From positions 1,664,001 to 1,728,000 of the forward strand of contig OZ245365.1 in the NCBI GenBank assembly GCA_965226495.1: a DNA stretch of 64,000 bases, given 5' to 3'. Below are positions 1 through 64,000 of the stretch, piece by piece. Source of the DNA: Candidatus Marinacidobacterales bacterium. Lineage in GTDB: Bacteria > Acidobacteriota > Vicinamibacteria > Marinacidobacterales > DATDRI01. The notes beneath the pieces are model-generated. The model worked only from the letters and a program-made list of their open reading frames with translations, was not told where the DNA came from and made no database searches. How positions within the stretch are numbered: the first letter of the stretch is position 1; each line of letters opens with the position of its first letter. Both the position numbers and the translations under genes were made by a program.

Positions 1-114
1 CGCGTCTTCACCCGGGACGGAGCAAGCTCACCGTCATCGGTGAAACCCGCTCGGTCGACTTCGCGAAGTGACGCAACTCCTCCTTGAATCTCGCCATCGA
101 GCCCCCTTCGTCCT

Positions 115-1185
115 ATGAAGCTCTCCGACCTTGGTGAAGACCGTTTCTTGGAGCGCGTCCGCGCACGAATGCCGAGGCCCGGGCCGCAGGTGAAGCTCGG
201 AATCGGCGATGACGCGGCGGCGCTCGTGATCCCCAGCGGCGAACAGGCCTTGGTCTCTACCGACGTGATGGTCGAGGGGGTGCACTTTACACGTCGCACC
301 CTGCCCCCTCGATTCGTTGGTCGAAAGGCCGTCGCCATCAATGCCAGCGACATCGCTGCCATGGGAGGGCAACCGGTGGCGGTGCTGCTGTCTCTGGCGA
401 CTCCGCTGGACACCGGGGTCGGGGAGCTCTTGGAGCTCTTCGATGGTCTGATTGCGCGGGCCGGTGAACTCGGTCTCGATCTGGTAGGAGGAAACCTCTC
501 CTCCTCACTTGGTCCCATCGTGCTCGACGTGACGGTTGTCGGCGCGACACGCAAGGGGAGGCTATTGCCCCGAACCGGCGCTCGAGCCGGTGACGCGATC
601 TATGTATCCGGAAAGCTGGGCGCTTCGGCTGCCGGCCTCAGCCTTCTCAATGACGGAATGGTCTTTTCGGCATCGGGTGGGCTGGTTGTTCCCAGCGCGC
701 TACGAGGGGGGCCGCTCCCGTTGGCGGAACAGTGTTTGAACGCGCACATGGAACCGGAACCACGCGTGGAGCTTGGCAAGTTTCTTTGCGAGCGAGGAAT
801 CGCGAGTGCCTGCATCGATCTCTCGGATGGCTTGGCCCGGGATCTAAATCGCCTTTGCGCGGCCAGCGATGTGGGCTCGCGGATCAACGAGGCGGCCCTG
901 CCAATCCACCCCGGCGTTCTAGCCTGGGAACGGTTGAGAAAGAAATCGCCGCTGGAAGTAGCCTTGTCGGGCGGGGAAGACTACGAGCTCTTATTCACTA
1001 CGCGAAAGGAGGAGCGGCTCGAGAAATGGAGGGCGGAGTTCGAAACTCCCCTGACACGGATCGGCGAGGTCACGAAGGCTAGCGAGGGCGTCCTGCTGGT
1101 CACGTTGGACGGAGAAAGACGTGCCCTCGAGCCCGCCGGGTGGGACCACTTCCGTACGCGTCGGGCCGGTGGCCGCGTCACATGA
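115..1185 (+). CDS. thiL: thiamine-monophosphate kinase
   Basis: GIGDDAA, STDVMVEGVHF, NASDIAAMGG, IDLSDGL and GGEDYELLFT motifs. Confidence 0.95.
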   Translation: MKLSDLGEDRFLERVRARMPRPGPQVKLGIGDDAAALVIPSGEQALVSTDVMVEGVHFTRRTLPPRFVGRKAVAINASDIAAMGGQPVAVLLSLATPLDTGVGELLELFDGLIARAGELGLDLVGGNLSSSLGPIVLDVTVVGATRKGRLLPRTGARAGDAIYVSGKLGASAAGLSLLNDGMVFSASGGLVVPSALRGGPLPLAEQCLNAHMEPEPRVELGKFLCERGIASACIDLSDGLARDLNRLCAASDVGSRINEAALPIHPGVLAWERLRKKSPLEVALSGGEDYELLFTTRKEERLEKWRAEFETPLTRIGEVTKASEGVLLVTLDGERRALEPAGWDHFRTRRAGGRVT

Positions 1186-1688
1186 GTGACTCGAAGCTAG
1201 GCCGGCTGCGCGCATTCCTGGGCCAACTACTTCATCTCGGGGATAGCCCCGAGCGCACTGCGTTGGCGTTCTCGATCGGGGTCTTTTTCAGTTTCTCGCC
1301 GTTCGTCGGACTGCACACCGTTATGGGATTGGCCACCGCTTTCCTGTTCAAGCTCAACCGGCTGGCTTTATTGATCGGCGTCTATGTCAATAACCCCTGG
1401 ACTATGGCCCCGGTGGCGTCGCTCGGTACGGCCCTTGGCTTCTACATCCTAGGTACGGAAAACAAGTTTGCCGATGTCTCGTGGAATACGATGCTGACTG
1501 GGTCGTTTTGGAAGGAGATGTTCTCAGATGTCAACAACTTGCTCTTGCCGTTCTTCGTCGGAAATCTAATTCTTTCCGTGGGCGCCGCAGTGCTCGCCTA
1601 CTGGGTTTTGAGGGGGATCCTGATCCGCCATGGAGTCCAGCGTGAGGCTCTTAGTCCAGCGGAGGACGCTTCTTCGCGAAATCGGTAG
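1182..1688 (+). CDS. DUF2062-family membrane protein
   Basis: SPERTALAFSIGVF..PFVGLHT..NNPWT pattern; ATG at 1182 overlaps the thiL stop. Confidence 0.8.
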   Translation: MSDSKLGRLRAFLGQLLHLGDSPERTALAFSIGVFFSFSPFVGLHTVMGLATAFLFKLNRLALLIGVYVNNPWTMAPVASLGTALGFYILGTENKFADVSWNTMLTGSFWKEMFSDVNNLLLPFFVGNLILSVGAAVLAYWVLRGILIRHGVQREALSPAEDASSRNR

Positions 1689-3114
1689 CCTGCTCGAATG
1701 CGTGGGCGATGCGGAGGATCGTCCCTTCCGCGAAGTGCTTCCCCAGAAGCTGCAGGCCGATGGGTAGCCCGCCTCCACTGAACCCGGCGGGAACGCTGAT
1801 CGCCGGAATGCCGACCAAGTTTGCGGTGATTGTAAAAACGTCGGACAGATACATCTGTAATGGGTCTTCGAGTTTCTCTCCCAACTTGAAGGCTGGCGTC
1901 GGCGTGGTGGGGAGTGCAACCGCGTCCACTTTCTCGAATGCTTGTTGAAAATCACGGGCAATCAGCGTCCGCACCTTCTGGGCCTTGACGTAGTACGCAT
2001 CGTAGTATCCCGCCGAGAGAACATAAGTTCCCAGCATGATACGGCGTTTCACTTCGGCGCCGAAGCCTTCTTCCCTCGTCTGCCGGTACATTTGTTGAAG
2101 GTCTTGCGCGTCGCTGGCTTGCAGGCCGTATCGAACCCCATCGTACCGAGCCAAGTTGGAGCTCGCCTCGGAGGTCGAGATCAAGTAGTAGCAGGCGACC
2201 GCATGCGCGGAAGCGGGCAGATCGATTTCTACTGCCTCGACCCCCATCTCTTCGAGAGTCACGATCGCCGAGCGGTAGCAATCCAGCACGTCGGAATCGA
2301 GGCCCTCGGTAGGAAGCTCACGCGGGACGCCGATCCGAAGTTTAGAGACGCCTCGGTTCAGTTGCTCGAGATAGTCTTCGGTGGGCTCCGCGGCGCTAGT
2401 GGCATCGAGTGGGTCGTGACCGGCCATGACCCCGAGGAGCAATGCGGCGTCTTCGACCGAGCGGGTCAGGGGGCCGATTTGATCGAGCGAGGATGCGAAG
2501 GCCACCAGCCCATAACGAGACACACGTCCGTACGTTGGCTTGAGTCCGGTAACGCCGCAGAGCGCCGCTGGTTGCCGGACCGATCCGCCGGTATCCGTTC
2601 CCAAGGCGGCGGGTACTTCACTTGCCGCGACGGCGGCTGCCGATCCGCCACTCGACCCGCCGGGGACGCGTCCCAGGTCCCAGGGATTGCTGGTGGGATG
2701 GAACGCGGAATTCTCCGTCGACGACCCCATCGCGAATTCGTCAAGGTTGCACTTGCCGACGAGAACCGCTCCCTCCGCCAAAAGCCGATCGATGGCCGTG
2801 GCGTTATAGGGTGGGACGTAGCCTTCGAGGATGCGTGACCCGCAGGTGCACGGAGTTCCCCTCATCGAGATGATGTCTTTGATGGCCAGGGGTACGCCGT
2901 GGAGTTTGCCAGCCGATTCACCTCGTGCTTGACGCTCGTCGAGCTCCTTGGCACGCGTCAGGGCCTTTTCGGAAGTCCGACTCAAGAACGCGCGCACCTT
3001 TGGCTCGAGCCGATCGGTGCGTTCCACGAAAGCGCGGGTCACGTCGTGAGACGATAACGAGCCACTGGCAATCTGCTCGCGAATCTCGGCGGCTGTGAGG
3101 TCCGTCGGATTCAC
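1651..3114 (-). CDS. gatA: Asp-tRNA(Asn)/Glu-tRNA(Gln) amidotransferase subunit A
   Basis: Amidase signature GGSSGGSAAAVAA, GTDTGGSVRQPA, EASSNLARYDG, EVKRRIMLG. Confidence 0.97.
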   Translation of the reverse strand: MNPTDLTAAEIREQIASGSLSSHDVTRAFVERTDRLEPKVRAFLSRTSEKALTRAKELDERQARGESAGKLHGVPLAIKDIISMRGTPCTCGSRILEGYVPPYNATAIDRLLAEGAVLVGKCNLDEFAMGSSTENSAFHPTSNPWDLGRVPGGSSGGSAAAVAASEVPAALGTDTGGSVRQPAALCGVTGLKPTYGRVSRYGLVAFASSLDQIGPLTRSVEDAALLLGVMAGHDPLDATSAAEPTEDYLEQLNRGVSKLRIGVPRELPTEGLDSDVLDCYRSAIVTLEEMGVEAVEIDLPASAHAVACYYLISTSEASSNLARYDGVRYGLQASDAQDLQQMYRQTREEGFGAEVKRRIMLGTYVLSAGYYDAYYVKAQKVRTLIARDFQQAFEKVDAVALPTTPTPAFKLGEKLEDPLQMYLSDVFTITANLVGIPAISVPAGFSGGGLPIGLQLLGKHFAEGTILRIAHAFEQATDFAKKRPPLD

Positions 3115-3428
3115 GGAATCACTCTAGGGACTTTGATTAGCCCGTCGTTTTTGGCGGGTTTGGCGGGCTGTTTAGATGAGCTGGGTGCGAGGCGGAGCAC
3201 CTCGTCCTGAGGTAGGCACGGCGTTTCTTCGTCCTCACGGAAGGCGTCGTCTCGAAGCAGCGCATGAGACGTGGGCTCGACGCCGTCGGTGTCGAGGGTG
3301 TCGATACCCTCCGCGTAGGCCAGAATCGCTTCCAGCTGCGTGGCGAACTTCTGCTTCTCCTCCACTGTTAGCTCGAGATGCGCGAGCGCCGCGATGTTCT
3401 CGACGTCCTTCTGGGTGATTCTTGCCAT
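3111..3428 (-). CDS. gatC: Asp/Glu-tRNA amidotransferase subunit C
   Basis: ITQKDVENIAALAHL...LDTDGVEPT...VPRVI; immediately upstream of gatA. Confidence 0.92.
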   Translation of the reverse strand: MARITQKDVENIAALAHLELTVEEKQKFATQLEAILAYAEGIDTLDTDGVEPTSHALLRDDAFREDEETPCLPQDEVLRLAPSSSKQPAKPAKNDGLIKVPRVIP

Positions 3429-3448
3429 GGTCTAGGTCTCGATCCGGT

Positions 3449-3458
3449 AGTATATACT
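3449..3458. promoter_or_regulatory. palindromic AGTATATACT giving a TATACT -10 hexamer on both strands (candidate bidirectional promoter)
   Basis: Lies in the 38-bp gap between the divergent gatC (3428) and GT2 (3467) starts. Confidence 0.5.
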
Positions 3459-3466
3459 GTCCGTCT

Positions 3467-4495
3467 ATGGGCACAGAGATGACCCGAGATACCGAAGCTG
3501 CTACCGCTTCGGCCGCTACTAAAGGTTCCGCGACGTCCTCGAAGGACCCGGAAATCTCCGTCGTCGTCCCAGTCTTTAACGAAGAAGGGAACCTGTCTCC
3601 GCTCTTCCGAGAGCTCACGGATGTGCTCGAATCCTACGGCCGTTCTTACGAGATGCTTTTCGTGGACGACGGTAGCACCGATGCTAGTTTCGCCATCTTG
3701 AGCTCGCTGCACAGCAATGATCCCCGTGTTCGGGTGATCCGCTTTCGGCGAAACTTCGGCCAGACTGCCGCTCTGGCGGCCGGATTCGATCATGCCAAGG
3801 GATCGATCGTGGTTACGCTCGACGGCGACCGGCAGAACGATCCGTCGGACATTCCCGCCATGATAGAGAGGCTGGAAAAGGGCTTCGATATGGTCTGCGG
3901 CTGGCGGAAGCAGCGGCAAGACCCGTTACTCTCGCGTCGAATTCCGTCGCAGATCGCAAACCGCCTCATATCGTTCACCACCGGCGTCCACCTCCATGAC
4001 TACGGTTGTACTCTGAAAGTCATGAGGTCGGAGGTGGCAAAGAACATTCAGCTTTATGGAGAGATGCACCGTTTCATCCCCGCCGTCGCGAGTTGGATGG
4101 GGGTAGACATCGACGAGGTCGTCGTTTCTCATCGTCCTCGCCAAGCAGGGCAATCTAAGTACGGCATCACGCGCACATTTCGTGTCCTGCTAGATCTGCT
4201 CACGGTCAAGTTCCTCCTGAACTACTCCAGCCGACCCTTGCAAATCTTCGGCTCGGTGGGTTTCTTATTGGGAGGAACGGGCTTCGTTCTAGGCTGCTAC
4301 TTGACCTGGGTGAAGTACGGGCTCGGCCAGGCGATCTCGGGCCGGCCCCTGCTTTTGCTGGCGATCTTGCTGATGTTCAGCGGACTTCAGCTGGTGAGTT
4401 TGGGATTGCTAGGCGAGCTACTAGCGCGCCTCTATCACGAGACGCGCTCGCGCCCCCCCTATGCGATTCGAGAGATGCTGTCGGCTCAGGACTGA
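3467..4495 (+). CDS. glycosyltransferase family 2 (ArnC/DPM-synthase-like, C-terminal TM helices)
   Basis: SVVVPVFNEE, VDDGSTD, RNFGQTAAL, LDGDRQNDP, GEMHRFIP; start may instead be 3479. Confidence 0.9.
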   Translation: MGTEMTRDTEAATASAATKGSATSSKDPEISVVVPVFNEEGNLSPLFRELTDVLESYGRSYEMLFVDDGSTDASFAILSSLHSNDPRVRVIRFRRNFGQTAALAAGFDHAKGSIVVTLDGDRQNDPSDIPAMIERLEKGFDMVCGWRKQRQDPLLSRRIPSQIANRLISFTTGVHLHDYGCTLKVMRSEVAKNIQLYGEMHRFIPAVASWMGVDIDEVVVSHRPRQAGQSKYGITRTFRVLLDLLTVKFLLNYSSRPLQIFGSVGFLLGGTGFVLGCYLTWVKYGLGQAISGRPLLLLAILLMFSGLQLVSLGLLGELLARLYHETRSRPPYAIREMLSAQD

Positions 4496-4506
4496 GCTCC
4501 CGCCGA

Positions 4507-5538
4507 TTACTCCGTCACTCCGATTTCCACGTTCGAATAGATCGCCCCCTCGGGTGTTTCGAAGCGCATGCTGGCTCCTAGCTCGATGCGATGGACCTGT
4601 GGCGTATAAGGCTGGCGGTACTCGAAGAAGATACGCTCGACGTCATCGATGAACAGCCGAACAAAGGTACGGTTCTCTGATCCTTCCGGTCCCCATTGCC
4701 AACGGAAGTGATGGATTTGGTCGGCCTTCCACCCGAGAAACGCACTGAACCCGTCGATCTGTTTCCCGTTCGAGATCCAGCGGATGCGTAGGTATCTCAG
4801 AGTGCTGGTCGAAGTTCGATCTTGCTTCTGAATGCTGGCGCGAAAGGGATTCGTGGTGAAGTCGCTGCCAGCGCTGGGGTCCCACATGACCACGAGATGA
4901 CGGGCTCCGGAACCGATATTGCCGATAGCCAAACCCGTCATGTCCCACTCTATGTAACCAGCCGCGAGCGTGTCCAGGTTGTAGATAATGTGATTGGAGC
5001 GCGCCTGCACCAACCAGCCTTGGTCGGTGAAGACCCCACCGCGACGTGTCCCAACCGTCGATCCGTTGGTAAGTGGATCGAAGACCAGGACGCCGCCTCG
5101 GGGCTCATTGGATTTGAAGGCGGTGAGTACATCGAAATCCGCCACTGCAGAAAAGGGCCCATCGATACCCGAGGCTCTGGCTCGCGCACGCCAGAAGTGT
5201 TCCCCGTTGCCGAGGTTTACCGTGACCTTCCACGAAGTCTGACCGCTAGCATCCTGCCCTACGCCATCGATCTGGGCGACGATATTGGTGAACCCGGAAT
5301 CGGTGGCCACTTGGAACGTGTATGAGGCCGAGCCACCGTCACTCACCGTTACGTTGGTGACAGTCAGTGTGGGTTTTGTCTCGCTGGTTTCGCTACCCGC
5401 TGCTGGACTTACGATGCCCGGGGCGCCAAGCGTGGTGCTAGGCCCGGAAGGTGAATCATCGCCGCAGCCGTTGAAAAATCCCGCGGCAAGAGTCAGCGCT
5501 GTTAGAAAGAAAAGTCTGTTGTTTGCCAGTTGATTCAT
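4507..5538 (-). CDS. hypothetical lipoprotein (Ig-like N-domain plus lectin-like C-domain), paralog 1
   Basis: Signal peptide with lipobox FNG-C; YTFQVATDSGF..WRARA beta-rich segment; domain names inferred. Confidence 0.75.
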   Translation of the reverse strand: MNQLANNRLFFLTALTLAAGFFNGCGDDSPSGPSTTLGAPGIVSPAAGSETSETKPTLTVTNVTVSDGGSASYTFQVATDSGFTNIVAQIDGVGQDASGQTSWKVTVNLGNGEHFWRARARASGIDGPFSAVADFDVLTAFKSNEPRGGVLVFDPLTNGSTVGTRRGGVFTDQGWLVQARSNHIIYNLDTLAAGYIEWDMTGLAIGNIGSGARHLVVMWDPSAGSDFTTNPFRASIQKQDRTSTSTLRYLRIRWISNGKQIDGFSAFLGWKADQIHHFRWQWGPEGSENRTFVRLFIDDVERIFFEYRQPYTPQVHRIELGASMRFETPEGAIYSNVEIGVTE

Positions 5539-5558
5539 CCGTCCCTCTAATAGCAAGT

Positions 5559-5591
5559 GGGCTGAGCTCCCGCATGGAGGGAGCCCAGCCC
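5559..5591. terminator. GC-rich stem-loop between the two lipoprotein genes
   Basis: GGGCTGAGCTCCC-N7-GGGAGCCCAGCCC. Confidence 0.5.
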
Positions 5592-5601
5592 TGTTTGTAT
5601 T

Positions 5602-6624
5602 CTACTTCTCAAAAATTCTGACGTTCGAATAGACGGCGTCGGTGATAGATTCCGCTCGCGCCGCGACCCCCATCTCTACAGTGTGATTACTCGGATTATA
5701 AGGCGGATCGTACTCGATCTCGAGCATCAAGCGGCCGTCGAGGTACAAGAATGCGAAATTCGAGTCGTCGCTGACTGGACCCCACTCCAGAAGCCAGGTG
5801 TAGATCTGGTTCGGATCCCATCGTAGAAAGTTGGTTCCTTCCTCGCCCAAGTCCCCCTGCGAGATCCACCGCATTCGGAGAAATGGAGGGTTGTGCTGTG
5901 GAGGGTGGATCTTCAAGACGTGAACGCGGTAAGCGTTTTCTCGGAAGGCACCGTCTCTGGGGTCCCACATCCCCATCACCATGAACTCGTTGGACCGGTT
6001 GTTCTCCACCTTGAGCCCGGTCATCTGCCACTCAACGGAACCGGCTACCAGCGTTCGAATTTCGTAGCGGAGGAAATCGAAGCGGGTCGTGACCAGCCAA
6101 CCTTCCGGAGTGAGCCTTCCTCCACCTCGCCGGGTGGCTTCGGTCCTGCCGTTGGTGAGCGGGTCGAAGAGGATCTCTCGTCCTTCGGGGTCCTTCACAT
6201 TGACGTTGACCTGGAAGTCCGCCACCGAGGAAAACGGCCCTTCCGTACCACTCGCCACCGCGCGAGCTCGCCAGAAGTGGTCACCCCCGCTCAGTGCCGA
6301 CCTCACTCGCCAGGACGTCTCACCGCTGCCATCCTCTTCCACACCGCCACTCTCGGCTACAATATCGGCGAAGTTGGAATCGGTGGCCACTTGAAATGTG
6401 TAGGTTGCGCCACTTCCGTCGCTTACCGTCACGTTCGCGACGACCAAAGTGGGTCGATCTCCGACGCTGGCGCCATCCGGGCCTACAACCGTTGGCGCGC
6501 TGATCGTAACGCTGACTGATGTCGTACCAGTGTTGCTTTCGTCGCTCCCGCACGCGGCGAGCAAAGCAGCTCCCGCGAGCAGAACGGACGAAGCGACGCC
6601 CCAGCTTGATCGTTCGGCTTTCAT
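5602..6624 (-). CDS. hypothetical lipoprotein, paralog 2
   Basis: Lipobox LAA-C; collinear with 4507-5538 (NVTVSDG..YTFQVATDS..FDPLTNG..MWDP..RWIS..WGP..YSNV). Confidence 0.75.
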   Translation of the reverse strand: MKAERSSWGVASSVLLAGAALLAACGSDESNTGTTSVSVTISAPTVVGPDGASVGDRPTLVVANVTVSDGSGATYTFQVATDSNFADIVAESGGVEEDGSGETSWRVRSALSGGDHFWRARAVASGTEGPFSSVADFQVNVNVKDPEGREILFDPLTNGRTEATRRGGGRLTPEGWLVTTRFDFLRYEIRTLVAGSVEWQMTGLKVENNRSNEFMVMGMWDPRDGAFRENAYRVHVLKIHPPQHNPPFLRMRWISQGDLGEEGTNFLRWDPNQIYTWLLEWGPVSDDSNFAFLYLDGRLMLEIEYDPPYNPSNHTVEMGVAARAESITDAVYSNVRIFEK

Positions 6625-6835
6625 TCTGGTGCTTCCTCCTAAATGGTTGGTAATTCGGCGCGCCGACGGGGTGGTAGTTGGGAATCCCAATAGGGAGCCC
6701 CAGGCGGCCACAAAAGAAGGTAGACTACCACGTGGCAAGGGAGAAGTCCAGAGCTCTCAAAACACAGGGCCCTAAGGGGTTCCGGGGGTGGTCGACACCC
6801 CAAAAGGGCGCGATGACGCCCTGGAGGATGAGGCG

Positions 6836-7816
6836 GTGAAGGTCCTGGTTACGGGAGCAAGCGGGTTTACGGGTAGTCACCTCGTCAGGCTCTTGACCGA
6901 GGCCGGCCACCAGGTTCGTGTACTCGTTCGTCCTTCGAGTCGGCTGGACTTGTTGGAGGGGCTCGCGACGGAGCAGATTCAGGGGGATCTTACCGATGCA
7001 GAAGGCATCCGCCGCGCCGTCGCGGGCACCGAGCGCATCTTTCACCTCGCCGCGTTGTACCGTGAGGCCAAGCTCCCGGATCGGGTTTACTACAACGTCA
7101 ACGTCGAAGGGACGCGGCGTCTAGCCGAGGCGGCTCTCTTGGAAGGCGGCGTGCCGCTCATCTATTGCAGCACTTGCGGAGTGCACGGGGAAGTGGCCGA
7201 GCCTCCCGCAGACGAGGAAGCCCCTTACAATCCTGGGGATATCTATCAAGAAACCAAGGTGGAGGCGGAAAAGCTGCTCCTTTCGATGAATCGGGAGCGG
7301 GGACTTCACGTCGTCATCCTGCGACCGGTTGGAATCTATGGACCGGGAGACCGGCGCTTGCTAAAACTGTTTCGCGGGATCGCCCGCGGCCACTTTCCCA
7401 TGATTGGAAAGGGTGACGTCTTCTACCACCTCACGCATGTCGAGGACGTGGCCCGGGGTTTCATGCGTGCCGCCGAAGTCTCATCCGCGAATGGGAAGGC
7501 CTTTATCATCGCGGGTGCGCGCTACACGACCATCAACGAGTTGATCGAGATCATCGCTGGTGCCGCCAATGTCTCTCCGCCCAGATTGCGGCTTCCCGCC
7601 GGACCGATGTATGCCGCCGCGGTCGTCTGCGAAGGCATTTGCCGCCCTCTCGGTATTGAGCCACCGCTTTACCGTCGCCGCCTGGATTTTTTCCTGAAGC
7701 ATCGGGCCTTCAAGATCGACAAGGCTCGGGACGAGCTAGGGTGGAATCCGGAGGTCGACTTGGAGCAGGGGGTTCGCCAGACGCTTGACACCTACCGCTC
7801 GCAGGGCTGGCTTTAG
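6836..7816 (+). CDS. NAD-dependent epimerase/dehydratase (extended SDR)
   Basis: TGASGFTG, YQETK (YxxxK); GTG start 6836 after GGAGG. Confidence 0.9.
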   Translation: MKVLVTGASGFTGSHLVRLLTEAGHQVRVLVRPSSRLDLLEGLATEQIQGDLTDAEGIRRAVAGTERIFHLAALYREAKLPDRVYYNVNVEGTRRLAEAALLEGGVPLIYCSTCGVHGEVAEPPADEEAPYNPGDIYQETKVEAEKLLLSMNRERGLHVVILRPVGIYGPGDRRLLKLFRGIARGHFPMIGKGDVFYHLTHVEDVARGFMRAAEVSSANGKAFIIAGARYTTINELIEIIAGAANVSPPRLRLPAGPMYAAAVVCEGICRPLGIEPPLYRRRLDFFLKHRAFKIDKARDELGWNPEVDLEQGVRQTLDTYRSQGWL

Positions 7817-7825
7817 ACCGTTAGA

Positions 7826-8623
7826 ATGAGTGTCATGGCGTCGCCTGCGAGCTCCGATCGGAAGAACGATCCACGGATCGGCGTTGCGCAGCAAGAGCTG
7901 TTCGACGAGAACAAGAGCAAAGTCACGAAATACAGCGAGTTCGTCGTCGGAAGGAGCGGTGTTCTGCCCCTCCTGGGCTACGAATTCGTGACGATGATGT
8001 CGTCGTGGGTTCCGGGAGCCTTAGGGTTGTTCTTGAGAAGCAAACTCTACCCGCTGCTACTCGGGTCGTGCGGGCGCAACGTGACTTTCGGGCAAAACGT
8101 CGTCCTGCGCCATCCTCACAAGATCCGCATCGGCTCGAACGTCGTGGTGGACGACAATTGTCTGCTGGATGCGAAAGGGCTCGATAATCGCGGCATCGAC
8201 CTGGAAGATGGTGTCTGGGTCGGTCGCAATACGATCCTTTCCTGCAAGAACGGCAACATTCGCCTCGGGGAGAAGGCCAACGTCGGTTTCAATTGCGAAA
8301 TCGCCGCCGCGGGCGACGTTCGCATCGGGAAACAGGTGCTCCTGGCGGCCTATGTCTATATCGTCGGTGGCGACCACCTGCACGAGAGAACGGATGTCCC
8401 GGTAGCCGAGCAAGGCCGAACCGCACAGGGACTGGCAATTGAGGATGGCGCCTGGGTCGGGGCCCACGTTGTCGTTGCCGACGGGGTTCGAATTGGTAAA
8501 CATGCTATTATTGGGGCCGGCGGTGTAGTTCTCGAGGACGTTCCCGATTACCACATTGCAGGTGGAGTACCGACGCGGCTCCTTCGGGATCGCCGGGACG
8601 CCTCTGCGGACGACGCCAGTTAA
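7826..8623 (+). CDS. hexapeptide-repeat (left-handed beta-helix) acyltransferase
   Basis: Repeated [LIV]G..xx hexads, IEDGAWVG..GVRIG..IIGAG. Confidence 0.88.
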   Translation: MSVMASPASSDRKNDPRIGVAQQELFDENKSKVTKYSEFVVGRSGVLPLLGYEFVTMMSSWVPGALGLFLRSKLYPLLLGSCGRNVTFGQNVVLRHPHKIRIGSNVVVDDNCLLDAKGLDNRGIDLEDGVWVGRNTILSCKNGNIRLGEKANVGFNCEIAAAGDVRIGKQVLLAAYVYIVGGDHLHERTDVPVAEQGRTAQGLAIEDGAWVGAHVVVADGVRIGKHAIIGAGGVVLEDVPDYHIAGGVPTRLLRDRRDASADDAS

Positions 8624-8634
8624 TCGCTAATCAA

Positions 8635-9795
8635 ATGTTCGGAACCAAGAATTACGTCGGCAAGCTTCTGAGGCGCAGTGTGCCCTCGGTGCCCATGGAC
8701 TTCGTGAAGACGCAAGTGGTGGGGCGTTTCAAGCCGATCCCTCCCGTGGTCTTGATCCTAAACGTGTCCTACAAGTGTGACTCCAAGTGCGTGATGTGCA
8801 ATTCTTGGAAAATGCCGTATCACGACGACCTGACTACCGACGACTACCGCAAGGCCTTCGCGAGCGACCTCTTTCGTTCCATCGAGTACGTAGGTATCAC
8901 CGGTGGCGAACCGACCCTTCGGCGAGACATGGTGGATCTGGTTCGCATCATGAGCGACAACATGCCTCGGCTCCGCAAGATGACCCTCAATACGAACGGC
9001 TTCGTCACCGAGAGAGTCGTCCCCGTTCTCGAGGGAATCATCGACGTTGCTAACGAGCGCGACTTCCTGTTCGGCACCCGGGTCAGCCTCGATGGTGTGG
9101 GTGATGCCCACGAGAACATTCGCCGGGTCTGGAACGCCTTCGATCGCTCGATGAAGACGGTTCGAGCGATGCAAGAGCTTCAGAAGAAGAAGTTTTTCAA
9201 CTTCGGCATCTCGTACACGTTCACCTCCCAGAACATGGACGAAGGGGACAAGATCTACGATTTTTGCAAGAAGGAAGACCTGGACGTCGTTTTCTCAATC
9301 GCCCGTTACTCGGAGCTGGCCTTCGGCAACATGGATCTCGTGGAGTCCACCGAGCTCAAGCCAGGGGACTTCCCGCGGCTCACCAAGTTTTTCCGGGAGC
9401 GGGTTCGAGAGTCGGGGCCGCTGGATGGAGATGCGCTGCTCTACCAGGCCTACGCCAAGATGTTCAGCAACGGAATGCGCCGCACGATGCCCTGCCCGTC
9501 CATGGATCAAGGCGTTCTTCTCAATCCGAACGGGGACCTCCACTACTGCGAGAACAGCTCCAAGATCGGTAACGTGCGCACCGACGATCCGGCCAAGTCC
9601 TACTACGATGCCTCCAACCTTGCTCAGAGGCAGATGGTCATCGACAAGATCTGCCCGTCTTGTGCTAGCCCGTGCTTCGTGAACGCCGCGGCGATGAAGC
9701 AAGTCTTCCCCTACCTCAAGTTCCTGGTGGAGTTGGGGGGAGAGAAGATTGCCTCTCGTTTCAGCAATCCCGCCAAGTCCAGCGCTTCTCCATAG
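8635..9795 (+). CDS. radical SAM protein with C-terminal SPASM/twitch-like Cys cluster
   Basis: CDSKCVMC (CxxxCxxC), TGGEPTLR, C-terminal CPSM..HYC..CPSCASPC. Confidence 0.88.
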   Translation: MFGTKNYVGKLLRRSVPSVPMDFVKTQVVGRFKPIPPVVLILNVSYKCDSKCVMCNSWKMPYHDDLTTDDYRKAFASDLFRSIEYVGITGGEPTLRRDMVDLVRIMSDNMPRLRKMTLNTNGFVTERVVPVLEGIIDVANERDFLFGTRVSLDGVGDAHENIRRVWNAFDRSMKTVRAMQELQKKKFFNFGISYTFTSQNMDEGDKIYDFCKKEDLDVVFSIARYSELAFGNMDLVESTELKPGDFPRLTKFFRERVRESGPLDGDALLYQAYAKMFSNGMRRTMPCPSMDQGVLLNPNGDLHYCENSSKIGNVRTDDPAKSYYDASNLAQRQMVIDKICPSCASPCFVNAAAMKQVFPYLKFLVELGGEKIASRFSNPAKSSASP

Positions 9796-9799
9796 CTAA

Positions 9800-11683
9800 A
9801 TGTGTGGCATCGCCGGGGTCATCCCACGCGACCCGGCCAAACTTCCCGATCGTCAGGAGATCGACCGTATGGTCGAGCGACTCCACCACCGCGGACCGGA
9901 CGACGTGGGCGTCGTCACTTTGCCGGGGGTGGGTCTCGGGCTGAAACGACTGTCCATCATTGACGTCGCGGGTGGACGTCAACCCCTCAAGAACGAAGAC
10001 GGCTCCGTTGCCTTCGTCGGCAACGGCGAGATTTATAACTACCGTTCTCTTCGCGAAGAGCTCATCGCCCAGGGCCATCGCTTTGCCACTGGCTCCGACA
10101 TGGAAGTCATCGTGCACGGCTACGAGTTGTGGGGTGACGGCGTGGTCAACCGTCTCAACGGCCAGTTTGCCTTCGCCCTTTGGGACGGACCCCGGCAGCG
10201 ACTGCTGGCGGCACGGGACCGCGCGGGTGAGAAACCCCTTTACTACTTCGAAGGTGTCGATGACATCGTCTTTGCGTCCGAGATCAAGGCGATTCTCACC
10301 AGGACCGACATTCCCCGGCAGTTGGATCTCGAGGGCCTGGATACGTTCCTTACTTACGAGTTCATCGTCGCTCCTCACACGATTTTCCAAGGAATCAAGA
10401 AGCTTCCCGCCGCACATCTACTGACGGTTGAGAGAGGAAAGGTCGCAATCGAACCGTACTGGGATGTGCCCACGGCAACCAAGGATGATCAGACCGAGGC
10501 AGAATGGGCGGAAGAGCTCCGGGCAACGCTCGGGCGGGCGGTCGAGTCTCAAATGATGAGCGACGTGCCGCTCGGTGCGTTCTTGTCGGGTGGAATCGAT
10601 AGCAGCGCTGTCGTGGCGTTCATGGCGCAGGCTTCCGAGCGACCGGTCAAGACGTTCTCGATCGGTTTCGCGGAAGGAAGCTACGACGAGACAAGATATT
10701 CGAGGGAGATTGCACGACTTTTCAAGACCGAGCATCGTGAAGAGCGGATCGAGCCACGCGTGGAAGATCTCTTCGACAAGCTCGTGGTGCATCTGGACGA
10801 GCCGTTCGCTGATGTATCGCTCTTTCCGACTTTCCTAGTCAGCGAAGTTGCTACCCAAGACGTGAAGGTCGTATTGTCCGGCGACGGCGGCGATGAGCTC
10901 TTCGCCGGTTACGACTGGTATCAAGCCGATCGTATCGCTCGAACGCTGGAGCGTTACTCTGGCCAGGCCGGTCTCCGCGCGTTGGCGGCGGTCAGCGAGC
11001 TCCTTCCTCCGACCGAGAAGAAGAAGGGCTTCATCAACAAGGCAAAACGTTTCCTTGCTGGCGCGACGGCGCCCGCGAGCCTTGAACATTATCGCTGGAT
11101 GACGCACCTCGGTGCCGATGAGAAGCAAGAGATTTATACCGATGAGTTCATCGCCGGCTTGGCGTCATTCGATCCCGCTGCTCCCGTTCTTCGCAGCCTC
11201 GGCTCCCCGCGGGAAGACTTGCTCAATCGGCAGCTCTATGCCGACTTCAAGATTTTTCTGGCCGACGACATTTTGGTGAAGGTCGATCGCATGAGCATGG
11301 CCACCTCGCTCGAGGCGAGGGCTCCTTTCTTGGATCGGGACGTCATCGAGCTGGCCTTTCGAATGCCGGGCAGCTTGAAGCTTCGTGGCAATACGAGAAA
11401 GCACATTCTCAAGGAAGCCATGAAGGGTATCTTGCCCGAATCCATTCTTCATCGCCGCAAGGAAGGCTTCAGCATCCCGATGAAGAACTGGCTGCGGCGA
11501 GAGCTTCGCCCACTGATGCAGGAGCTACTCTCCGAAGAAAGAGTTCGTCGTCGCGGTCTCTTCCGCTGGCCCGCCATCGAACGCCGCATCGCGGAGCATC
11601 TAGCGGGTCGAGCCAATCACGCCCACCAGCTATTCCCGTTGATGGTCTTCGAGCGTTGGGCCGGAGAGTTCCTCGACCAGTAA
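9800..11683 (+). CDS. asnB: asparagine synthase (glutamine-hydrolysing)-like amidotransferase
   Basis: N-terminal MCGIAG, HRGPD, NGEIYN, LSGGIDSS, SGDGGDELF, KVDRMSM. Confidence 0.93.
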   Translation: MCGIAGVIPRDPAKLPDRQEIDRMVERLHHRGPDDVGVVTLPGVGLGLKRLSIIDVAGGRQPLKNEDGSVAFVGNGEIYNYRSLREELIAQGHRFATGSDMEVIVHGYELWGDGVVNRLNGQFAFALWDGPRQRLLAARDRAGEKPLYYFEGVDDIVFASEIKAILTRTDIPRQLDLEGLDTFLTYEFIVAPHTIFQGIKKLPAAHLLTVERGKVAIEPYWDVPTATKDDQTEAEWAEELRATLGRAVESQMMSDVPLGAFLSGGIDSSAVVAFMAQASERPVKTFSIGFAEGSYDETRYSREIARLFKTEHREERIEPRVEDLFDKLVVHLDEPFADVSLFPTFLVSEVATQDVKVVLSGDGGDELFAGYDWYQADRIARTLERYSGQAGLRALAAVSELLPPTEKKKGFINKAKRFLAGATAPASLEHYRWMTHLGADEKQEIYTDEFIAGLASFDPAAPVLRSLGSPREDLLNRQLYADFKIFLADDILVKVDRMSMATSLEARAPFLDRDVIELAFRMPGSLKLRGNTRKHILKEAMKGILPESILHRRKEGFSIPMKNWLRRELRPLMQELLSEERVRRRGLFRWPAIERRIAEHLAGRANHAHQLFPLMVFERWAGEFLDQ

Positions 11684-11715
11684 GCTGTACCAACGAAGTT
11701 GGTACCACCTCTGTT

Positions 11716-11771
11716 ACCTCTCCCCCGACCGCGGGGGAGAGGTCGTCCGCCGAAGGCGGGCGGGTGAGGGG
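11716..11771. repeat. REP-like double hairpin (CCTCTCCCCC..GGGGGAGAGG / GGTGAGGGG family)
   Basis: ACCTCTCCCCCG-N4-CGGGGGAGAGGT, then CGTCCGCC-GAA-GGCGGGCG and GGTGAGGGG; same motif family at 48250-48380. Confidence 0.65.
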
Positions 11772-12014
11772 CTCGTGGATAGCGGCGATGAGGTTCAGTA
11801 TCGACTTCATTGTTACAGTCCACCGGTCGTCTAACTCAACTGCTCGAACACCTCCTGCCCGTTGTTCCTGGGAACTTCTGCGCTCGTGCGGTGTCCATAG
11901 AATAGAGCGGAGTTGAAGGATTCGCTCACCGCCAAACTGGCCGCGGCCTCTTGATTTTCGGGCGAGCCACACTCGCTCGAGCTCGTAACTCCTTCGGAGA
12001 GGACAGGAGAGTCC

Positions 12015-12734
12015 ATGGCCGTAACATTTTGTCTGTCAGCGGAAACCCTTCGCCCCAATCGCTCCCGCGGAGCGTCCCTGGCCAGCCTCTTGACGGCCGG
12101 CTTACTTCAAACCGTTGCCGGCGCGTTGCTCGTCGTTCTGCCCTTGCTAGGTGCACCTGCGCTTCCCGAGCCCCATCGGTCTCCTCCCCCGTTCATACTC
12201 TTCGTGAAGCCGGCACCGCCTCCGGCGGCTCGGGAGTCGGCACCACGAGAACGAGAGAAGATCCCCACGATTTCGGCGCACGGAAGCCGGCGATTCTTGG
12301 CACCGGCCGACATCCCGCTCGGCATCCCCGACGAGATCGGCGGCGAACCAGAAGGACTGGGTGTCGAGGGTGGTCTTCCCGTCGGTCTGGGAGCCGAGAT
12401 CGTGTTTCGCCTACCACCGGGAAGACAGGAACCCAGCAAGCCGGTGAGACCGGGCGGGGACATCAAACCGCCGAGGAGAATCAAATACGTCGTGCCGATC
12501 TATCCTGAGCTAGCCAAGAAGGCCCGCGTCGAAGGCATCGTCATCTTGGAAGCCATCATCGATCCAAGCGGCCAGGTCAGTAACCTTAGGGTGTTGCGAT
12601 CCGTACCGCTGCTCGACGATGCCGCTTTGAGCGCGGTCCAGCAATGGCACTATGAGCCGACCCTGCTAAACGGCGTGTCCGTTCCAATCGTGATGACCGT
12701 GACCGTGCAATTCGAGCTCGCCCGCGGCAGGTGA
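12015..12734 (+). CDS. TonB-family energy transducer
   Basis: N-terminal TM, Pro-rich linker, YPELAKKARVEGIVILEAIID..LDDAALSAVQQWHYEP. Confidence 0.85.
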   Translation: MAVTFCLSAETLRPNRSRGASLASLLTAGLLQTVAGALLVVLPLLGAPALPEPHRSPPPFILFVKPAPPPAARESAPREREKIPTISAHGSRRFLAPADIPLGIPDEIGGEPEGLGVEGGLPVGLGAEIVFRLPPGRQEPSKPVRPGGDIKPPRRIKYVVPIYPELAKKARVEGIVILEAIIDPSGQVSNLRVLRSVPLLDDAALSAVQQWHYEPTLLNGVSVPIVMTVTVQFELARGR

Positions 12735-12741
12735 ATCGACC

Positions 12742-15267
12742 TCACCGAAAGTACACGGTGGGCCCGGGCGTGCCGTAAGTGCGTGCGCGGACGTGCAAGT
12801 GCCGGTTGAAGAGTTCCGTATCGAGATCCAAGTACTGGGTTTGTCGCCAAATACGTAGCTTCATATCGTGAACCCGTCGGCGAAACGCCCGGATCGCGTC
12901 GTATTGCTCCATCGACCGCACGCGCCAGCCATCGAGCCCGACAATCACGTCGCCGCCACGCAGGCCGGCTTTGTCGATCGCCGAGCTCTTCCCGTCGAGC
13001 AGTAGTCCGCCTCGAGGAGGCTCGGCGTCATGCTCCTCCGGGAGCGGCTCGAGACCCGTCGGGAAGACTTTTCCTGCCAGTCGCTCGAGTTTCTCTCGAT
13101 AGGCTTCACGACCTTCCCCATGGGTCATCCGATAGTAGAACCCGAGAAGTGGATAGGACGCCGGGTCCTCGGAGTCGTATCGCTCTCCGTTTTTCCTGTA
13201 CCAGGATTCCGCTTGGGCGGGTCGACCCAGGCGTTCGTACAAACTCGCCAGCGTCGTCAACCCGCCCGAGCAGTAGGTCTCGGCGACCATCTCCGCGGTC
13301 TTCATCGCCTCGGTTCGGCGACCTTGGTCGAAGTAATAATGGACCAGCCATTCGCAGCTGTTGCACAGATAGATGCGGTCGGGGGCTTCGCGTACGGCCT
13401 GTTCGAACGCGGCTGCAGCCTCGTCATCCCGCCCGGCCCGCACGAGTGACCATCCGAAGCCGATGCACTCGTTAGCATCGAGAGTGCACATTTTCTCGTA
13501 AAGCAGTGTCTCGTCTTCGGCCTCGTCGCCGAGGGCATCGCGCATCCAATAGAGAGCGCCGAGATCGAAATCGACCCGGTCACCGAGCTCTCCCTCGATC
13601 TGTTCGGCCGTCGGTTTCTTCCGCTCCAGCCGTTGCATCAACACGTAGAGGAAGGAACGGTGACGCGGCGCAACCTCGCGGAGAGCCTCGAGGGCCTGGT
13701 CTTGCTTGACGGACGGTCCGATGGCACGCAAACGCGCCCACGTATCGAAAACCGTCGTCACTAGGATGCCTCGGGAAAACCAGGCATCCCCTCGCGGCAT
13801 GCTCAACCTTCTCACCATGAGGGAAGTGGTGTCGGCCATGTACTGCCAGTTGTTGGCGTTGACGAGCTCGGGCTTTCTGCGCGTGAGATTAATCGTGCCG
13901 TCCATCCCCTCGATGTCTTCGACATAGGCACCGGTCCGACGGGTTCGGTGTACCCGCACGATGGGGTAAAGCGTTAGTCCTTCGAAGAGGTTATCCGCCT
14001 GCGCCCCGTGACCCTCCGCCCAGTCCGGGCGCCCCACCACACTTCGCATATGCTCGTCCGAGAGCGCCAACAGCCCACAGATGTGCCGTTGGAAGAAAGC
14101 GGCCCAGGTACCCCATCCTATGACCCGCGGTCCCTCCGAGGTGACGCAGCGTTCCGCCGGCTCGTTCAATCCATCGATGATGGCGCCGGGTGTCATGGGG
14201 CGCTCACGCGAAAGAGTCCACACCTCCTCGAACTCTGCGAGCTCCCGTTCCAGTTGAGAGCTGATGAAGCGGTTATCGCTGGCTGCACCGCTGTACCTCC
14301 AGCTCACGATCCGGCTCCAATCCGCCTGGCCCCCGCGAACCTCGGCGCCCATTCTCTTGGCAGCCGTGGTGGAGTCGACGGTGACGGTCAATGCGCGAAA
14401 CCGTTTCATGCTCTCGAATAGAGTGTCCGGCTCGTCGGTGGACCGCCGCCAATCGTACGTGGAATGCATGTACAGCCCATTGACCCATGATGCGGATACT
14501 GGCGTTGCGTTTTCGGAGAGCCGACCGAGCGCTGCAAGCGCTTCCTCCTGGCGACCGAGAATCACGAGGTGCGTCGCCTCAGCGAACTCTCCGGTGAGGC
14601 TGCGGGGCACCGGACCCGACAGAGCGCGCGCCATGGCGAGATGGGCCGTGATCCGGCAACGCACCTGCCGCAAGTCCCCGAACCGATACGAAGCCTCCCG
14701 TAGTGCGAAGGCACCGAGAAGAAGAGCCGCCTCTTCGTGGGCCTCGGCATCTAGCATGTTCGACGCGAGTCGCGACGAGACCCGCTGGTTCTCGGTCTCG
14801 ATGACGCTCGGAAGGGGCTCGAGGAGTCTTTCGAGCAGCGAGGAGTCCTCGACACTCGTGGAGGCTGAAGGGCTCTGTGCATTCGATCCCAGTAGGGCGC
14901 GGGCCAGCTCCGCGTAGTTCTGCGGATTCCAGAGAGAGCCCTCGAGGACAAGCTCTCGCGAAACCGAATCAGAGCTGCCTCGAACAGAAACCTCAACGCG
15001 CACGAGCGGGAGCGGTTCGTTGTCTACCGCGACACGCTCGACAGAAATCGAGACATCATTAATATTGCCCTGCTGCGAATACGCAGCCATCTCGACGATG
15101 TCGCGCACGATCTCATCGAGGAGCCAATCCTCTTCGGTCGCAAAACGAGACTTGAGCGAGGCGGGCGTACCCCCCATGCGCGAGCCGACGCGATCGTAGA
15201 CGTAGAATCCGAGCACGCCCCCGAGGACGAGCAAGAGGATTATCCCGACGAGACTTCTCTTCGTCAT
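12742..15267 (-). CDS. membrane-anchored helical-repeat (TPR-like) protein with C-terminal PDZ-like domain
   Basis: N-terminal TM; TPR-like helices; SAIDKAGLRGGDVIVGLDG PDZ motif. Confidence 0.65.
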   Translation of the reverse strand: MTKRSLVGIILLLVLGGVLGFYVYDRVGSRMGGTPASLKSRFATEEDWLLDEIVRDIVEMAAYSQQGNINDVSISVERVAVDNEPLPLVRVEVSVRGSSDSVSRELVLEGSLWNPQNYAELARALLGSNAQSPSASTSVEDSSLLERLLEPLPSVIETENQRVSSRLASNMLDAEAHEEAALLLGAFALREASYRFGDLRQVRCRITAHLAMARALSGPVPRSLTGEFAEATHLVILGRQEEALAALGRLSENATPVSASWVNGLYMHSTYDWRRSTDEPDTLFESMKRFRALTVTVDSTTAAKRMGAEVRGGQADWSRIVSWRYSGAASDNRFISSQLERELAEFEEVWTLSRERPMTPGAIIDGLNEPAERCVTSEGPRVIGWGTWAAFFQRHICGLLALSDEHMRSVVGRPDWAEGHGAQADNLFEGLTLYPIVRVHRTRRTGAYVEDIEGMDGTINLTRRKPELVNANNWQYMADTTSLMVRRLSMPRGDAWFSRGILVTTVFDTWARLRAIGPSVKQDQALEALREVAPRHRSFLYVLMQRLERKKPTAEQIEGELGDRVDFDLGALYWMRDALGDEAEDETLLYEKMCTLDANECIGFGWSLVRAGRDDEAAAAFEQAVREAPDRIYLCNSCEWLVHYYFDQGRRTEAMKTAEMVAETYCSGGLTTLASLYERLGRPAQAESWYRKNGERYDSEDPASYPLLGFYYRMTHGEGREAYREKLERLAGKVFPTGLEPLPEEHDAEPPRGGLLLDGKSSAIDKAGLRGGDVIVGLDGWRVRSMEQYDAIRAFRRRVHDMKLRIWRQTQYLDLDTELFNRHLHVRARTYGTPGPTVYFR

Positions 15268-15279
15268 GTCGGGGTCTCT

Positions 15280-16080
15280 CTACTTGAGGGCGATCTCTTT
15301 TCGCTGGAAGACGAGAGTACCCGCGATCACCGCAGCGAGCGCATAGAGTGTGTTCTCCAAGAACACTGCACCGTACAGGCCGTAGTTCGGTGAAAGGATC
15401 CCGGTGACCAGGCCTCCTTCCAAGAGACCATCCGGAATACGAGCGGGTGCCAGGAAATACCCAGCGTCAGCGATGATCTTCCAGGCCCCGCGAGAATACT
15501 CCGTGAATACCCAGGTAAAGCTTCGTAGGTAAAACAAGACGAGTGCAAAACCGCCCGCCAACACGGGATTGAAAACGCTCGAAAGGGCCATGCAGACGGC
15601 GCTCACGATAGCTAGTCGCAGCAAGAGCTCCGCGATACCGATTGCGAAGACGGTCGAGGGATAAAGCTCCCAGTACCAGCACAGCCCGATCCCCACCAAG
15701 GTGCCTGCGCCGAGGAACATGGCTAGGAACCCGAGGGTCCCCAGCCACTTCGCCAAGAAGAAGTGCCACCGCTCGACCGGTCGACTGAGCACGGAGACGA
15801 TGGTGCGGTTCTTGATTTCCGAAGAAATCGCGACCGAGCCCAGGAATACGGCGAGCACTGTGCTCCAGAATTCCATGATTCCGAAGAGCCCGAGGATCAA
15901 CTGACTGTGAAACTGAGCGCGTGCCTCGATCTCCCCGGGCGCGTCCGCCATGTCCATATAAACCATGCCGTAAAGGGCCTGGGCCCCGAAGAGCAAAGCG
16001 ACGAAGAGAAGGATGTAGGTGATCTTGCGGCGGAGCGCCTCTTCCCACGTATTGAGGGCGATCGTCCAAACGCTAGCCAT
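15280..16080 (-). CDS. ABC-2 type transporter permease
   Basis: ISSEIKNRTIVSVLSRPVERWHFFLAKWLG, six TM segments, FQRKEI end. Confidence 0.88.
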   Translation of the reverse strand: MASVWTIALNTWEEALRRKITYILLFVALLFGAQALYGMVYMDMADAPGEIEARAQFHSQLILGLFGIMEFWSTVLAVFLGSVAISSEIKNRTIVSVLSRPVERWHFFLAKWLGTLGFLAMFLGAGTLVGIGLCWYWELYPSTVFAIGIAELLLRLAIVSAVCMALSSVFNPVLAGGFALVLFYLRSFTWVFTEYSRGAWKIIADAGYFLAPARIPDGLLEGGLVTGILSPNYGLYGAVFLENTLYALAAVIAGTLVFQRKEIALK

Positions 16081-17005
16081 CGGAGGAACCTCCTACGTGC
16101 TTCATGTAAAGATCCTCGAGCGATTGGGAGCGCCGTTTCAACGTGCCCACTTCCAACCCCGCTTCGGTCATCTGCTGCAAGAGCCTCCGCTTCTCGTCCA
16201 ACGAACAAACAAACGTGGCTTTACCCGGTTGCCGGTTCACCCGATTGAATCCGGCAGCGACCAGGGAATCCGACGAGGCGTCTTCGCCCAGCACTTCGAC
16301 TTCCCACAGCTCTTGATCCCCGGTGAGCCGTTCGATGTCCTCCGCAAGAACGACCTCGCCATTGCGGATCATCACCACCCGATCGCAGGTCCTTTCAACG
16401 TCGGAGAGAATGTGACTACTCAAGAAAACGGTTCGTTCTTGTGCTTTTTCCTCCAAGATGATCTCGGCGACCAGCTTCCGGCCCTCGGGATCGAGCCCGG
16501 TGGTCGGCTCGTCTAGGACTAGGAACTCGGGCTCGTGCAAGAGCGCCTGCGCGAGCCCCAATCGCTGCATCATCCCTTTGGAGAACGTTCCGACCTTTCG
16601 GTCCGCCGCTTCCATAAGCCCCAACCGGGCGAGCTGTTGATCGATGCGAGTCGCCCGCTCGCCGTCCGGTATGCCCGAGAGCTTCGCGTAGAAGGCCAAC
16701 GAGCGCCGAGCGGTATGGAACGGGTAAGTATGGAAGATTTCGGATTGGAACCCGAGTCTCCCCCGGGCTGCCTTGGACCCCGCGGGCTCCCCGAAGACCG
16801 CAATACGGCCCTCATCCGGTTTCAGGAAACCGAGGATGGAAAGAATGGTTGTCGTCTTGCCGGCTCCGTTGGGCCCGACGAATGCCACCACCGAGCCTCG
16901 ATGCACTTGAAGCGAGAGCTCATTGACGGCGCGCACCACCGGTCTTCGAAAACCCGAACGGTAGCTCTTGGTGAGCCCCTCGATTTCCAGGACCGGAGAG
17001 CTCAA
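16073..17005 (-). CDS. ABC transporter ATP-binding protein
   Basis: Walker A GPNGAGKT, FSKGM signature, LDEPTTGLD. Confidence 0.95.
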   Translation of the reverse strand: MSSPVLEIEGLTKSYRSGFRRPVVRAVNELSLQVHRGSVVAFVGPNGAGKTTTILSILGFLKPDEGRIAVFGEPAGSKAARGRLGFQSEIFHTYPFHTARRSLAFYAKLSGIPDGERATRIDQQLARLGLMEAADRKVGTFSKGMMQRLGLAQALLHEPEFLVLDEPTTGLDPEGRKLVAEIILEEKAQERTVFLSSHILSDVERTCDRVVMIRNGEVVLAEDIERLTGDQELWEVEVLGEDASSDSLVAAGFNRVNRQPGKATFVCSLDEKRRLLQQMTEAGLEVGTLKRRSQSLEDLYMKHVGGSSDG

Positions 17006-17571
17006 TACTCGACCATCCCGGTCTCGAACTCTTCGTCCAGAAGCGATTCGACGCGATAGGCGAGATAGGGGTCGATGCCTTCGAGCACCGCGGTCACCAC
17101 CCCATCGGCGTTGAGGAGGATCGTAGTGGGGACGACGTGCACACGATGGCGCGCCGCAACGACACCGTCGGGGTCGAGGAGGACCGGAAACGACACCGGT
17201 CTTTCGTTAAGAAAATCCCGGATGGTATCTTCGGTGTCTCCCACGTTGACCGCGAGAATCTGGACCCCCTCGTCCTGATATTCCTCATAGAGTCTTTGAA
17301 GCTGCAGCAGCTCCATACGGCAGGGCGTAAACCAGGTTGCCCAGTAGTTGACGACGATGACCACATGATCGGAGACCTCTTTCGCAAGCGCGACCTCGCC
17401 GCCATCGAGCTCCGGCAGCGCGAAATCAGGAGGAGCCTCTCCACGAGGGAGGGAGTCTTGGAAGCCTTGAAGTGCTTCGACCTGCCTCACGTCGGTCTTT
17501 ACCTTGAAACTGAACGCAGCCACAGCGGCAAAGAAGACGAATACGAAGGCGCCGATCGCGTAAGGCTTCAT
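17002..17571 (-). CDS. TlpA/ResA-like thioredoxin with altered active site (FxxC)
   Basis: PDFALPELDG..NYWATWFTPCRMEL..VPTTILL; first Cys position is TTT. Confidence 0.8.
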   Translation of the reverse strand: MKPYAIGAFVFVFFAAVAAFSFKVKTDVRQVEALQGFQDSLPRGEAPPDFALPELDGGEVALAKEVSDHVVIVVNYWATWFTPCRMELLQLQRLYEEYQDEGVQILAVNVGDTEDTIRDFLNERPVSFPVLLDPDGVVAARHRVHVVPTTILLNADGVVTAVLEGIDPYLAYRVESLLDEEFETGMVEY

Positions 17572-17653
17572 GTGCTGGCCTCTGCTAAAGGGAAAACGGT
17601 GCTGTCGTCATCCTAGGGCAGGCGAATCGGCCTGTCAAAACACCGGGAAGAGA

Positions 17654-17710
17654 TGTGTTCTCAGTGGAAGCGGCTTGGTCGTCCGAAGTCTCTTCGACCT
17701 GACGATTTGA
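17654..17710 (+). pseudogene. intI: 3'-terminal remnant (about 18 codons) of an integron integrase
   Basis: Reads CVLSGSGLVVRSLFDLTI* versus [18 protein letters not shown] of the integrase ending at 61681. Confidence 0.8.
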
Positions 17711-17934
17711 AAAGCCGACGCCCGCGCCCTACAATCGCCCAAAGGGGTCTCGCGGCGATATCCACATATCCAGACCCACCGGACGCGGAGTATCCCGGAC
17801 GGGAGACAACGCATCATGTCCAACACGAATGGGGTCAGCTACATGAACAACGACACCCACGCTGCATTATCCAATACACGAGCCGGCTTGGATGTGCTAT
17901 CGAATAATCCAGATCTAGATACTTACTGTTGGGC
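17711..17934 (+). mobile_element. attI platform copy A (spacer plus attI; crossover G/TT at 17928-17930)
   Basis: About 198/220 nt identical (hand count) to 61682-61901; homology stops exactly at GTT; core GTTGGGC complements R'' GCCCAAC of the next attC. Confidence 0.85.
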
Positions 17935-17952
17935 GGATTCGTGAGGTCTTAG

Positions 17953-18504
17953 GTGGTAGGCCCTGACAGCCGTGTTGCGATTTGGAACACCTACTTCAAG
18001 CTCGCCTGGGAGCAGGCCAAGGCGGTGCACGAGTTATCGACCGGTCACTCAAGTAAGGACACCTTCAGGCCCTGGGGTGGCACGCTTCCCGATGGCGAGC
18101 CGGAAGTATTGGCGGTGGTCGTGTTCTGTACCCTAGCGATCGAAGCGCGCGCCAATCACCTGATCGAGGAACTAATCGAGGCTGGTAAGATATCCAAAGA
18201 TACTGGGCGGGCAGCGCGTTGGTTGCCACCAAGAGAGAGGTGGTTCCTCCTCCCAGCGCTCGCGGGTTCCAGCGCTCAACTTGACTCGACCGCTGGTCCT
18301 CACCAAGCTGTGGCTCAAGTTTGCGAGTTACGTAACGATTTCCTGCACGTCAACTACGCAGCTCTTTCTGCAAAGCTGCCGACCGCCACCACAGTGCTGA
18401 GCTACTTTCAACGTGTCGTGGAGGCGTTTGAGGATATGAACGTGTTGCTGGGACGTATCGAGTCGCCGCGCGCGGAAGTTCTTCGGCTCGGGCGGTTCAA
18501 ATGA
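17953..18504 (+). CDS. gene cassette A1: helical protein with HEPN-like RxxxxH motif
   Basis: Between attI and attC; AIEARAN...LRNDFLH. Confidence 0.7.
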   Translation: MVGPDSRVAIWNTYFKLAWEQAKAVHELSTGHSSKDTFRPWGGTLPDGEPEVLAVVVFCTLAIEARANHLIEELIEAGKISKDTGRAARWLPPRERWFLLPALAGSSAQLDSTAGPHQAVAQVCELRNDFLHVNYAALSAKLPTATTVLSYFQRVVEAFEDMNVLLGRIESPRAEVLRLGRFK

Positions 18505-18511
18505 GGCCACC

Positions 18512-18646
18512 GCCCAACACGCCGTTGGAGCGGACGATCGGCGCCAGCGCTGCTTGGCTGGTGCGCTTCGGCAGGTATTGTCGTAGCATGTTATTAAAGG
18601 AAGGGCTAAGGGTGGCACCGCTCGCCGCTCAACGGCCCTGTTGAGT
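18512..18646 (+). mobile_element. attC site (cassette A1)
   Basis: R'' GCCCAAC, L'' GTTGGAGC (extra G), L' GCTCAAC, R' GTT at 18640; arms nearly identical to the attC at 62470-62565. Confidence 0.9.
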
Positions 18647-18761
18647 CTGTAGGAAAACCTCAAAGGGGGTGAATAGATGACCCTATTTCGTCACGAGAGG
18701 CCGCCTTCGAGTGCGAGATCAGGCCATCTAGAGCAGGGCTTCAGGGTTTTCCTACAGACTC
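18643..18761. mobile_element. 119-bp MITE with perfect 17-bp terminal inverted repeats and a GTT target duplication
   Basis: GTT|GAGTCTGTAGGAAAACC...GGTTTTCCTACAGACTC|GTTAGGC. Confidence 0.88.
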
Positions 18762-18848
18762 GTTAGGCCGACGGAAATCTGCAGACTTGTTGTTTGGCGA
18801 GGACGGTCGTTGCGCAAGCTGTCGCTCTAGCTCTAATCTTAGGGAACG

Positions 18849-19780
18849 ATGACAACATACAAGCGCCAGCACACCGTTCCGGTTAGCTATCAGCGCAGCT
18901 TCTCGACCGATCGTGCAAAGAGGAATCGCAGCTCGAAGGTCTACAAGTTCTCCAAGGCTGATGCCTGTTGGACCGGACCGGTTCGTGCGGAGAAGCAGTG
19001 CTGGGCCTCCGACTTCTACTCAGCGGCTGATCGCGAAAAGAGCGAGAAGGAGCTCCAAGTCATCGAAGACGACTACGCGAAGTGGAGCGAGAAGGTCTAC
19101 CAGCAAGGCTTCGCTTCTCTTACCGAAGAAGAGGTCTACAACCTTGCGCTCACCGTGCTGGCGCTCTTCGCACGCAACCCGGTTCACCGACACACGGGTG
19201 TCCTCCCGGAGGAGCGGAATCGCGTAGCAGCCCGATACGAGGCAGTCAGCGTTCTGGTAGCCGCAGAGTACGCGGAAGCAATTAAGGAGGGTGTTTCCGA
19301 GGAAATCCGCCGCGAGCGTCAGGACGAGATTCAGCGTCGCTGGTCACTGCATGAAGTTCGCGCCGCTGCCGGCAGCTCCTTCATCTACACGGACTCACCG
19401 GTGGTCCCCTGTTTTATTGGCACGACCGGCGCTCGCACTCTTGCGTTTATCATGCCGTTCGACGCAGAAGCGGTGTGGATTTACGCGGACGAGGGCGTTC
19501 ATGTCGGCGCCACCACAGCGACCGAGGATGATGTCGATAAGATCAACAGCTCTTGGCCGCCCACGCGATCGACGTAGTGTTTGCGAGCAGCGAAATCGAT
19601 CCAGGTCCAATCCGAGCGGGATTTGCTTCGCCCTTCGACATCAAGAGCGAGATCAACACGGAGGGATGGAGTTTTGAACCCTATCGCCTCACTGACATCC
19701 CTTGGCTTTCTGTTGCGCCAGGTACACCGGGCTCACCTCAGTCGAGAGTTCGCGTTAAGGCGCGTTCTAAGCTTGTGTGA
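18849..19780 (+). pseudogene. gene cassette A2: DUF4238-like protein, apparent 1-nt frameshift near 19550
   Basis: RQHTVPVSYQRSF and FIYTDSPV motifs; frame continues as LAAHAIDVVFASSE (19553-19780). Confidence 0.65.
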
Positions 19781-19796
19781 CGCGGAAGTCTGGCGC

Positions 19797-20811
19797 TGTA
19801 GTGTCCTGAGTCTTTGGTTACACACTGAGTCCTGTTTTCTGTCTAAGGCGTTCATACGGGGTCTGGCCGTCTAAGCCTCCATGAGGTCGATGGTAGTTAT
19901 AGTACTTCTCCCACTCGCTCAGTTTTGCATTGAATAGGTGAATGTCGTCGCTGACCCCGTCCTTGTCTAGAAGCTGGTAAAACTCTTGGTCGTCGGTGCG
20001 ATGAGAGCGTTCGACCTTGCCGTTCAATCGAGGGGTCCGGGGCGTGATGTATACGTGGGATATGTCTTTGTCCTGAAGGTGCCAGTGAAACCTCGACTGG
20101 AATTCAGCACCGTTGTCGGTTTGTATGACGTGAATTCTGAAGGGTAATCGGTGGATGACTTCATCGATGAACTGAATGGCCGTCTTTTGACTGCAGGCAT
20201 CGAATATCTTCAAGACCCGTATCCTTGTACAGTCGTCTACGGCCGTGAACTGATAGAGCCTTCTCCGGGTGCCTGGTATTCTCTCCAGGAACTTTACATC
20301 GACCTGCAGCCTATGGCCAGGCTGGCGTTTCTCGTACCGCTTCCAGCGCTTGGTGTGAGCGCGATGCTTCTGGTTTGCGGGCAATCGACTTAGGCCATTG
20401 CGTTCCAGGACTCGGTGAACCGTGGAGCCGGCGATTTTTATCTGATGATATCGATGCAGATAGGAAGCGATTCTCGCCGGCCCAAAGTGGTAGTTCTGCC
20501 GCAAGTAGAGAATCTTGCTGACCGTCTCTTTGGGAGTCTCGTGGGGGCAATTCTTGGGCCTTCTTGGTCTATCACAGAGGCTTGCTTCACCATGGGCCGC
20601 GTACCGAGAAAGCCATTTGTAGAAAGTCGTCCGCGAGATCCCGAAATATCTACAAGTTTTTGAGACATTGTGAGTTGTTTCGCCTGCGTGACGAATGACC
20701 TTCATCCGCCAATTTACCAGTCGCTGTCGTTCCGTCTTCTTCATAGTTGCACTGCCTCTCTGTAGCGCTTAAAAGAAGACTAGTGTGTCACCTATGTCCT
20801 TGGGTTTTACA
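19797..20811 (-). mobile_element. IS481-family insertion sequence (about 1015 bp)
   Basis: Imperfect TGT...ACA terminal IRs (TGTAGTGTCC..GGTTACACACT / TGTAAAACCC..GGTGACACACT) around a single transposase. Confidence 0.88.
19818..20744 (-). CDS. IS481-family DDE transposase
   Basis: HTH (CRYFGISRTTFYKW), rve core VDVK / TDNGAEF / NGKVERSHR, YNYHRPH. Confidence 0.92.
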   Translation of the reverse strand: MKKTERQRLVNWRMKVIRHAGETTHNVSKTCRYFGISRTTFYKWLSRYAAHGEASLCDRPRRPKNCPHETPKETVSKILYLRQNYHFGPARIASYLHRYHQIKIAGSTVHRVLERNGLSRLPANQKHRAHTKRWKRYEKRQPGHRLQVDVKFLERIPGTRRRLYQFTAVDDCTRIRVLKIFDACSQKTAIQFIDEVIHRLPFRIHVIQTDNGAEFQSRFHWHLQDKDISHVYITPRTPRLNGKVERSHRTDDQEFYQLLDKDGVSDDIHLFNAKLSEWEKYYNYHRPHGGLDGQTPYERLRQKTGLSV

Positions 20812-20818
20812 CAGGGCC

Positions 20819-20920
20819 GTCTAACGACTACATGCAGCAGACGGCCGGGTTTATGGAATCAGCAGTTCGCTTCGCGGTCATGCTTGGTGCTCGGGCCGCA
20901 GCTGATGCGCGCTGCTCGCC
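20819..20920 (+). mobile_element. attC site with mutated core (R' GCTCGCC instead of GTTRRRY)
   Basis: R'' GTCTAAC, L'' CATGCAGC, L' GCTGATG, 6-nt spacer, then GCT. Confidence 0.7.
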
Positions 20921-20951
20921 GGCTTAGGTCTTAGACACCGAGGAGACGATT

Positions 20952-21464
20952 GTGGACCATGGGCGCACGTTGAGAGTTCAGCGACGATGTTCTTTGGATT
21001 GGGACGATCTTCCAGGAGACGAAGGCGCTCGTTACTGCGATCGGTGTAAAACAGTCGTCCACGATCTTGACGCAATGTCTGTCTCAGAGGTTCAGGTCCT
21101 TTTGAAGGAGCATCCGGACGGTTTCTGCGGAACGTTCGTGAGGCCTCGAGGCGAAGGTTTCGTCGTACCCGGTTCGTCGGGTCGCCGATTGGCCTCAGTC
21201 CCCAAGGGAGGAATGGCAGCAGTCGTCCTAGCGTCTGTGCTGTCAGGTTGCTCGGATGAGACCAAAGAGTTGCAAGCGCCAGCCCAGATTGTTGCACCTG
21301 ATTCACTGCCGGCCAGCGGAGCTGGGCAGGACGCCAGCGAACCGGGATCAGGTTCTCAAGATGAGGTGCGGCGACGCTCGTCACGGCCGGTCGGGTGGTC
21401 GGAGGAAGAATGGAAGAATAAAATGGAGTTGCTTCGGTCTCTTGGGTACGTGGCACCGGAGTGA
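20952..21464 (+). CDS. cassette A3: hypothetical protein with N-terminal Cys motif (C-x3-W...CxxC...FCG)
   Basis: CSLDWDDL..RYCDRCKTVVHDL..FCG; C-terminal LRSLGYV; start codon uncertain. Confidence 0.65.
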   Translation: MDHGRTLRVQRRCSLDWDDLPGDEGARYCDRCKTVVHDLDAMSVSEVQVLLKEHPDGFCGTFVRPRGEGFVVPGSSGRRLASVPKGGMAAVVLASVLSGCSDETKELQAPAQIVAPDSLPASGAGQDASEPGSGSQDEVRRRSSRPVGWSEEEWKNKMELLRSLGYVAPE

Positions 21465-21472
21465 GTCGGCTT

Positions 21473-21510
21473 GCCGGCTAATTACGGTTGAACGGACGCA
21501 AAGGCTAGCG
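21473..21510 (+). mobile_element. degenerate attC remnant
   Basis: GCCGGCTAAT-tacggttgaacggacg resembles an R''/L'' arm; GCCGGC mirrors the cassette start at 20918-20923. Confidence 0.4.
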
Positions 21511-21517
21511 TGATTTT

Positions 21518-21841
21518 TTGAAGGAGGAACAGGAGTTCGAAGGCGTCTACGTGGCGCATTGGGAGGTATCGCGGTTCATTGTGCAAGCTGGGAAAGGCCT
21601 ATTTGGGTTATGGCAGCGGATCGAAAAATGGTGCCCGTCGTTCCCAGAAACGTTCGTCTTGCCCGAGAAAGCAGGCGAAGTCGTGGAACCCCGAGGCCCG
21701 GCGCGGTACTTCCGGATGCGTGTTCGTGGCCGACTCGGTCCAAAGGGGTCATTTGGCCACAGGGGAATATGCAATCGAGAACTCGTTATCTCCGAGGTCC
21801 TCGACTGTGAGGAAACATCCACGCCCGGGAAGACGTGGTGA
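21518..21841 (+). CDS. cassette A4: hypothetical protein
   Basis: 107-aa ORF between attC remnants; GPKGSFGHRG motif. Confidence 0.6.
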   Translation: MKEEQEFEGVYVAHWEVSRFIVQAGKGLFGLWQRIEKWCPSFPETFVLPEKAGEVVEPRGPARYFRMRVRGRLGPKGSFGHRGICNRELVISEVLDCEETSTPGKTW

Positions 21842-21865
21842 CGTCGGTCTTGTGGCAATCGAGCC

Positions 21866-21922
21866 GTCCAACAACACGCTGAAGCTGAGTCGCGGCGCAT
21901 GGCTGAGGTTTAACGGCTAGAC
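21866..21922 (+). mobile_element. eroded attC (left arm intact, core GCTAGAC)
   Basis: R'' GTCCAAC, N5, L'' GCTGAAGC; GCTAGAC directly precedes ATG 21923. Confidence 0.5.
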
Positions 21923-22246
21923 ATGAGTTTCCGGGAAATTTTGAGTAGGCCACCCGCTTGGGTGGTTATCTCGGTGGCGGCCTTTCTTGGCACGAGTGCC
22001 CATTGGTTGCGAGACTTCGAACGGATCGACTCGTGTCTAGACTCGGGTCACGTTTACAACTACGTGAACGAGGTTTGCGACACGGAGGGACTGACGTACC
22101 CGGTCATCCCATACGGGGAGCGGCACCCCAAAATCATTTCACTAGGTATGGCGGCCGGCCTGTTGGGCGTTGTCGGGGCGGCCATCGCTAGCATCGGCGC
22201 CCGGCGGTTTTCCGACGCCCTCGTTGGGCAACGGCATCGGAGATGA
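21923..22246 (+). CDS. small two-TM hypothetical protein
   Basis: TM, IDSCLDSG..YNY...C, TM. Confidence 0.6.
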   Translation: MSFREILSRPPAWVVISVAAFLGTSAHWLRDFERIDSCLDSGHVYNYVNEVCDTEGLTYPVIPYGERHPKIISLGMAAGLLGVVGAAIASIGARRFSDALVGQRHRR

Positions 22247-23085
22247 AATTAGCAACACGGATCGTTGCATTCCTAATGCTGGCGTCGCTCGGACTGGGCT
22301 CGTGGGCGTTCTGGCTCGAGCCTTCCAGTCTTCGCAACGAAGACCACGAGATCGGTCTCCCGGCATGGCCGGAACAATGTGATGATTTTCGCATCGCCAT
22401 CCTCGCCGACCTCCACGTCGGGTCTCCCTACAACGGGCTCGTTAAGCTTGCTGAGATCGTAGAGCTGACTCAGCGCGCGGACCCGGATCTCGTTCTCCTT
22501 TTGGGGGACTTCGTCATTCACGGGGTCATTGGGGGCAGCTTCGTCTCGCCGGAAGACTCGGCTCGCGAATTGGCGCGGTTGGCGGCTCCGGCTGGCGTGT
22601 TCGCGGTCCTTGGCAATCATGACTGGTGGTTCGATGCGGCGCGGGTTCGTAATGCGCTTGAAGCCGAGGGAATTCCTGTTCTCGAAGACGCGTCTCGAGA
22701 GATCGGCGTAGCTGGCTGTCGTTTCTGGCTCGCCGGCGTCGGCGATCTATGGGAAGGGGCCCACGACATCGGTGCGGCGCTGTCCGGGATTCCCGCGGGC
22801 GATCCGACGATCCTTTTCACTCACAACCCCGACCTCTTCCCGGACGTGCCATCCAGAGTTTCGCTCACGGTCGCGGGGCATACCCATGGCGGGCAGGTCT
22901 ACATCCCCGGAATTGGACGGCCGATCGTCCCTTCCAAGTTTGGGGAGCGTTTTGCGAGCGGCCACATCGTCGAAAACAGTCGGCACCTCTTTGTCAGCTC
23001 GGGGGTCGGCACGAGTATTCTTCCGGTTAGGTTTCTGGTGCCGCCCGAGGTCTCGGTCGTTAGACTCCGCGCAGGCGGCAGCTAG
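22243..23085 (+). CDS. calcineurin-like metallophosphoesterase (YkuE-like)
   Basis: DLH, GD, GNHD, HNPD and GHTHGGQ motifs. Confidence 0.92.
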   Translation: MKLATRIVAFLMLASLGLGSWAFWLEPSSLRNEDHEIGLPAWPEQCDDFRIAILADLHVGSPYNGLVKLAEIVELTQRADPDLVLLLGDFVIHGVIGGSFVSPEDSARELARLAAPAGVFAVLGNHDWWFDAARVRNALEAEGIPVLEDASREIGVAGCRFWLAGVGDLWEGAHDIGAALSGIPAGDPTILFTHNPDLFPDVPSRVSLTVAGHTHGGQVYIPGIGRPIVPSKFGERFASGHIVENSRHLFVSSGVGTSILPVRFLVPPEVSVVRLRAGGS

Positions 23086-23117
23086 CCGATGGCAGACAGA
23101 GGGCGGAGACCACAATC

Positions 23118-23417
23118 ATGAAGGCGTTGTTGCGCATCGCGACTGCGTTCACTCCGTTGGCCCTGGCACCGGTATTCGGGTATCTCATTGCCGAAGGCTT
23201 CGTAAACCTTGGAGGAGGGGAGAAGGATCTGCTCTGGATGTTCCCGTGGCTTCTCTGGTCATTGGTGTTCGCGGTGAGCGCCTTGGTTCTCTGGCGTCGA
23301 GGTTGGTCGCTCCGGCAGGCGCTCGTTCGCTCGGCGATGGTGGGCTTTTCGGTAATTCTTCTTGCGGCGGGGCTTCTGGCTATTTTCAGCCAGTTGGGAG
23401 TTGCGGGCCGATTTTGA
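23118..23417 (+). CDS. small membrane protein
   Basis: Three hydrophobic segments, NLGGGEKD loop; GGAG RBS. Confidence 0.65.
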   Translation: MKALLRIATAFTPLALAPVFGYLIAEGFVNLGGGEKDLLWMFPWLLWSLVFAVSALVLWRRGWSLRQALVRSAMVGFSVILLAAGLLAIFSQLGVAGRF

Positions 23418-23549
23418 GCCCATGATAAACGCGGAGGGACGGCATACTCAATAGAGCACTAGAGCACTATCTGCGAGAATACGAAGAATCGTTGAACCCC
23501 TGACCCGTTGGTGAAGACGGCTAGGCAAGCAAGGGGGCGGTACGTTCAG

Positions 23550-24035
23550 ATGACTCACGAGAATCAGCGGAAGCCAGTGCCGCCTGTTTTCGCAGGCCGC
23601 GTGGATCATGGATGTGGCTGTCCGCTGGGATTCATACTAGGGATGGGTTGCGTATTGTTGGGAATGCGTCACTACGGATGGCCGCCTTGGGTGGCCTTGC
23701 TTCTTTTTCTACCTGCGGGCGCTTTGAGCGGGGCGATTGTCTCGTTGGTGTTCGACGGGCTCGGCTACCCAATTCGGTATGTGATGTACCGGAACAAGTT
23801 GTCCTCGTTCCAACGCAGCCAGGAAAAGAAGAAGCGGCAATCGGGTTTTTCTCCCATCGAACTTCCAGTCGCGTTGGTGTTGTTCGGTCTGGTGGCGGCG
23901 GGCCTTCTCTATATCTTCACGAACGGATTCCCTTGGTACTACTACCTATTTGTCGTGGTCGGGCCAATCCTTTTGATCTTTGGCTCGCTTTTCGTCATGG
24001 GAATCATCGCTGCGCTTTTTCGGAGTGAAGACTAG
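23550..24035 (+). CDS. hypothetical membrane protein
   Basis: Four hydrophobic segments; internal pilin-leader-like GFSPIEL. Confidence 0.5.
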   Translation: MTHENQRKPVPPVFAGRVDHGCGCPLGFILGMGCVLLGMRHYGWPPWVALLLFLPAGALSGAIVSLVFDGLGYPIRYVMYRNKLSSFQRSQEKKKRQSGFSPIELPVALVLFGLVAAGLLYIFTNGFPWYYYLFVVVGPILLIFGSLFVMGIIAALFRSED

Positions 24036-24040
24036 AGTCG

Positions 24041-25450
24041 ATGACCGTTCGCTGGGCTCATGCACGCGCCGCCATTCGGCCGATCGGGGAGAGGCTCGGC
24101 CTAGAAGAGAAGCTCGCGCCCTACTGGGATCGCACCTGGACCGGGGAGTTAGAGAATCGACCCACGCTTTACCTCGATGACGTATCCGAAATTCCGTTCT
24201 TAGATGAGATTTCAGGAGTTGAAGAATACCAGCACCGTGCTCGGGCACGGGCCGGGGAAGGCGACCTATTTGCGACCGTCAGTCAGCCGGTCGCCGGCTA
24301 TGAGGAGTATTGCCGTGAGCGGCTTCAGCTTGGCGCTCCAGAGGGGATCGTGGCCGATGTCGTGACGAGTCCCATCGCCGTGACCCGGGCGTGCAGCGAG
24401 GGTGCGGCCTTTCAACGTCTCGTCGAATCTGCTCGTTCGGCCGGGCTTGTCATCCATCCGTACATGAGCATCGAGCCGGTCTGGGAATTAGCCGGCCGCA
24501 TTCGAGATGAAACGGGAAATGCCGTGACCGTTATCGGGCCGCCCCCACCGATAACAGAACTGGCTAATGACAAGGCGCTCTTCAGCGAAGTCGTCGTCGC
24601 CGTGCTCGGCGAGCAGTGGTTAGTCGATACGCGCATGACGACGAACCCCACCAAGCTTGCGAACCATCTCCTCGAACTCGCGGAAACTCATCGGCTCGTC
24701 GCTCTCAAACGTGCCCGGTGCGCTTCCGGAATGGGGAACTTGGTTTTGGAGGCGCGCGCCCTTACCGGGAGGAGCGCCTCCGCCGTGGAGAAGGACGTGC
24801 GTTCTTTCCTAGAGCGCACGCAATGGGATGGCGAGGAAACGGTGCTCGCAGTCGGTTGGGAACAAACGAACGTCACGCCCTCGACGCAGTTGTGGCTTCC
24901 GCCGGTTGGCGATGGCGCGCCGCAGCTAGATGGAATCTACGAACAAATTCTGGCACCCGGGACGAGTGTATTCATGGGCAGTCGGCCGTCGACCCTTTCG
25001 ACGGCGCTCAATCGCCGCATCGGGAATGCGTCGCTCGAGATCGCGACAGCCTTCCAAGACCTGGGGTATGTGGGAAGGTGCTCCTTCGATCTACTAGTTG
25101 TGGGTGATCCCGAGGGCGATTGCCGAGTGCGGTTTGTCGAGTGTAACGGCCGCTGGGGGGGCACGAGCATCCCCATGCACCTCGTGGACCGCCTGGTGGG
25201 GACTCCTCGGCCGCCGTACCGCGCGCAGGATTTCGTCCACTCGGATTTGGTCGGCAGCGCTTTCCAGGATGTCCTCGATCGCGTCGGCGACTCGCTCTAT
25301 GATGCGGAAACTCGTCGCGGCCGGTTTATCGTCTATAATGTGGGCCCGTTGGCCGGCTCGGGCAAAATCGACGTCATCGCCATCGGTGAAACGCCGCAAC
25401 AGGCGGAGAGTGCTTTGGAGGATGAGCTTCCGGAACTTCTCGGCTTTTGA
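24041..25450 (+). CDS. ATP-grasp fold ligase (pre-ATP-grasp / PGM1-like)
   Basis: ANDKALF, SGMGN, CSFDLL..FVECNGRWGG. Confidence 0.75.
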   Translation: MTVRWAHARAAIRPIGERLGLEEKLAPYWDRTWTGELENRPTLYLDDVSEIPFLDEISGVEEYQHRARARAGEGDLFATVSQPVAGYEEYCRERLQLGAPEGIVADVVTSPIAVTRACSEGAAFQRLVESARSAGLVIHPYMSIEPVWELAGRIRDETGNAVTVIGPPPPITELANDKALFSEVVVAVLGEQWLVDTRMTTNPTKLANHLLELAETHRLVALKRARCASGMGNLVLEARALTGRSASAVEKDVRSFLERTQWDGEETVLAVGWEQTNVTPSTQLWLPPVGDGAPQLDGIYEQILAPGTSVFMGSRPSTLSTALNRRIGNASLEIATAFQDLGYVGRCSFDLLVVGDPEGDCRVRFVECNGRWGGTSIPMHLVDRLVGTPRPPYRAQDFVHSDLVGSAFQDVLDRVGDSLYDAETRRGRFIVYNVGPLAGSGKIDVIAIGETPQQAESALEDELPELLGF

Positions 25451-25481
25451 GCTCGGCGGCGTTTGAAGGAGGAGCATCTTC

Positions 25482-26072
25482 GTGCGACACGAGAGTAGGT
25501 TTTCATACGTCATTTCAGTACTGGCAATTCTGATTTGTTCGGTAGCCGTAAACGCGACGGCAGAAGATCAGAGGGAGGAGTACAGCGGCTTCGTGATCAA
25601 TAAGAGCCGCAGCGCCATAAACAACTCCGCCACGGTTAGAATCGCCATCGAGCGGTGGTCGACCGATGAAGAGAGGTCCGCGCTAATCAATGCGCTGGTC
25701 GAGAACGGCCACGAAGGGTTCGTGAAAGTTCTACAGGGCCAAAAAGAAACAGGATTCGTGCGCTCACAAGCAGCGACCGACACCGTTGGCGGATTGCCGC
25801 GCATCGTCACGCGCTACGCGCGCAAGGTTACCGAGAACGGCACAACGACTATTACCTTGGTTACCGATCGACCGATGCGTGGCAAGGAAGATCCGGAGTA
25901 CAAGAAATACAACGTCTCCGCGCTTCGACTCGAGCTTAGCGAGGAAGGGAAGGGGACCGGTATCGTTTACGTGGCACTCAAGGTCGGTTATGACAAAGAG
26001 AAACAACGGCTACTCCTACAAAGTGCGACGATAGAGCCAGTCCATTTGACCAATGTGCATTTGAACAAGTAA
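25482..26072 (+). CDS. secreted hypothetical protein
   Basis: Signal peptide; IERWSTDEER..LVTDRP..GKGTG. Confidence 0.7.
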   Translation: MRHESRFSYVISVLAILICSVAVNATAEDQREEYSGFVINKSRSAINNSATVRIAIERWSTDEERSALINALVENGHEGFVKVLQGQKETGFVRSQAATDTVGGLPRIVTRYARKVTENGTTTITLVTDRPMRGKEDPEYKKYNVSALRLELSEEGKGTGIVYVALKVGYDKEKQRLLLQSATIEPVHLTNVHLNK

Positions 26073-26301
26073 CCGAGGTCGGGCTACTGTCGGTCCTCCT
26101 TACGCCTTCGAATTTAACCTAAGCGACTCATTTTACAGGGGTTTATTGTGTTCTTGTGGAATGGTGTCGCCACGGCTTACGGATTTTTTCCGTTTCCATC
26201 ACTGTTCTGCGCCCGACCGGTGCGGAACGCTGAACCGTAAACGCTTGTTAAATAAGATCGTTACGGGATAGGTCTTTTTTGGGTGGCTGCGTGTTTTCAT
26301 T

Positions 26302-26317
26302 TGGCACATTTTTCGCT
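26302..26317 (+). promoter_or_regulatory. candidate sigma-54 (-24/-12) promoter
   Basis: TGGCAC-N5-TCGCT with correct GG/GC spacing; AT-rich upstream region. Confidence 0.5.
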
Positions 26318-26554
26318 ATACCCAACTTGGGGTTCGCCTACATGTGCCGAGTAGTCGAAAACACCAAGTTCCGAGTCTGCCGGGGAGCGCCGACGGCGGG
26401 ATTCCTAGCCGGTTTTTCGCAAGACAACCTACCTACCTCATTGCCTGGGGCCTAGCTTCTCCATGAGTTCGTAGAGCGGCGAGAAGGGCGCATCGCCTCG
26501 AGTGGTTTCCACAACGATTTTCGTCGTGGTAGCCTTGCCGGTCGAGCAACAACC

Positions 26555-27013
26555 ATGGCAGAACGCAGTCACCGCCAGGAGACGATCCTCGAGCTCATCG
26601 GGCGGAAACCCGTGCGTACCCAACACGAGTTCCTCAAAGAACTACGCCGACACGGCGTGGAATTGACTCAAGCAACTCTCTCCCGCGAGCTCAAGTCGCT
26701 CGGGGTAGCGAAGGGACCGGACGGACGGGGAGGCTATCGCTATGTTGCGGGTGCCCCCGGTTCGGGGCTTTCCGGGCAGGGGCCGGTGCCCGCGGTCGCC
26801 GCGTTCGTCAGAAGCGTCGAGCGAAGCAACAACCTTCTAGTCGTTAAGACGCCCCCCGGGAACGCCCAGGGTGTGGCGCGCGGGATCGATCAAGCGGAGT
26901 GGTCCGAGGTCTTGGGGACCATCGCCGGCGACGACACCATCCTCCTTATCTGCCGGAACCAGCCACAGGCGACGCGCGTGGAGCGGCGGCTGAAGCTCAT
27001 CGCGCGTTCGTAG
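26555..27013 (+). CDS. argR: arginine repressor
   Basis: TQATLSRELK wHTH, VVKTPPGNA, GTIAGDDT. Confidence 0.95.
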   Translation: MAERSHRQETILELIGRKPVRTQHEFLKELRRHGVELTQATLSRELKSLGVAKGPDGRGGYRYVAGAPGSGLSGQGPVPAVAAFVRSVERSNNLLVVKTPPGNAQGVARGIDQAEWSEVLGTIAGDDTILLICRNQPQATRVERRLKLIARS

Positions 27014-27045
27014 ACTCCCCACCATCATCTTTTTTACTAATTTAC

Positions 27046-27101
27046 TTGACCCAGGCCCGCCCGGTGTAGATAATTATACTATGGAGATGCATAATTATGC
27101 A
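27046..27101 (+). promoter_or_regulatory. sigma-70 promoter overlapped by tandem ARG boxes
   Basis: TTGACC-N17-GATAAT; TAGATAATTATACT (27067) and perfect TGCATAATTATGCA (27088), 21 bp apart. Confidence 0.85.
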
Positions 27102-28154
27102 GCCGCAACGGTGAGGGCTGGGGCCGTGATCCGCTGGGACTACGTGTCGTCGGCGGCAAGTCGCCTGCCGCTTGCCCAGCGAACCGACGGTCTCGGGCCA
27201 GGTCGAGTGCAGGCCGGTGAGGCCTTGCTGGTCCGGGTCCTGGAGCCCAACCATGCCTACGACAATCTCGAGCTGGCGAGCGGTGACACCGTGGGTCTTC
27301 GAAGCGGCGACCAATTCGTAGCCGTCGCCGGGAGCCGACAGGCACTCCGCGGCTTCGTAGGGAGTCCCCCAGAGAGTGCGCGACCGGGCGACCGGCTTTC
27401 AATCCTTAGCTTGGGTGGCATCGTTGGGCGCTTCACGGGAGGTCTTTTGGATCTCGGCGTCCCGACGTCGGTCGAGGTCGTCGATCGACTCGGGCAACAC
27501 GGGCGGCCGCTTTGTATGACCGACAACGCGATTCCTCGGCGGGGGGAGCTGGGCTCGATCTGTCCGGTGGTCGCCGTCGTGGGTACGTCGATGAGCGCCG
27601 GTAAGACCCGGGCCGCCACCGAGCTCGTTGCCGGCGCCGCCGCCGCTGGCTTCCGTGTCGCGGCGGTGAAGCTCACTGGAGTCGCGTGTCTGAGAGACGT
27701 TCTCCGCATGCGGGAACGAGGAGCGTTCGAAGCCGTCTCGTTCCTCGACTCTGGCTTGCCGTCTACGGTGGATGCACTTGAGCTTACTTCCGTTGCCAAA
27801 GGGCTTTTGCATCATCTCAACGAGATGAGCCCCGACCTTATCGTTGCCGAGCTGGGCGACGGCATCCTGGGGCCCTACGGCGTGGATCGACTTCTTCAAG
27901 AACCGTCTCTAAATCGTGCGATCCGGGTCCTGGTTCTCAGCGCATCGGACCATGTGGGCGCGTGGGGCGGGGTTGAGCTCCTGCGACGCTGGGGCCTTTC
28001 CACCGACGTCATCACCGGCCCGGTGACGGATAGCACCGCCTCGAGCCAATTCCTCGAGCAAACCTTGGGTGTGCCGGCGGTCAACGCGTGCACCAACGGC
28101 CATCAACTCTTCGATGTCATCCAGTCGAGGCTGTCGGCGCTGAAGCGACTATGA
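27081..28154 (+). CDS. DUF1611-like P-loop protein, first gene of the arg operon
   Basis: VVGTSMSAGKT..AAVKLTGVA..D..F.D.G.PST..ELGDG; stop overlaps argC start (ATGA). Confidence 0.75.
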   Translation: MEMHNYAAATVRAGAVIRWDYVSSAASRLPLAQRTDGLGPGRVQAGEALLVRVLEPNHAYDNLELASGDTVGLRSGDQFVAVAGSRQALRGFVGSPPESARPGDRLSILSLGGIVGRFTGGLLDLGVPTSVEVVDRLGQHGRPLCMTDNAIPRRGELGSICPVVAVVGTSMSAGKTRAATELVAGAAAAGFRVAAVKLTGVACLRDVLRMRERGAFEAVSFLDSGLPSTVDALELTSVAKGLLHHLNEMSPDLIVAELGDGILGPYGVDRLLQEPSLNRAIRVLVLSASDHVGAWGGVELLRRWGLSTDVITGPVTDSTASSQFLEQTLGVPAVNACTNGHQLFDVIQSRLSALKRL

Positions 28155-29164
28155 TCCGTGTCGCGGTCGAAGGCGCATCGGGCTACGTCGGTGGCGAGCT
28201 CTTGAGCCTATTGTTTCATCACCCCGAAGTGGAGGTCGTGGCCGCTACCGCGGGACAAGCGGGCGGCGAGGAGCTATCCGAGCTTCGGCCGCGTTTCGGA
28301 GCCAGCTCGTTGCGATTGCTGAAAGAGCTCGAGCCAGACCAACTCGAAGACCTCGATCTCCTTTTCCTTGCTCTTCCTCACGGCGAGTCGTCGAAACGCA
28401 TCGCGTCGATCTCCAAAGAGCTCCGCGTCATTGACTTGTCCGCAGACTTTCGGATCGACGATCGGGAACGCGCCGAGGCGACCTACGGGCCGCACGTGGC
28501 CTGGGATTTTCAACAAGAGTTTGTTTACGGACTTCCGGAGTTGAATCGTTCCCGCATCCGGGAAGCCCACCGCATCGCGGTGCCAGGTTGCTTTGCCACC
28601 GCGGCCTCGGTCGGTCTCATCCCGGCGTTGGAAGCCAATGCGTTGCTCGGACCTCCTTGGATCTCCGCGGTCACCGGCTCTTCGGGCTCCGGTCATCGGG
28701 CGACGGCGAAGACGCATCATCCGGACCGTGCACTCAATTTCTACGCCTACCAACCGAACGGCCACCGCCATCAGCCGGAGATCGAATCGGCGCTGGCGCG
28801 GTTGAACTCGAATAAGTTTCCGATCGAGCTGCAAGTTCATTCCGCACCGCTGGTACGCGGTATCTACGCAACCATTTTCTTTACAACCGAGCCGTCGGTC
28901 GACCTTCCCGAGATCTATCGCCGCCGTTATTGTCAGGAAGAATCGTTCGTTCGAGTCCAAGAGCAACCGCCACAGCTCACCGACGTCATAGGGACACCGC
29001 GGGCGGCGGTTTCCGTGTCGGTGCGTTCGGGGCAGGCGACAGTCTTCGTGGCCATCGATAATTTGCTCAAGGGCGCAGCCTCGCAGGCCATCCAGTGCAT
29101 GAATCTCGTTTTCGACATACCCGAAGAGACGGGGCTCGCGTGGCCCGTCGGAGTGCTTCCTTGA
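28151..29164 (+). CDS. argC: N-acetyl-gamma-glutamyl-phosphate reductase
   Basis: GASGYVG, LALPHG, DLSADFR, YGLPE, PGCFAT, DNLLKGAA. Confidence 0.93.
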   Translation: MIRVAVEGASGYVGGELLSLLFHHPEVEVVAATAGQAGGEELSELRPRFGASSLRLLKELEPDQLEDLDLLFLALPHGESSKRIASISKELRVIDLSADFRIDDRERAEATYGPHVAWDFQQEFVYGLPELNRSRIREAHRIAVPGCFATAASVGLIPALEANALLGPPWISAVTGSSGSGHRATAKTHHPDRALNFYAYQPNGHRHQPEIESALARLNSNKFPIELQVHSAPLVRGIYATIFFTTEPSVDLPEIYRRRYCQEESFVRVQEQPPQLTDVIGTPRAAVSVSVRSGQATVFVAIDNLLKGAASQAIQCMNLVFDIPEETGLAWPVGVLP

Positions 29165-29171
29165 GTGCCTC

Positions 29172-29270
29172 AATGCGCGCTCACTCCTCGTTCGCGCGCT
29201 CGGCGCCTCGCTCCCCGCTCGGCGACCTGTCGTCGGCCCATGCGGGCCGGGCTCGCTCCGCTCGCGCAGG
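29172..29270. repeat. REP-like GC-rich intergenic repeat
   Basis: AATGC..CTCCTCG..GCCTCGCTC..CGCTCGGC motifs recur in reverse complement at 44190-44266. Confidence 0.45.
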
Positions 29271-29306
29271 GTGCAGTTTAGTCGTCAGCACCCTGCTAGG
29301 AAACCG

Positions 29307-30107
29307 ATGCAATCACTACAGGTGATCAAGCTAGGCGGGGCGTCGCTCGAAGAGAATCTGCCGCAGATCGCATCGGTGCTTGCCGCTACCGACTCGCCTC
29401 GCGTCATCGTGCACGGCGGAGGACCGCAGGTGTCGGCCATGGCTTCTCGTCTCGGTATCCCCACTCAGAAGGTCGCGGGCCGGCGCGTCACGGATGAAGC
29501 AACTCTGGACGTCGTGTTGATGGTTCTGGCCGGCCTGGTTCACAACCGCGTGGTCGGCACTCTCGTCGCCTCCGGGGTGCCGGCAGTCGGAATCGCCGGA
29601 CCGTCCGTGTTCCGGGCACGACGCCGACCGCCCATCGAGATCGACGGCGAGACCGTCGACTTCGGGCTGGTGGGTGAAATCGAGCACGTCGAGGTGGGAC
29701 CGATCCGCGCGGTACTGGAGAGAGGAGACATCCCCATCCTTCCGTCGATTGCGGGTGGAAAAGATGGAGCGCTTTTCAACGTTAACGCGGATACCGTCGC
29801 CGCCTGGGTAGCGGCCGAGCTCGGTGCCCACGAGTTGATTCAGGTCACGGACAGTGGCGGGGTGAGGGAAGTGAACGACTCCGTCATTCAGGACCTCGAC
29901 CTCGCCGGGACCCGGCGTCTGATCTCGGAGGGAATCGCCACCGATGGGATGCGGCCCAAGCTCGAGACCGCCATTTGGGCACTGCGGTCGGGTGTGTCGC
30001 GGGTCCGCATCGTGGGGGCAGGCGGCATCGGCGTCCCGGATGGCGGGACCGTTTTGACCGCTTCCGGCGTGGCCCGACCCGTCTTGAACCAGTCCGGGTT
30101 GACTTAG
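29307..30107 (+). CDS. argB: acetylglutamate kinase
   Basis: VIKLGG, VHGGGPQ, GRRVTD, NVNAD, GMRPKL. Confidence 0.92.
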   Translation: MQSLQVIKLGGASLEENLPQIASVLAATDSPRVIVHGGGPQVSAMASRLGIPTQKVAGRRVTDEATLDVVLMVLAGLVHNRVVGTLVASGVPAVGIAGPSVFRARRRPPIEIDGETVDFGLVGEIEHVEVGPIRAVLERGDIPILPSIAGGKDGALFNVNADTVAAWVAAELGAHELIQVTDSGGVREVNDSVIQDLDLAGTRRLISEGIATDGMRPKLETAIWALRSGVSRVRIVGAGGIGVPDGGTVLTASGVARPVLNQSGLT

Positions 30108-30146
30108 GGTGTGCGACTTTATACACTTGGCATGCATATATATTCA
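30099..30146 (+). promoter_or_regulatory. internal sigma-70 promoter with tandem ARG boxes upstream of argG
   Basis: TTGACT-N17-TACACT; TGCGACTTTATACA (30112) and TGCATATATATTCA (30133), 21 bp apart. Confidence 0.8.
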
Positions 30147-30221
30147 CGGACCGGTAATCGACGCTCTGTGGCACTTGGGATTACTTGGGATGACCGGCCC
30201 GGCTAACTGGAGGCGCTGACC

Positions 30222-31535
30222 ATGAAACCAACGAAGGTCGTTCTAGCCTACTCGGGAGGGCTCGACACCTCGGTGGCGGTCCCCTGGCTCAAGGAGAACT
30301 ACGATTGCGAGGTCATCGCCATGTTGGCGGACGTCGGTCAAGGCGAGGACCTCGAAGCGGCGGCGGAAAAAGCCCTCGCCATCGGTGCTTGTCAGGCCTT
30401 CATCGAAGACCTGCGGACCGAGTTCGTCCGCGACTACTTTTTTCGATCGCTCCGCGCCGGAGCCCGCTACGAAGGGAAGTACCTCCTCGGTACTTCGCTA
30501 GCGCGTCCGGTCATCGCTCGTCGCCAAGTCGAGATCGCCGAGCGGGAGGGTGCCACGGCGTTGGCCCATGGTTGCACCGGCAAAGGTAACGACCAGGTTC
30601 GCTTCGAGCTGACCTATTTGGCGCTTGCACCTGATCTGAAAGTAATCGCTCCTTGGCGTGAGTGGAAGATCCGCTCCCGTGAGGACGCGCTGGCGTACGC
30701 CGAGGCACGCGGGATTCCCGTTGCTCAAACTACTGAGAATCTGTACAGCCGCGACGGGAACTTGCTGCACCTGAGTCACGAGGGGGGCATCCTAGAGGAC
30801 CCGTGGGCGGCTCCCGATGACGACATGTACCTGATGACGAAACACCCCGTCGATGCACCTGCCACGCCGGAGTCCGTCGAGGTCGAGTTTCGCCGCGGCT
30901 ATCCGATCGCGGTGGACGGCCAACCGCTCGAGCCGGTCCAGCTTCTCGAACGGCTCAACGAGATCGGGGCTCGGCACGGGGTGGGTCGAATCGACATCAT
31001 CGAGAACCGGTTAGTGGGGATGAAATCACGCGGCGTCTATGAGACTCCCGGAGGAACCATCCTTCGCGAGGCTCACGAGGCTCTCGAGAGCATTTGTCTC
31101 GACCGGGACACCTCTCACTTCAAGGCGGGCGTCGCGCTTCGCTATTCGGAGCTGGTCTACAATGGACAATGGTTCTCACCACTCCGTGAAGCGCTCGACG
31201 CCTTCGTGGAGTCGACTCAGGAGACCGTGAGCGGTCGAGTCCGGCTGGAGCTTTACAAAGGGTCGGTGCGAGTAACCGGCCGGAGCTCCGCCTTCAGTCT
31301 GTATCGCGAAGAGTTTGCGACGTTCGGTCACGACGAAGTATATAGTCAGGCGGACGCCGAAGGGTTCATTCATCTGTTCGGCCTGCCACAGAAGATCCGT
31401 CGTATAGCTTTGAAGTCGGCCTTGCCGTCTCCGTCAGCATCGATCCGACGATGGGAAGAGAAAGAAAAAAACAACGGAACTCCCGTCCGGCGCGCTCCGG
31501 AGATGGCCACATCCCGGGAGGGGAAGAAGGGATGA
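30222..31535 (+). CDS. argG: argininosuccinate synthase
   Basis: [39 protein letters not shown]. Confidence 0.97.
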
Positions 31536-32938
31536 AGGCCCCGGCGGGTCGTCCGCCGTCGAAGCTCTGGGGAGGCCGCTTCCGAAAACCGACCGCAAAG
31601 TCCTTAGAGGATCTCGGTCGCTCCATCGAATTCGATCGCCGTCTTTGGGCGGAAGAAATCCGCATCAACCGAGTCTACGCACGAGCACTCCAGCGGACCG
31701 GCATACTCTCCGGTTCCGAGTGCCGCTCTATCGAGCAGGGATTGGATCGCGTCGGCCGCTGGTTGCAACAAGAGCCCGCCGCTTTCGTCGAAACCGATGA
31801 GGATATTCATACCGCCGCCGAGCGATTGCTAGGCGAAGTCGTTGGACAGGAGCTGGCCGGAAAACTCCCGGCGGGAAGAAGTCGGAACGATTTGGCGGTG
31901 ACCGGATTCCGTCTCCACTTGGGAGCCGTCATTCCAACGCTGCGGGACGACATCCGAAGCCTTCAAGAAACGCTCGTCGTCCGCGCCGAAGAGACGCGCG
32001 ACGTCCTCATGCCCGGCTATACGCACATGCGCCGGGGGCAACCGGTGGTATTCGCGCACTACTTGCTTTCCTATTTCTGGACTCTGCAAAGGGACCGGGA
32101 ACGTTTCGCCGAGGCACGCACCCGGATTCTCCAGCTTCCGCTCGGGGCGGGCGCGCTGGCCGGAAACCCCATGGGTATCGACCGCGAGACACTTGCCGAA
32201 GAGTTGGGTTTCGTTTCGATACTCGAAAACAGCATCGACGCCATCTCCTCCCGAGATTTCGCCCTCGAATTCTTGTCCGCCGCATCCATTCTGGCAACGA
32301 ACCTGTCGCGGATGGCGGAGGATCTCATTTTGTGGTCCACCCGCGAGTTCGGCTTCATCGAGGTAGACGAGGCCTATGCCACCGGCAGCAGCCTGATGCC
32401 GCAAAAGAGAAACCCCGATGGTCTCGAGCTGACGCGAGGCAAGTGCGGTCGGGTGGTCGGGGATTTGATGGCCCTTCTCACTACGGTCAAAGGGCTTCCT
32501 ACCGGCTATCAGAGAGACCTTCAAGAAGACAAAGAACCCGTCTTCGATGCCATCGATACGCTGGCCGCGACGCTCTCCGTGGTCCGGGGAACGGTCGAGA
32601 CGATCGCTGTCCACGCCGATGCGATGAAGGCGGCGCTTTCATCCGATCTCCTCGCCACCGACCTCGCCGACTATCTAGTGGGGAAGGGGGTCGATTTCCG
32701 AAGGGCGCACCAGATCGTAGGTGAAGTCCTATCGAGCGCCGCGGAGCGGGGAACCGACCCTGCCGAGATGGACCTGTCGTCGCTACGTGAGTTCTCGGAT
32801 GTGTTCGAGGAAGACGTTGCTCAAGTGTGGGATTACCGGGCGTCGGTCGAGCGGAGAGACTCTCGCGGCGGGGTGGCACCGGACGCTATCAGTGATCAGA
32901 TGCGAAGGGTCCGCCAGGTCCTCGAGTCCGACGCCTAG
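31532..32938 (+). CDS. argH: argininosuccinate lyase
   Basis: [29 protein letters not shown]. Confidence 0.96.
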
Positions 32939-32954
32939 ACTCTCTTACTGGGAC

Positions 32955-35252
32955 TTACTTCCGAGTCACGAAGATAGGACTCGACCACGCGATTGCCCCG
33001 TCTTGTTGGAGGACTCGAACCCAGTATGCGGTCGTCCCGAACGGTACTTCCTTCTCGGTCCACGTGAAGCTGGCGTCCCGCTCGTAAGACTCGGCGACTC
33101 TTCGAATGACGACCTCTCGATCGAGGGGACCCACTTCATGGACCCAGTCCTCGGCGCTCAAATCCTTGATCGGAATCGATACACGAAATGGCTCGGAGGT
33201 GGCACCGCCCGAACCGAATTGGTTGCGGAAAGAAGTCTCGGCGTCGAGCACCAGGTCGGCCTCATCGGCGTCGACCAAGTCGAACACGACGCCGTCCTCG
33301 TCCCCTGAAGTCAGCGTGCGAAAGCGGAGCGTGCGAGCCCCTTCGCGTTCGAGCTCTTCGTTGGGGTAGTCGAACCGGTACGGCCGAGCCTCTCCGAATT
33401 TTCCTTCGCTCAACTGAATCGACCCACTCCAAACGACCTGCCGGCGGCGGTGTTTGCTGCGGGCTCCATGCCAGATGACTTTGACCCGATTCAACGGCCC
33501 CTTGGCCCGACCCACGTGTCGGTAGGCTCGTTCCAAACCTCGGAACAAATCGATGCGCTCTATTCCGTCTGTTCCGCCGACCTGGGCCGAGAAGGTGACT
33601 GGCCCTCGGGCTTCCATTTCCTCGCCCATCCAGTGCTCCCCGGCCTTGAACCGTAGCGCGATGCGCTCGCCGGTTGTGCCATAGACGCGCCGATCGAAAA
33701 AGGCCGCCCAAAGGGATTCGCGATCCAGGCCGCGGGCGTACACGCAAGTGAGCCCGCTGTGCACCGCAAACAGGCCGATACCGGGAATAGATTCGCCCGG
33801 CTTCGAATAGACATCATCGCTGCTGGCGACGAAGCCAACCTTGAGCCCTCGCTCGATGGCTTCTTCGATGATCCACTCGAATTGCCCATGGTTCGAGTAG
33901 ACCTCGATGATGGGCATGAAAGACGGATCGAAGAAATCGAAGTTCGCGCGTCGGCCACCGACGTGAGGCATGAGCATGACGCGGTCGGAGCCGATGGTCT
34001 CGAGTAACGTCGCGATGGTGTTGCGATCGGTGGAAGCGTCATGAGGAACTTCTGCTTCGACATAGGCGCTGCGGTGAACCGGACGGTCGTCGTCCAAGTA
34101 GATGACGTTGTGGTCGCCACCGTTGGGGGTGTTCCCCGACCATTCATAACCCAGATAGGTGACGAAACGACCCGTCTCGTTGAATTCTTTGATGGATTTC
34201 TGGACGTATTGCCAACCGTCGGGCGTGATGTGGACGTCGTTACCCGCCCAGGAGATGAAGTCGATGCCGGCAAAGCCCCGACCGTACGAGAGATAGTCGA
34301 CGACCCTGCCGATGCCGCCGGTCTCCTCGCTCTGCCCATGAAGGTCTCCCCAATAGGGCTGAAGCGTTTCGGGCGAAGACACGAGAGCGTTACTTCCTGC
34401 GGCGAGCCCCGGTTGCGAATCATCGACCACGCGAACCCGCACGGTATCTGTGTTGCCGACGACCACGCTCTCGAAACGGTGGAAGCCGCGGTCTACCTCG
34501 GTGAAGGTGTAACTAGACGGGAGCCCCGATACACTCGGAGGCGTCTCGAAACGAACGGTACCGCGATAAGAAGGCGAAGGATTGCCCCAGGAATCTTTAA
34601 CTCGTACTTGGAGCCAAGTTGGCTCGCCGGCCCGCACGCCGGTCGGCCAGATGACATCGAGATCGCTCTCCGGTCCGCCGACGACGCGGAGGGTGGGGGA
34701 GTCGAGGACGCGCACCTGCCGTACTGCGTTGAAGACATCCACCAACACACGAAACTGAAAGTCGGTCGCCTGATCGAACGTCTGAAACTGACTGCCCGGC
34801 CCGCCGCTGGAGCGATCCCCGAATGTGACGATGACCGTGTCACCCTCCTCGAGGGCGCCGTTGCTCACCGTAATCACCGCGCCTCGCCAAAAGGGCCGCG
34901 GACTCGCGTGGCGCGGCTCGAAGCGAGCGTCGAGGCTCGCGTTTCCGGTTGTGTGCACCGTCATGTACTCGGCTTTCTTAGGATCGTCGACTTGGAACGG
35001 GCCCCAATCAGTGCCGGCCTGGGTGAGGACGAAGATGCGTCCTCCGTCATCGATGCCCAGACGGCCCACGTGATACGTGAGCGTCCAGGTTCCCCACGAG
35101 CCGGCGACGAACTCGCCTTCCGGATCGATGGTGGCGTAACCGTAGAGCTCGCGGTTGCGTTCGAGCTCTTCCGCAGACTCGGGATTGCTTTCCGTGACGA
35201 CGAGCGTTGTCAGCATCGCGCCAACCAAAATGTGGGAATATCGCATTCGCAT
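32955..35252 (-). CDS. secreted DUF3604-like (PHP-fold) metallohydrolase
   Basis: Signal peptide; YWGDLHG, GYEWS..GDHNV, PHVGGR, YGTTG, YWVRV.Q.DG..AWSSP. Confidence 0.75.
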   Translation of the reverse strand: MRMRYSHILVGAMLTTLVVTESNPESAEELERNRELYGYATIDPEGEFVAGSWGTWTLTYHVGRLGIDDGGRIFVLTQAGTDWGPFQVDDPKKAEYMTVHTTGNASLDARFEPRHASPRPFWRGAVITVSNGALEEGDTVIVTFGDRSSGGPGSQFQTFDQATDFQFRVLVDVFNAVRQVRVLDSPTLRVVGGPESDLDVIWPTGVRAGEPTWLQVRVKDSWGNPSPSYRGTVRFETPPSVSGLPSSYTFTEVDRGFHRFESVVVGNTDTVRVRVVDDSQPGLAAGSNALVSSPETLQPYWGDLHGQSEETGGIGRVVDYLSYGRGFAGIDFISWAGNDVHITPDGWQYVQKSIKEFNETGRFVTYLGYEWSGNTPNGGDHNVIYLDDDRPVHRSAYVEAEVPHDASTDRNTIATLLETIGSDRVMLMPHVGGRRANFDFFDPSFMPIIEVYSNHGQFEWIIEEAIERGLKVGFVASSDDVYSKPGESIPGIGLFAVHSGLTCVYARGLDRESLWAAFFDRRVYGTTGERIALRFKAGEHWMGEEMEARGPVTFSAQVGGTDGIERIDLFRGLERAYRHVGRAKGPLNRVKVIWHGARSKHRRRQVVWSGSIQLSEGKFGEARPYRFDYPNEELEREGARTLRFRTLTSGDEDGVVFDLVDADEADLVLDAETSFRNQFGSGGATSEPFRVSIPIKDLSAEDWVHEVGPLDREVVIRRVAESYERDASFTWTEKEVPFGTTAYWVRVLQQDGAIAWSSPIFVTRK

Positions 35253-35390
35253 CAGGGTTCCTCGGGGACGGAGACTATCACGACGGGGGAAACCTGCGCA
35301 TCCAGGAATCTCGCTGGCCAAGAGACGTGTGGCCGCATAAACTGCGCCCGACTTATTTGTGTCGAACCCACGGCAAACGGAGGCGTAATC

Positions 35391-38300
35391 ATGTCGAGCC
35401 CGAGTCGACCTTTCTTCTTGGTGACCTATTTCGTGACTCTCCTCTCCTTGGTAGTCACGACCGGAGCAGCCGCGGTACAGCAAGTGGCTCCCGAACAGTA
35501 CGAGTCGTTGAGCTACCGGCATATCGGACCGGTGGGTAACCGAGTGAGCTCGGTTGCCGGTGTGGCCGGCGACAGAATGACTTACTTTGCAGGTGCAGCC
35601 TCGGGAGGTGTATGGAAAACGACTGACGGCGGGCTCAACTGGGAGCCAGTGTTCGACGATCAACCAGTGCATTCGATCGGGTCTCTCGCCGTGGCTCCCT
35701 CCGATCCGAACGTCGTTTGGGCTGGCACCGGTGAATCCTTCATCCGATCGAACGTGTCCATCGGAAACGGGGTCTGGAAGTCGACCGACGCAGGTTCCAA
35801 CTGGGAACACCGCGGGCTCGAGGGGACGGGCCGCATTGGACGTATCGTCATCCATCCGACCGACCCCGACATCGTCTACATTGCGGCGCTAGGTCATGGA
35901 TACAGCGAACAGCCGGAGCGAGGGGTTTACCGCACGCTTGATGGAGGCAAGCACTGGGAGAAAGTCCTCTTCGTCGACGAGAAGACCGGTGCCTCCGATT
36001 TGGTGATGGATCCTGGAAACCCTCGGATCTTGATCGCGGGGATGTGGCAGATCGATATCAAGACTTGGGGCCGCGAGAGTGGCGGTCCGGGGAGTGGACT
36101 CTTCATGTCACGAGACGGCGGTGACAATTGGACCCGTCTGGAGGGGAAGGGCTTGCCGAAGCTGCCGGTGGGCAAGATCGCGGTTTGCATGAGCCCGGAA
36201 AGCTCCGACCGGATTTATGCTCTCATCGAGACCGGCGACGGAGTCCCTTGGCATGGCGAGGATACCGAAAGCGGCGAGCTCTGGCGTTCGGACGACGGTG
36301 GGGAGAACTGGGAGCTCACGACCCATAATCGGGACCTCGCGGGTCGGAGTGCTTACTACTCACGCTGCGCGGTGTCGACGAACGACGCGGACGAAGTCTA
36401 CTTTCTCTCGGCATCTTACAGTCGCACCAAGGATGGCGGTAAGACAGCCGAAAAGGCGGAGCGTATCGGTGAAGGGGGATTCGAGTCTCCCGGTTGGGAC
36501 CATCACGACATGTGGATCGATCCAACCGATGCCGGCCGCATGATCGTCGGCCATGACGGTGGGATCTCGATCTCCGAGAACCGGGGAAAATCTTGGCACC
36601 GGGTTCAGCTGCCGGTCGCTCAGATGTATCACGTCACCGTCGACAATCAGATTCCCTACTATGTTTACGGAAACCGGCAGGACGGCCCCTCGACTCGCGG
36701 CCCGAGCAACAGCCGCACCGGCGGCGGTTTCTTTGGTGGTGGTATTCCGCGAGGTATGTGGCACGGCGTTGGCGGTGGTGAAAGCGGTTTCGCGACTCCC
36801 GACCCCGTGGATCCGAACATCGTTTGGTCGACGGCTTCCGGGGCGGGTGCTGCCGGAGGGATCGTGGTTCGCTACAACGAGCTGACTCGGCAGTTCCGGC
36901 AGGTCGAGGTTTGGCCGGAGGCGACTTTTGGATGGCCGGCAGGGGGTCTCAAGTATCGGTTCCAGTGGACGTTTCCGTTGCTCATCTCTCCTCACGATCG
37001 CGACACCGTTTACGTGACCAGTCAGTTCGTCCATCGAACCCGAAACGGCGGTCAAAGCTGGGAGGTGATCAGCCCCGATTTGACGACCAACGACGAGAGC
37101 AAGCAGGGCATATCGGGTGGTCTCACCCCCGACAACATCGGTGTCGAGTACTGTTGCGTCCTCTACGCCTTCGAAGAGTCACCGGTGCGACAGGGTGTCC
37201 TCTGGACGGGCTCGAACGATGGCCTGGTGCATGTCAGCGAAGACGGTGGAGCGAACTGGACCAACGTGACTCAAAACATCCCCGGGCTTCCTGACCTTGG
37301 AACCGTACGCAATATCGACGCGTCCAAGTGGGATGTCGGCAAAGCGTATTTGACCGTCGATTTCCACCAGGTTGGCAACTTCGCGCCCTACGTTTACAAG
37401 ACGGAAGACTTGGGCAAGAGCTGGATCAAGATCACGAACGGCATCGCCGACGGTCCGCTCAGCTACGCTCGCAACGTCCGCGAGGATCCCGTGCGTCCGG
37501 GCCTCTTGTACTTGGGCACCGAGAACGCGCTCTATGTATCTTTCGATGACGGCGGCGGCTGGCAACCGCTCAAGAGCAATCTACCCGCAGCGCCCATGTA
37601 CTGGCTCGTGGTGCAGGAGCACTTCAATGACCTCGTCGTCGGAACCTACGGTCGCGGCTTCTGGATTCTCGACGACATCACGCCGCTCCAGCAGCTCACG
37701 GACGAGGTGACCGCTTCTGACGCCCACCTCTTCGAGCCCCGGCCGGCCTACCGCTTCCGACCGATCACACCGCTCATGTACACGCTGACGGACGCGTCGG
37801 CTGGCGACGACCCGCCTTATGGAGCGTCCATCAGTTACTGGTTGGCGAAAGCACCCGAGGATGCCGAGGACAATGATGAAGACACCGAGGTCAAGGTGAA
37901 GATCAAGGACGCGGCGGGGGAGACGATCCGAGAGCTCGAGGGTACGAAGAAGGCCGGCATCAATCGAATCTGGTGGGATCTCAAGGGCGAGGAATCGAAC
38001 GAGATCAAACTTCGAACGAAACCTCTTCACGCCGATTGGGTCGATCTCGGCGACGAGCGTTGGCGGAAGTCGGGGGTCGACCGCATCGCGGTCCTAGTCC
38101 CTCCCGGTGAGTACACCATTAGCCTTGAGGTCGAAGGTAAGGAGCACTCGAAGGATCTCGAGGTCCGCAAGGATCCCCACTCCGAGGGGACCGAGGCCGA
38201 CATCCGAGAGCAAACCGAAATGCTGGTCGCACTGCGGGAAGAGATGAACCAGGCGGCGGCGGCGATCAATCGCATCGAGTGGATCCGGCGCCAACTCGGC

Positions 38301-38675
38301 GACCTACAGGCGGTGGTGAAGGAGCTCGGTGACACGGAAGCACTGGAGTCCGGTGCCGAAGAGCTCGATGGAACCTTCGTGGTTTTGGAGGAAAAGCTCA
38401 CACAGATCAAAGCCACCGGGACCGGTCAGGATCGCGTCCGGTGGCCGTCGATGCTGGCGGGGAAGATCGCCTACTTGGCGAGCACCGTCGCCGTCGCCGA
38501 TTTTCCACCCACCGATCAACACCGCCAAGTGCACGAGGTTTTGAGGGGACGACTCCATCAGTACCAAGAGGAGTTAGAGACCCTCGTGAAGAATGAACTG
38601 GCTGCATTCAATAAGACGCTCGACGAACGCGAGCTGCCACGCATCGTGACCGGGCAGAAGCCGGAGACCGACTAA
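35391..38675 (+). CDS. secreted VPS10/BNR (Asp-box) repeat glycosyl-hydrolase-like protein 1
   Basis: Many S/T.DGG..W Asp-boxes, DHH, GTYGRGFWILDD; ATG 35391 after GGAGG. Confidence 0.88.
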   Translation: MSSPSRPFFLVTYFVTLLSLVVTTGAAAVQQVAPEQYESLSYRHIGPVGNRVSSVAGVAGDRMTYFAGAASGGVWKTTDGGLNWEPVFDDQPVHSIGSLAVAPSDPNVVWAGTGESFIRSNVSIGNGVWKSTDAGSNWEHRGLEGTGRIGRIVIHPTDPDIVYIAALGHGYSEQPERGVYRTLDGGKHWEKVLFVDEKTGASDLVMDPGNPRILIAGMWQIDIKTWGRESGGPGSGLFMSRDGGDNWTRLEGKGLPKLPVGKIAVCMSPESSDRIYALIETGDGVPWHGEDTESGELWRSDDGGENWELTTHNRDLAGRSAYYSRCAVSTNDADEVYFLSASYSRTKDGGKTAEKAERIGEGGFESPGWDHHDMWIDPTDAGRMIVGHDGGISISENRGKSWHRVQLPVAQMYHVTVDNQIPYYVYGNRQDGPSTRGPSNSRTGGGFFGGGIPRGMWHGVGGGESGFATPDPVDPNIVWSTASGAGAAGGIVVRYNELTRQFRQVEVWPEATFGWPAGGLKYRFQWTFPLLISPHDRDTVYVTSQFVHRTRNGGQSWEVISPDLTTNDESKQGISGGLTPDNIGVEYCCVLYAFEESPVRQGVLWTGSNDGLVHVSEDGGANWTNVTQNIPGLPDLGTVRNIDASKWDVGKAYLTVDFHQVGNFAPYVYKTEDLGKSWIKITNGIADGPLSYARNVREDPVRPGLLYLGTENALYVSFDDGGGWQPLKSNLPAAPMYWLVVQEHFNDLVVGTYGRGFWILDDITPLQQLTDEVTASDAHLFEPRPAYRFRPITPLMYTLTDASAGDDPPYGASISYWLAKAPEDAEDNDEDTEVKVKIKDAAGETIRELEGTKKAGINRIWWDLKGEESNEIKLRTKPLHADWVDLGDERWRKSGVDRIAVLVPPGEYTISLEVEGKEHSKDLEVRKDPHSEGTEADIREQTEMLVALREEMNQAAAAINRIEWIRRQLGDLQAVVKELGDTEALESGAEELDGTFVVLEEKLTQIKATGTGQDRVRWPSMLAGKIAYLASTVAVADFPPTDQHRQVHEVLRGRLHQYQEELETLVKNELAAFNKTLDERELPRIVTGQKPETD

Positions 38676-38677
38676 AG

Positions 38678-41600
38678 ATGTGTACGAAACGCGCCGTCCT
38701 TGTTGGGCTCCTGACGTTAACCGCGCCCGGGCTCGTCTCTGCTGAGACTTACTCTCCCGATCTCTTCTCGGGACTCAGCTATCGAATGATAGGCCCGTCG
38801 CGGGGAGGTCGCGTTACGGCCGTCGCCGGCCACAAGGACCAGCCGTCGACGTTCTACCTCGGAGCGTCTGGCGGTGGCGTCTTCAAGACCACCGACTACG
38901 GTCAGAATTGGTTGCCTGTTTCCGACGGCTACTTTGCCACAGGATCGATCGGAGCCATTCGCGTCGCGGATTCGGATCCGAACATCGTTTATGTTGCCAC
39001 CGGATCGGACGGTCTCAGAAGCAACGTCATCATTGGGAAGGGTGTTTACAAGTCGTCAGACGCCGGCGAGACATGGGAGCACGTCGGTCTCGAAGAGACG
39101 GGCAACAGCGGAGCTCTTTTGATTCACCCGGAGAACCCCGATCTCGTATACCTAGCGGCGATCGGAAATCCGTTCGCATCGAGTCCACAACGCGGTGTCT
39201 ACCGTACCAAGGACGGCGGGTCGACGTGGGAGAAAGTGCTCTTCGTGTCGGAGAAAACGGGAGCCGTCGATCTGGAGTTCGCGCCGGATAACCCCCAAGA
39301 GATCTATGCCACGCTCTGGCGGGCAGAGCGGAAGCCGTGGACGATCATCAGTGGTGGGGAGGAGGGTGGTGTCTACAAGTCCTCGGATGGCGGCGATACT
39401 TGGTCCGAGCTGACGAACGGTTTGCCGCAGGGCCTTCGCGGTAAGGCCGACCTCGCCGTGTCTGCGGGAGACCCCGATCGCGTTTACGTGCTCATCGAGG
39501 CTCCCGACGAAGAAGGCGGGGTTTACCGGTCGGACGATCGAGGTGCGACCTGGGAGCAAGTGACGGACTATCAACCCATCCGCAATCGACCCTTCTATTA
39601 CTGCAACCTCGAGGCGCATCCCAGGAACCCCGACACTTTGTGGGGCATGGCGGAAGGCCATTGGAAATCTGAGGACGGAGGGAAGACTTGGGAGAGTCGC
39701 CCCGTGCCTCACGGTGACAATCACGATATGTGGATCAATCCCGATCTTCCGCACATCTTTATCCAGTCGAACGATGGCGGCGCGAACATCACGCTCGACG
39801 GAGGCGAGACGTGGTCGACCCAATTGAATCAGCCTACTGCGGAGCTCTACCAAGTCGACATCAGCGACGAGTTCCCTTATCGGCTCTTTGCGGGACAGCA
39901 GGACAACAGCACGATTTCACTTCCGAGTCTTCCGCCGCGCTACATGCCCGGAGGGCACACGTCTTTATGGGAAGCTCACGGCGGGTGTGAGACCGGCCCG
40001 GTGGTGCCGAAACCGGGAGATCCCGACATCGTCTATGCGAACTGCAAGGGACGCTTCGGAGTCTTCAATCGCCGGACCGGCCAAGAGCAACATAACTACG
40101 TCGGCTTCTGGAACCTCTATGGACACAATCCCCAGGACCTTGCGTTCCGGTTTCAGCGAGTGTCGCCGATTCATGCGTCGCCCCACGACCCGAGCCGCGT
40201 CTATCACACCTCGCAGTTCGTCCACGTGACCGAGGATGGGGGACGATCGTGGGAGACCATCTCCCCGGATCTCACCGCCTTCGATCCGGAGACGCAGGTC
40301 GTGTCAGGTAGTCCGATCACGCGCGACGTTACCGGTGAGGAACACTTCAGCGTCATCTATGAAATTCAAGAGTCGCCACACGAGCGGGGCGTCATCTGGG
40401 TTGGGGCCAACGACGGGCCGATTCACGTCACGAGGGACAACGGGAAGAATTGGGAGAACGTGACCCCTCGCGAGCTCGGGCCTTTCGGGCGCGTGCAGAA
40501 TATCGAGGTATCACCCCACGATCCGGCGAAGGCCTATGCCACGATCTTGCGCTACCAACTCGGAGATTTCGCACCCTATGTGTTCAAGACCGAGGATTAT
40601 GGGAAGAGCTGGACGCGGATCACGACGGGCGACAACGGTGTTCCAGATGATTACCCCGTTCGGGTGGTGAGAGAGGACCCCGATCGGAAGGGACTGCTCT
40701 ACGCGGGCACCGAGTTCGGCATGTTCATCTCGTTCGACGATGGGGGGGAGTGGCAACCTTTGCAACTCAACCTTCCGGTCACGCCGGTGACCGACATCAA
40801 GGTTGTCGACCAAGACCTGGTGTTGTCGACCATGGGTAGGGGTTTTTGGATCCTGTACGACCTGGCGCCGTTTCACGAAATGAACGCCGAGACGGCGAAG
40901 GCGAACCATCTCTTCCAAGTGAAACCTCCTTATCGCATGCACGCCACGCGCGGGTTTGGTGGTGACCGGGCGTCCCATGAGCCTCACTACCCGAGCCCGG
41001 GCGCCAACATCGACTACTACTTGGAGAGCGAGCCTTCCAGCGAACTGCGGCTCGAAATCCTCGACCGCGACGGAAACGTTGTCCGTATATTTTCCAGCGA
41101 GGATCTGGGAGAGAAGAACCTTCTCCCGAAAGAAGCAAGCATGCGGGATTGGAGTCTCGAGATTGTCGGGACCCCCAAGCTCTCCAGTGACGCTGGCATG
41201 CATCGCTTCCTGTGGGACCTACGTTATGCGGGGCCGTGGCATGAAGAGACGGAACGTTCCGGCCGCAAGGGATCGTTAGCGGCACCAGGAACCTATCGTG
41301 CCCGCCTGTCGGCGGGGGATTGGAGCCGGACGGTGTCCTTCGAAGTGAAGATGGATCCGCGTGTCGCGCGAGAAGGGGAGGTCAGCGAGGCGGACGTGGT
41401 GGCTCAGGTTGAGCTAGCGCTCGAGGTTCGCGACGCACTCAGCGACGCCCGGCTCGCCGCGGCCAATCTTGAACGGGCGATCGAGGAAGCGACCGACGAC
41501 GAGAAGGGGGCCCTGGTCGCTATCAAGGACGAGCTCGTCACCGCTCCCATCCGTTATTCGCAGCCGATGCTCGTGGACCAACTGTCCTACCTATACGAGA

Positions 41601-41719
41601 ACTTGCAGCGCGCCGATCAGCGACCGAGTCGTGATGCCATCGATCGGTGGGGGAAGCTGAACGAAGAGCTTCAGTCGCTACTCAGCAGGCTCGAGCAGGC
41701 CACAGGGACGACCGACTAG
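38678..41719 (+). CDS. secreted VPS10/BNR (Asp-box) repeat glycosyl-hydrolase-like protein 2
   Basis: IGPSRGGRV, Asp-boxes, HGDNH, STMGRGFWIL. Confidence 0.88.
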   Translation: MCTKRAVLVGLLTLTAPGLVSAETYSPDLFSGLSYRMIGPSRGGRVTAVAGHKDQPSTFYLGASGGGVFKTTDYGQNWLPVSDGYFATGSIGAIRVADSDPNIVYVATGSDGLRSNVIIGKGVYKSSDAGETWEHVGLEETGNSGALLIHPENPDLVYLAAIGNPFASSPQRGVYRTKDGGSTWEKVLFVSEKTGAVDLEFAPDNPQEIYATLWRAERKPWTIISGGEEGGVYKSSDGGDTWSELTNGLPQGLRGKADLAVSAGDPDRVYVLIEAPDEEGGVYRSDDRGATWEQVTDYQPIRNRPFYYCNLEAHPRNPDTLWGMAEGHWKSEDGGKTWESRPVPHGDNHDMWINPDLPHIFIQSNDGGANITLDGGETWSTQLNQPTAELYQVDISDEFPYRLFAGQQDNSTISLPSLPPRYMPGGHTSLWEAHGGCETGPVVPKPGDPDIVYANCKGRFGVFNRRTGQEQHNYVGFWNLYGHNPQDLAFRFQRVSPIHASPHDPSRVYHTSQFVHVTEDGGRSWETISPDLTAFDPETQVVSGSPITRDVTGEEHFSVIYEIQESPHERGVIWVGANDGPIHVTRDNGKNWENVTPRELGPFGRVQNIEVSPHDPAKAYATILRYQLGDFAPYVFKTEDYGKSWTRITTGDNGVPDDYPVRVVREDPDRKGLLYAGTEFGMFISFDDGGEWQPLQLNLPVTPVTDIKVVDQDLVLSTMGRGFWILYDLAPFHEMNAETAKANHLFQVKPPYRMHATRGFGGDRASHEPHYPSPGANIDYYLESEPSSELRLEILDRDGNVVRIFSSEDLGEKNLLPKEASMRDWSLEIVGTPKLSSDAGMHRFLWDLRYAGPWHEETERSGRKGSLAAPGTYRARLSAGDWSRTVSFEVKMDPRVAREGEVSEADVVAQVELALEVRDALSDARLAAANLERAIEEATDDEKGALVAIKDELVTAPIRYSQPMLVDQLSYLYENLQRADQRPSRDAIDRWGKLNEELQSLLSRLEQATGTTD

Positions 41720-42779
41720 GAAGAGCCCTTGATCTGCCGCAGGGTTTCCTCGGGAAGGTCCAGGGTACGGATCGGATAGGGGATGACGATGCCCTCCTTC
41801 TTGTAGCGCGCGTCGAGCTTCTTGATGAACTCGTGCTTGATCAAGTATTGCGCGGCGAACTCATTCGTCCGCATGATCACCGTGAAGTTGATGCTGGAGT
41901 TTCCGAACGTGTGGTAGCGAATCAAGGGCTGGAAAGATGGGACGCCACCTCATACAGTGTTCATGATTTCCTGGGCGACCTCACAGGTCACTTTTTCCAC
42001 TTCCTCCAAATCGCTGTCATAGTGAACACCGACCTGCACCGGCACCGACATTTCGTGTTCCGGCATGTAGTAGTTGGTGATGATGGTGGACACCATCTGA
42101 CTGTTGGGTACGACCACCATGTTGTTCGGAATCTGCCGAATCCTCGTGCTTCGCCAGCCTATGTCCTCGACGTAACCTTCCTGTCCCGACTCGAGCTTGA
42201 CGTAGTCGCCGACTCGCACCGGCTTGGACAACAAAACGAAGACGCCGGCGAAAAGGTTGGAGAGGGTGTCCTGAAGTCCTAGGGCGACCGCCAAACCACC
42301 CACACCAAGAGCCGCAACCAAGGGAGTGACGTCGATCCCCAGGATGCCGAGCGCCAGGGTTACACCGAGTGCAATAATGACAATCTTGAGAATAGTCTCG
42401 GTAAGTCCGGTTGCGGGCAGATCGATTTGCCCGAGTAATGTCGCACGATGTACGCCGCGACGTTCGCGAGAACCAGGCTGACCGAGACGGCGATCAGAGC
42501 ACCAAGGAGTTTGTGGGAGTACGAGATGATCTGCGGATTGAGCTGGGAAGTGCCCACGGCGATCTGGATGCCGACAACAGCGCACCAAAGCAGTGAGGGA
42601 CCTCGCGTGGACTTGATGGTCGCGTCATCGACACGCGTGACGGTTTTTCGAGCCCATCGAGCGAGCAAGCGATATACGAACCCGCGGATGCCCACGGCAA
42701 TAATGAAGACACCGACGAAAACGAAAAACGGAGTGGCGAAGGCGTCTGCGTTGTCTATGACATAATTGATGTACTCCAT
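41716..42779 (-). pseudogene. MscS-family mechanosensitive channel, disrupted by a frameshift (about 42427) and an in-frame TGA (41950-41952)
   Basis: GVGGLAVALGLQDTLSNLFAG, IGWRSTRIR, VPNS; three fragments join into one MscS. Confidence 0.85.
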
Positions 42780-42921
42780 GGCGTATCCTCTGTATCCTTT
42801 GTGTCCGAGGGGCGCTAATATATAGCTCGATACACGAGCCGTCAACGTGCCGAGGCGGAGGACGGAGGGACGTCTTAAGGGTGAACCGCCCGGTAAGGGG
42901 GCCGGGCCGAGAGGAATAGCG

Positions 42922-43356
42922 ATGGCACAGGCGATGGGAGACTACTTGGAGTTCCTCAATGAGCAGGTGAAGGACTACCATGGGGAATATCAGGATATCA
43001 TCGCCACGGTTCCAGTCTACTTCGCCCTATTGACCGGCGTGCTGGACGATTCACGTTTCCCCGCCGAACTGAGATCCGTCGTCAACTCGGCACTCGCGTA
43101 CTTCATCTCTCCTTTTGACTTCGGAGAGGATGAGGCGGTGGGTGCAGAGGGATACGTGGACGATGTTTACGTGTGCTCCCTAGCCGTCCTGAAGCTGAGA
43201 GAGGCGTTAGATGACCATGCGGTTATTCTCGATCATTGGGATGGGGAAGAGGATCCGTTCTTGCTTTCGCAAAGAATAATCGAAGCGCTCACCGAGGAAC
43301 TGGGCGACGGCTCGATTCAACTCATTCGGCAGTATACGGGCCTCGATGAAGTCTAG
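42922..43356 (+). CDS. DUF1232 (YkvA-like) protein
   Basis: ALAYFISPFD..E...G..GYVDD. Confidence 0.75.
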   Translation: MAQAMGDYLEFLNEQVKDYHGEYQDIIATVPVYFALLTGVLDDSRFPAELRSVVNSALAYFISPFDFGEDEAVGAEGYVDDVYVCSLAVLKLREALDDHAVILDHWDGEEDPFLLSQRIIEALTEELGDGSIQLIRQYTGLDEV

Positions 43357-43392
43357 TTGAGAGAGAGACATTTACGGCAGAGGACCACACCC

Positions 43393-44115
43393 ATGACGGA
43401 GAAGACGAAGGCCAGAGTAGACATCCAAGAGCATGGCATGGATCGGGATGGCACCAAGACCTCTACCGACCGCCGACTCTTCATGCAGCTTCAGGTGTTT
43501 GGCGAGTGCACCGACAAGAAGGCCCTCGTTCAAGAGCTCGAGCGTCAGTCTGTCGAGGGAGTCGTCTACCAAGATGTCAACGATCCACGTGGTGTCGGCA
43601 TTTTGACAATGGGCGAGGACCCCACTTTCTTCGCGACCAAAGCAGCAGAGCTATTCAATTCACCGCCTTTCGAATTACTTCCCATGAAGTCGGAGTTCAC
43701 GATGTTTGGGCGCTCCTACTCGTCCGGTTACGAGCCCAACCTCGAGGACTGGCTCGTCTCGAAGCCCCGGAAGACTGCTCTCAATCCCGACTGGCCGTGG
43801 GCAATCTGGTACCCTCTTCGCCGCAAGGGCGAGTTCGCCGCGCTTCCTGCGGAGGAACAAAAGGGCATTCTTAGAGAGCACGGCATGATCGGACGCAGTT
43901 ATGCCGAGGACGATTTGGCCCACGACATCCGGTTGGCCTGCCACGGAATCGATACCAACGACAACGAGTTCTTGATTGGCCTGGTGGGTAAGGATCTGTT
44001 CCCACTATCCCACCTCGTTCAAAGAATGAGGAAGACCCAACAAACCTCGAAGTACATCCAATCGATGGGCCCGTTCTTTGTTGGGCATGTGGTGTGGCAG
44101 AGCGCGCTAGGCTAA
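43393..44115 (+). CDS. chlorite dismutase family protein (probable coproheme decarboxylase, ChdC/HemQ-like)
   Basis: WYPLRR..F..L..EEQ..ILREHGMIGRSY, L..LVQRMR, GPFFVG. Confidence 0.8.
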   Translation: MTEKTKARVDIQEHGMDRDGTKTSTDRRLFMQLQVFGECTDKKALVQELERQSVEGVVYQDVNDPRGVGILTMGEDPTFFATKAAELFNSPPFELLPMKSEFTMFGRSYSSGYEPNLEDWLVSKPRKTALNPDWPWAIWYPLRRKGEFAALPAEEQKGILREHGMIGRSYAEDDLAHDIRLACHGIDTNDNEFLIGLVGKDLFPLSHLVQRMRKTQQTSKYIQSMGPFFVGHVVWQSALG

Positions 44116-44286
44116 CGGCCCGTTCGGGCCGCCGGCCGGGAGGAATGCGCTCACGAATTTCACTGCGCAGGGAACCCGGCCGATAAAAAGGGGCCGAGCG
44201 AAGAGCGAGGCCCGCGAGCGAGGCGGAGCCTTCAGCCGCCGCGCCGCGAGGAGCGGCGAGGCATTACTTGAAGAGCCGAGCGAGCA
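44116..44286. repeat. GC-rich hairpin / REP-like intergenic element
   Basis: CGGCCCG-TT-CGGGCCG; CGGCCGGG...CCCGGCCG; GAGCGA motifs shared with 29172-29270. Confidence 0.45.
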
Positions 44287-44307
44287 CTAACACCCAAGGA
44301 GCCTGAC

Positions 44308-44799
44308 CTGCAAGAAAAACTCCCCGCCCATGAGTACCTTGACGAAAACAAGATCCCTTACCAGAGGCTCGAGTTTCCGTCTTCCACAGAGAAAGGCGCA
44401 GCGCAGGTAGCCGAGGCCCTCGGTTACAAAGCCAGCCAGATGGTCAAGACGCTGGTGTTCGAGAGCGACAAGGGAGAGCGCGTCTTGGTCATGGTGGGCG
44501 GCGATCAAAACGCCGTATCTGGATACCTCAAGAAGGCGATCGGGTCGCGCAACATCAAGCTCGCCAGCCTGGAAGCGGTCAAGGAAACGACCGGTTACGA
44601 GGTGGGCTCGGTGCCGCCGTTTCACTGGCAGCCAGAAGGTTTTCGCTCGTTCGTCGACGCCTCGCTCATGGAAGAAGCCGTCTTGGGCGTCGGCGCGGGG
44701 GTGTGGGGCCACGAAATCCTGATCGCGCCACGAGACCTTGTTGCAGCGAGTCGAGCCGCCGTCGTCAATCTGACCGACCGCAACAAGCCGTTTGAGTAA
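44308..44799 (+). CDS. YbaK/EbsC-family aminoacyl-tRNA deacylase, probable CTG start
   Basis: VKTLV, TGYEVGSVPP, VGAG; conserved N-terminus (PAHEYLDENKIPY) in frame upstream of the first ATG; AAGGAG-N6-CTG. Confidence 0.8.
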   Translation: MQEKLPAHEYLDENKIPYQRLEFPSSTEKGAAQVAEALGYKASQMVKTLVFESDKGERVLVMVGGDQNAVSGYLKKAIGSRNIKLASLEAVKETTGYEVGSVPPFHWQPEGFRSFVDASLMEEAVLGVGAGVWGHEILIAPRDLVAASRAAVVNLTDRNKPFE

Positions 44800-44804
44800 C
44801 CAGG

Positions 44805-45785
44805 ATGTTTCTCCTTCTTTGGCTGTTGCTCACATTTCAGGAGACGGAAGTCTGGCTCTGTCCCGTGCATCGCGACGTGCAGTCCGTGGAATCCGGCCAG
44901 TGCAACATTTGCGAACGAGAGCTTGAAAAACGCAGGTTCGTTCCCGCTTGGTCTTGCCCGATGCACAGTGAAGTGATCGGTGAGGAAGGGGAGACCTGCT
45001 CGATCTGCAACATGGACCTGGCGCGCACGACTCAAGAGATTCAATGGCGGTGTCCAAGGCATCCAGACGTGAGTCAATCGGAGCCCGGTAACTGTCCGAT
45101 CGGAGGACGCCCCCTCGACAGAGGGGCAGTCGCGATGCCACACGGCGATCACAATCCCCGACATGGTGGCATTCTCTTTATGGCTCCGAACGGATTCAAT
45201 CACTTAGAGGGAACCTTGTCGGACGCCGGGATCTTCGAGTTCTACCTCTATGATGACTTCACGCGGCCCATCGACGCCGGGCGGGTCAAAGCCCGCATTG
45301 GAGATCGATTCTTGACACCTGCCAGCGAGGGAGAGCATGGGCAGTTGAGTCTCGAGGGACCGATCGACTTTCCGGTCGAAATGACCCTCTTTGTGCGGTT
45401 CGAGAATTCAGATAAAGAAGACCGGTTCGATTTCATCTTCGCCGACGCGCGCGCCGCCATCAGCCCAGACGTATCTCCATTCGTGCTCCCAGAGGGGGCG
45501 GAGCGGATCGCCCAAGAGATTTTTCGCCGCGACACGCGGATCCAGGATTTGATGCGAGTCGGGGGCTGGACCGACCTTTATATACCAGCGATGGAGGCCA
45601 AAGAGCTGGCTTTGGCTCTCGGCGCCCAGGAGGGCGAAGCGGTCGATCTTCCCGTCAAAAAAATCGTGCGCGCCGCCTGGCTATTGGATATGTACGGTGA
45701 TTTGGGCAATCGCCTGAAAATCGAGTCGGCGTACGGGCTTTTCGAAGAGGGGATGCGCGAGCTTGAACGGATTCATGCGCGTTAG
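44805..45785 (+). CDS. secreted protein with three heavy-metal-binding (CPxH) repeats
   Basis: CPVH..C..C, CPMH..C..C, CPRH..CP; HGDHNPRHGG. Confidence 0.75.
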   Translation: MFLLLWLLLTFQETEVWLCPVHRDVQSVESGQCNICERELEKRRFVPAWSCPMHSEVIGEEGETCSICNMDLARTTQEIQWRCPRHPDVSQSEPGNCPIGGRPLDRGAVAMPHGDHNPRHGGILFMAPNGFNHLEGTLSDAGIFEFYLYDDFTRPIDAGRVKARIGDRFLTPASEGEHGQLSLEGPIDFPVEMTLFVRFENSDKEDRFDFIFADARAAISPDVSPFVLPEGAERIAQEIFRRDTRIQDLMRVGGWTDLYIPAMEAKELALALGAQEGEAVDLPVKKIVRAAWLLDMYGDLGNRLKIESAYGLFEEGMRELERIHAR

Positions 45786-46833
45786 GACCCTGGGCGCCAT
45801 CGCTTCCGCGCTAGGCTCCGCGGCGCTGTTGCTGGCTCACGAGGTGGAGCCCTCGAGGTTCACGTACGAGAGAGACGTTCTCCCCATCCTCGAGAAGCAT
45901 TGCGGTGACTGCCATCGCGGCGGCGGGATAGCTCCCATGTCGTTACTCAGCTATCAGCAGGCGTTCCCATGGGCATCATCTATTAAGACGGAGGTCCTCG
46001 AGGGGCGGATGCCCCCTTGGCTTCCTGAGGATGGGTATGGCGAGTTTCGCAACGCCCGCACTCTGACCGCCGAAGAGATCGATACGCTGGTCGATTGGGC
46101 GAGCGGAGGAACGCCGGAGGGCCAACCGGTGAAACGAGAGACAGCCCCGTCCGAGGTTGGTGCGGAGACAAAACATGGCGCGCCGGACTTAGTCTTGGAG
46201 CCGGAAGGCGCGATTACGGTCGGAGCCGATGAGTTCGAAAAAAATGTATGTCTTGTCCTACCGACGCAGTTCTCCGAGGCGCGCCGAGTTGCCGCTTTCG
46301 AGTTCCAACCCGACAACATCGCGATGGTACACGACGTGACGATCCGCATGGGAGACCGTTGTGACGCGGGAACGCGGCCAGTGGCAACATGGCTTCCCGG
46401 TCAACGTCTGTCCGTCTTACCCGGCGCTCCAGCGGAAGAGTTGCCCGCCGGTGCCAGGCTGGCGGTCGACATCCACTACCGCAAGACCTGGCGCGACGAC
46501 GGCAAGGCGATGACCGACAAGAGTCGACTGGGTCTTTACTTCGAGCCGGATGCCGCCACGGTGAGATCTCTGAAAATGGACGGAAAGGACTATGAGTTGC
46601 CGACCGACTTCATGGTCCTTGCGGTCTATGCCTCACCACCCGCCGCCGGTTCGTTCGAGCTCGAGGCACGCTACCCCGACGGACATCGCACGCCGCTCAT
46701 TAGGATCCGCGCGTTCGATCCCGCCTGGAACGCGAAATATATTTTTGTGCACCCCCTGCGGCTTCCGCGGGGGAGTGTTCTTCGCGCGTCCTCACCGGCC
46801 GCCTGGGTCGACTACATTCCCGCCTCCGACTGA
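45775..46833 (+). CDS. cytochrome c (CxxCH) fused to a copper-monooxygenase-like fold
   Basis: CGDCH, APMSL, RMPPW, W..GGTPEG, PDLVL, IHY, LGLYF. Confidence 0.7.
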   Translation: MRVRTLGAIASALGSAALLLAHEVEPSRFTYERDVLPILEKHCGDCHRGGGIAPMSLLSYQQAFPWASSIKTEVLEGRMPPWLPEDGYGEFRNARTLTAEEIDTLVDWASGGTPEGQPVKRETAPSEVGAETKHGAPDLVLEPEGAITVGADEFEKNVCLVLPTQFSEARRVAAFEFQPDNIAMVHDVTIRMGDRCDAGTRPVATWLPGQRLSVLPGAPAEELPAGARLAVDIHYRKTWRDDGKAMTDKSRLGLYFEPDAATVRSLKMDGKDYELPTDFMVLAVYASPPAAGSFELEARYPDGHRTPLIRIRAFDPAWNAKYIFVHPLRLPRGSVLRASSPAAWVDYIPASD

Positions 46834-46846
46834 GGAGTGTCTCCAA

Positions 46847-47587
46847 ATGATCGAAAAGTGTAAGCCGGAAGACATCCCCTTCCTCACGACTGAACAGATG
46901 ATAGAGGTCGATCGAGCGATGATCGAAGATTTCAAGATCGAGCTCATCCAAATGATGGAGAACGCCGGGCGCAACTTAGCGAGCCTGGCACGGGAGCGAT
47001 TCCTGGACGGGGAGCCTATTGGCAAACGAGTCGTCGTACTGGCGGGTACCGGTGGGAACGGAGGTGGGGTGTTGGTGGCGGCGCGCCGACTTCACAACTG
47101 GGGAGCGCATGTTCATATCTTCGCGACCAAACCGGCGTCGGACTTCACTCCCGTCCCCGCACACCAGCTCGACATTCTTGCGCGCATGAAGGTCACGGTG
47201 AGCCAGGCGGCGAGTGTTGTCGAAGAGCGGCCGCCCGATGTCATCCTTGACGGTGTCATCGGTTACAGCCTGAAGGGCGCTCCGCGAGGCTCGGCGAGTG
47301 ATCTGATTCGTTGGGCAAACGCGCAGGAAGCCCCGATTCTGGCACTGGACGCTCCCTCCGGCGTCGATACGTCGACCGGTAGGGTTTTCGATCCAGCTAT
47401 TCGAGCAACGGCCACCATGACGCTCGCCCTTCCCAAAGAGGGTCTCCGGGCGCCCGACGTCGAGGAACGTGTCGGGGAGCTCTACCTTGCAGACATCAGC
47501 GTCCCGCCCGGTCTCTACGCCGAGCCCGTGCTCGGACTCGACGTGGGACCGTTGTTCGCCCAGAGCGACGTCATCCGCGTGCGCTAA
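46847..47587 (+). CDS. nnrE: NAD(P)H-hydrate epimerase (stand-alone YjeF_N)
   Basis: MMENAG, GTGGNGG, DAPSG, TMTLALPK, ADISVP. Confidence 0.85.
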   Translation: MIEKCKPEDIPFLTTEQMIEVDRAMIEDFKIELIQMMENAGRNLASLARERFLDGEPIGKRVVVLAGTGGNGGGVLVAARRLHNWGAHVHIFATKPASDFTPVPAHQLDILARMKVTVSQAASVVEERPPDVILDGVIGYSLKGAPRGSASDLIRWANAQEAPILALDAPSGVDTSTGRVFDPAIRATATMTLALPKEGLRAPDVEERVGELYLADISVPPGLYAEPVLGLDVGPLFAQSDVIRVR

Positions 47588-47694
47588 TAACTGTTGGCTT
47601 CCATTTCGCAGGGGTTGGGATGCTGGTTTTAGTCCTCGAGTATTTATTGTAGCCTTTCGGCGCTGGCGCTAGTCCAAGCGCCGAAGGAGGTTCC

Positions 47695-48249
47695 ATGGTT
47701 ACGATCGGTTCTCTTTGGATCCCCATCCTCGTCTCCGCCATCATCGTTTGGTTCGCCAGTTTTCTCGTTTGGGTCGTTCTGCCGCACCACAAATCCGAGT
47801 ACAAGGGCGTCCCGGACGAAGATGCCACGGTCAAGTCATTGGGCGATATCCCGCCCGGTCTGTACAACCTTCCTCACCTTACAGCCATGGAAGACGTCAA
47901 GAAGCCGGAAGTCATCAAGAGGTTCGAGGGAGGACCGACCGGTTTTCTCACCGTCGTCCCGAGAGGCGTGCCCAACATGGGGAAGAGCATGGTGCTGTCG
48001 TTCCTCTACTACCTGGCAGTCGGTGTTGTCGTCGCCTATATCGCTGGTCGGACTCTGAGCTCGGCGACCCCTTATCTCAAGGTGTTCCAGATCGCGGGCA
48101 CCGTCGCATGGCTCGCTCATGGGTGGGGAGTCATGACCGATGGTATTTGGTTCGGACGACCGTGGGGCGCCATCGCGAAACACTTAGTCGATACGCTCGC
48201 CTACGGATTGCTCACCGGCGGAGTGTTCGGCTGGCTCTGGCCGAGGTAG
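47695..48249 (+). CDS. conserved hypothetical membrane protein
   Basis: Four TM segments, LPHHKS, PPGLY, IWFGRPW, WLWP. Confidence 0.75.
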   Translation: MVTIGSLWIPILVSAIIVWFASFLVWVVLPHHKSEYKGVPDEDATVKSLGDIPPGLYNLPHLTAMEDVKKPEVIKRFEGGPTGFLTVVPRGVPNMGKSMVLSFLYYLAVGVVVAYIAGRTLSSATPYLKVFQIAGTVAWLAHGWGVMTDGIWFGRPWGAIAKHLVDTLAYGLLTGGVFGWLWPR

Positions 48250-48380
48250 CCCTCACCCTCTCCCAGAGGGAGAGGGTTTAAAGGAAGGAAGCCAACGCGT
48301 GCACCCTCACCCGGCGTCTGTCCACTTCGTTAGTGGCACGCCATGTTTTGACGCCCGAAATCTCCCGGAGGGAGAGGGAT
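48250..48380. repeat. REP-like CCCTCACCC / CTCTCCC..GGGAGAGGG elements between convergent genes
   Basis: CCCTCACCCTCTCCCAGAGGGAGAGGG and CCCTCACCCGG...TCTCCCGGAGGGAGAGGG. Confidence 0.65.
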
Positions 48381-48403
48381 TAAAGGATGGAAGCCCACCT
48401 TAA

Positions 48404-50032
48404 TTAACGACCGTCGGTTGCCGCTTCGTACTTTTGCGCCTCGGCAAGCTCTGGAAGCCCCGCGTCCGCGTGCTGCCAGTTCTTGAGCAATAAGTCGTAG
48501 GCCTTCCTGGCCGTCTCGACGTCGCCCGCTTTCGAAGAGGCTCGCGCCCACCCGAGTAGCGATCGAGTCCTTAGGGGCATCCGCACGAGGGCTACCGCGA
48601 ACTGCTTGATCGCTTCGTCTGCCCAATCCGTTTCCAGAAGCATCTCGCCATAGAGCTCGTGCGATGGCTTCAGCGGGTAAGCAGGTCCCGATGGAGGGTC
48701 CAAACTTCCCTCGATGGCGACCGCCTCTTTCATCACATGGAGAGCGTCGTTGCTCTTCCCCTGGCCAAGAAGAATGAGGGCGGTGATTTCTTTTTCCATG
48801 ATGGCGAGGGGCTTGGCTTCGTAGCTATCATCCTCTGATTCTTTCTGCTCACGAAGCTTCTTGAGCTTGTCCGCGGCTTCTTGTGCCTTGGCGAAGTTGC
48901 CCATCTTTGCGGCACTCATCCCCGCCGCGAGGAGCAGGCTTCCCGTAGCACTGGAGCGCCGTCCGCTGAACGAGGTTGCCTCGGGCAACGGTAGGTCCTG
49001 CCACTTCTCGGTCTCGATGATGTACCGCGACGCCATGGTGCCGTGCACCCGCCGCATATAGTCCGCCTGCGTCTCTTCAGCGACGCCCTCTACAAGCTCA
49101 ACGCCCGCCCAAGCATCTTCGTAGCGACCGAGTTGCAGGTCGGAGTACTGCCACCACGAGTAAGCGTGGTAGTCCCGCTTGGTTATGGAAAGCGATTTAC
49201 GTTTCACCCATGCATCCGAGGCTTCATACGCCGCTTTGTTGGAGGCCGCGACGCGGTCCCACATGCCGTGCTGCACGAAGATGTGGGATGGCATGTGAAG
49301 AGCGTGGGGAGCTGCGGGGGCAATCTCGGCGTATCTATTGGCCGCGGGAAGCGCCAAGGGGGCGTGCACCGGATCGTCGAACGAGTGGATGATGTAGTGA
49401 GCGGCGCCGGGGTGGTTCGGGTTCTCCGCGAAGACCTGGTTCAGGATGGCGGCCGATTTCATCTGGCGCCCAAAGCCCTTCTCTCCCGGCTTCTTCGTGC
49501 CAAGGATCGACAATGCGTAGAAACAGGCGATTTCGTGATCGTCCGGATACTTCTCGTAGAGATTTGCCATCGCTTGCGAATAAGCCCGATCGCGGTCGTG
49601 CTTCTCTCCCTCTCCGTACAGAATCTCGAGCGCCTCCAGGAAGGCCTTCTCTTTGGCGGTGTTGGCTTTCGCGATTCGTTGACTCCGTGACGGGGCCAAC
49701 TCGTGCAGTGCCTTGCGGGCGGCGGCGATGTCCTGTTCATTTCCCCAAAGCGGGTGGTTGTAGGACATGGCCTCGCCCCAATACGCCATGGCGAAGTCGG
49801 GATCGGTCTGGTAGGCCATCTGGAAGGCCTCGGCAGCCTCTTCGTACCAGAAGCTGTGTAACGCCGACACTCCGCGGATGAAGTCCGCCTGGGCCTCCGG
49901 CGAGCCGGAAGTCGGGAACTGGATGGTTCCCAGGTCCGTCTCCTCCTGCGCGGAAGCCGGGCTAACCAGGGTGACGATTGCCGCGAAGACCCCACAAATC
50001 ATGACCGCCAGAATCGCTTTTCGGATCTTCAC
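48404..50032 (-). CDS. secreted TPR-like protein
   Basis: Signal peptide; LHSFWY, HPGAAHYIIH, PHALHMPSHIF. Confidence 0.8.
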   Translation of the reverse strand: MKIRKAILAVMICGVFAAIVTLVSPASAQEETDLGTIQFPTSGSPEAQADFIRGVSALHSFWYEEAAEAFQMAYQTDPDFAMAYWGEAMSYNHPLWGNEQDIAAARKALHELAPSRSQRIAKANTAKEKAFLEALEILYGEGEKHDRDRAYSQAMANLYEKYPDDHEIACFYALSILGTKKPGEKGFGRQMKSAAILNQVFAENPNHPGAAHYIIHSFDDPVHAPLALPAANRYAEIAPAAPHALHMPSHIFVQHGMWDRVAASNKAAYEASDAWVKRKSLSITKRDYHAYSWWQYSDLQLGRYEDAWAGVELVEGVAEETQADYMRRVHGTMASRYIIETEKWQDLPLPEATSFSGRRSSATGSLLLAAGMSAAKMGNFAKAQEAADKLKKLREQKESEDDSYEAKPLAIMEKEITALILLGQGKSNDALHVMKEAVAIEGSLDPPSGPAYPLKPSHELYGEMLLETDWADEAIKQFAVALVRMPLRTRSLLGWARASSKAGDVETARKAYDLLLKNWQHADAGLPELAEAQKYEAATDGR

Positions 50033-50211
50033 TCAGGCCTCTCTTTCGGTCGTCACTGACTTAATGACGCTCAAAAACTTCCCTTGAGTACGTCAACGAC
50101 CGCCTATAAGCTACCCGATGGCCCCCCCGGAAGGCAAAGCCGGCAAAAGACGGCAGACAGCCTCCCCCCTGGCGCGCCACCACGCCTCGAAAAGGCGGCA
50201 GCCACACGTTT

Positions 50212-50220
50212 TGCTATAAT
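50212..50220 (+). promoter_or_regulatory. extended -10 promoter of the moxR/bat operon
   Basis: TGCTATAAT about 35 bp upstream of the ATG; GGAGGAG RBS. Confidence 0.6.
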
Positions 50221-50253
50221 TCGCGTGAGAATACCCGGAGGAGCGAAGTACTA

Positions 50254-51240
50254 ATGGAAGCTAGCATTCAAGAGATTAACGAAAGAGTTCAAAAAGAAGC
50301 GGTATTCGTCGAGACACTCCTCGCCGAACTGCGCAAGGTCATCGTCGGCCAACCGGACATGCTGGACCGGCTGCTGATCGGCCTTTTGAGCCGCGGACAC
50401 ATCCTCCTCGAAGGGGTACCCGGGCTGGCCAAGACACTGGCCGTCAGCAGCCTGGCCGATGCCATCGACTGCAAGTTCCAGCGCATTCAGTTTACGCCCG
50501 ACCTCCTGCCCGCCGACCTCGTGGGGACGCTCATCTACAACCAAAAAGAAGGTGTTTTCGTTCCGAAGAAGGGCCCCATCTTTACGAGCCTACTCTTGGC
50601 GGACGAGATCAACCGAGCTCCTGCCAAGGTTCAGAGCGCTCTCCTCGAGGCGATGCAGGAACGTCAGGTGACGATCGGCGATACGACGTACCCGCTCGCG
50701 GAGCCGTTCTTGGTTCTGGCAACGCAGAACCCGATCGAGCAGGAGGGAACCTACCCCCTGCCGGAAGCGCAAGTGGATCGCTTCATGCTGAAGCTCAAGC
50801 TCGATTATCCCAACCGCAAGGAAGAGCGTGAGATTCTCGATCGCATGTCCACCGAGAACGTACCCAAGGCGAGCAAAGTCGTCGGTCCAGACAACATCTT
50901 GAAGGCTCGCAAGGTTGTCGAAGAGGTTTATATAGACGACCGGATCAAGGAGTACATCATCTCGATCGTCTTCGCCACCCGTGAGCCGAGCGAGTTCGGG
51001 CTCGATATCGGTGAACTCATCGAGTACGGAGGCTCACCGCGGGCCACGCTGTACCTGGTCCAGGCGGCCCGTGCGCACGCATTCATTCGTGGGCGCGGTT
51101 ATGTGACCCCCGAAGACGTGAAGTCCGTCGGCCCCGATGTGCTTCGCCATCGCGTCATCCTCTCCTACGAGGCGGAAGCGGAAGACGTAAAACCAGAGGA
51201 AATCATCCAACGTATATTCGACATCGTAGAAGTGCCCTAG
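50254..51240 (+). CDS. moxR: MoxR-family AAA+ ATPase
   Basis: GVPGLAKT, FTPDLLPAD, ADEINRAPAKVQSALLEAM, ATQNPIE. Confidence 0.95.
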   Translation: MEASIQEINERVQKEAVFVETLLAELRKVIVGQPDMLDRLLIGLLSRGHILLEGVPGLAKTLAVSSLADAIDCKFQRIQFTPDLLPADLVGTLIYNQKEGVFVPKKGPIFTSLLLADEINRAPAKVQSALLEAMQERQVTIGDTTYPLAEPFLVLATQNPIEQEGTYPLPEAQVDRFMLKLKLDYPNRKEEREILDRMSTENVPKASKVVGPDNILKARKVVEEVYIDDRIKEYIISIVFATREPSEFGLDIGELIEYGGSPRATLYLVQAARAHAFIRGRGYVTPEDVKSVGPDVLRHRVILSYEAEAEDVKPEEIIQRIFDIVEVP

Positions 51241-51256
51241 GCCTCTAGTCCAACTC

Positions 51257-52138
51257 ATGCTCCCAAGAGAAGTCATCCAGAAGGTTCGTCGTATCGAGAT
51301 CACCACGCGCCGCATGGTGACCGATGTCCTGGCCGGCGAGTACCACAGCATCTTCAAGGGTCGGGGTATGGAATTCTCCGACGTGCGAGAGTACATGATG
51401 GGGGACGACATCCGTACCATCGATTGGAACGTCACCTCCCGCACTGGAACCCTCCACATAAAGAAATTCGTAGAGGAACGTGAGCTGACCGTACTGCTCA
51501 TGCTCGATGCCAGTGGATCCGCCGACTTCGGGACCACATCTCGTTTCAAGCGCGAGGTTGCTGCAGAAATGGGTGCGCTCTTGGCTTTCAGCGCCATCAA
51601 GAACAACGATCGCGTCGGTGCTATCGTTTTTACCGACGAAGTCGAGATGTTCATTCCGCCGCGCAAGGGCCGGCCCCATGTACTGAGGGTCATCCGCGAT
51701 CTACTTTATTTTGCACCGAAGGGTAGGAAGACCAATCTCGCCGCCGCGATGGACTATCTCAACAGAGTCACCCGCAAGCGCGCCGTGGTCTTCGTGCTTT
51801 CCGATTTTTTGACCTTCGGGTTCGAGAAGCCTTTCCGAGTGGCCGCGAAGAAGCATGACGTCATTTCGATTTTTATTTCCGACCCTCGAGAGCGCGAGAT
51901 TCCGAAGGCAGGCATGATCGAGCTCGAGGACGCAGAGACCGGGCAGCGGATGTTGTTGGATACCGCCGATCGGCGCGCCCTGGCCGCGTTCACCGAGCAC
52001 GCGAATGCTCGCGTGCAGGGACAGATGGATGCTTTGACCGCCATGGGCGTCGACATCATCGATGTCAACACCGGTGAGCCCTACGATCGGCCGCTGCAAC
52101 GTTTCTTCCGAAGACGAGCGCGGCGCCTAAGACGTTGA
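51257..52138 (+). CDS. DUF58 domain protein
   Basis: GRGMEFSDVREY..GDDIRTIDWNV, EEREL, SDF. Confidence 0.92.
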   Translation: MLPREVIQKVRRIEITTRRMVTDVLAGEYHSIFKGRGMEFSDVREYMMGDDIRTIDWNVTSRTGTLHIKKFVEERELTVLLMLDASGSADFGTTSRFKREVAAEMGALLAFSAIKNNDRVGAIVFTDEVEMFIPPRKGRPHVLRVIRDLLYFAPKGRKTNLAAAMDYLNRVTRKRAVVFVLSDFLTFGFEKPFRVAAKKHDVISIFISDPREREIPKAGMIELEDAETGQRMLLDTADRRALAAFTEHANARVQGQMDALTAMGVDIIDVNTGEPYDRPLQRFFRRRARRLRR

Positions 52139-53142
52139 AGACCACATCGATCGCAATGAAACGCTGGCTGGTACTCGGACTCCTTATTGCTTTCGCTGGG
52201 TGCGCCGATGAACCGGCGCAAAAAGAGTCGGTGCCGGTTCCCGAAGGACCCGGAGAGTGGGCCGTCGCCGCACGGGCTGACAAGACCGAAATCGAAGTCG
52301 GAGAAACGCTGACCCTCGATGTCGCCATAAGACACCCTGCCGGCGCCGAGTTCTTGCTCGCAACGGGAGGAGACAAGCTGACTCCCTTCGAGCTGGTTGA
52401 GCAGATCGAACCAGACTCGACCGCGCCGACGGAGAGCCGTGTGAAGCTCCGTATCGCCGCCTATCGCCTGCCCGGAGAGGTGGCCATCCCACCCATCAAG
52501 GTGGAGTACCAGAACGAGTCGGGAGAGCTCGCATCCGTCGAGACCCAGCCTATTCACATCGCGCTCGTCACTTCACTGACTCCCGAAGTGGCGGAAATTC
52601 ACGACATCAAGGGCCCCATGGCCGACCTCCCGGTTCCCAGCCGATGGGGGAGACTCTGGTGGCTATTGGCTGCGCTTGTGGTCGCGGCGTTGGCCTATCT
52701 TCTTTATAGGCGCTTTCGGAAGACGGGCGCCGAGCTCCTAGGGGAGCCCCTGCCACCACCCCTTGCTCCGCCGGAAGTCGAGGCCGAAGAGGCCTTGCGA
52801 AGACTCGTCGACGCGAGGCTCCTCGAGACGGGAAAGGTTCTCCAGTTCTATATCGAGCTCTCCGACATCATGAAGCGTTATGCCGGCCGGCGGTACGCGG
52901 TCCCGTACCTCGAGCGCACGACCTCAGAGATTCAAAGAGATCTGAGAGTCGCCGGCATCAAGCATCAGAAGCAGCTAATGCTGGACAAGATCCTGGTGAC
53001 GTCCGACCTTGTGAAGTTCGCCCGCATCGCGCCTCCGGACGATGAGTCCAACCGGATGGTTCCCGAAGGCTTCCGTTTTGTCGATGAGACCAAGCCGAAG
53101 GTAGTGGCACCGGAGGTGGTGCCGGCGGAGGCGCAGCCGTGA
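52135..53142 (+). CDS. Bat-operon membrane/lipoprotein component
   Basis: FAG-C lipobox, DIKGP plus TM, ERTTSE, DLVKFA; operon position. Confidence 0.75.
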   Translation: MKTTSIAMKRWLVLGLLIAFAGCADEPAQKESVPVPEGPGEWAVAARADKTEIEVGETLTLDVAIRHPAGAEFLLATGGDKLTPFELVEQIEPDSTAPTESRVKLRIAAYRLPGEVAIPPIKVEYQNESGELASVETQPIHIALVTSLTPEVAEIHDIKGPMADLPVPSRWGRLWWLLAALVVAALAYLLYRRFRKTGAELLGEPLPPPLAPPEVEAEEALRRLVDARLLETGKVLQFYIELSDIMKRYAGRRYAVPYLERTTSEIQRDLRVAGIKHQKQLMLDKILVTSDLVKFARIAPPDDESNRMVPEGFRFVDETKPKVVAPEVVPAEAQP

Positions 53143-54128
53143 CACGACTCGCCTATCCCTGGTTGGCGCTTGGGTTGCTGCTGATCCCGGCGCTCATCTA
53201 CCTTCACTGGAAGCTTCGAGAGAGCCGGCCGACACTCCTTTATTCCGACCTCCGTCCGCTCCATGTGCTCAGGCCTTCGATTTGGGTGCGTCTCTCACCG
53301 ATGCTCTTCGTCTTGCGCATGCTGGCGCTCTCGCTGGTGCTGACCGCTATCGCGCGCCCCCAAGCCGGTGCGCGAAGCGAAGAGGTCATCACCGAAGGCG
53401 TCGATATCCTTCTCGCCGTCGACGTGTCGAGCAGCATGAAGACCGAGGACTTCAAGCCGCGAAACCGCCTCTACGTTGCGAAACAGGTGGTGGCGGAGTT
53501 CATACGGTCGCGTCCCCATGATCGCATCGGGATGGTGGCATTTGCTGCGCGGGCGCTCACGAAGTGTCCGCTGACAATCGACCACGACATCCTGCTCGCG
53601 CTTCTCGAAGACGTACGCATCGGAAGCATCGAAGATGGCACCGCCATCGGCACCGCCATCGCCACCAGCGTAAACCGGCTCAAGGACTCCAAGGCCAAGA
53701 GCCGCATCATCATTCTTCTCACCGATGGCGTGAACAACCGAGGCGAGATCGACCCTCTTACGGCCGCCGAGTTGGCGAAGACGTTCGGAATCAAGATCTA
53801 CGCCGTCGGGGCAGGTCGCGAAGGTTATGCGCCATATCCCTTCGAGGATCCTGTCTACGGAACCGTTTACCAAGAAGTGCTCGTCGAGATCGACGAAAAG
53901 ACACTGGAGGACATCGCCACGTTGACGGAAGGGAAGTACTTTCGGGCCACCGACGAAGAGTCTCTCGCCAAGGTCTACGAGGAGATCGACGAGCTCGAAA
54001 AGACCAAGATCGAGCAAAAAGAATATGTGCGCTACACCGAGCTGGCTCCCTATTTCATGATGGCTGCGCTAGGGCTGCTTCTGGCGGAGTCCGTTCTCTC
54101 ACGCACCCGTTTGCTGAGCATTCCTTAA
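53139..54128 (+). CDS. batA: VWA domain protein BatA
   Basis: ARPQ, MIDAS DVSSS, GTAIG, LTDG. Confidence 0.85.
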   Translation: MTRLAYPWLALGLLLIPALIYLHWKLRESRPTLLYSDLRPLHVLRPSIWVRLSPMLFVLRMLALSLVLTAIARPQAGARSEEVITEGVDILLAVDVSSSMKTEDFKPRNRLYVAKQVVAEFIRSRPHDRIGMVAFAARALTKCPLTIDHDILLALLEDVRIGSIEDGTAIGTAIATSVNRLKDSKAKSRIIILLTDGVNNRGEIDPLTAAELAKTFGIKIYAVGAGREGYAPYPFEDPVYGTVYQEVLVEIDEKTLEDIATLTEGKYFRATDEESLAKVYEEIDELEKTKIEQKEYVRYTELAPYFMMAALGLLLAESVLSRTRLLSIP

Positions 54129-54132
54129 CCTT

Positions 54133-55149
54133 ATGCAATTCGCCAACCTCTCTGCGCTTTATTTGCTGTGGCTGGTGCCGGCCCTGGTTGCACTCTCCAT
54201 TTGGTCCGGGCGACGGAAACGACGGGCCATCGCCGTCTTTGGTGATGCGGATCTCGTCTCGAAGCTCTCTCAGGCGGTCAGTCCTGTTCTCGACCGACTC
54301 AAGGGCGGGCTCATCCTCGCCACGGTCTTCTTCTTGGTGCTTGCCATCGCGCGACCGCAGTGGGGAGAAAAAACAGAGGAAGTCGTTCGGAGCGGTGTAG
54401 ACGTCTTCATCGCCGTCGATACTTCCCTCAGCATGGCGGCCACGGATATCGTACCTTCCCGAATGGAAAAGGCCCGTCACCTTGCCGCCGCCCTCACCGA
54501 GCGACTGCAGGGCAATCGAGTCGGCCTCATCGTCTTCGCGGGTTCGGCCTTCGTGCAGTGTCCGCTCACCCTCGACGATGGCGCGGTCAGGATTTTCTTG
54601 GATGCGGTAGGCACCGGCGTGGTTCCGGAGGCGGGAACCAACGTCGCGAGTGCCATCGACGCGGCTCGTCGTGGCTTCGTCTCCAAAGAATCGAAGTATA
54701 AGGTCGTCATCCTTTTGACCGATGGGGAGCAACACGAAGGAGATCCTGCCGACGTTGCTCGGAAGGCCCGGGAGGAAGGCGTTGTGATCCACACCGTTGG
54801 CGTGGGAACCGCGGCGGGCGATCCGATTCCGATCCGCAACTCTAAAGGAGAGGTTACCGATTACAAGCGCGATGCCGCGGGGCGGCCTGTTTTGAGCCGG
54901 CTGGATGAGCAGTCGCTCGGTCGTGTGGCGCTGGCAACCGGCGGAAAGTACTTCCGGGCCACCGACCGAGAGACCGAAGTCGAGGAGATCGGCGAGCTCA
55001 TCGCATCCATGGAGAGCAAAGAGCTGAAATCGCAGTTGTTCACGCGCTACGAAGAACGTTTCTATTGGCCACTCGGGTTTGCGATCGTTTTCCTGATCGC
55101 TGACACGGCCGTTCCGCGGGGCCGACGGCGTAAGGAGGAGCTGGCATGA
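54133..55149 (+). CDS. batB: VWA domain protein BatB
   Basis: ARPQWG, DTSLSM, PSR, TDGE. Confidence 0.85.
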   Translation: MQFANLSALYLLWLVPALVALSIWSGRRKRRAIAVFGDADLVSKLSQAVSPVLDRLKGGLILATVFFLVLAIARPQWGEKTEEVVRSGVDVFIAVDTSLSMAATDIVPSRMEKARHLAAALTERLQGNRVGLIVFAGSAFVQCPLTLDDGAVRIFLDAVGTGVVPEAGTNVASAIDAARRGFVSKESKYKVVILLTDGEQHEGDPADVARKAREEGVVIHTVGVGTAAGDPIPIRNSKGEVTDYKRDAAGRPVLSRLDEQSLGRVALATGGKYFRATDRETEVEEIGELIASMESKELKSQLFTRYEERFYWPLGFAIVFLIADTAVPRGRRRKEELA

Positions 55150-55844
55150 GGACGTGGTGGATTGCCGTCATCGTGCTCCAGCTGTTTGGGCCGAGCGTCA
55201 ACAAGAAAAACAAGGAAGGGGCGGAGCTCTATGACGAGGGAAAACTGGACGAGGCCCTCGTCGCCTACACCCAGGCACAAGAGGAGTCTCCGGACGCGTC
55301 GGAGATCCAGTACAACATTGCCAACGTCCACTACCGCAAAGAAGAAGTAGACAAGGCTTTGGATGGTTACCGGGCGTCCCAGAGCGGTTCTGACGAAGTG
55401 CAACGACGCTCTCATTTCAATACCGGCAACGCCTTTCATAAGGGTGAGAAGTTTCCCGACGCGGTCGCCGCCTACAAAGAGGCCCTCAAGATCGACGACC
55501 AAGACATCGAAGCGCGACAAAATCTCGAGCTGTCCTTGAAGAAGCAAGAAGAGCAAGAACAACAACAAGACGGCGGAGGCGACTCCGGAGAAAGCGACGA
55601 GAACCAGGAAGATCAATCACAGCCTCAGAACCAACAGGATCAGGAACAACCCCAGGATCAGCCGCAGCCCCAGGACCAGGCGATGGATTCGAGCGACCAG
55701 GGGGGCGAAGCCCAGCCCCAAGGGATGACTAAGGAGGAGGCGGAACGGATCCTGGCGGCCCTCGCTGAGATGGAGAAGACCGAGCAACGCAAGCAACAGC
55801 AAAACAAGAAAATCAAGGCATCGGCCAGCGGCAAGGACTGGTGA
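55146..55844 (+). CDS. batC: TPR protein BatC
   Basis: TPRs, Q-rich linker, C-terminal KDW. Confidence 0.8.
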   Translation: MRTWWIAVIVLQLFGPSVNKKNKEGAELYDEGKLDEALVAYTQAQEESPDASEIQYNIANVHYRKEEVDKALDGYRASQSGSDEVQRRSHFNTGNAFHKGEKFPDAVAAYKEALKIDDQDIEARQNLELSLKKQEEQEQQQDGGGDSGESDENQEDQSQPQNQQDQEQPQDQPQPQDQAMDSSDQGGEAQPQGMTKEEAERILAALAEMEKTEQRKQQQNKKIKASASGKDW

Positions 55845-55888
55845 GGCGGTGACGGTTTGGAGTTGCGCTAAACTAGAGCGGTTTTGCA

Positions 55889-57730
55889 ATGAATAGAAAC
55901 TCCAGCCGACTTGTAGGAGCCATAACCCTTGGGACGCTTGGCCTCACGATCTTCCTTGCCCGAGAAGCTCCAGCCCAAGACTTCCGCGTCGAAGCTTCCG
56001 TAAACGCCAACCGCATCGGGATGGACGACGATCTTCAGTTCACGGTCTCCATACTCGGCGACAGCCTCGGACGGGCCAGCGCCCTAGTGCTTCCCAAGCT
56101 CGAAGGGTTTCGCCTGGGTGGTTCCTCTCAATCGACCAGCATCCAATGGATCAATGGCAGGATGTCCGCCACCCGAGCCATTACCTATCGCCTGGTGCCA
56201 TCGACGGAGGGCAAGCACACGATCGATCGTGTCTCGGTGACCTATCAAGGGACGCAATACCTTACCGAGCCCATCGAAGTAGAGATCGTCGCTGGCTCGG
56301 TTCAGGCGCAGGCAGGCCGACGGTCTGATCCCTTTGACGCGTTCGCTCCGCCTCGGCAACAAAGGCGCGCCAAGGTGGCCGGCGAGGTCTACGTGGAGGC
56401 CGCGCTGTCTCGATCCTCTACGTATGTAGGCCAGCAAGTCATTCTTACCTACAAGCTCTACACACAAGTGCCGATCATGGGCCTTGAAGTGGACCAGCAG
56501 CCCAAGTTGACCGGATTTTGGGTCGAAGAAGTCCAGATGCCCAAGGAGCCTGAGTGGAAAGAAACCACCATCAAGGGAAAGAAGTTCTACGTTTTCGAAA
56601 TAAAGAAGAGCATCCTCTTTCCTACAAAGGTTGGCACCACGACCATCGAACCCGCGACCTTTTCCATGGCGATTCGGGGCTCCTCTGATCCGTTTGATCG
56701 GTTCTTCTTCCGGACGACCAACACGGTCCGCCGAGCCACGAAGCCCGTTTCGCTCGAAGTCAAGGCGCTTCCCTCAGCAGGTAGACCCCAAGACTTCTCC
56801 GGGGCGGTGGGGAAGTTCGATTTAGCCCTCGAGCTAGACAACGGGGGCAGCGAAACCATTGCCGCGGGAGAGCCACTGACCGTGGACGTGGTCGTAAAGG
56901 GGAAGGGGAATCTCAAGACGGTGGAGGTCCCGGACCTCCCGACCCCGGACAGCTTTCGAACCTACGATCCTAAAACCGAAGAGAAATTTAGCGCCGGTGG
57001 ATCTGGTTTCGGAGGGGAAAAACGCTGGGAGTTCGTGCTCGTGCCGAGTGCCCCTGGAAAGTACAAGCTCGGCCCGCTGAGCTTGTCTTACTTCGACCCG
57101 GAAAAGAAGAGCTATGTGACCGCCAAGGCCGGCCCGCTGACACTCGACGTCGGCGGGGCGACGGCCGTTACCGGAGTACCCTTCGCGGCTCCCCGTTCGG
57201 AAGTGAAGCTCCTGAGGCGTGACGTGCGTTACCTCAAGCCGGCGCCCAAGGAGCTCGGTGTCGCGAAGGCACCTTTTTACCGAAGTGGCTTGTTCTATGC
57301 CACGCTCGCACTTCCCATGCTCTGGAATCTCGGCCTGGTGGCTTACCGGTTGAAACGTGAGAGTGAGGCTTCTCAAGTCGGGCTGTGGCGTCGACGCCGA
57401 GCGCGCAAGGAAGCCCATGCGCGGCTCAAGCAAGCCGCGACGAAGGCGCACGATGAAGCGAAGGATTTCTATGAGGTGACGGCCGCGGCCTTATACCGCT
57501 ATGTAGCCGACAAGAACGAGGTTAGCCATTGGGGCCTCACCACGCAGCAGATCGAATCGCTCCTGACCGAGCGGCAAGTACCCGAGTCGGCGCGTGTCGA
57601 ATTTCTAAAGATCATCGAGGCGTGTGAGTTCGCTCGATTCACGCCCGGAGACAGAACCCGCCCAGAGATGGAAGCGCTCCTGGCGCGAGCGGAGCAAGCC
57701 ATCGTATCCCTCGACAAGTATCACGAATGA
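55889..57730 (+). CDS. batD: BatD-family protein
   Basis: SIQWING, YVGQQ, FSGAVG, YFDP. Confidence 0.82.
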   Translation: MNRNSSRLVGAITLGTLGLTIFLAREAPAQDFRVEASVNANRIGMDDDLQFTVSILGDSLGRASALVLPKLEGFRLGGSSQSTSIQWINGRMSATRAITYRLVPSTEGKHTIDRVSVTYQGTQYLTEPIEVEIVAGSVQAQAGRRSDPFDAFAPPRQQRRAKVAGEVYVEAALSRSSTYVGQQVILTYKLYTQVPIMGLEVDQQPKLTGFWVEEVQMPKEPEWKETTIKGKKFYVFEIKKSILFPTKVGTTTIEPATFSMAIRGSSDPFDRFFFRTTNTVRRATKPVSLEVKALPSAGRPQDFSGAVGKFDLALELDNGGSETIAAGEPLTVDVVVKGKGNLKTVEVPDLPTPDSFRTYDPKTEEKFSAGGSGFGGEKRWEFVLVPSAPGKYKLGPLSLSYFDPEKKSYVTAKAGPLTLDVGGATAVTGVPFAAPRSEVKLLRRDVRYLKPAPKELGVAKAPFYRSGLFYATLALPMLWNLGLVAYRLKRESEASQVGLWRRRRARKEAHARLKQAATKAHDEAKDFYEVTAAALYRYVADKNEVSHWGLTTQQIESLLTERQVPESARVEFLKIIEACEFARFTPGDRTRPEMEALLARAEQAIVSLDKYHE

Positions 57731-58470
57731 CTTCCTGGTTCCTCCTTACCTTCCTTCTTCAGGCGCAGTTCGTCTCCCCTCAAGAGGTGTTCGAGCGCGG
57801 TGAGGAGCTCTACCGCGCAGGCGAGTACGACCAAGCGGTCGAGCAATACGAAGCGCTTCGCTCGCAAGGCGTGGTCGACGGAGCGCTCTGTTACAACCTG
57901 GGCAACGCGTACTTCAAGAGCGGTCGGTTGGGCCTTGCCATCCTCAATTACGAGCGCGCGCTCGAGCAGATGCCTGGCGACCAAGACTCCCGGGCCAACC
58001 TCGAGTTCGCCAACGAGCTCATCGTCGACGTCGTACAAAGGCCGCCCATGCCTTCCTACGTTGCGTGGGTGGTGGATCTATACCACTCCCTCGACCCCAG
58101 TTTTCTGGCGGCCCTGCTCAGCCTCTGCTTTCTAGTCGGCGGCGTGGCGGTCTCGATTCTGCTTCTCGGCATTCGGCCTCAACTCCGTACTCCCGCGATC
58201 TATACGCTTGCGACCGTGGTGGCAGTGGGGATACTCTCTGCAACCGTGCTCATCGCCAAGGTTCAATCGTCCGGCGAACGGGAGGAGGCGATCGTGGTCG
58301 CTCAAGTCTTGGATGTCCGCAGTGGACCCGGCGATACCAACCCTCAGCTGGCGGAGATTCACGAGGGACTCAAGCTCACGGTCCTCGGTGAGCGAGAGGA
58401 CTGGCTCCAGGTTCGACTTCCCAACGGCCTCACCGGATGGGTGAAAGAGGCCGATGTCGAAACCATCTGA
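57727..58470 (+). CDS. batE: BatE-like TPR plus SH3 protein
   Basis: YNLGNAYFK..AILNYERAL; VRSGP..HEG..GWV. Confidence 0.82.
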   Translation: MTSWFLLTFLLQAQFVSPQEVFERGEELYRAGEYDQAVEQYEALRSQGVVDGALCYNLGNAYFKSGRLGLAILNYERALEQMPGDQDSRANLEFANELIVDVVQRPPMPSYVAWVVDLYHSLDPSFLAALLSLCFLVGGVAVSILLLGIRPQLRTPAIYTLATVVAVGILSATVLIAKVQSSGEREEAIVVAQVLDVRSGPGDTNPQLAEIHEGLKLTVLGEREDWLQVRLPNGLTGWVKEADVETI

Positions 58471-59605
58471 GCCGGTCGGAATCTATATCCACATTCCGTT
58501 TTGTCGCTCCATTTGTCCTTTCTGTAACTTTGCCACCGCACCGCGCCAACAAGAATCCGAGGCAGATTACCTTCGAGCTCTCAAACGGGAGATCGTCGGT
58601 TACCGTCCGCCGGGGGCGAGGGGAAGAAAGGAGACTCTTCGCGTCGACTCCATCTACTTCGGGGGCGGGACGCCATCGGTCCTGAGCTCTGAACAGATTC
58701 GTGAGATTCTAGAAGCGGTTCATTGGCGATTCGAGGTCGCGGCCGATCCCGAGGTGTCCTTGGAGCTCGATCCTGGGACCGCGGATCGAGATACCCTTGC
58801 AGGCTACGTGGCGGTCGGCGTGAACCGCTTATCAGTCGGCGGGCAAAGCTTCAATGACAAGGTACTGAAACGCATCGGGCGCCAGCACGATGCCGACGAG
58901 ATCAGGAAGACGTTTCGAGCTGCCCGCGCGGCGGGACTTACCAATATCAATCTCGACCTCATGGTTGGTTTGCCGGGAGAGATTCCGGAGAAGGACTTCG
59001 AGGGGCTCGACGACCTTCGACCCGAGCACGCATCGGTCTACATCCTCGAGCTCGCGAGCGACGTGCCCATGGCGAAGGAAGAAAGCCGCGGCCACCTCGA
59101 GCTGCCGAGCGACGAGAACACACTGGACTCCTACTGCCGCGCCCGGGACGGGCTCGGGTCTCTAGGCCTCGAACACTACGAGATCTCGAATTTCGCGCAG
59201 CCCGGCTTCGAAAGCCGGCACAACTTGAAGTACTGGACCGATCGCCCTTACCTCGGCTTTGGCGCTTCCGCGCACTCGTATTTGGGCGGCTCGCGATTCT
59301 GGAACGTGAGGAGCCACGCACGCTACGTCGAAAAGATGGACGATTTGGGAAGTGCGGTCGAAACCCGGGATCGTTTCAACGCTGGCCGGCGAGCAGCGGA
59401 GCATCTCTTCACCGGACTCCGACGTGCGCAGGGCGTCTCGTTGCGAGAAGTTAAAAAAAGGTACGGCGTCTCGGTCATGGAAACCTACGGTGAGAAGCTT
59501 CAGCCATACGTGGATCTCGGCCTGCTCCACGTGACGGACGAAGTTCTCAAGCTCACCGAAAGAGGCTTTCTTGTTTCTAACGAGGTATTTGAAGTCTTCT
59601 TATGA
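58454..59605 (+). CDS. hemW: radical SAM heme chaperone (HemN-like)
   Basis: [34 protein letters not shown]. Confidence 0.9.
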
Positions 59606-60645
59606 ACGAGCACAGTTTCATCGATCTCCGGAGCGACACCGTCACCCGGCCGACACCGGCGATGCGCAAGGCGATGGCCGAGGCCGTGGTGGGGGACGAC
59701 AACTACGGCGAAGACCCAACGGTGAATCGATTACAAGAGAAGGCGGCCGCGCTCATGGGGAAAGAGGCGGCACTCTTCGTTCCCACCGGTACGATGAGCA
59801 ACCAGATTGCTATCAGCCTCCATACCGCACCGGGCCAGGAGGTCGTCACCGAGGAACGCGGTCACATTTTCAATTTCGAAATGGCAGGGATGGCGGCCAT
59901 CTCCGGGACCCTCGCCCGAACGATTCGGACCGAAGACGGATTCCCGGACGCCCATTCGATCAAAAACGCCATCCGTCCGAAAAGTTACACCCGGGCCCAA
60001 ACCGGACTCATCACCCTCGAAAACACTCACAACTACGCCGGTGGAACCGTGTGCTCCATCGAGCGAAGCCGGGAGATCGTCGAACTCGCTCACGAGAACG
60101 GTATTCCCGTACACCTCGACGGCGCCCGCATCTTCAACGCCGCGACCGCCCTTGGCTGCGAAGCCAAGGAGCTTGCCGAAGGGTTCGACTCCGTTTCCTT
60201 CTGCCTTTCCAAAGGACTCTGCGCACCGGTCGGCTCACTCCTTTGTGGAAACAAGGACTTCATCGAGGAGGGACACGGCATCCGGCGCCTCTTCGGCGGA
60301 GCTTGGAGGCAGGCCGGTGTCCTCGCCGCGCCCGGCATCGTCGGCCTCGAGGAGATGATCCCTCGACTGTCAGAGGATCACGAAAACGCCCACCTGATCG
60401 CCGAGAATCTCGCCGGCATCGACGGCATCGAGATCGACGCCGGCAAGGTACGAACCAACGTCGTCATCTTCGAGATTACCCGCCCCCAGATGAACACCAG
60501 CAAGCTTCTCGCCGCCCTGAAGGAACGCGGGATTCTGGGCAATATCGTCGACGAGTCCCGCGTCCGCATGCTCACCCACCACGACGTTTCACAGAAGGAC
60601 TGCCTCACCGCCTGCGAAGCGATCGGCCAGGTCATGAAAGCCTAG
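59602..60645 (+). CDS. ltaE: low-specificity L-threonine aldolase
   Basis: [29 protein letters not shown]. Confidence 0.92.
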
Positions 60646-60703
60646 TTTTTCCAGGGAGGGTTTCCCGCTCCTATTTCGTCACAGTAAGTAGGGGAGGGGC
60701 ACC

Positions 60704-61681
60704 ATCCAGATTCATTCTAAACCACCCAAGCTACTCGACCGGGTTCGGTCTGCCATTCGAGTCCGCCACTATAGCCGCCGTACCGAAAAGGCATATGTCG
60801 GGTGGATCAAGAGGTTCATCTTCTTTCACGACAAACGCCATCCCGACGAGATGGGAGAGCATGAGGTTACGGAATTCCTCTCGAGCCTCGCCACGAAGAA
60901 CAACCTCAGCCCCTCCAGCCAAAACCAGGCCTTGAGCGCTCTTCTTTTCTTGTACCAAAACGTGCTCGGTCGCGAGCTCGATTGGCTCGATCGCGTCGTG
61001 CGAGCTAAACGTCGCTTAAGGGTTCCATTAGTGCTCTCGCGTGACGAGGTTGATGCAGTCCTCCAACAGCTTCACGGGACGCCATGGCTCATGGCGTCGC
61101 TTCTCTATGGGGCCGGACTGCGAGTGCTGGAGTGTGCGCGCCTGCGGGTTCAGGATGTCGATTTCCGCCGGAATAAGATCTTGGTTCGAGACGGAAAGGG
61201 AAGAAAGGACCGAGTCACCGTTTTTCCTAATAAGGTGAAAGCACCCCTCGCCGCTCACATCGAGCGAGTCCGCCTCCAACACCGGAAGGACATTGAAGAA
61301 GAGGCCGGATACGTCGAGTTGCCCTACGCTCTCCGCCGGAAGTACCCCCGCGCGGCTCGTGACTGGCCCTGGCAATGGGTCTTCCCGGCCACGCGCTTCT
61401 ATCGGGACCCTCAAACAGGTGAGCGTCGCCGACACCATCTCCACGAGTCGGTTCTCCAAAGGGCCGTGCAAGGCGCGGTGCGCGCCTCGGGGATCTCCAA
61501 ACCGGCGAAGTGCCATACCCTCCGACACTCCTTCGCCACTCACCTGCTCGAATCCGGATACGACATCCGGACGATCCAGGAGCTCCTCGGGCACGCCGAC
61601 GTGAGCGTCACCATGATCTACACCCATGTCCTCAACCGAGGCAGCTTGGGTGTACGAAGTCCTCTCGACGCGACGATTTGA
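60704..61681 (+). CDS. intI: integron integrase (tyrosine recombinase); start apparently ATC/ATT
   Basis: [23 protein letters not shown]; [14 protein letters not shown]; GLR, GKG, integron-specific [30 protein letters not shown]. Confidence 0.95.
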
Positions 61682-61905
61682 AAAGACGACGCCCGCGACA
61701 TACAATCGCCAAACGGAGCCTCGCGGCGATATCCACATATCCAGACCCACCGGACGCGGCATATCCCGGACGGGAGACAACGCATCATGTCCAACACGAA
61801 TGGGGTCAGCCACATGAACAAACACACCCACGCTGCGCTATCCAATACACAGGCCGGGTAGCGTGTGCTATCGAATAACCGAGATCTAGATACTTACTGT
61901 TAGAT
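61682..61905 (+). mobile_element. attI platform copy B (crossover G/TT at 61899-61901), downstream of intI
   Basis: Homology with copy A ends at GTT; core GTTAGAT complements R'' ATCTAAC of the next attC. Confidence 0.85.
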
Positions 61906-61911
61906 GGACAT

Positions 61912-62463
61912 ATGTCAGAACTTGAACGGGAACGAGAGCGACCCGAATTCACTGAGGCACAGGAGCTCTCTGGTTTTCGTGAGCGATTGGGCGAGGCGAT
62001 GGCCTGGTGTTCCTCTCGCGAACCTAGCTCGGACGCCCTAAGGGTTTTCCGGTCGCCAGAATTGGCTCCCGACCCTTTTGCTGTAAATGGATGGGGAGCC
62101 GTGTGGTCCGTCGCAGAAAAGCGCCGGGCGAAGTTGCCTAAAGGCAAGCGACGCCCAATCGGCGGTTTGGCGGGAGGACGGCTGGTTGCCTACATGCCCG
62201 AGGTCAACTTGTGCGATGGGGCCGCCGAGTATTCATCCGAGGGCTATTTTGATGTCGACAATATTCCGCCGTGGGACACGTGGGTTTGGTATGCCTGCGG
62301 AAGTAGCATCTTGCCGTCCCACCTCGTGGCTTGGGTCCCGCCTCAGTTCATCGATGTAGCGCAGGCTGGTCTTGAGGTTAATCCGGAGCAGTGTATTCGT
62401 TGGTTTGACGAAATGAAAACTAGCTTTGCGGAGTCCCTTCGTAGAAACGGAGTATTGAAGTGA
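61912..62463 (+). CDS. gene cassette B1: hypothetical protein
   Basis: Bounded by attI and attC; DGAAE..S.GYFD.DNIPPWDTW motif. Confidence 0.8.
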   Translation: MSELERERERPEFTEAQELSGFRERLGEAMAWCSSREPSSDALRVFRSPELAPDPFAVNGWGAVWSVAEKRRAKLPKGKRRPIGGLAGGRLVAYMPEVNLCDGAAEYSSEGYFDVDNIPPWDTWVWYACGSSILPSHLVAWVPPQFIDVAQAGLEVNPEQCIRWFDEMKTSFAESLRRNGVLK

Positions 62464-62469
62464 GGAGCC

Positions 62470-62565
62470 ATCTAACGCGCCGTTGCAGCGGACGATCGGC
62501 GCCGGCATTTGTTGGATAACCAATATGGGGATGGCACCGTTCGCCGCTGAACGGCCCTGTTAGGC
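62470..62565 (+). mobile_element. intact attC site
   Basis: R'' ATCTAAC, L'' GTTGCAGC, L' GCTGAAC, R' GTTAGGC. Confidence 0.92.
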
Positions 62566-62693
62566 GACCACTTTCGGAAACAATGGCGCGTCCTCTCGTA
62601 CTACCTCAATCACGTCGTCGACCGAGGCCAGTCGGCCGATTGACTCTTCAAACGTATGGCGTAGTTTCTGCGCGTTTTTAAGGAGGGATTGCA

Positions 62694-63740
62694 ATGCGGA
62701 ACCAATTTCCACCGATCCGCCTTTTCGTCTTCCCCATGGTTTTCGCTCTGCTCGCGGGATGTCAGCCGCCAACTCCGCCTGAACCGAGCACGACGGACGA
62801 CGACCCGGCACTGCGGCTAGAGGAGCTGACTTACACGGACATCGATGCGCTCGATCGCGAGAGGACGGTTTTCTTGCTCACATTCGGGAACCTCGAAGAG
62901 CACGGACCCCATTTACCTATCGGCTCCGACTACTATCAGGCTATCGCGTTGCGGGACGGCCTCGTCGAGGAGCTCAGCCAGCGACATCCCGACTACACTT
63001 TCGTCAACGCGCCCGTTTTCCCGCTGGGAGAGGGAGGCTTCAACGACATGGCCCGCCAGTTCGAGCACCCGGGAGCTTTCGGCATTCGCTTCGAGACCCT
63101 TCGCGACCTGACGGTGGATTTCGGCGCGGCCATTGCTCGGAAGGGCTTCAAGAACATATTTATCGTTCATTTTCACGGGAGTCCGTTTCACAGTGTTGCG
63201 TTCACCCAGGCGGCTGGATTCGTCAGCGAGCGGTATGACGCCCGGATGGTCAACATCTCAAGCTTGATGCTCGGGGAGGAGCTCCACAGCCAGTCCGTTT
63301 TGACGAAACATCTCGGAGAGGAGGGGGTCGCAGAGATCGGCATGACGGGACACGCGGGCACGGCCGAGACGTCCACGAACCTTCATCTCCACGATCTCGT
63401 GAAGCCAGAGTACAAAGCGCTACCGCTCTTTTTCGTCGGAGATCCTTTCGAACTCGGCCGAATCTACGAAAGAGAGGGCTTTCTCGGCTACATGAGCGAT
63501 CCGTCGCGCGCGACTGCCGCGATGGGCTCCGACCTAATGCAGAATTTCATCGAGCGCGCCACCCGGTTCGCGGAAAAGGCGCTGGCCGGCGAGGATCTCT
63601 CCGAGCTCCCGATGTGGCCGGACGTCCTGCCCCCCATCGAGGAGCTCGACGCCTCGATGCGGATGGTTTCCGAGCGATACGCGCAAGAGGCGGCCGAGCT
63701 CGATGCGTGGTTGCAACAAGAGCAAGCCCCCCATCCGTAG
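62694..63740 (+). CDS. creatininase-family lipoprotein
   Basis: LAG-C lipobox; EEHGPHLPIGSD, HFHG, HAGTAETS. Confidence 0.85.
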   Translation: MRNQFPPIRLFVFPMVFALLAGCQPPTPPEPSTTDDDPALRLEELTYTDIDALDRERTVFLLTFGNLEEHGPHLPIGSDYYQAIALRDGLVEELSQRHPDYTFVNAPVFPLGEGGFNDMARQFEHPGAFGIRFETLRDLTVDFGAAIARKGFKNIFIVHFHGSPFHSVAFTQAAGFVSERYDARMVNISSLMLGEELHSQSVLTKHLGEEGVAEIGMTGHAGTAETSTNLHLHDLVKPEYKALPLFFVGDPFELGRIYEREGFLGYMSDPSRATAAMGSDLMQNFIERATRFAEKALAGEDLSELPMWPDVLPPIEELDASMRMVSERYAQEAAELDAWLQQEQAPHP

Positions 63741-63847
63741 GTCAGGGCGACGGCCGCGGAACAGATGGAAGAGGTAACCGAGTAGAATGGATCTTGGACG
63801 CTTGCCTACGGTCCACATCCTGCCGTACGCTTCCGAGTAGCCGACCG

Positions 63848-63940
63848 ATGCCACTCGACGCCGGAACCAAGCTCAGGCCCTGCAAGATCGTCGCCGCCAT
63901 CGGAGCCAGCGGGGCGGGCGAAGTAAGCCCGCGACCACCG
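63848..63940 (+). pseudogene. decayed N-terminal fragment of a Ser/Thr protein kinase
   Basis: Reads MPLDAGTKLRPCKIVAAIGASGAGEV, resembling the kinase start MPL.AGTKLGPYEI...IGAGGMGEVY; similarity is lost afterwards. Confidence 0.55.
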
Positions 63941-64000
63941 ACGATACGCTCACTTTCAAGTTTCGGTCGCGATCATCCCAAGGACAGGTCACCTAACATG

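Follow-up and report, generated by a model that had tools for sequence, protein, structure and literature searches.

Clusters of attC sites without an integron integrase (CALINs) were defined by Cury et al. 2016 (PMC4889954). According to that paper, they can arise when one of several integrons loses its intI, attI is undefined for most integrons and not searchable, and a CALIN that has been split off by rearrangement cannot be driven by Pc. The idea that CALINs are usable in trans is already in print, in a text that also treats sedentary integrons (bioRxiv 10.1101/2025.06.18.660453). We analysed a locus (locus A) in a 64,000-nt stretch of DNA, here called the window, which like the CALINs of that first account (PMC4889954) has attC cassettes and no intI nearby while an IntI is encoded elsewhere in the replicon. 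Unlike the CALINs described there, array A keeps a recognisable attI and a Pc-like promoter, both alignable to the copy linked to intI. The definition in the same account calls for two or more attC sites, and array A is a borderline case, with one strong site (86.8 bits) and one weak site (18.9 bits) as scored by our own model, R1. Sedentary chromosomal integrons with an inactivated intI, for example in Xanthomonas, resemble the present system in being chromosomal, in having a lineage-specific attC family and in showing integrase decay by deletion or frameshift together with IS insertions (bioRxiv 10.1101/2025.06.18.660453). As that text presents them, the only integron present has an intI that decays where it stands, whereas here one intact-looking intI stands beside three deleted ones and the platforms are still conserved.

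In the present genome the attI and its predicted promoter form a module that is definable by alignment, and this module has outlasted its integrase and stayed conserved in three cases within this genome and in one further case in a second genus. In mobile class 1 integrons of the complex, SGI1 type, a truncated intI1 is accompanied by a second attI1 with its own cassette, and the adjacent integron supplies the intact integrase that acts on it; these second attI copies are recent, near-identical duplications on mobile elements. The likeness to our locus lies in the second attI with its own cassette (and a partial integrase gene). Unlike the SGI1-type copies, those studied here are 10-22% diverged and dispersed over a 6.3-Mb chromosome, belong to an unrelated attI type and follow a layout in which the cassettes lie downstream of intI and share its strand. 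To our knowledge, attI sites beyond a few clinical integron classes are essentially unannotated, and because of this, integrase-less arrays are usually treated as promoter-less, site-less debris. Aligning the ~230 nt that adjoin intI to the heads of CALINs offers a route to environmental attI sites, and one integrase feeding several expressed capture sites would, if true, change the counting of integron capacity and CALIN function.

Two copies of the repeat and the integrase gene

The two copies of the repeat in the window, A (17654-17930) and B (61625-61901), are direct repeats 43,971 nt apart. The original prediction had described them as aligning without gaps, which MAFFT and an ungapped identity profile confirmed; a repeat search gave much the same match (17656-17937 against 61627-61908, 86%), and blastn of copy A against copy B gave 86.9% identity over 275 nt. 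In the 57 nt flanking the repeat on each side, identity was at chance level (28.1% and 29.8%). The approximate hand counts of that prediction agreed with the exact ones: the tail of intI (17654-17710 against 61625-61681) differs at 16 of 57 nt (71.9% identity) and the spacer (17711-17930 against 61682-61901) at 22 of 220 nt (90.0% identity), a difference with a Fisher exact p of 0.00099 in which the tail side comprises only 57 nt. It had also placed the end of homology at the GTT crossover with different cassettes beyond, and this was what we found: the homology ends with GTT at 17928-17930 and 61899-61901, the cassettes that follow differ, and blastn similarity between the arrays is limited to attC and IS sequences.

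The first 57 nt of copy A (17654..17710, + strand) are the 3′ end of a deleted intI, and their last codon, TGA, is the equivalent of the intI stop codon. The translation of this stub, CVLSGSGLVVRSLFDLTI followed by the stop, differs in residues from the intact intI tail, and its 16 differences are distributed as 6, 5 and 5 over the first, second and third codon positions. Because the differences fall on all codon positions, the stub is a decaying one. Upstream of it the identity is 28% and a local alignment was no better than shuffles, so no further intI homology is present there. At locus A, the place of the adjacent intI of a complete integron is thus taken by the 57-nt stub only, and copy A can be grouped with the known kinds as a borderline CALIN or as an integron that has lost its intI.

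Locus B, on the other hand, combines the IntI family signature with an attC array, as a complete integron does. Its intI (60704..61681, + strand) matches TIGR02249 with 463.6 bits (cut-off 265) over model positions 1-314 of 315, and by tblastn it is the sole full-length integron integrase gene of the genome. The catalytic motifs of such integrases are present in the translation (by eye). No ATG, GTG or TTG occurs before residue 50, which leaves the first 49 residues without a canonical start. Cassette B1 (61900..62559, + strand) has an ORF of 183 aa (61912-62463) that belongs to no family, and its attC (62467-62568, + strand) scored 99.4 bits; the junction GTTAGAT is complementary to the R″ box ATCTAAC at 7 of 7 positions. 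The array extends past the window, with eight attC sites of 30-99 bits between genome positions 1726467 and 1742808. All attC scores come from R1, a covariance model purpose-built on seven training sites and distinct from that of IntegronFinder. Its consensus fold contains 28 pairs, 10 of them with a compensatory change, and the unpaired columns 19 and 26 lie in the 5′ arm.

Platform anatomy, cassette junctions and array A

The claim of a second attI was right as to an attI without an integrase and too low as to the count, as there are two more integrase-less copies. By blastn and tblastn, the 6.3-Mb chromosome contains four platforms, at genome positions 1681656-1681930 (A), 1725671-1725905 (B), 5743491-5743726 (C) and 3260582-3260828 (D). 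Only B has an intI; around A, C and D, the tblastn search of the genome gave no match to IntI. A count of copies with and without intI, which had been proposed, thus stands at one with and three without, and a relative in another genus (genome G005) has one integrase-less copy of its own platform.

The module behind the intI stop codon is ~225 nt long and consists of a predicted promoter, a ~190-nt leader and an attI core that ends in G/TT. The attI(A) platform, comprising leader and core, occupies 17711..17930 (+ strand) with the G/TT crossover at 17928/17929, and the attI(B) platform, which adjoins intI, occupies 61682..61901 (+ strand) with the crossover at 61899/61900. In copy A, a Pc-like sigma-70 promoter is predicted at 17707..17735 (+ strand; TTGAAA-N17-TACAAT), by consensus match only (10 of 12 positions), and its -35 box overlaps the TGA of the stub. 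All four platforms retain the promoter-like site, which reads TTGAAA-N18-TATAAT in C and D, and similar hexamers were seen by eye at the intI stop codon of several relatives. In the alignment of the four copies, 157 of 227 columns are invariant. The invariant blocks TATCCAATAC and TGTGCTATCGAAT are followed by the final 20 nt of the platform, AGATCTAGATACTTACTGTT, which are identical in all four genomic copies, and the density of such blocks rises toward the crossover. Pairwise identity is 90.2% for A and B, 84.6% for C and D, and 77-80% for the other pairs. The 20-nt core and the promoter-like site, together with the complementarity of the first cassette described below and a conservation significantly higher than that of the intI stub, bear out the view of copy A as an integrase-less attI platform.

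The homology of C and D begins ~8-12 nt before the position of the stop codon. Local and end-free alignments 5′ of these two copies, compared with shuffles, revealed no intI remnants (p=0.2-0.95 for C and p=0.08-0.47 for D), and inspection by eye for a site-specific left boundary (GTT or AAC at the edge) gave nothing consistent. In A, C and D, a frame that is open from a conserved ATG runs through the crossover and stops near the start of the first cassette (by eye).

Each platform heads its own array on the same strand. The junction heptamer pairs with the R″ box of the array's own first attC at 7 of 7 positions in A, B and D and at 6 of 7 in C, and of the 19 attC sites in total, one carries the heptamer needed for A, one that for C, one that for D and two that for B. 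This complementarity argues that all four platforms were used by IntI-type recombination and, to judge from sequence, the first cassettes of all four were inserted at G/TT through it. No cassette is common to any two of the four arrays (blastn), from which it follows that their content was set independently. The arrays at A, C and D are short, with two attC sites each, and damaged: they contain insertions of IS481, IS30 and IS256-like elements and weak attC sites (18.9-24 bits), and the last attC of A and that of D have GCT in place of GTT.

Cassette A1 (17929..18640, + strand) starts with TTGGGC and has an ORF of 183 aa (17953-18504) with no Pfam or NCBIfam match. The R″ box of its attC, GCCCAAC, is fully complementary to the junction GTTGGGC. 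This attC (18509..18649, + strand) scored 86.8 bits with R1, among whose seven training sites it is, and shows R″/R′ and L″/L′ pairing, with 10 compensated pairs across the attC family. Its loop holds an IS30-family-like segment (18546..18599, + strand) corresponding to an internal part of a multicopy IS30-family element, 43 nt being 100% identical to six IS copies and 54 nt being 92.6% identical to three more; the ORF of the matching element has HTH_38 and rve domains. A 122-nt hairpin element with perfect 17-bp arms (18641..18762, + strand) lies exactly at the G/TT of this attC. The hairpin is unique, as it matched only itself in the genome, and without it the attC would end in the family consensus CCCTGTTAGGC. 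An Rfam search of 17500-19000 gave only a match of the hairpin to a plant miRNA family, which at 25.2 bits lies far below the gathering score of 100 and was dismissed as chance.

Cassette A2 (18763..20923, + strand) contains an ORF with a DUF4238 domain (18849-19577; Pfam, 57 bits) and an IS481-family element at 19797-20811, with limits set from its other copies and a transposase gene on the minus strand (19818-20744; NF033577 IS481, 286 bits). It ends in a weak attC (20816-20923, + strand; 18.9 bits, E=0.0017 in 15 kb with R1) that has GCT where related attC sites have the GTT crossover. The recognisable cassettes at copy A end at ~20923 and not at 24035, as originally supposed. In 20952-24035 the best attC candidate scored 9.4 bits, which is not credible, and most genes are without a family; because of this, these genes were not counted as cassettes.

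Relatives and metagenomic contigs

Comparison of the first cassette across metagenomic reads, which the original prediction had suggested, turned up no variation: contigs of three of four metagenome runs (three studies) bridge the junction from attI(A) to A1 with 0 differences. This result indicates no cassette turnover among near-identical strains. None of the sequencing runs listed as containing this DNA is an RNA run. One contig joins 17930 to 18516, with only 30 letters on the shorter side of the joint and unknown letters between, and joints inside 18542-18618 have other loop sequences; these were taken to be platforms and attC sites of other arrays and not products of excision.

In a syntenic sister species (G002), the platform is absent at locus A, and window positions 12957-23834 have no counterpart. 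At the syntenic place lies an attC that scored 77.6 bits and shares 92% identity with that of A1 in its left half, so that the attC of A1 may predate the species split. The genes that flank the A-B interval keep their order and lie at a comparable distance from each other (~38 kb against 36.7 kb). The platform appears dispensable in this species, as the syntenic locus lacks it. The sequence downstream of the G002 intI is unrelated to platform A. It occurs a second time elsewhere in G002 (205 of 251 nt, 100% identical), weakly matches G038 and precedes a tyrosine-recombinase-like ORF; it is thus probably a mobile insertion and was not counted as a satellite attI.

Platform DNA was found in 2 of 61 genomes, G000 and G001, the latter with a 97-nt piece (74%) beside a transposase-like ORF. 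The integrons of relatives are laid out alike: their cassettes lie downstream of intI, and they have a core resembling CTATnnGAAyy...ACTGTT ~230 nt past the stop codon. G005, from another genus of the same family, carries its own platform twice, and upstream of the second copy no IntI match occurs within 1.36 kb. The homology runs from ~25 nt before the stop-codon position to the crossover, with 63-83% identity in the first ~90 nt, 37% in the middle and 70-92% in the last ~70 nt, and 0.65 kb downstream of the junction GTTAGAC lies an attC with the matching R″ box GTCTAAC. No second copy of their own platform was found in G008, G060, G036 (83% complete) or G030.

Explanations for the platforms without an integrase

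Copy A would be the remainder of a second integron whose intI was deleted down to the stub and whose ~225-nt module behind the stop codon was retained. The integrase-less platforms A, C and D, with their short same-strand arrays beside the intI-linked B, would act as working modules that transcribe their first cassettes from the predicted promoter, and would remain docking sites, bound in trans by the single IntI at 60.7 kb; one recombinase may in this way serve several capture sites. We see about an even chance that copy A is an intI-less integron remnant kept as a working promoter and trans-usable attI module. A more tentative proposal, possible though doubtful, is a distributed integron in which one IntI, tightly limited by its non-canonical start, serves at least four promoter-bearing attI pads and two platform-less attC clusters, and selection maintains the intI-less pads as additional expressed sites of capture. 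The same layout in G005 would make this a trait of the lineage and not an accident of decay.

The direct orientation and spacing of A and B, and the tyrosine recombinase gene that abuts one of them, might also suggest attL/attR-type repeats bounding a 44-kb island moved by that recombinase. This is highly improbable, being contradicted by the identity of the recombinase, which is a full-length integron integrase, by the attC-bearing cassettes that follow both repeats, by the sister species, which keeps the flanking gene order and similar spacing without platform A, and by the two further copies megabases away. A less remote but still unlikely explanation is that the orphan platforms are inert relics of duplicated or separately acquired integrons, without function, and that their apparent conservation reflects youth or gene conversion. 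The short, IS-ridden arrays, partly mutated at the crossover, would be expected of relics, as would a first cassette that is invariant in contigs of three metagenome runs and the absence of the platform from the G002 locus, if read as loss. Integrons do decay in this genome, since a second piece of intI detected by tblastn (4093687-4094029) is a decayed, frameshifted remnant without a platform or attC. The test for variable sites common to the A/B and C/D pairs, which was marginal (odds ratio 2.95, p=0.055), also leans this way. However, the 22 differences between A and B are scattered along the platform and leave no single long identical tract, and the blocks that A and B have in common (the 20-nt core, a 13-nt and a 10-nt block) recur unchanged in C and D, which are more distant. 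Stub and platform differ in conservation (p=0.001), and the pattern of the G005 copy, with a middle at 37% and ends at 63-92%, is predicted neither by conversion nor by youth.

It is also conceivable, and in our judgment rather unlikely, that the platform is an expression module only: promoter and leader would drive useful genes, the attI core would be kept for a reason of transcript or translation, and cassette exchange would have ended. The promoter-like site retained in all copies and the static first cassette among the sampled strains are consistent with this explanation. The attI1 site has a leader ORF, of which the open frame across the crossover of A, C and D, with its conserved ATG, is reminiscent. 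Yet the variable columns of this frame (11, 7 and 11 at positions 1, 2 and 3) show no third-position excess and in copy B the frame is stopped by a TAG after 24 codons (by eye), so that the leader ORF was rejected as non-coding. A conserved leader RNA structure was not evident either, as RNAalifold on the four copies returned a covariation term of 0, with 2 of 44 pairs compensated. What is best conserved is the 20 nt abutting G/TT and the CTATC-type repeats 25 and 55 nt upstream, positions that presumably correspond to the integrase-binding sites of attI1. In the G005 satellite, the -35 box is degraded (TCGAAG), whereas the attI core is kept.

Four attI platforms and the intI stub

The predicted feature is real and richer than first described. 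The genome contains four copies (A to D) of a platform of about 225 nt, in which a promoter-like site and a leader precede an attI core ending at G|TT. The count of copies with and without intI that the original prediction had proposed gave one with the gene, copy B (genome 1725671–1725905), and three without: copy A (1681656–1681930), which adjoins only a 57-nt stub, and copies C (5743491–5743726) and D (3260582–3260828). Pairwise platform identity was 90.2% for A and B, 84.6% for C and D, and 77–80% for the remaining pairs.

In the window, copies A (17654–17930) and B (61625–61901) aligned without gaps by several alignment methods. An exact count gave 16 differences in the 57 nt of the intI tail (17654–17710; 71.9% identity) and 22 in the 220 nt of the spacer up to GTT (17711–17930; 90.0% identity). 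The earlier hand counts, about 16 and about 22, were thus matched exactly, and the claim that the spacer is better conserved than the intI remnant was upheld (Fisher exact test, p=0.001). The 57 nt flanking the repeat on each side showed 28–30% identity, which is the chance level. The copy A tail can be read as a degraded IntI C-terminus with differences at all codon positions. Alignment found no further intI homology upstream of this stub, where the start of a thiol-disulfide oxidoreductase gene (17002–17571) and a divergent promoter-like site occupy the space. At C and D, homology starts about 8–12 nt before the stop-codon position, and alignment traces of a longer stub were not significant. 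Elsewhere in the window, 5230–5374 and 6310–6454 form a 145-nt direct repeat (family D2; 70% identity, 1080 nt apart).

The identity of the platforms as attI sites was assessed by a junction test: a cassette inserted at G|TT brings the six bases after G, which have to be complementary to the R'' box of that cassette. The complementarity was 7/7 at A (GTTGGGC with R'' GCCCAAC), B (GTTAGAT with ATCTAAC) and D (GTTCGGC with GCCGAAC), and 6/7 at C with its own first R'' box. Of the 19 attC sites in total, 1, 2, 1 and 1 carry the R'' heptamer that the respective platform needs. This complementarity indicates that all four platforms have been used by IntI-type recombination in the past. A comparison of the four arrays found no cassettes common to different arrays. 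The simplest history starts from several integrons, either paralogous or acquired separately, of which a single one kept intI; the others would then have lost it through deletions that ended just short of the promoter.

The promoter-like site, TTGAAA-N17-TACAAT, matches the consensus at 10 of 12 positions and begins within the intI stop codon; in C and D it reads TTGAAA-N18-TATAAT. Downstream of it lies a leader of about 190 nt. In the four-copy alignment 157 of 227 columns were invariant, with conservation increasing toward the crossover; the invariant blocks include ACACCCACGC, TATCCAATAC and TGTGCTATCGAAT, and the final 20 nt before the crossover, AGATCTAGATACTTACTGTT, are invariant in all four copies. 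Two CTATC(C/G)AATA repeats, located about 55 and 25 nt upstream of G|TT, presumably correspond in position to the extra integrase-binding repeats of attI1. The integrons of relatives are laid out alike, and about 230 nt past the intI stop they have a core resembling CTATnnGAAyy...ACTGTT. An RNA family search of the platform region found no family, and neither covarying structure among the copies nor a coding signature in the leader frame was found.

The integrase gene and the attC sites

The intI gene, which ends at window position 61681, encodes a full-length integron integrase (TIGR02249, 463.6 bits, cut-off 265, model positions 1–314 of 315) whose closest named relatives are from MAGs labelled Candidatus Eisenbacteria (71–72% identity). 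The cassettes of locus B lie downstream on the same strand. No ATG, GTG or TTG occurs from the upstream TAG to residue 50. The start region (window 60689–60713) has a strong GGAGGGG, N4 and ATC, with an ATT 6 nt beyond the ATC; the intI of the closest relative (genome G006, 77% identity) shares the GGAGG-N-ATC arrangement and has no canonical start either. Because GGAGGGG-N4-ATC is common to both genes, we infer that a rare ATC start is suggested rather than a dead gene, and its conservation suggests that the start codon may limit integrase synthesis. Beyond this gene, intI sequence in the genome is limited to a frameshifted, 5'-truncated remnant on the minus strand (4093687–4094029, stretch L021; residues ~210–325, 58–69% identity), after which no platform or attC was found.

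A covariance model was built from an alignment of seven genomic attC sites. The consensus fold pairs R'' with R' and L'' with L'; of its 28 pairs, 10 are compensated, and the 5' arm carries two unpaired bases. The genome-wide search returned 18 attC sites in 19 matches (B1, in array B, matched on both strands), and a filter-free search of window 15000–30000 added a weak nineteenth, A2 (20816–20923; 18.9 bits). Cassettes with typical attC sites directly follow both A and B, A1 scoring 86.8 bits. Array B has eight sites after intI (genome 1726467–1742808), and arrays C and D have two each after their platforms. Two minus-strand clusters, of three sites (6018114–6020599) and two sites (834572–835487), are flanked by IS30-family elements; neither intI nor a recognisable platform was found at these clusters near 6.02 Mb and 0.83 Mb.

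Relatives and the proposed use in trans

Among 61 related genomes, a search for platform DNA gave matches in two, namely this genome itself (G000) and G001, in which a 97-nt piece with 74% identity lies beside a transposase-like ORF; IntI is present in 19 of the 61. Six relatives were searched for a second copy, each with its own platform sequence as query. A second copy without integrase turned up in G005, which belongs to the same family but to a different genus; its homology runs from about 25 nt ahead of the stop-codon position up to the crossover. This copy is conserved at both ends (63–83% and 70–92%), with decay to 37% in between, and its junction GTTAGAC is complementary to the R'' box (GTCTAAC) of an attC located 0.65 kb downstream. 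In G008, G060, G036 and G030 no second copy was found, the platform being single in each.

In G002, a syntenic sister species, the second copy of the sequence after intI is 100% identical (G002:C1:1162609–1162813) and seems to belong to a mobile insertion. The G002 intI ortholog (84% nucleotide identity) has an internal TGA and is followed by different sequence (L024:10300–10860). This sequence is similar to the one downstream of intI in G038 (L008; another family), and a tyrosine-recombinase-like ORF comes next; the sequence is possibly a mobile element targeting the intI-attI junction. At locus A, G002 has about 2.2 kb in place of window 12957–23834. This replacement starts with a 77.6-bit attC, the left half of which is 92% identical to that of A1, and no platform was found at the syntenic locus.

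The contrast between stub and platform, the block pattern in the four copies, and the conserved ends and decayed middle in G005 all speak for use in trans; they suggest that the promoter-proximal part is constrained, and the attI core most of all. Loading of the orphan platforms in trans by the single IntI, the mechanism originally proposed, is plausible though unproven, and it has better support than simple decay. The short and damaged state of array A, with its insertions and the GCT triplet in A2, the lack of a platform at this locus in G002 and the missing canonical start of intI count against it or are neutral. The comparison of the first cassette across metagenomes, also proposed with the mechanism, did not favor it: 24 runs were listed (20 holders, 8 studies), the contigs of four were compared, and in three of these (three studies) one contig covers 17810–18512 with the same junction and 0 differences. 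Near-identical strains thus show no variation at this junction. Cury et al. 2016 (PMC4889954), who define CALINs, name among their origins the loss of intI from one integron where several are present, and a 2025 preprint (10.1101/2025.06.18.660453) describes CALINs as mobilisable in trans. A limited literature search found no paper on conserved attI/Pc platforms heading integrase-less chromosomal arrays, an absence that such a search leaves unproven.

Insertions at the attC sites of array A

In the loop of attC A1 (window 18546–18588), 43 nt are a perfect match to internal sequence of an IS30-family element that is present in multiple copies. This element (about 1.08 kb, HTH_38 and rve, about 10 copies, one at genome 1736815–1737892, L020:8815–9892) has several copies in or right beside attC sites of arrays B and C and the two platform-less clusters. 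A 122-nt hairpin element whose ends form perfect inverted arms of 17 bp (18641–18762), unique in the genome, lies exactly at the G|TT of A1 with GTT on both flanks and is a candidate ORF-less insert or MITE.

In A2, the last attC of array A, an IS481-family element (19797–20811) lies directly on the 5' side of the R'' box (GTCTAAC). An IS481-family element takes the corresponding position in the last attC of array D (R'' box GTCTAAC; genome 3263840–3266265), where it is interrupted by a 1.4-kb IS also present in array B. This recurrence suggests that the element prefers attC sites. Both of these last sites have GCT in place of the GTT crossover triplet (window ~20914–20916 in A, genome ~3266360 in D), which would be expected to block distal-end recombination in arrays A and D.

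Follow-up and report, generated by a model that had tools for sequence, protein, structure and literature searches.

Introduction

To our knowledge, only two kinds of attC parasite are known, IS1111-attC insertion sequences and group IIC-attC introns. The former have a DEDD transposase and subterminal repeats and leave no target duplication, and the latter are retroelements that carry a ribozyme and encode a reverse transcriptase. Other mobile elements act on integrons from outside: the MITE pair of Acinetobacter class 1 integrons and the integron mobilization units flank whole integrons and mobilise them as composites. The general features of the IS1182 family with which we compare our elements below are likewise common background. 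IS1111-attC elements, of the IS110/IS1111 family, reportedly target attC specifically and with a single orientation of insertion, observations that are said to go back to Tetu & Holmes in 2008 and Post & Hall in 2009. For group IIC-attC introns, attC is the homing site (PMC3001079, PMC7923331, in the portions available), and small non-autonomous elements with terminal inverted repeats have been described at integrons (Gillings 2009; PMC3575428, likewise in the portions available).

Here we analyse a 64,000-nucleotide stretch of DNA from a Candidatus Marinacidobacterales bacterium (hereafter the window), in which a 119-bp element sits inside an attC site. We consider it very likely that this element is a MITE of an IS1182-type lineage whose DDE transposase selects the 3' end of attC and inserts in one orientation between two copies of GTT.

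Results

The element spans 18643-18761 on the (+) strand and, by direct reading of the sequence, lacks a transposase gene. Its terminal inverted repeats, GAGTCTGTAGGAAAACC at 18643-18659 (+) and the exact reverse complement at 18745-18761, are 17 bp long and perfect; GAGTCTGTAGGAAAACC has two matches in the window against 0.01 expected, a number reached in 0 of 100 shuffles. GTT brackets the element on both sides, at 18640-18642 on the left and 18762-18764 on the right, and the single-stranded fold of the 119 bp reaches -25.5 kcal/mol (z -4.5). To the left lies the body of an attC (18512-18642, (+) strand; supported by a hairpin fold and nhmmer arm matches), which runs from R'' (GCCCAAC, at 18512) via L' and ends in ...CCGCTCAACGGCCCT-GTT. 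The right GTT copy together with the original R' tail reads GTTAGGC (18762-18768, (+) strand), and the two ends of the interrupted attC, R'' GCCCAAC and R' GTTAGGC, match the RYYYAAC/GTTRRRY pattern of attC sites. When the MITE was removed, the reconstituted 135-nt attC folded at -62.5 kcal/mol with its two ends paired. HMMs of the two attC arms, built from eight attCs of the array adjoining intI, matched the MITE-bearing site at 18513-18544 (E 0.0099) and 18613-18645 (E 5.9e-05; nhmmer).

An empty-site reference is provided by a sister attC, the first of the main array (62470-62565, (+) strand; identified by the arm HMMs and direct reading). This site is uninterrupted and reads ACGGCCCTGTTAGGC at 62551-62565, its end being ...CCGCTGAACGGCCCTGTTAGGC; the equivalent of the GTTAGGC to the right of the MITE lies at 62559-62565. 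At the interrupted site, the left GTT (18640-18642, (+) strand) is a copy of the target duplication and joins the first bases of the element into a new R', GTTGAGT. Because the element starts with GAGT, this left junction is again consistent with GTTRRRY. The arm-pairing energy was -29.3 kcal/mol with the MITE junction vs -31.0 kcal/mol for the reconstructed empty site, and the MITE-bearing attC may stay functional. The initial annotation had claimed a 119-bp element with perfect 17-bp repeats and a GTT duplication in the R' core of an attC, an uninterrupted sister site at 62551-62565 and a junction that still fits GTTRRRY; coordinates and sequence bear out all of this. We infer that the window copy originated by transposition. 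The initial annotation had also suggested that the element may influence cassette expression; this gained no support, as a search for promoter-like or terminator-like sites at 18300-19000 found none. There was no Rfam match within the window.

The integron integrase gene intI is located at 60731-61672 on the (+) strand (TIGR02249, 463.3 bits vs a cut-off of 265), and the main array, as delimited by the arm HMMs, extends from 62.4 to ~83 kb in window coordinates, beyond the end of the window. All main-array attCs lie on the (+) strand, in the same direction as intI and the cassette ORFs. The integrase therefore reads towards the cassettes, with attI downstream of intI, where the usual layout is divergent; such an "inverted" arrangement of intI and array occurs in a few phyla. 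The MITE-bearing attC is outside the main array, 42 kb upstream of intI, where it is the sole arm-HMM site for 40 kb around and the first attC of a short array without an integrase of its own. Upstream of this local array, on the other strand, are AhpC/TSA, ABC transporter and TPR protein genes. The array is headed by an attI-like block (17656-17930, (+) strand), of which 275 bp align with 61627-61901 at 86.9% identity; the latter segment covers the final ~50 nt of intI and the sequence between intI and the first cassette. In both copies the similarity breaks off precisely at ...CTTACTGTT, as an attI junction would predict. The genome contains four copies, 79-88% identical, of a ~260-bp block comprising the intI 3' end and the putative attI (17656-17930 and 61627-61901 of the window, and genome positions 5743491-5743725 and 3260582-3260824). 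Each copy terminates at ...GATCTAGATACTTACTGTT and is followed by differing sequence, and attC-like matches occur a few kb downstream of the two distant copies. The genome appears to have four attI-headed cassette arrays and only one intact intI.

The first cassette ORF of the local array (17953-18504, (+) strand) encodes 183 aa without a Pfam match and stops 8 nt before the R'' of the attC. An ORF of the same length precedes the sister attC; we considered the two as relatives and found them unrelated. Beyond the MITE is a DUF4238 ORF (putative cassette 2; 18849-19577, (+) strand; Pfam PF14022, E 2e-15), followed by an IS481-like transposase gene (19818-20744, (-) strand; Pfam rve, rve_3, HTH_32 and LZ_Tnp_IS481). 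A possible decayed attC 5' arm, GTCTAAC...GCAGCAGACGG (20820-20845, listed on the (+) strand), is a weak weight-matrix match (14.3 bits, reverse strand), and no hairpin was found at this candidate arm (z +1.09). The IS481-like gene lies between the DUF4238 ORF and this possible remnant near 20820, and it may have split the second cassette. The notion of the MITE as the new 5' end of the following cassette applies only loosely here: it is followed by the DUF4238 gene, then by the IS481-like element and only a decayed attC arm.

We next sampled related elements in public genomes and metagenomes. With the 10 outermost bases of both repeats as the search pattern, genomes sampled at one per species yielded 36 loci, and a stricter pattern yielded 35 in metagenome contigs. 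Half of the genome loci (18/36), which had only the outer 10 repeat bases in common and different inner repeats, were excluded; GTT or AAC flanks were present in none of these 18. Four diverged-repeat copies beside unpaired ends were added, duplicates were removed by their flanks, and L049, L050 and L051 were left out of the site table. MITEs with this type of repeat were thereby assigned to 53 distinct insertion sites, which are a sample and not a census; a Spirochaetaceae genome (G055), for instance, has 32 repeat ends, of which six copies were tabulated, the others being outside the size range or having diverged ends. The 6.3-Mb genome analysed here contains one copy, and among 54 other genomes of the order a single copy was present in one (L007, 82% identity, full length, between GTTs). 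We aligned five members of the 119-bp subfamily and found that boundaries were sharp at the repeats and flanks unrelated. The window copy is 95% identical to L056 and 82-86% identical to L067, L075 and L035, and L067 and L075 are identical at 119/119 positions while occupying two different sites. Identical or similar copies with sharp ends in unrelated flanks indicate that the element is mobile. PLSDB plasmids gave no match for any MITE subfamily tested, so nothing here ties the lineage to clinical resistance integrons. Separately, at L015, L023, L024, L030 and L034 (Blastocatellia and other Acidobacteriota MAGs), GAGTCTGTAG occurs in tandem 9-bp repeats of the form GAGTCTGTA/GAGTCTATA..., set in long inverted arrays that are unrelated to the MITE.

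The right flank begins with GTT at 40 of the 53 sites. The duplication is a perfect GTT/GTT at 35 of these 40, and the other five left flanks are ATT (three sites), TTT and GGT. The flanks of the 40 GTT sites resemble the 3' end of an attC, with an L'-like box followed by GTTRRRY. On the left, C is present at -4 in 34/40, T at -14 in 28/40 and A at -12 in 27/40; the -14/-12 enrichment falls at the position of the L' box (TCAAC/TGAAC, six bases, GTT), as in this genome's own attCs. On the right, there is a purine at +4 (38/39), G at +5 (29/39) and a pyrimidine at +7 (37/39). Strict GTTRRRY was found in 22/40 right flanks vs ~1 in 16 expected after GTT, and the remainder have forms like GTTAGCC or GTTATGC. 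The earlier suggestion that the element targets attC is thus supported by its other copies, which at 40/53 sites adjoin GTT with attC-like flanks. Recognition may reach beyond the GTT triplet and include the L' box or the structure of attC; the flank statistics are compatible with such extended recognition and cannot separate a preference of the transposase from ordinary attC conservation.

An energy-based attC scan was noisy in this GC-rich genome, and nhmmer arm models and a weight matrix were used instead; our attC calls rest on our own arm HMMs, the weight matrix and a pairing test. The matrix was built from 39 flanks from outside this genome and used to scan the 6.3-Mb genome (12.7 million positions). 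Seven of its top 40 matches fell in the 21-kb array beside intI vs ~0.13 expected, and several other top matches fell in attC clusters located independently by the arm HMMs. In leave-one-out matrix scans, more co-oriented sites with cassette-like spacing appeared in L010, L016 and L012, and a reverse-strand match, corresponding to the R''-L'' arm, was often present 50-120 nt upstream of the target. The pairing test was crude, requiring AAC...GTT pairing and taking its 5,600 control GTTs from the same loci; 15/42 targets ranked in the best 5% of these controls and 21/42 in the best 10%. About half of the GTT targets, including the related-genome copy L007/L035, have no convincing hairpin partner, and some targets may be attC-like motifs only. 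When the target attCs were compared by self-BLAST with the rest of their own locus, no locus other than that of this genome proved to contain a homogeneous array, and a tblastn search with the window IntI against all loci returned one 39-aa fragment, in L010, most contigs being too short to inform. Flanking open frames are co-oriented with the target at 31/36 sites downstream and 28/32 upstream, which shows that the end used is R' and not the near-symmetrical R''.

Orientation relative to attC was the same in 64/64 pairs of related GTT-type MITEs, compared within clusters of 9, 6, 5, 3, 2 and 2 members. Comparison with the ends of the full-length element L054 had left MITE orientation undecided, and the within-cluster comparison settled it. 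Non-GTT sites account for 13/53, a lower bound given that six copies were tabulated from the 32 repeat ends of G055. Eleven of these 13 copies belong to two separate clusters (9 and 2 members), one is a singleton and one is L018, which has a TAT duplication and is an off-target member of a GTT-targeting cluster; 3-bp duplications in the non-GTT MITEs include CTG, CCG, CAG and TAT. A sister sublineage (L022, L037, L039-L042, L059, L065, L071, L072 and L083, from G055 and similar metagenome contigs) comprises MITEs of 109-128 bp with the same outer repeats, multi-copy in the one Spirochaetaceae genome with its 32 repeat ends. Its members lie at non-GTT sites (CTG, CCG, CAG) with similar flanks, ...CCGTGCCGCCGTGT..., and this sublineage may have a different repeated target.

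Full-length elements of ~1.83 kb were also recovered; they have the ends of the MITEs, are flanked by a GTT duplication and code for an IS1182-type DDE transposase. L054, 1,827 bp long, shares these ends; its duplication reads AAC/AAC, which is GTT when read from the opposite strand, and GTTAGAC comes next. It contains a 516-aa ORF with the Pfam domains DUF772 (PF05598), DDE_Tnp_1_6 (PF13751) and DDE_Tnp_1 (PF01609). Against NF033551, the NCBIfam model for IS1182, this ORF scored 255.6 bits, below the cut-off of 270, with an E-value of 9.4e-76 over positions 26-487 of 488; the next-best family, IS5, scored 26.4 bits. The initial annotation's guess of a DDE-type, IS1182/IS5-like element is upheld on the IS1182 side by this model and by DUF772 + DDE_Tnp_1_6 in the full-length relatives. 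A tblastn search of plasmid records identified L090 (1,839 bp) on a Pseudoalteromonas piscicida replicon of 1.3 Mb that is recorded as a plasmid. This copy lies in an attC with R'' ATCTAAC and is flanked by a GTT duplication, and its transposase gene is broken, the longest ORF being 241 aa. L095 (1,843 bp) is flanked by GTT/GTT and then GTTAGGA, and L099 and L109 have GTT at the single readable end, the right one. Together, the window element is, judged by its sequence, a genuine MITE of an IS1182-family lineage, and the direct parent IS of its 119-bp subfamily was not found among the full-length elements recovered.

Transposase relatives at 42-47% identity have TGA or TGG (full-length copies) or other flanks. 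That sister elements make other 3-bp duplications indicates that duplications of this length are general in the family, that the duplication is a true transposition footprint and that GTT is a preference of this lineage. In the transposase tree, GTT-targeting copies fell into two pairs and others into two pairs, with an unresolved backbone, and there are too few rows to say that GTT preference arose once. The transposase gene is co-oriented with the cassettes in 5/6 GTT-type full-length copies, the exception being L110 of Catenovulum. At L110 (Catenovulum adriaticum pCadTS8_1), the locus at 1-1700, beside the attC-inserted IS, is annotated with a BrnT/CopG toxin-antitoxin pair and a group II intron maturase-domain protein, and several kinds of attC-associated element may share this array. 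Metagenomes contain this transposase lineage in abundance: of 8,000 candidates scored, 7,996 had E <= 1e-50, and identity was >= 69% in the 120 best listed. Source annotations call these relatives "transposase" or "IS1182 family transposase" and nothing more specific.

Within this genome we found no cognate transposase: the best match has 24% identity to that of L054 and belongs to an element with different ends. The match comes from the genome's own IS1182-family element, of 1,875 bp, present in five copies >99% identical (L104-L108; genome 2506426, 1325716, 4571891, 6070808 and 1264415) with the ends ACTCGGGACGTGAGAAAAA... We considered this element as the partner of the MITE and rejected it, its ends being unrelated and its transposase only 24% identical to that of L054. 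Repeat-like words elsewhere in this genome gave no partner ends either; GATTCTGGAGGAGAACC... proved to be part of a longer duplicated sequence and not an IS end. A search of 401 sampled genomes of the phylum found no transposase at E <= 1e-60, an empty answer that alone shows little. The window copy is an orphan, a single copy for which no cognate transposase was found. This state is equally compatible with arrival of the MITE on cassette DNA and with later loss of the transposase. The initial annotation had the MITE hitch-hiking on cassettes; this found no support, as among the 40 GTT sites no pair shares its right flank while differing in its left flank.

Discussion

The 119-bp element is best read as a non-autonomous MITE, derived by deletion from an IS1182-family lineage whose terminal repeats start with GAGNCTGT(A/C)G and which makes 3-bp target duplications. 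In the mechanism we propose, the transposase would make cuts staggered by 3 bp on either side of the GTT in the R' core of attC, the element would insert in one orientation, and gap repair would duplicate the GTT. The attC hairpin would formally be kept, with the element and the second GTT then belonging to the downstream sequence.

A simpler account is that the transposase prefers a short motif such as C-GTT-A, and that attC is used because R' contains it. The strongest conserved positions are GTT itself, the C at -4 and the purine at +4, strict GTTRRRY is present in only 22/40, and a detectable hairpin partner is absent at L017, L025, L032 and L035, all as such a preference would have it. 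Yet T at -14 and A at -12, at the position of the L' box, are enriched too, and CGTTA occurs thousands of times per genome while 40/53 copies have attC-like flanks. Moreover, the foreign-flank matrix locates this genome's cassette array among 12.7 million positions, the sites lie within co-oriented arrays, and it is R' that is used and not the near-symmetrical R'' (frames 31/36 and 28/32). Weighing these observations, we regard a short-motif preference as improbable.

The precise position of the element raises a different question, namely whether the integron integrase put it there. Cassette boundaries also fall at G|TT, exactly where the element sits, and an ORF-less gene cassette or other integrase substrate placed between the GTTs would have the same coordinates. 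Against this, the element ends in 17-bp terminal inverted repeats and lacks its own R''/R' pair, GTT stands outside both ends in place of AAC...GTT, a DDE transposase is encoded by full-length relatives that share these ends, and sister copies make other 3-bp duplications at non-GTT sites; we give insertion by the integrase very little credence. We give next to none to a chance palindrome or a lineage-specific attC extension that is not mobile. The element is single-copy in this genome, as such a feature would be, but the repeat pair arose in 0/100 shuffles, and 82-95% identical copies with sharp ends are found in unrelated flanks elsewhere. We therefore retain oriented insertion of an IS1182-type MITE at the attC 3' end. 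A bolder extension, which we think unlikely though worth stating, is that the lineage reads attC as a structure, folded or integrase-bound, and, by keeping a valid R' core, rides on cassette exchange, its MITEs crossing phyla as the 5' ends of cassettes. Such a vehicle would explain orphan single copies like the present one, for which neither the genome nor the phylum sample yielded a cognate transposase.

A DDE lineage with abundant MITEs at the crossover triplet of the integrase would constitute a third and mechanistically different kind of attC parasite, and the first that duplicates its target. It would also provide a natural system for studying how structured recombination sites are selected by a DDE transposase and how such an enzyme tells R' from R''. 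For the annotation of arrays, an interrupted attC is easily overlooked, and an ORF-less "cassette" may be a MITE. In environmental integrons, the lineage may shape cassette expression and array stability.

Our search of openly available full texts found no report tying IS1182 or any DDE MITE to attC targeting. The available portions of 10.1101/2021.07.26.453812, PMC13656550, PMC4889954, PMC8527097, PMC8618304 and PMC7923331 contain no such report. Together with the sequence comparisons, this points to a kind of attC-seeking element for which we found no earlier description. Like the IS1182 family, the present elements have relatives that match NF033551, carry DUF772 + DDE_Tnp_1_6, measure ~1.83 kb and end in terminal inverted repeats; unlike that family as we found it reported, they show attC specificity and a constant GTT duplication, and the L054 score lies just under the curated cut-off. 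They differ from a gene cassette in that the element lacks a 3' attC of its own and is a hairpin between GTTs, not AAC...GTT. The MITEs that flank integrons in Acinetobacter stand outside the array as pairs, whereas the present elements lie inside the attC core, one per site. With group IIC-attC introns they share the targeting of attC, but the window element is only 119 bp long and the window has no Rfam match. A parallel to IS1111-attC is that the present elements also choose attC and one orientation; unlike IS1111-attC, they have terminal repeats, a GTT duplication, a DDE_Tnp_1-type transposase and MITE derivatives. The distinction from both known attC parasites, which the initial annotation had already drawn, therefore stands on the duplication, the terminal repeats, the DDE enzyme and the lack of a ribozyme.
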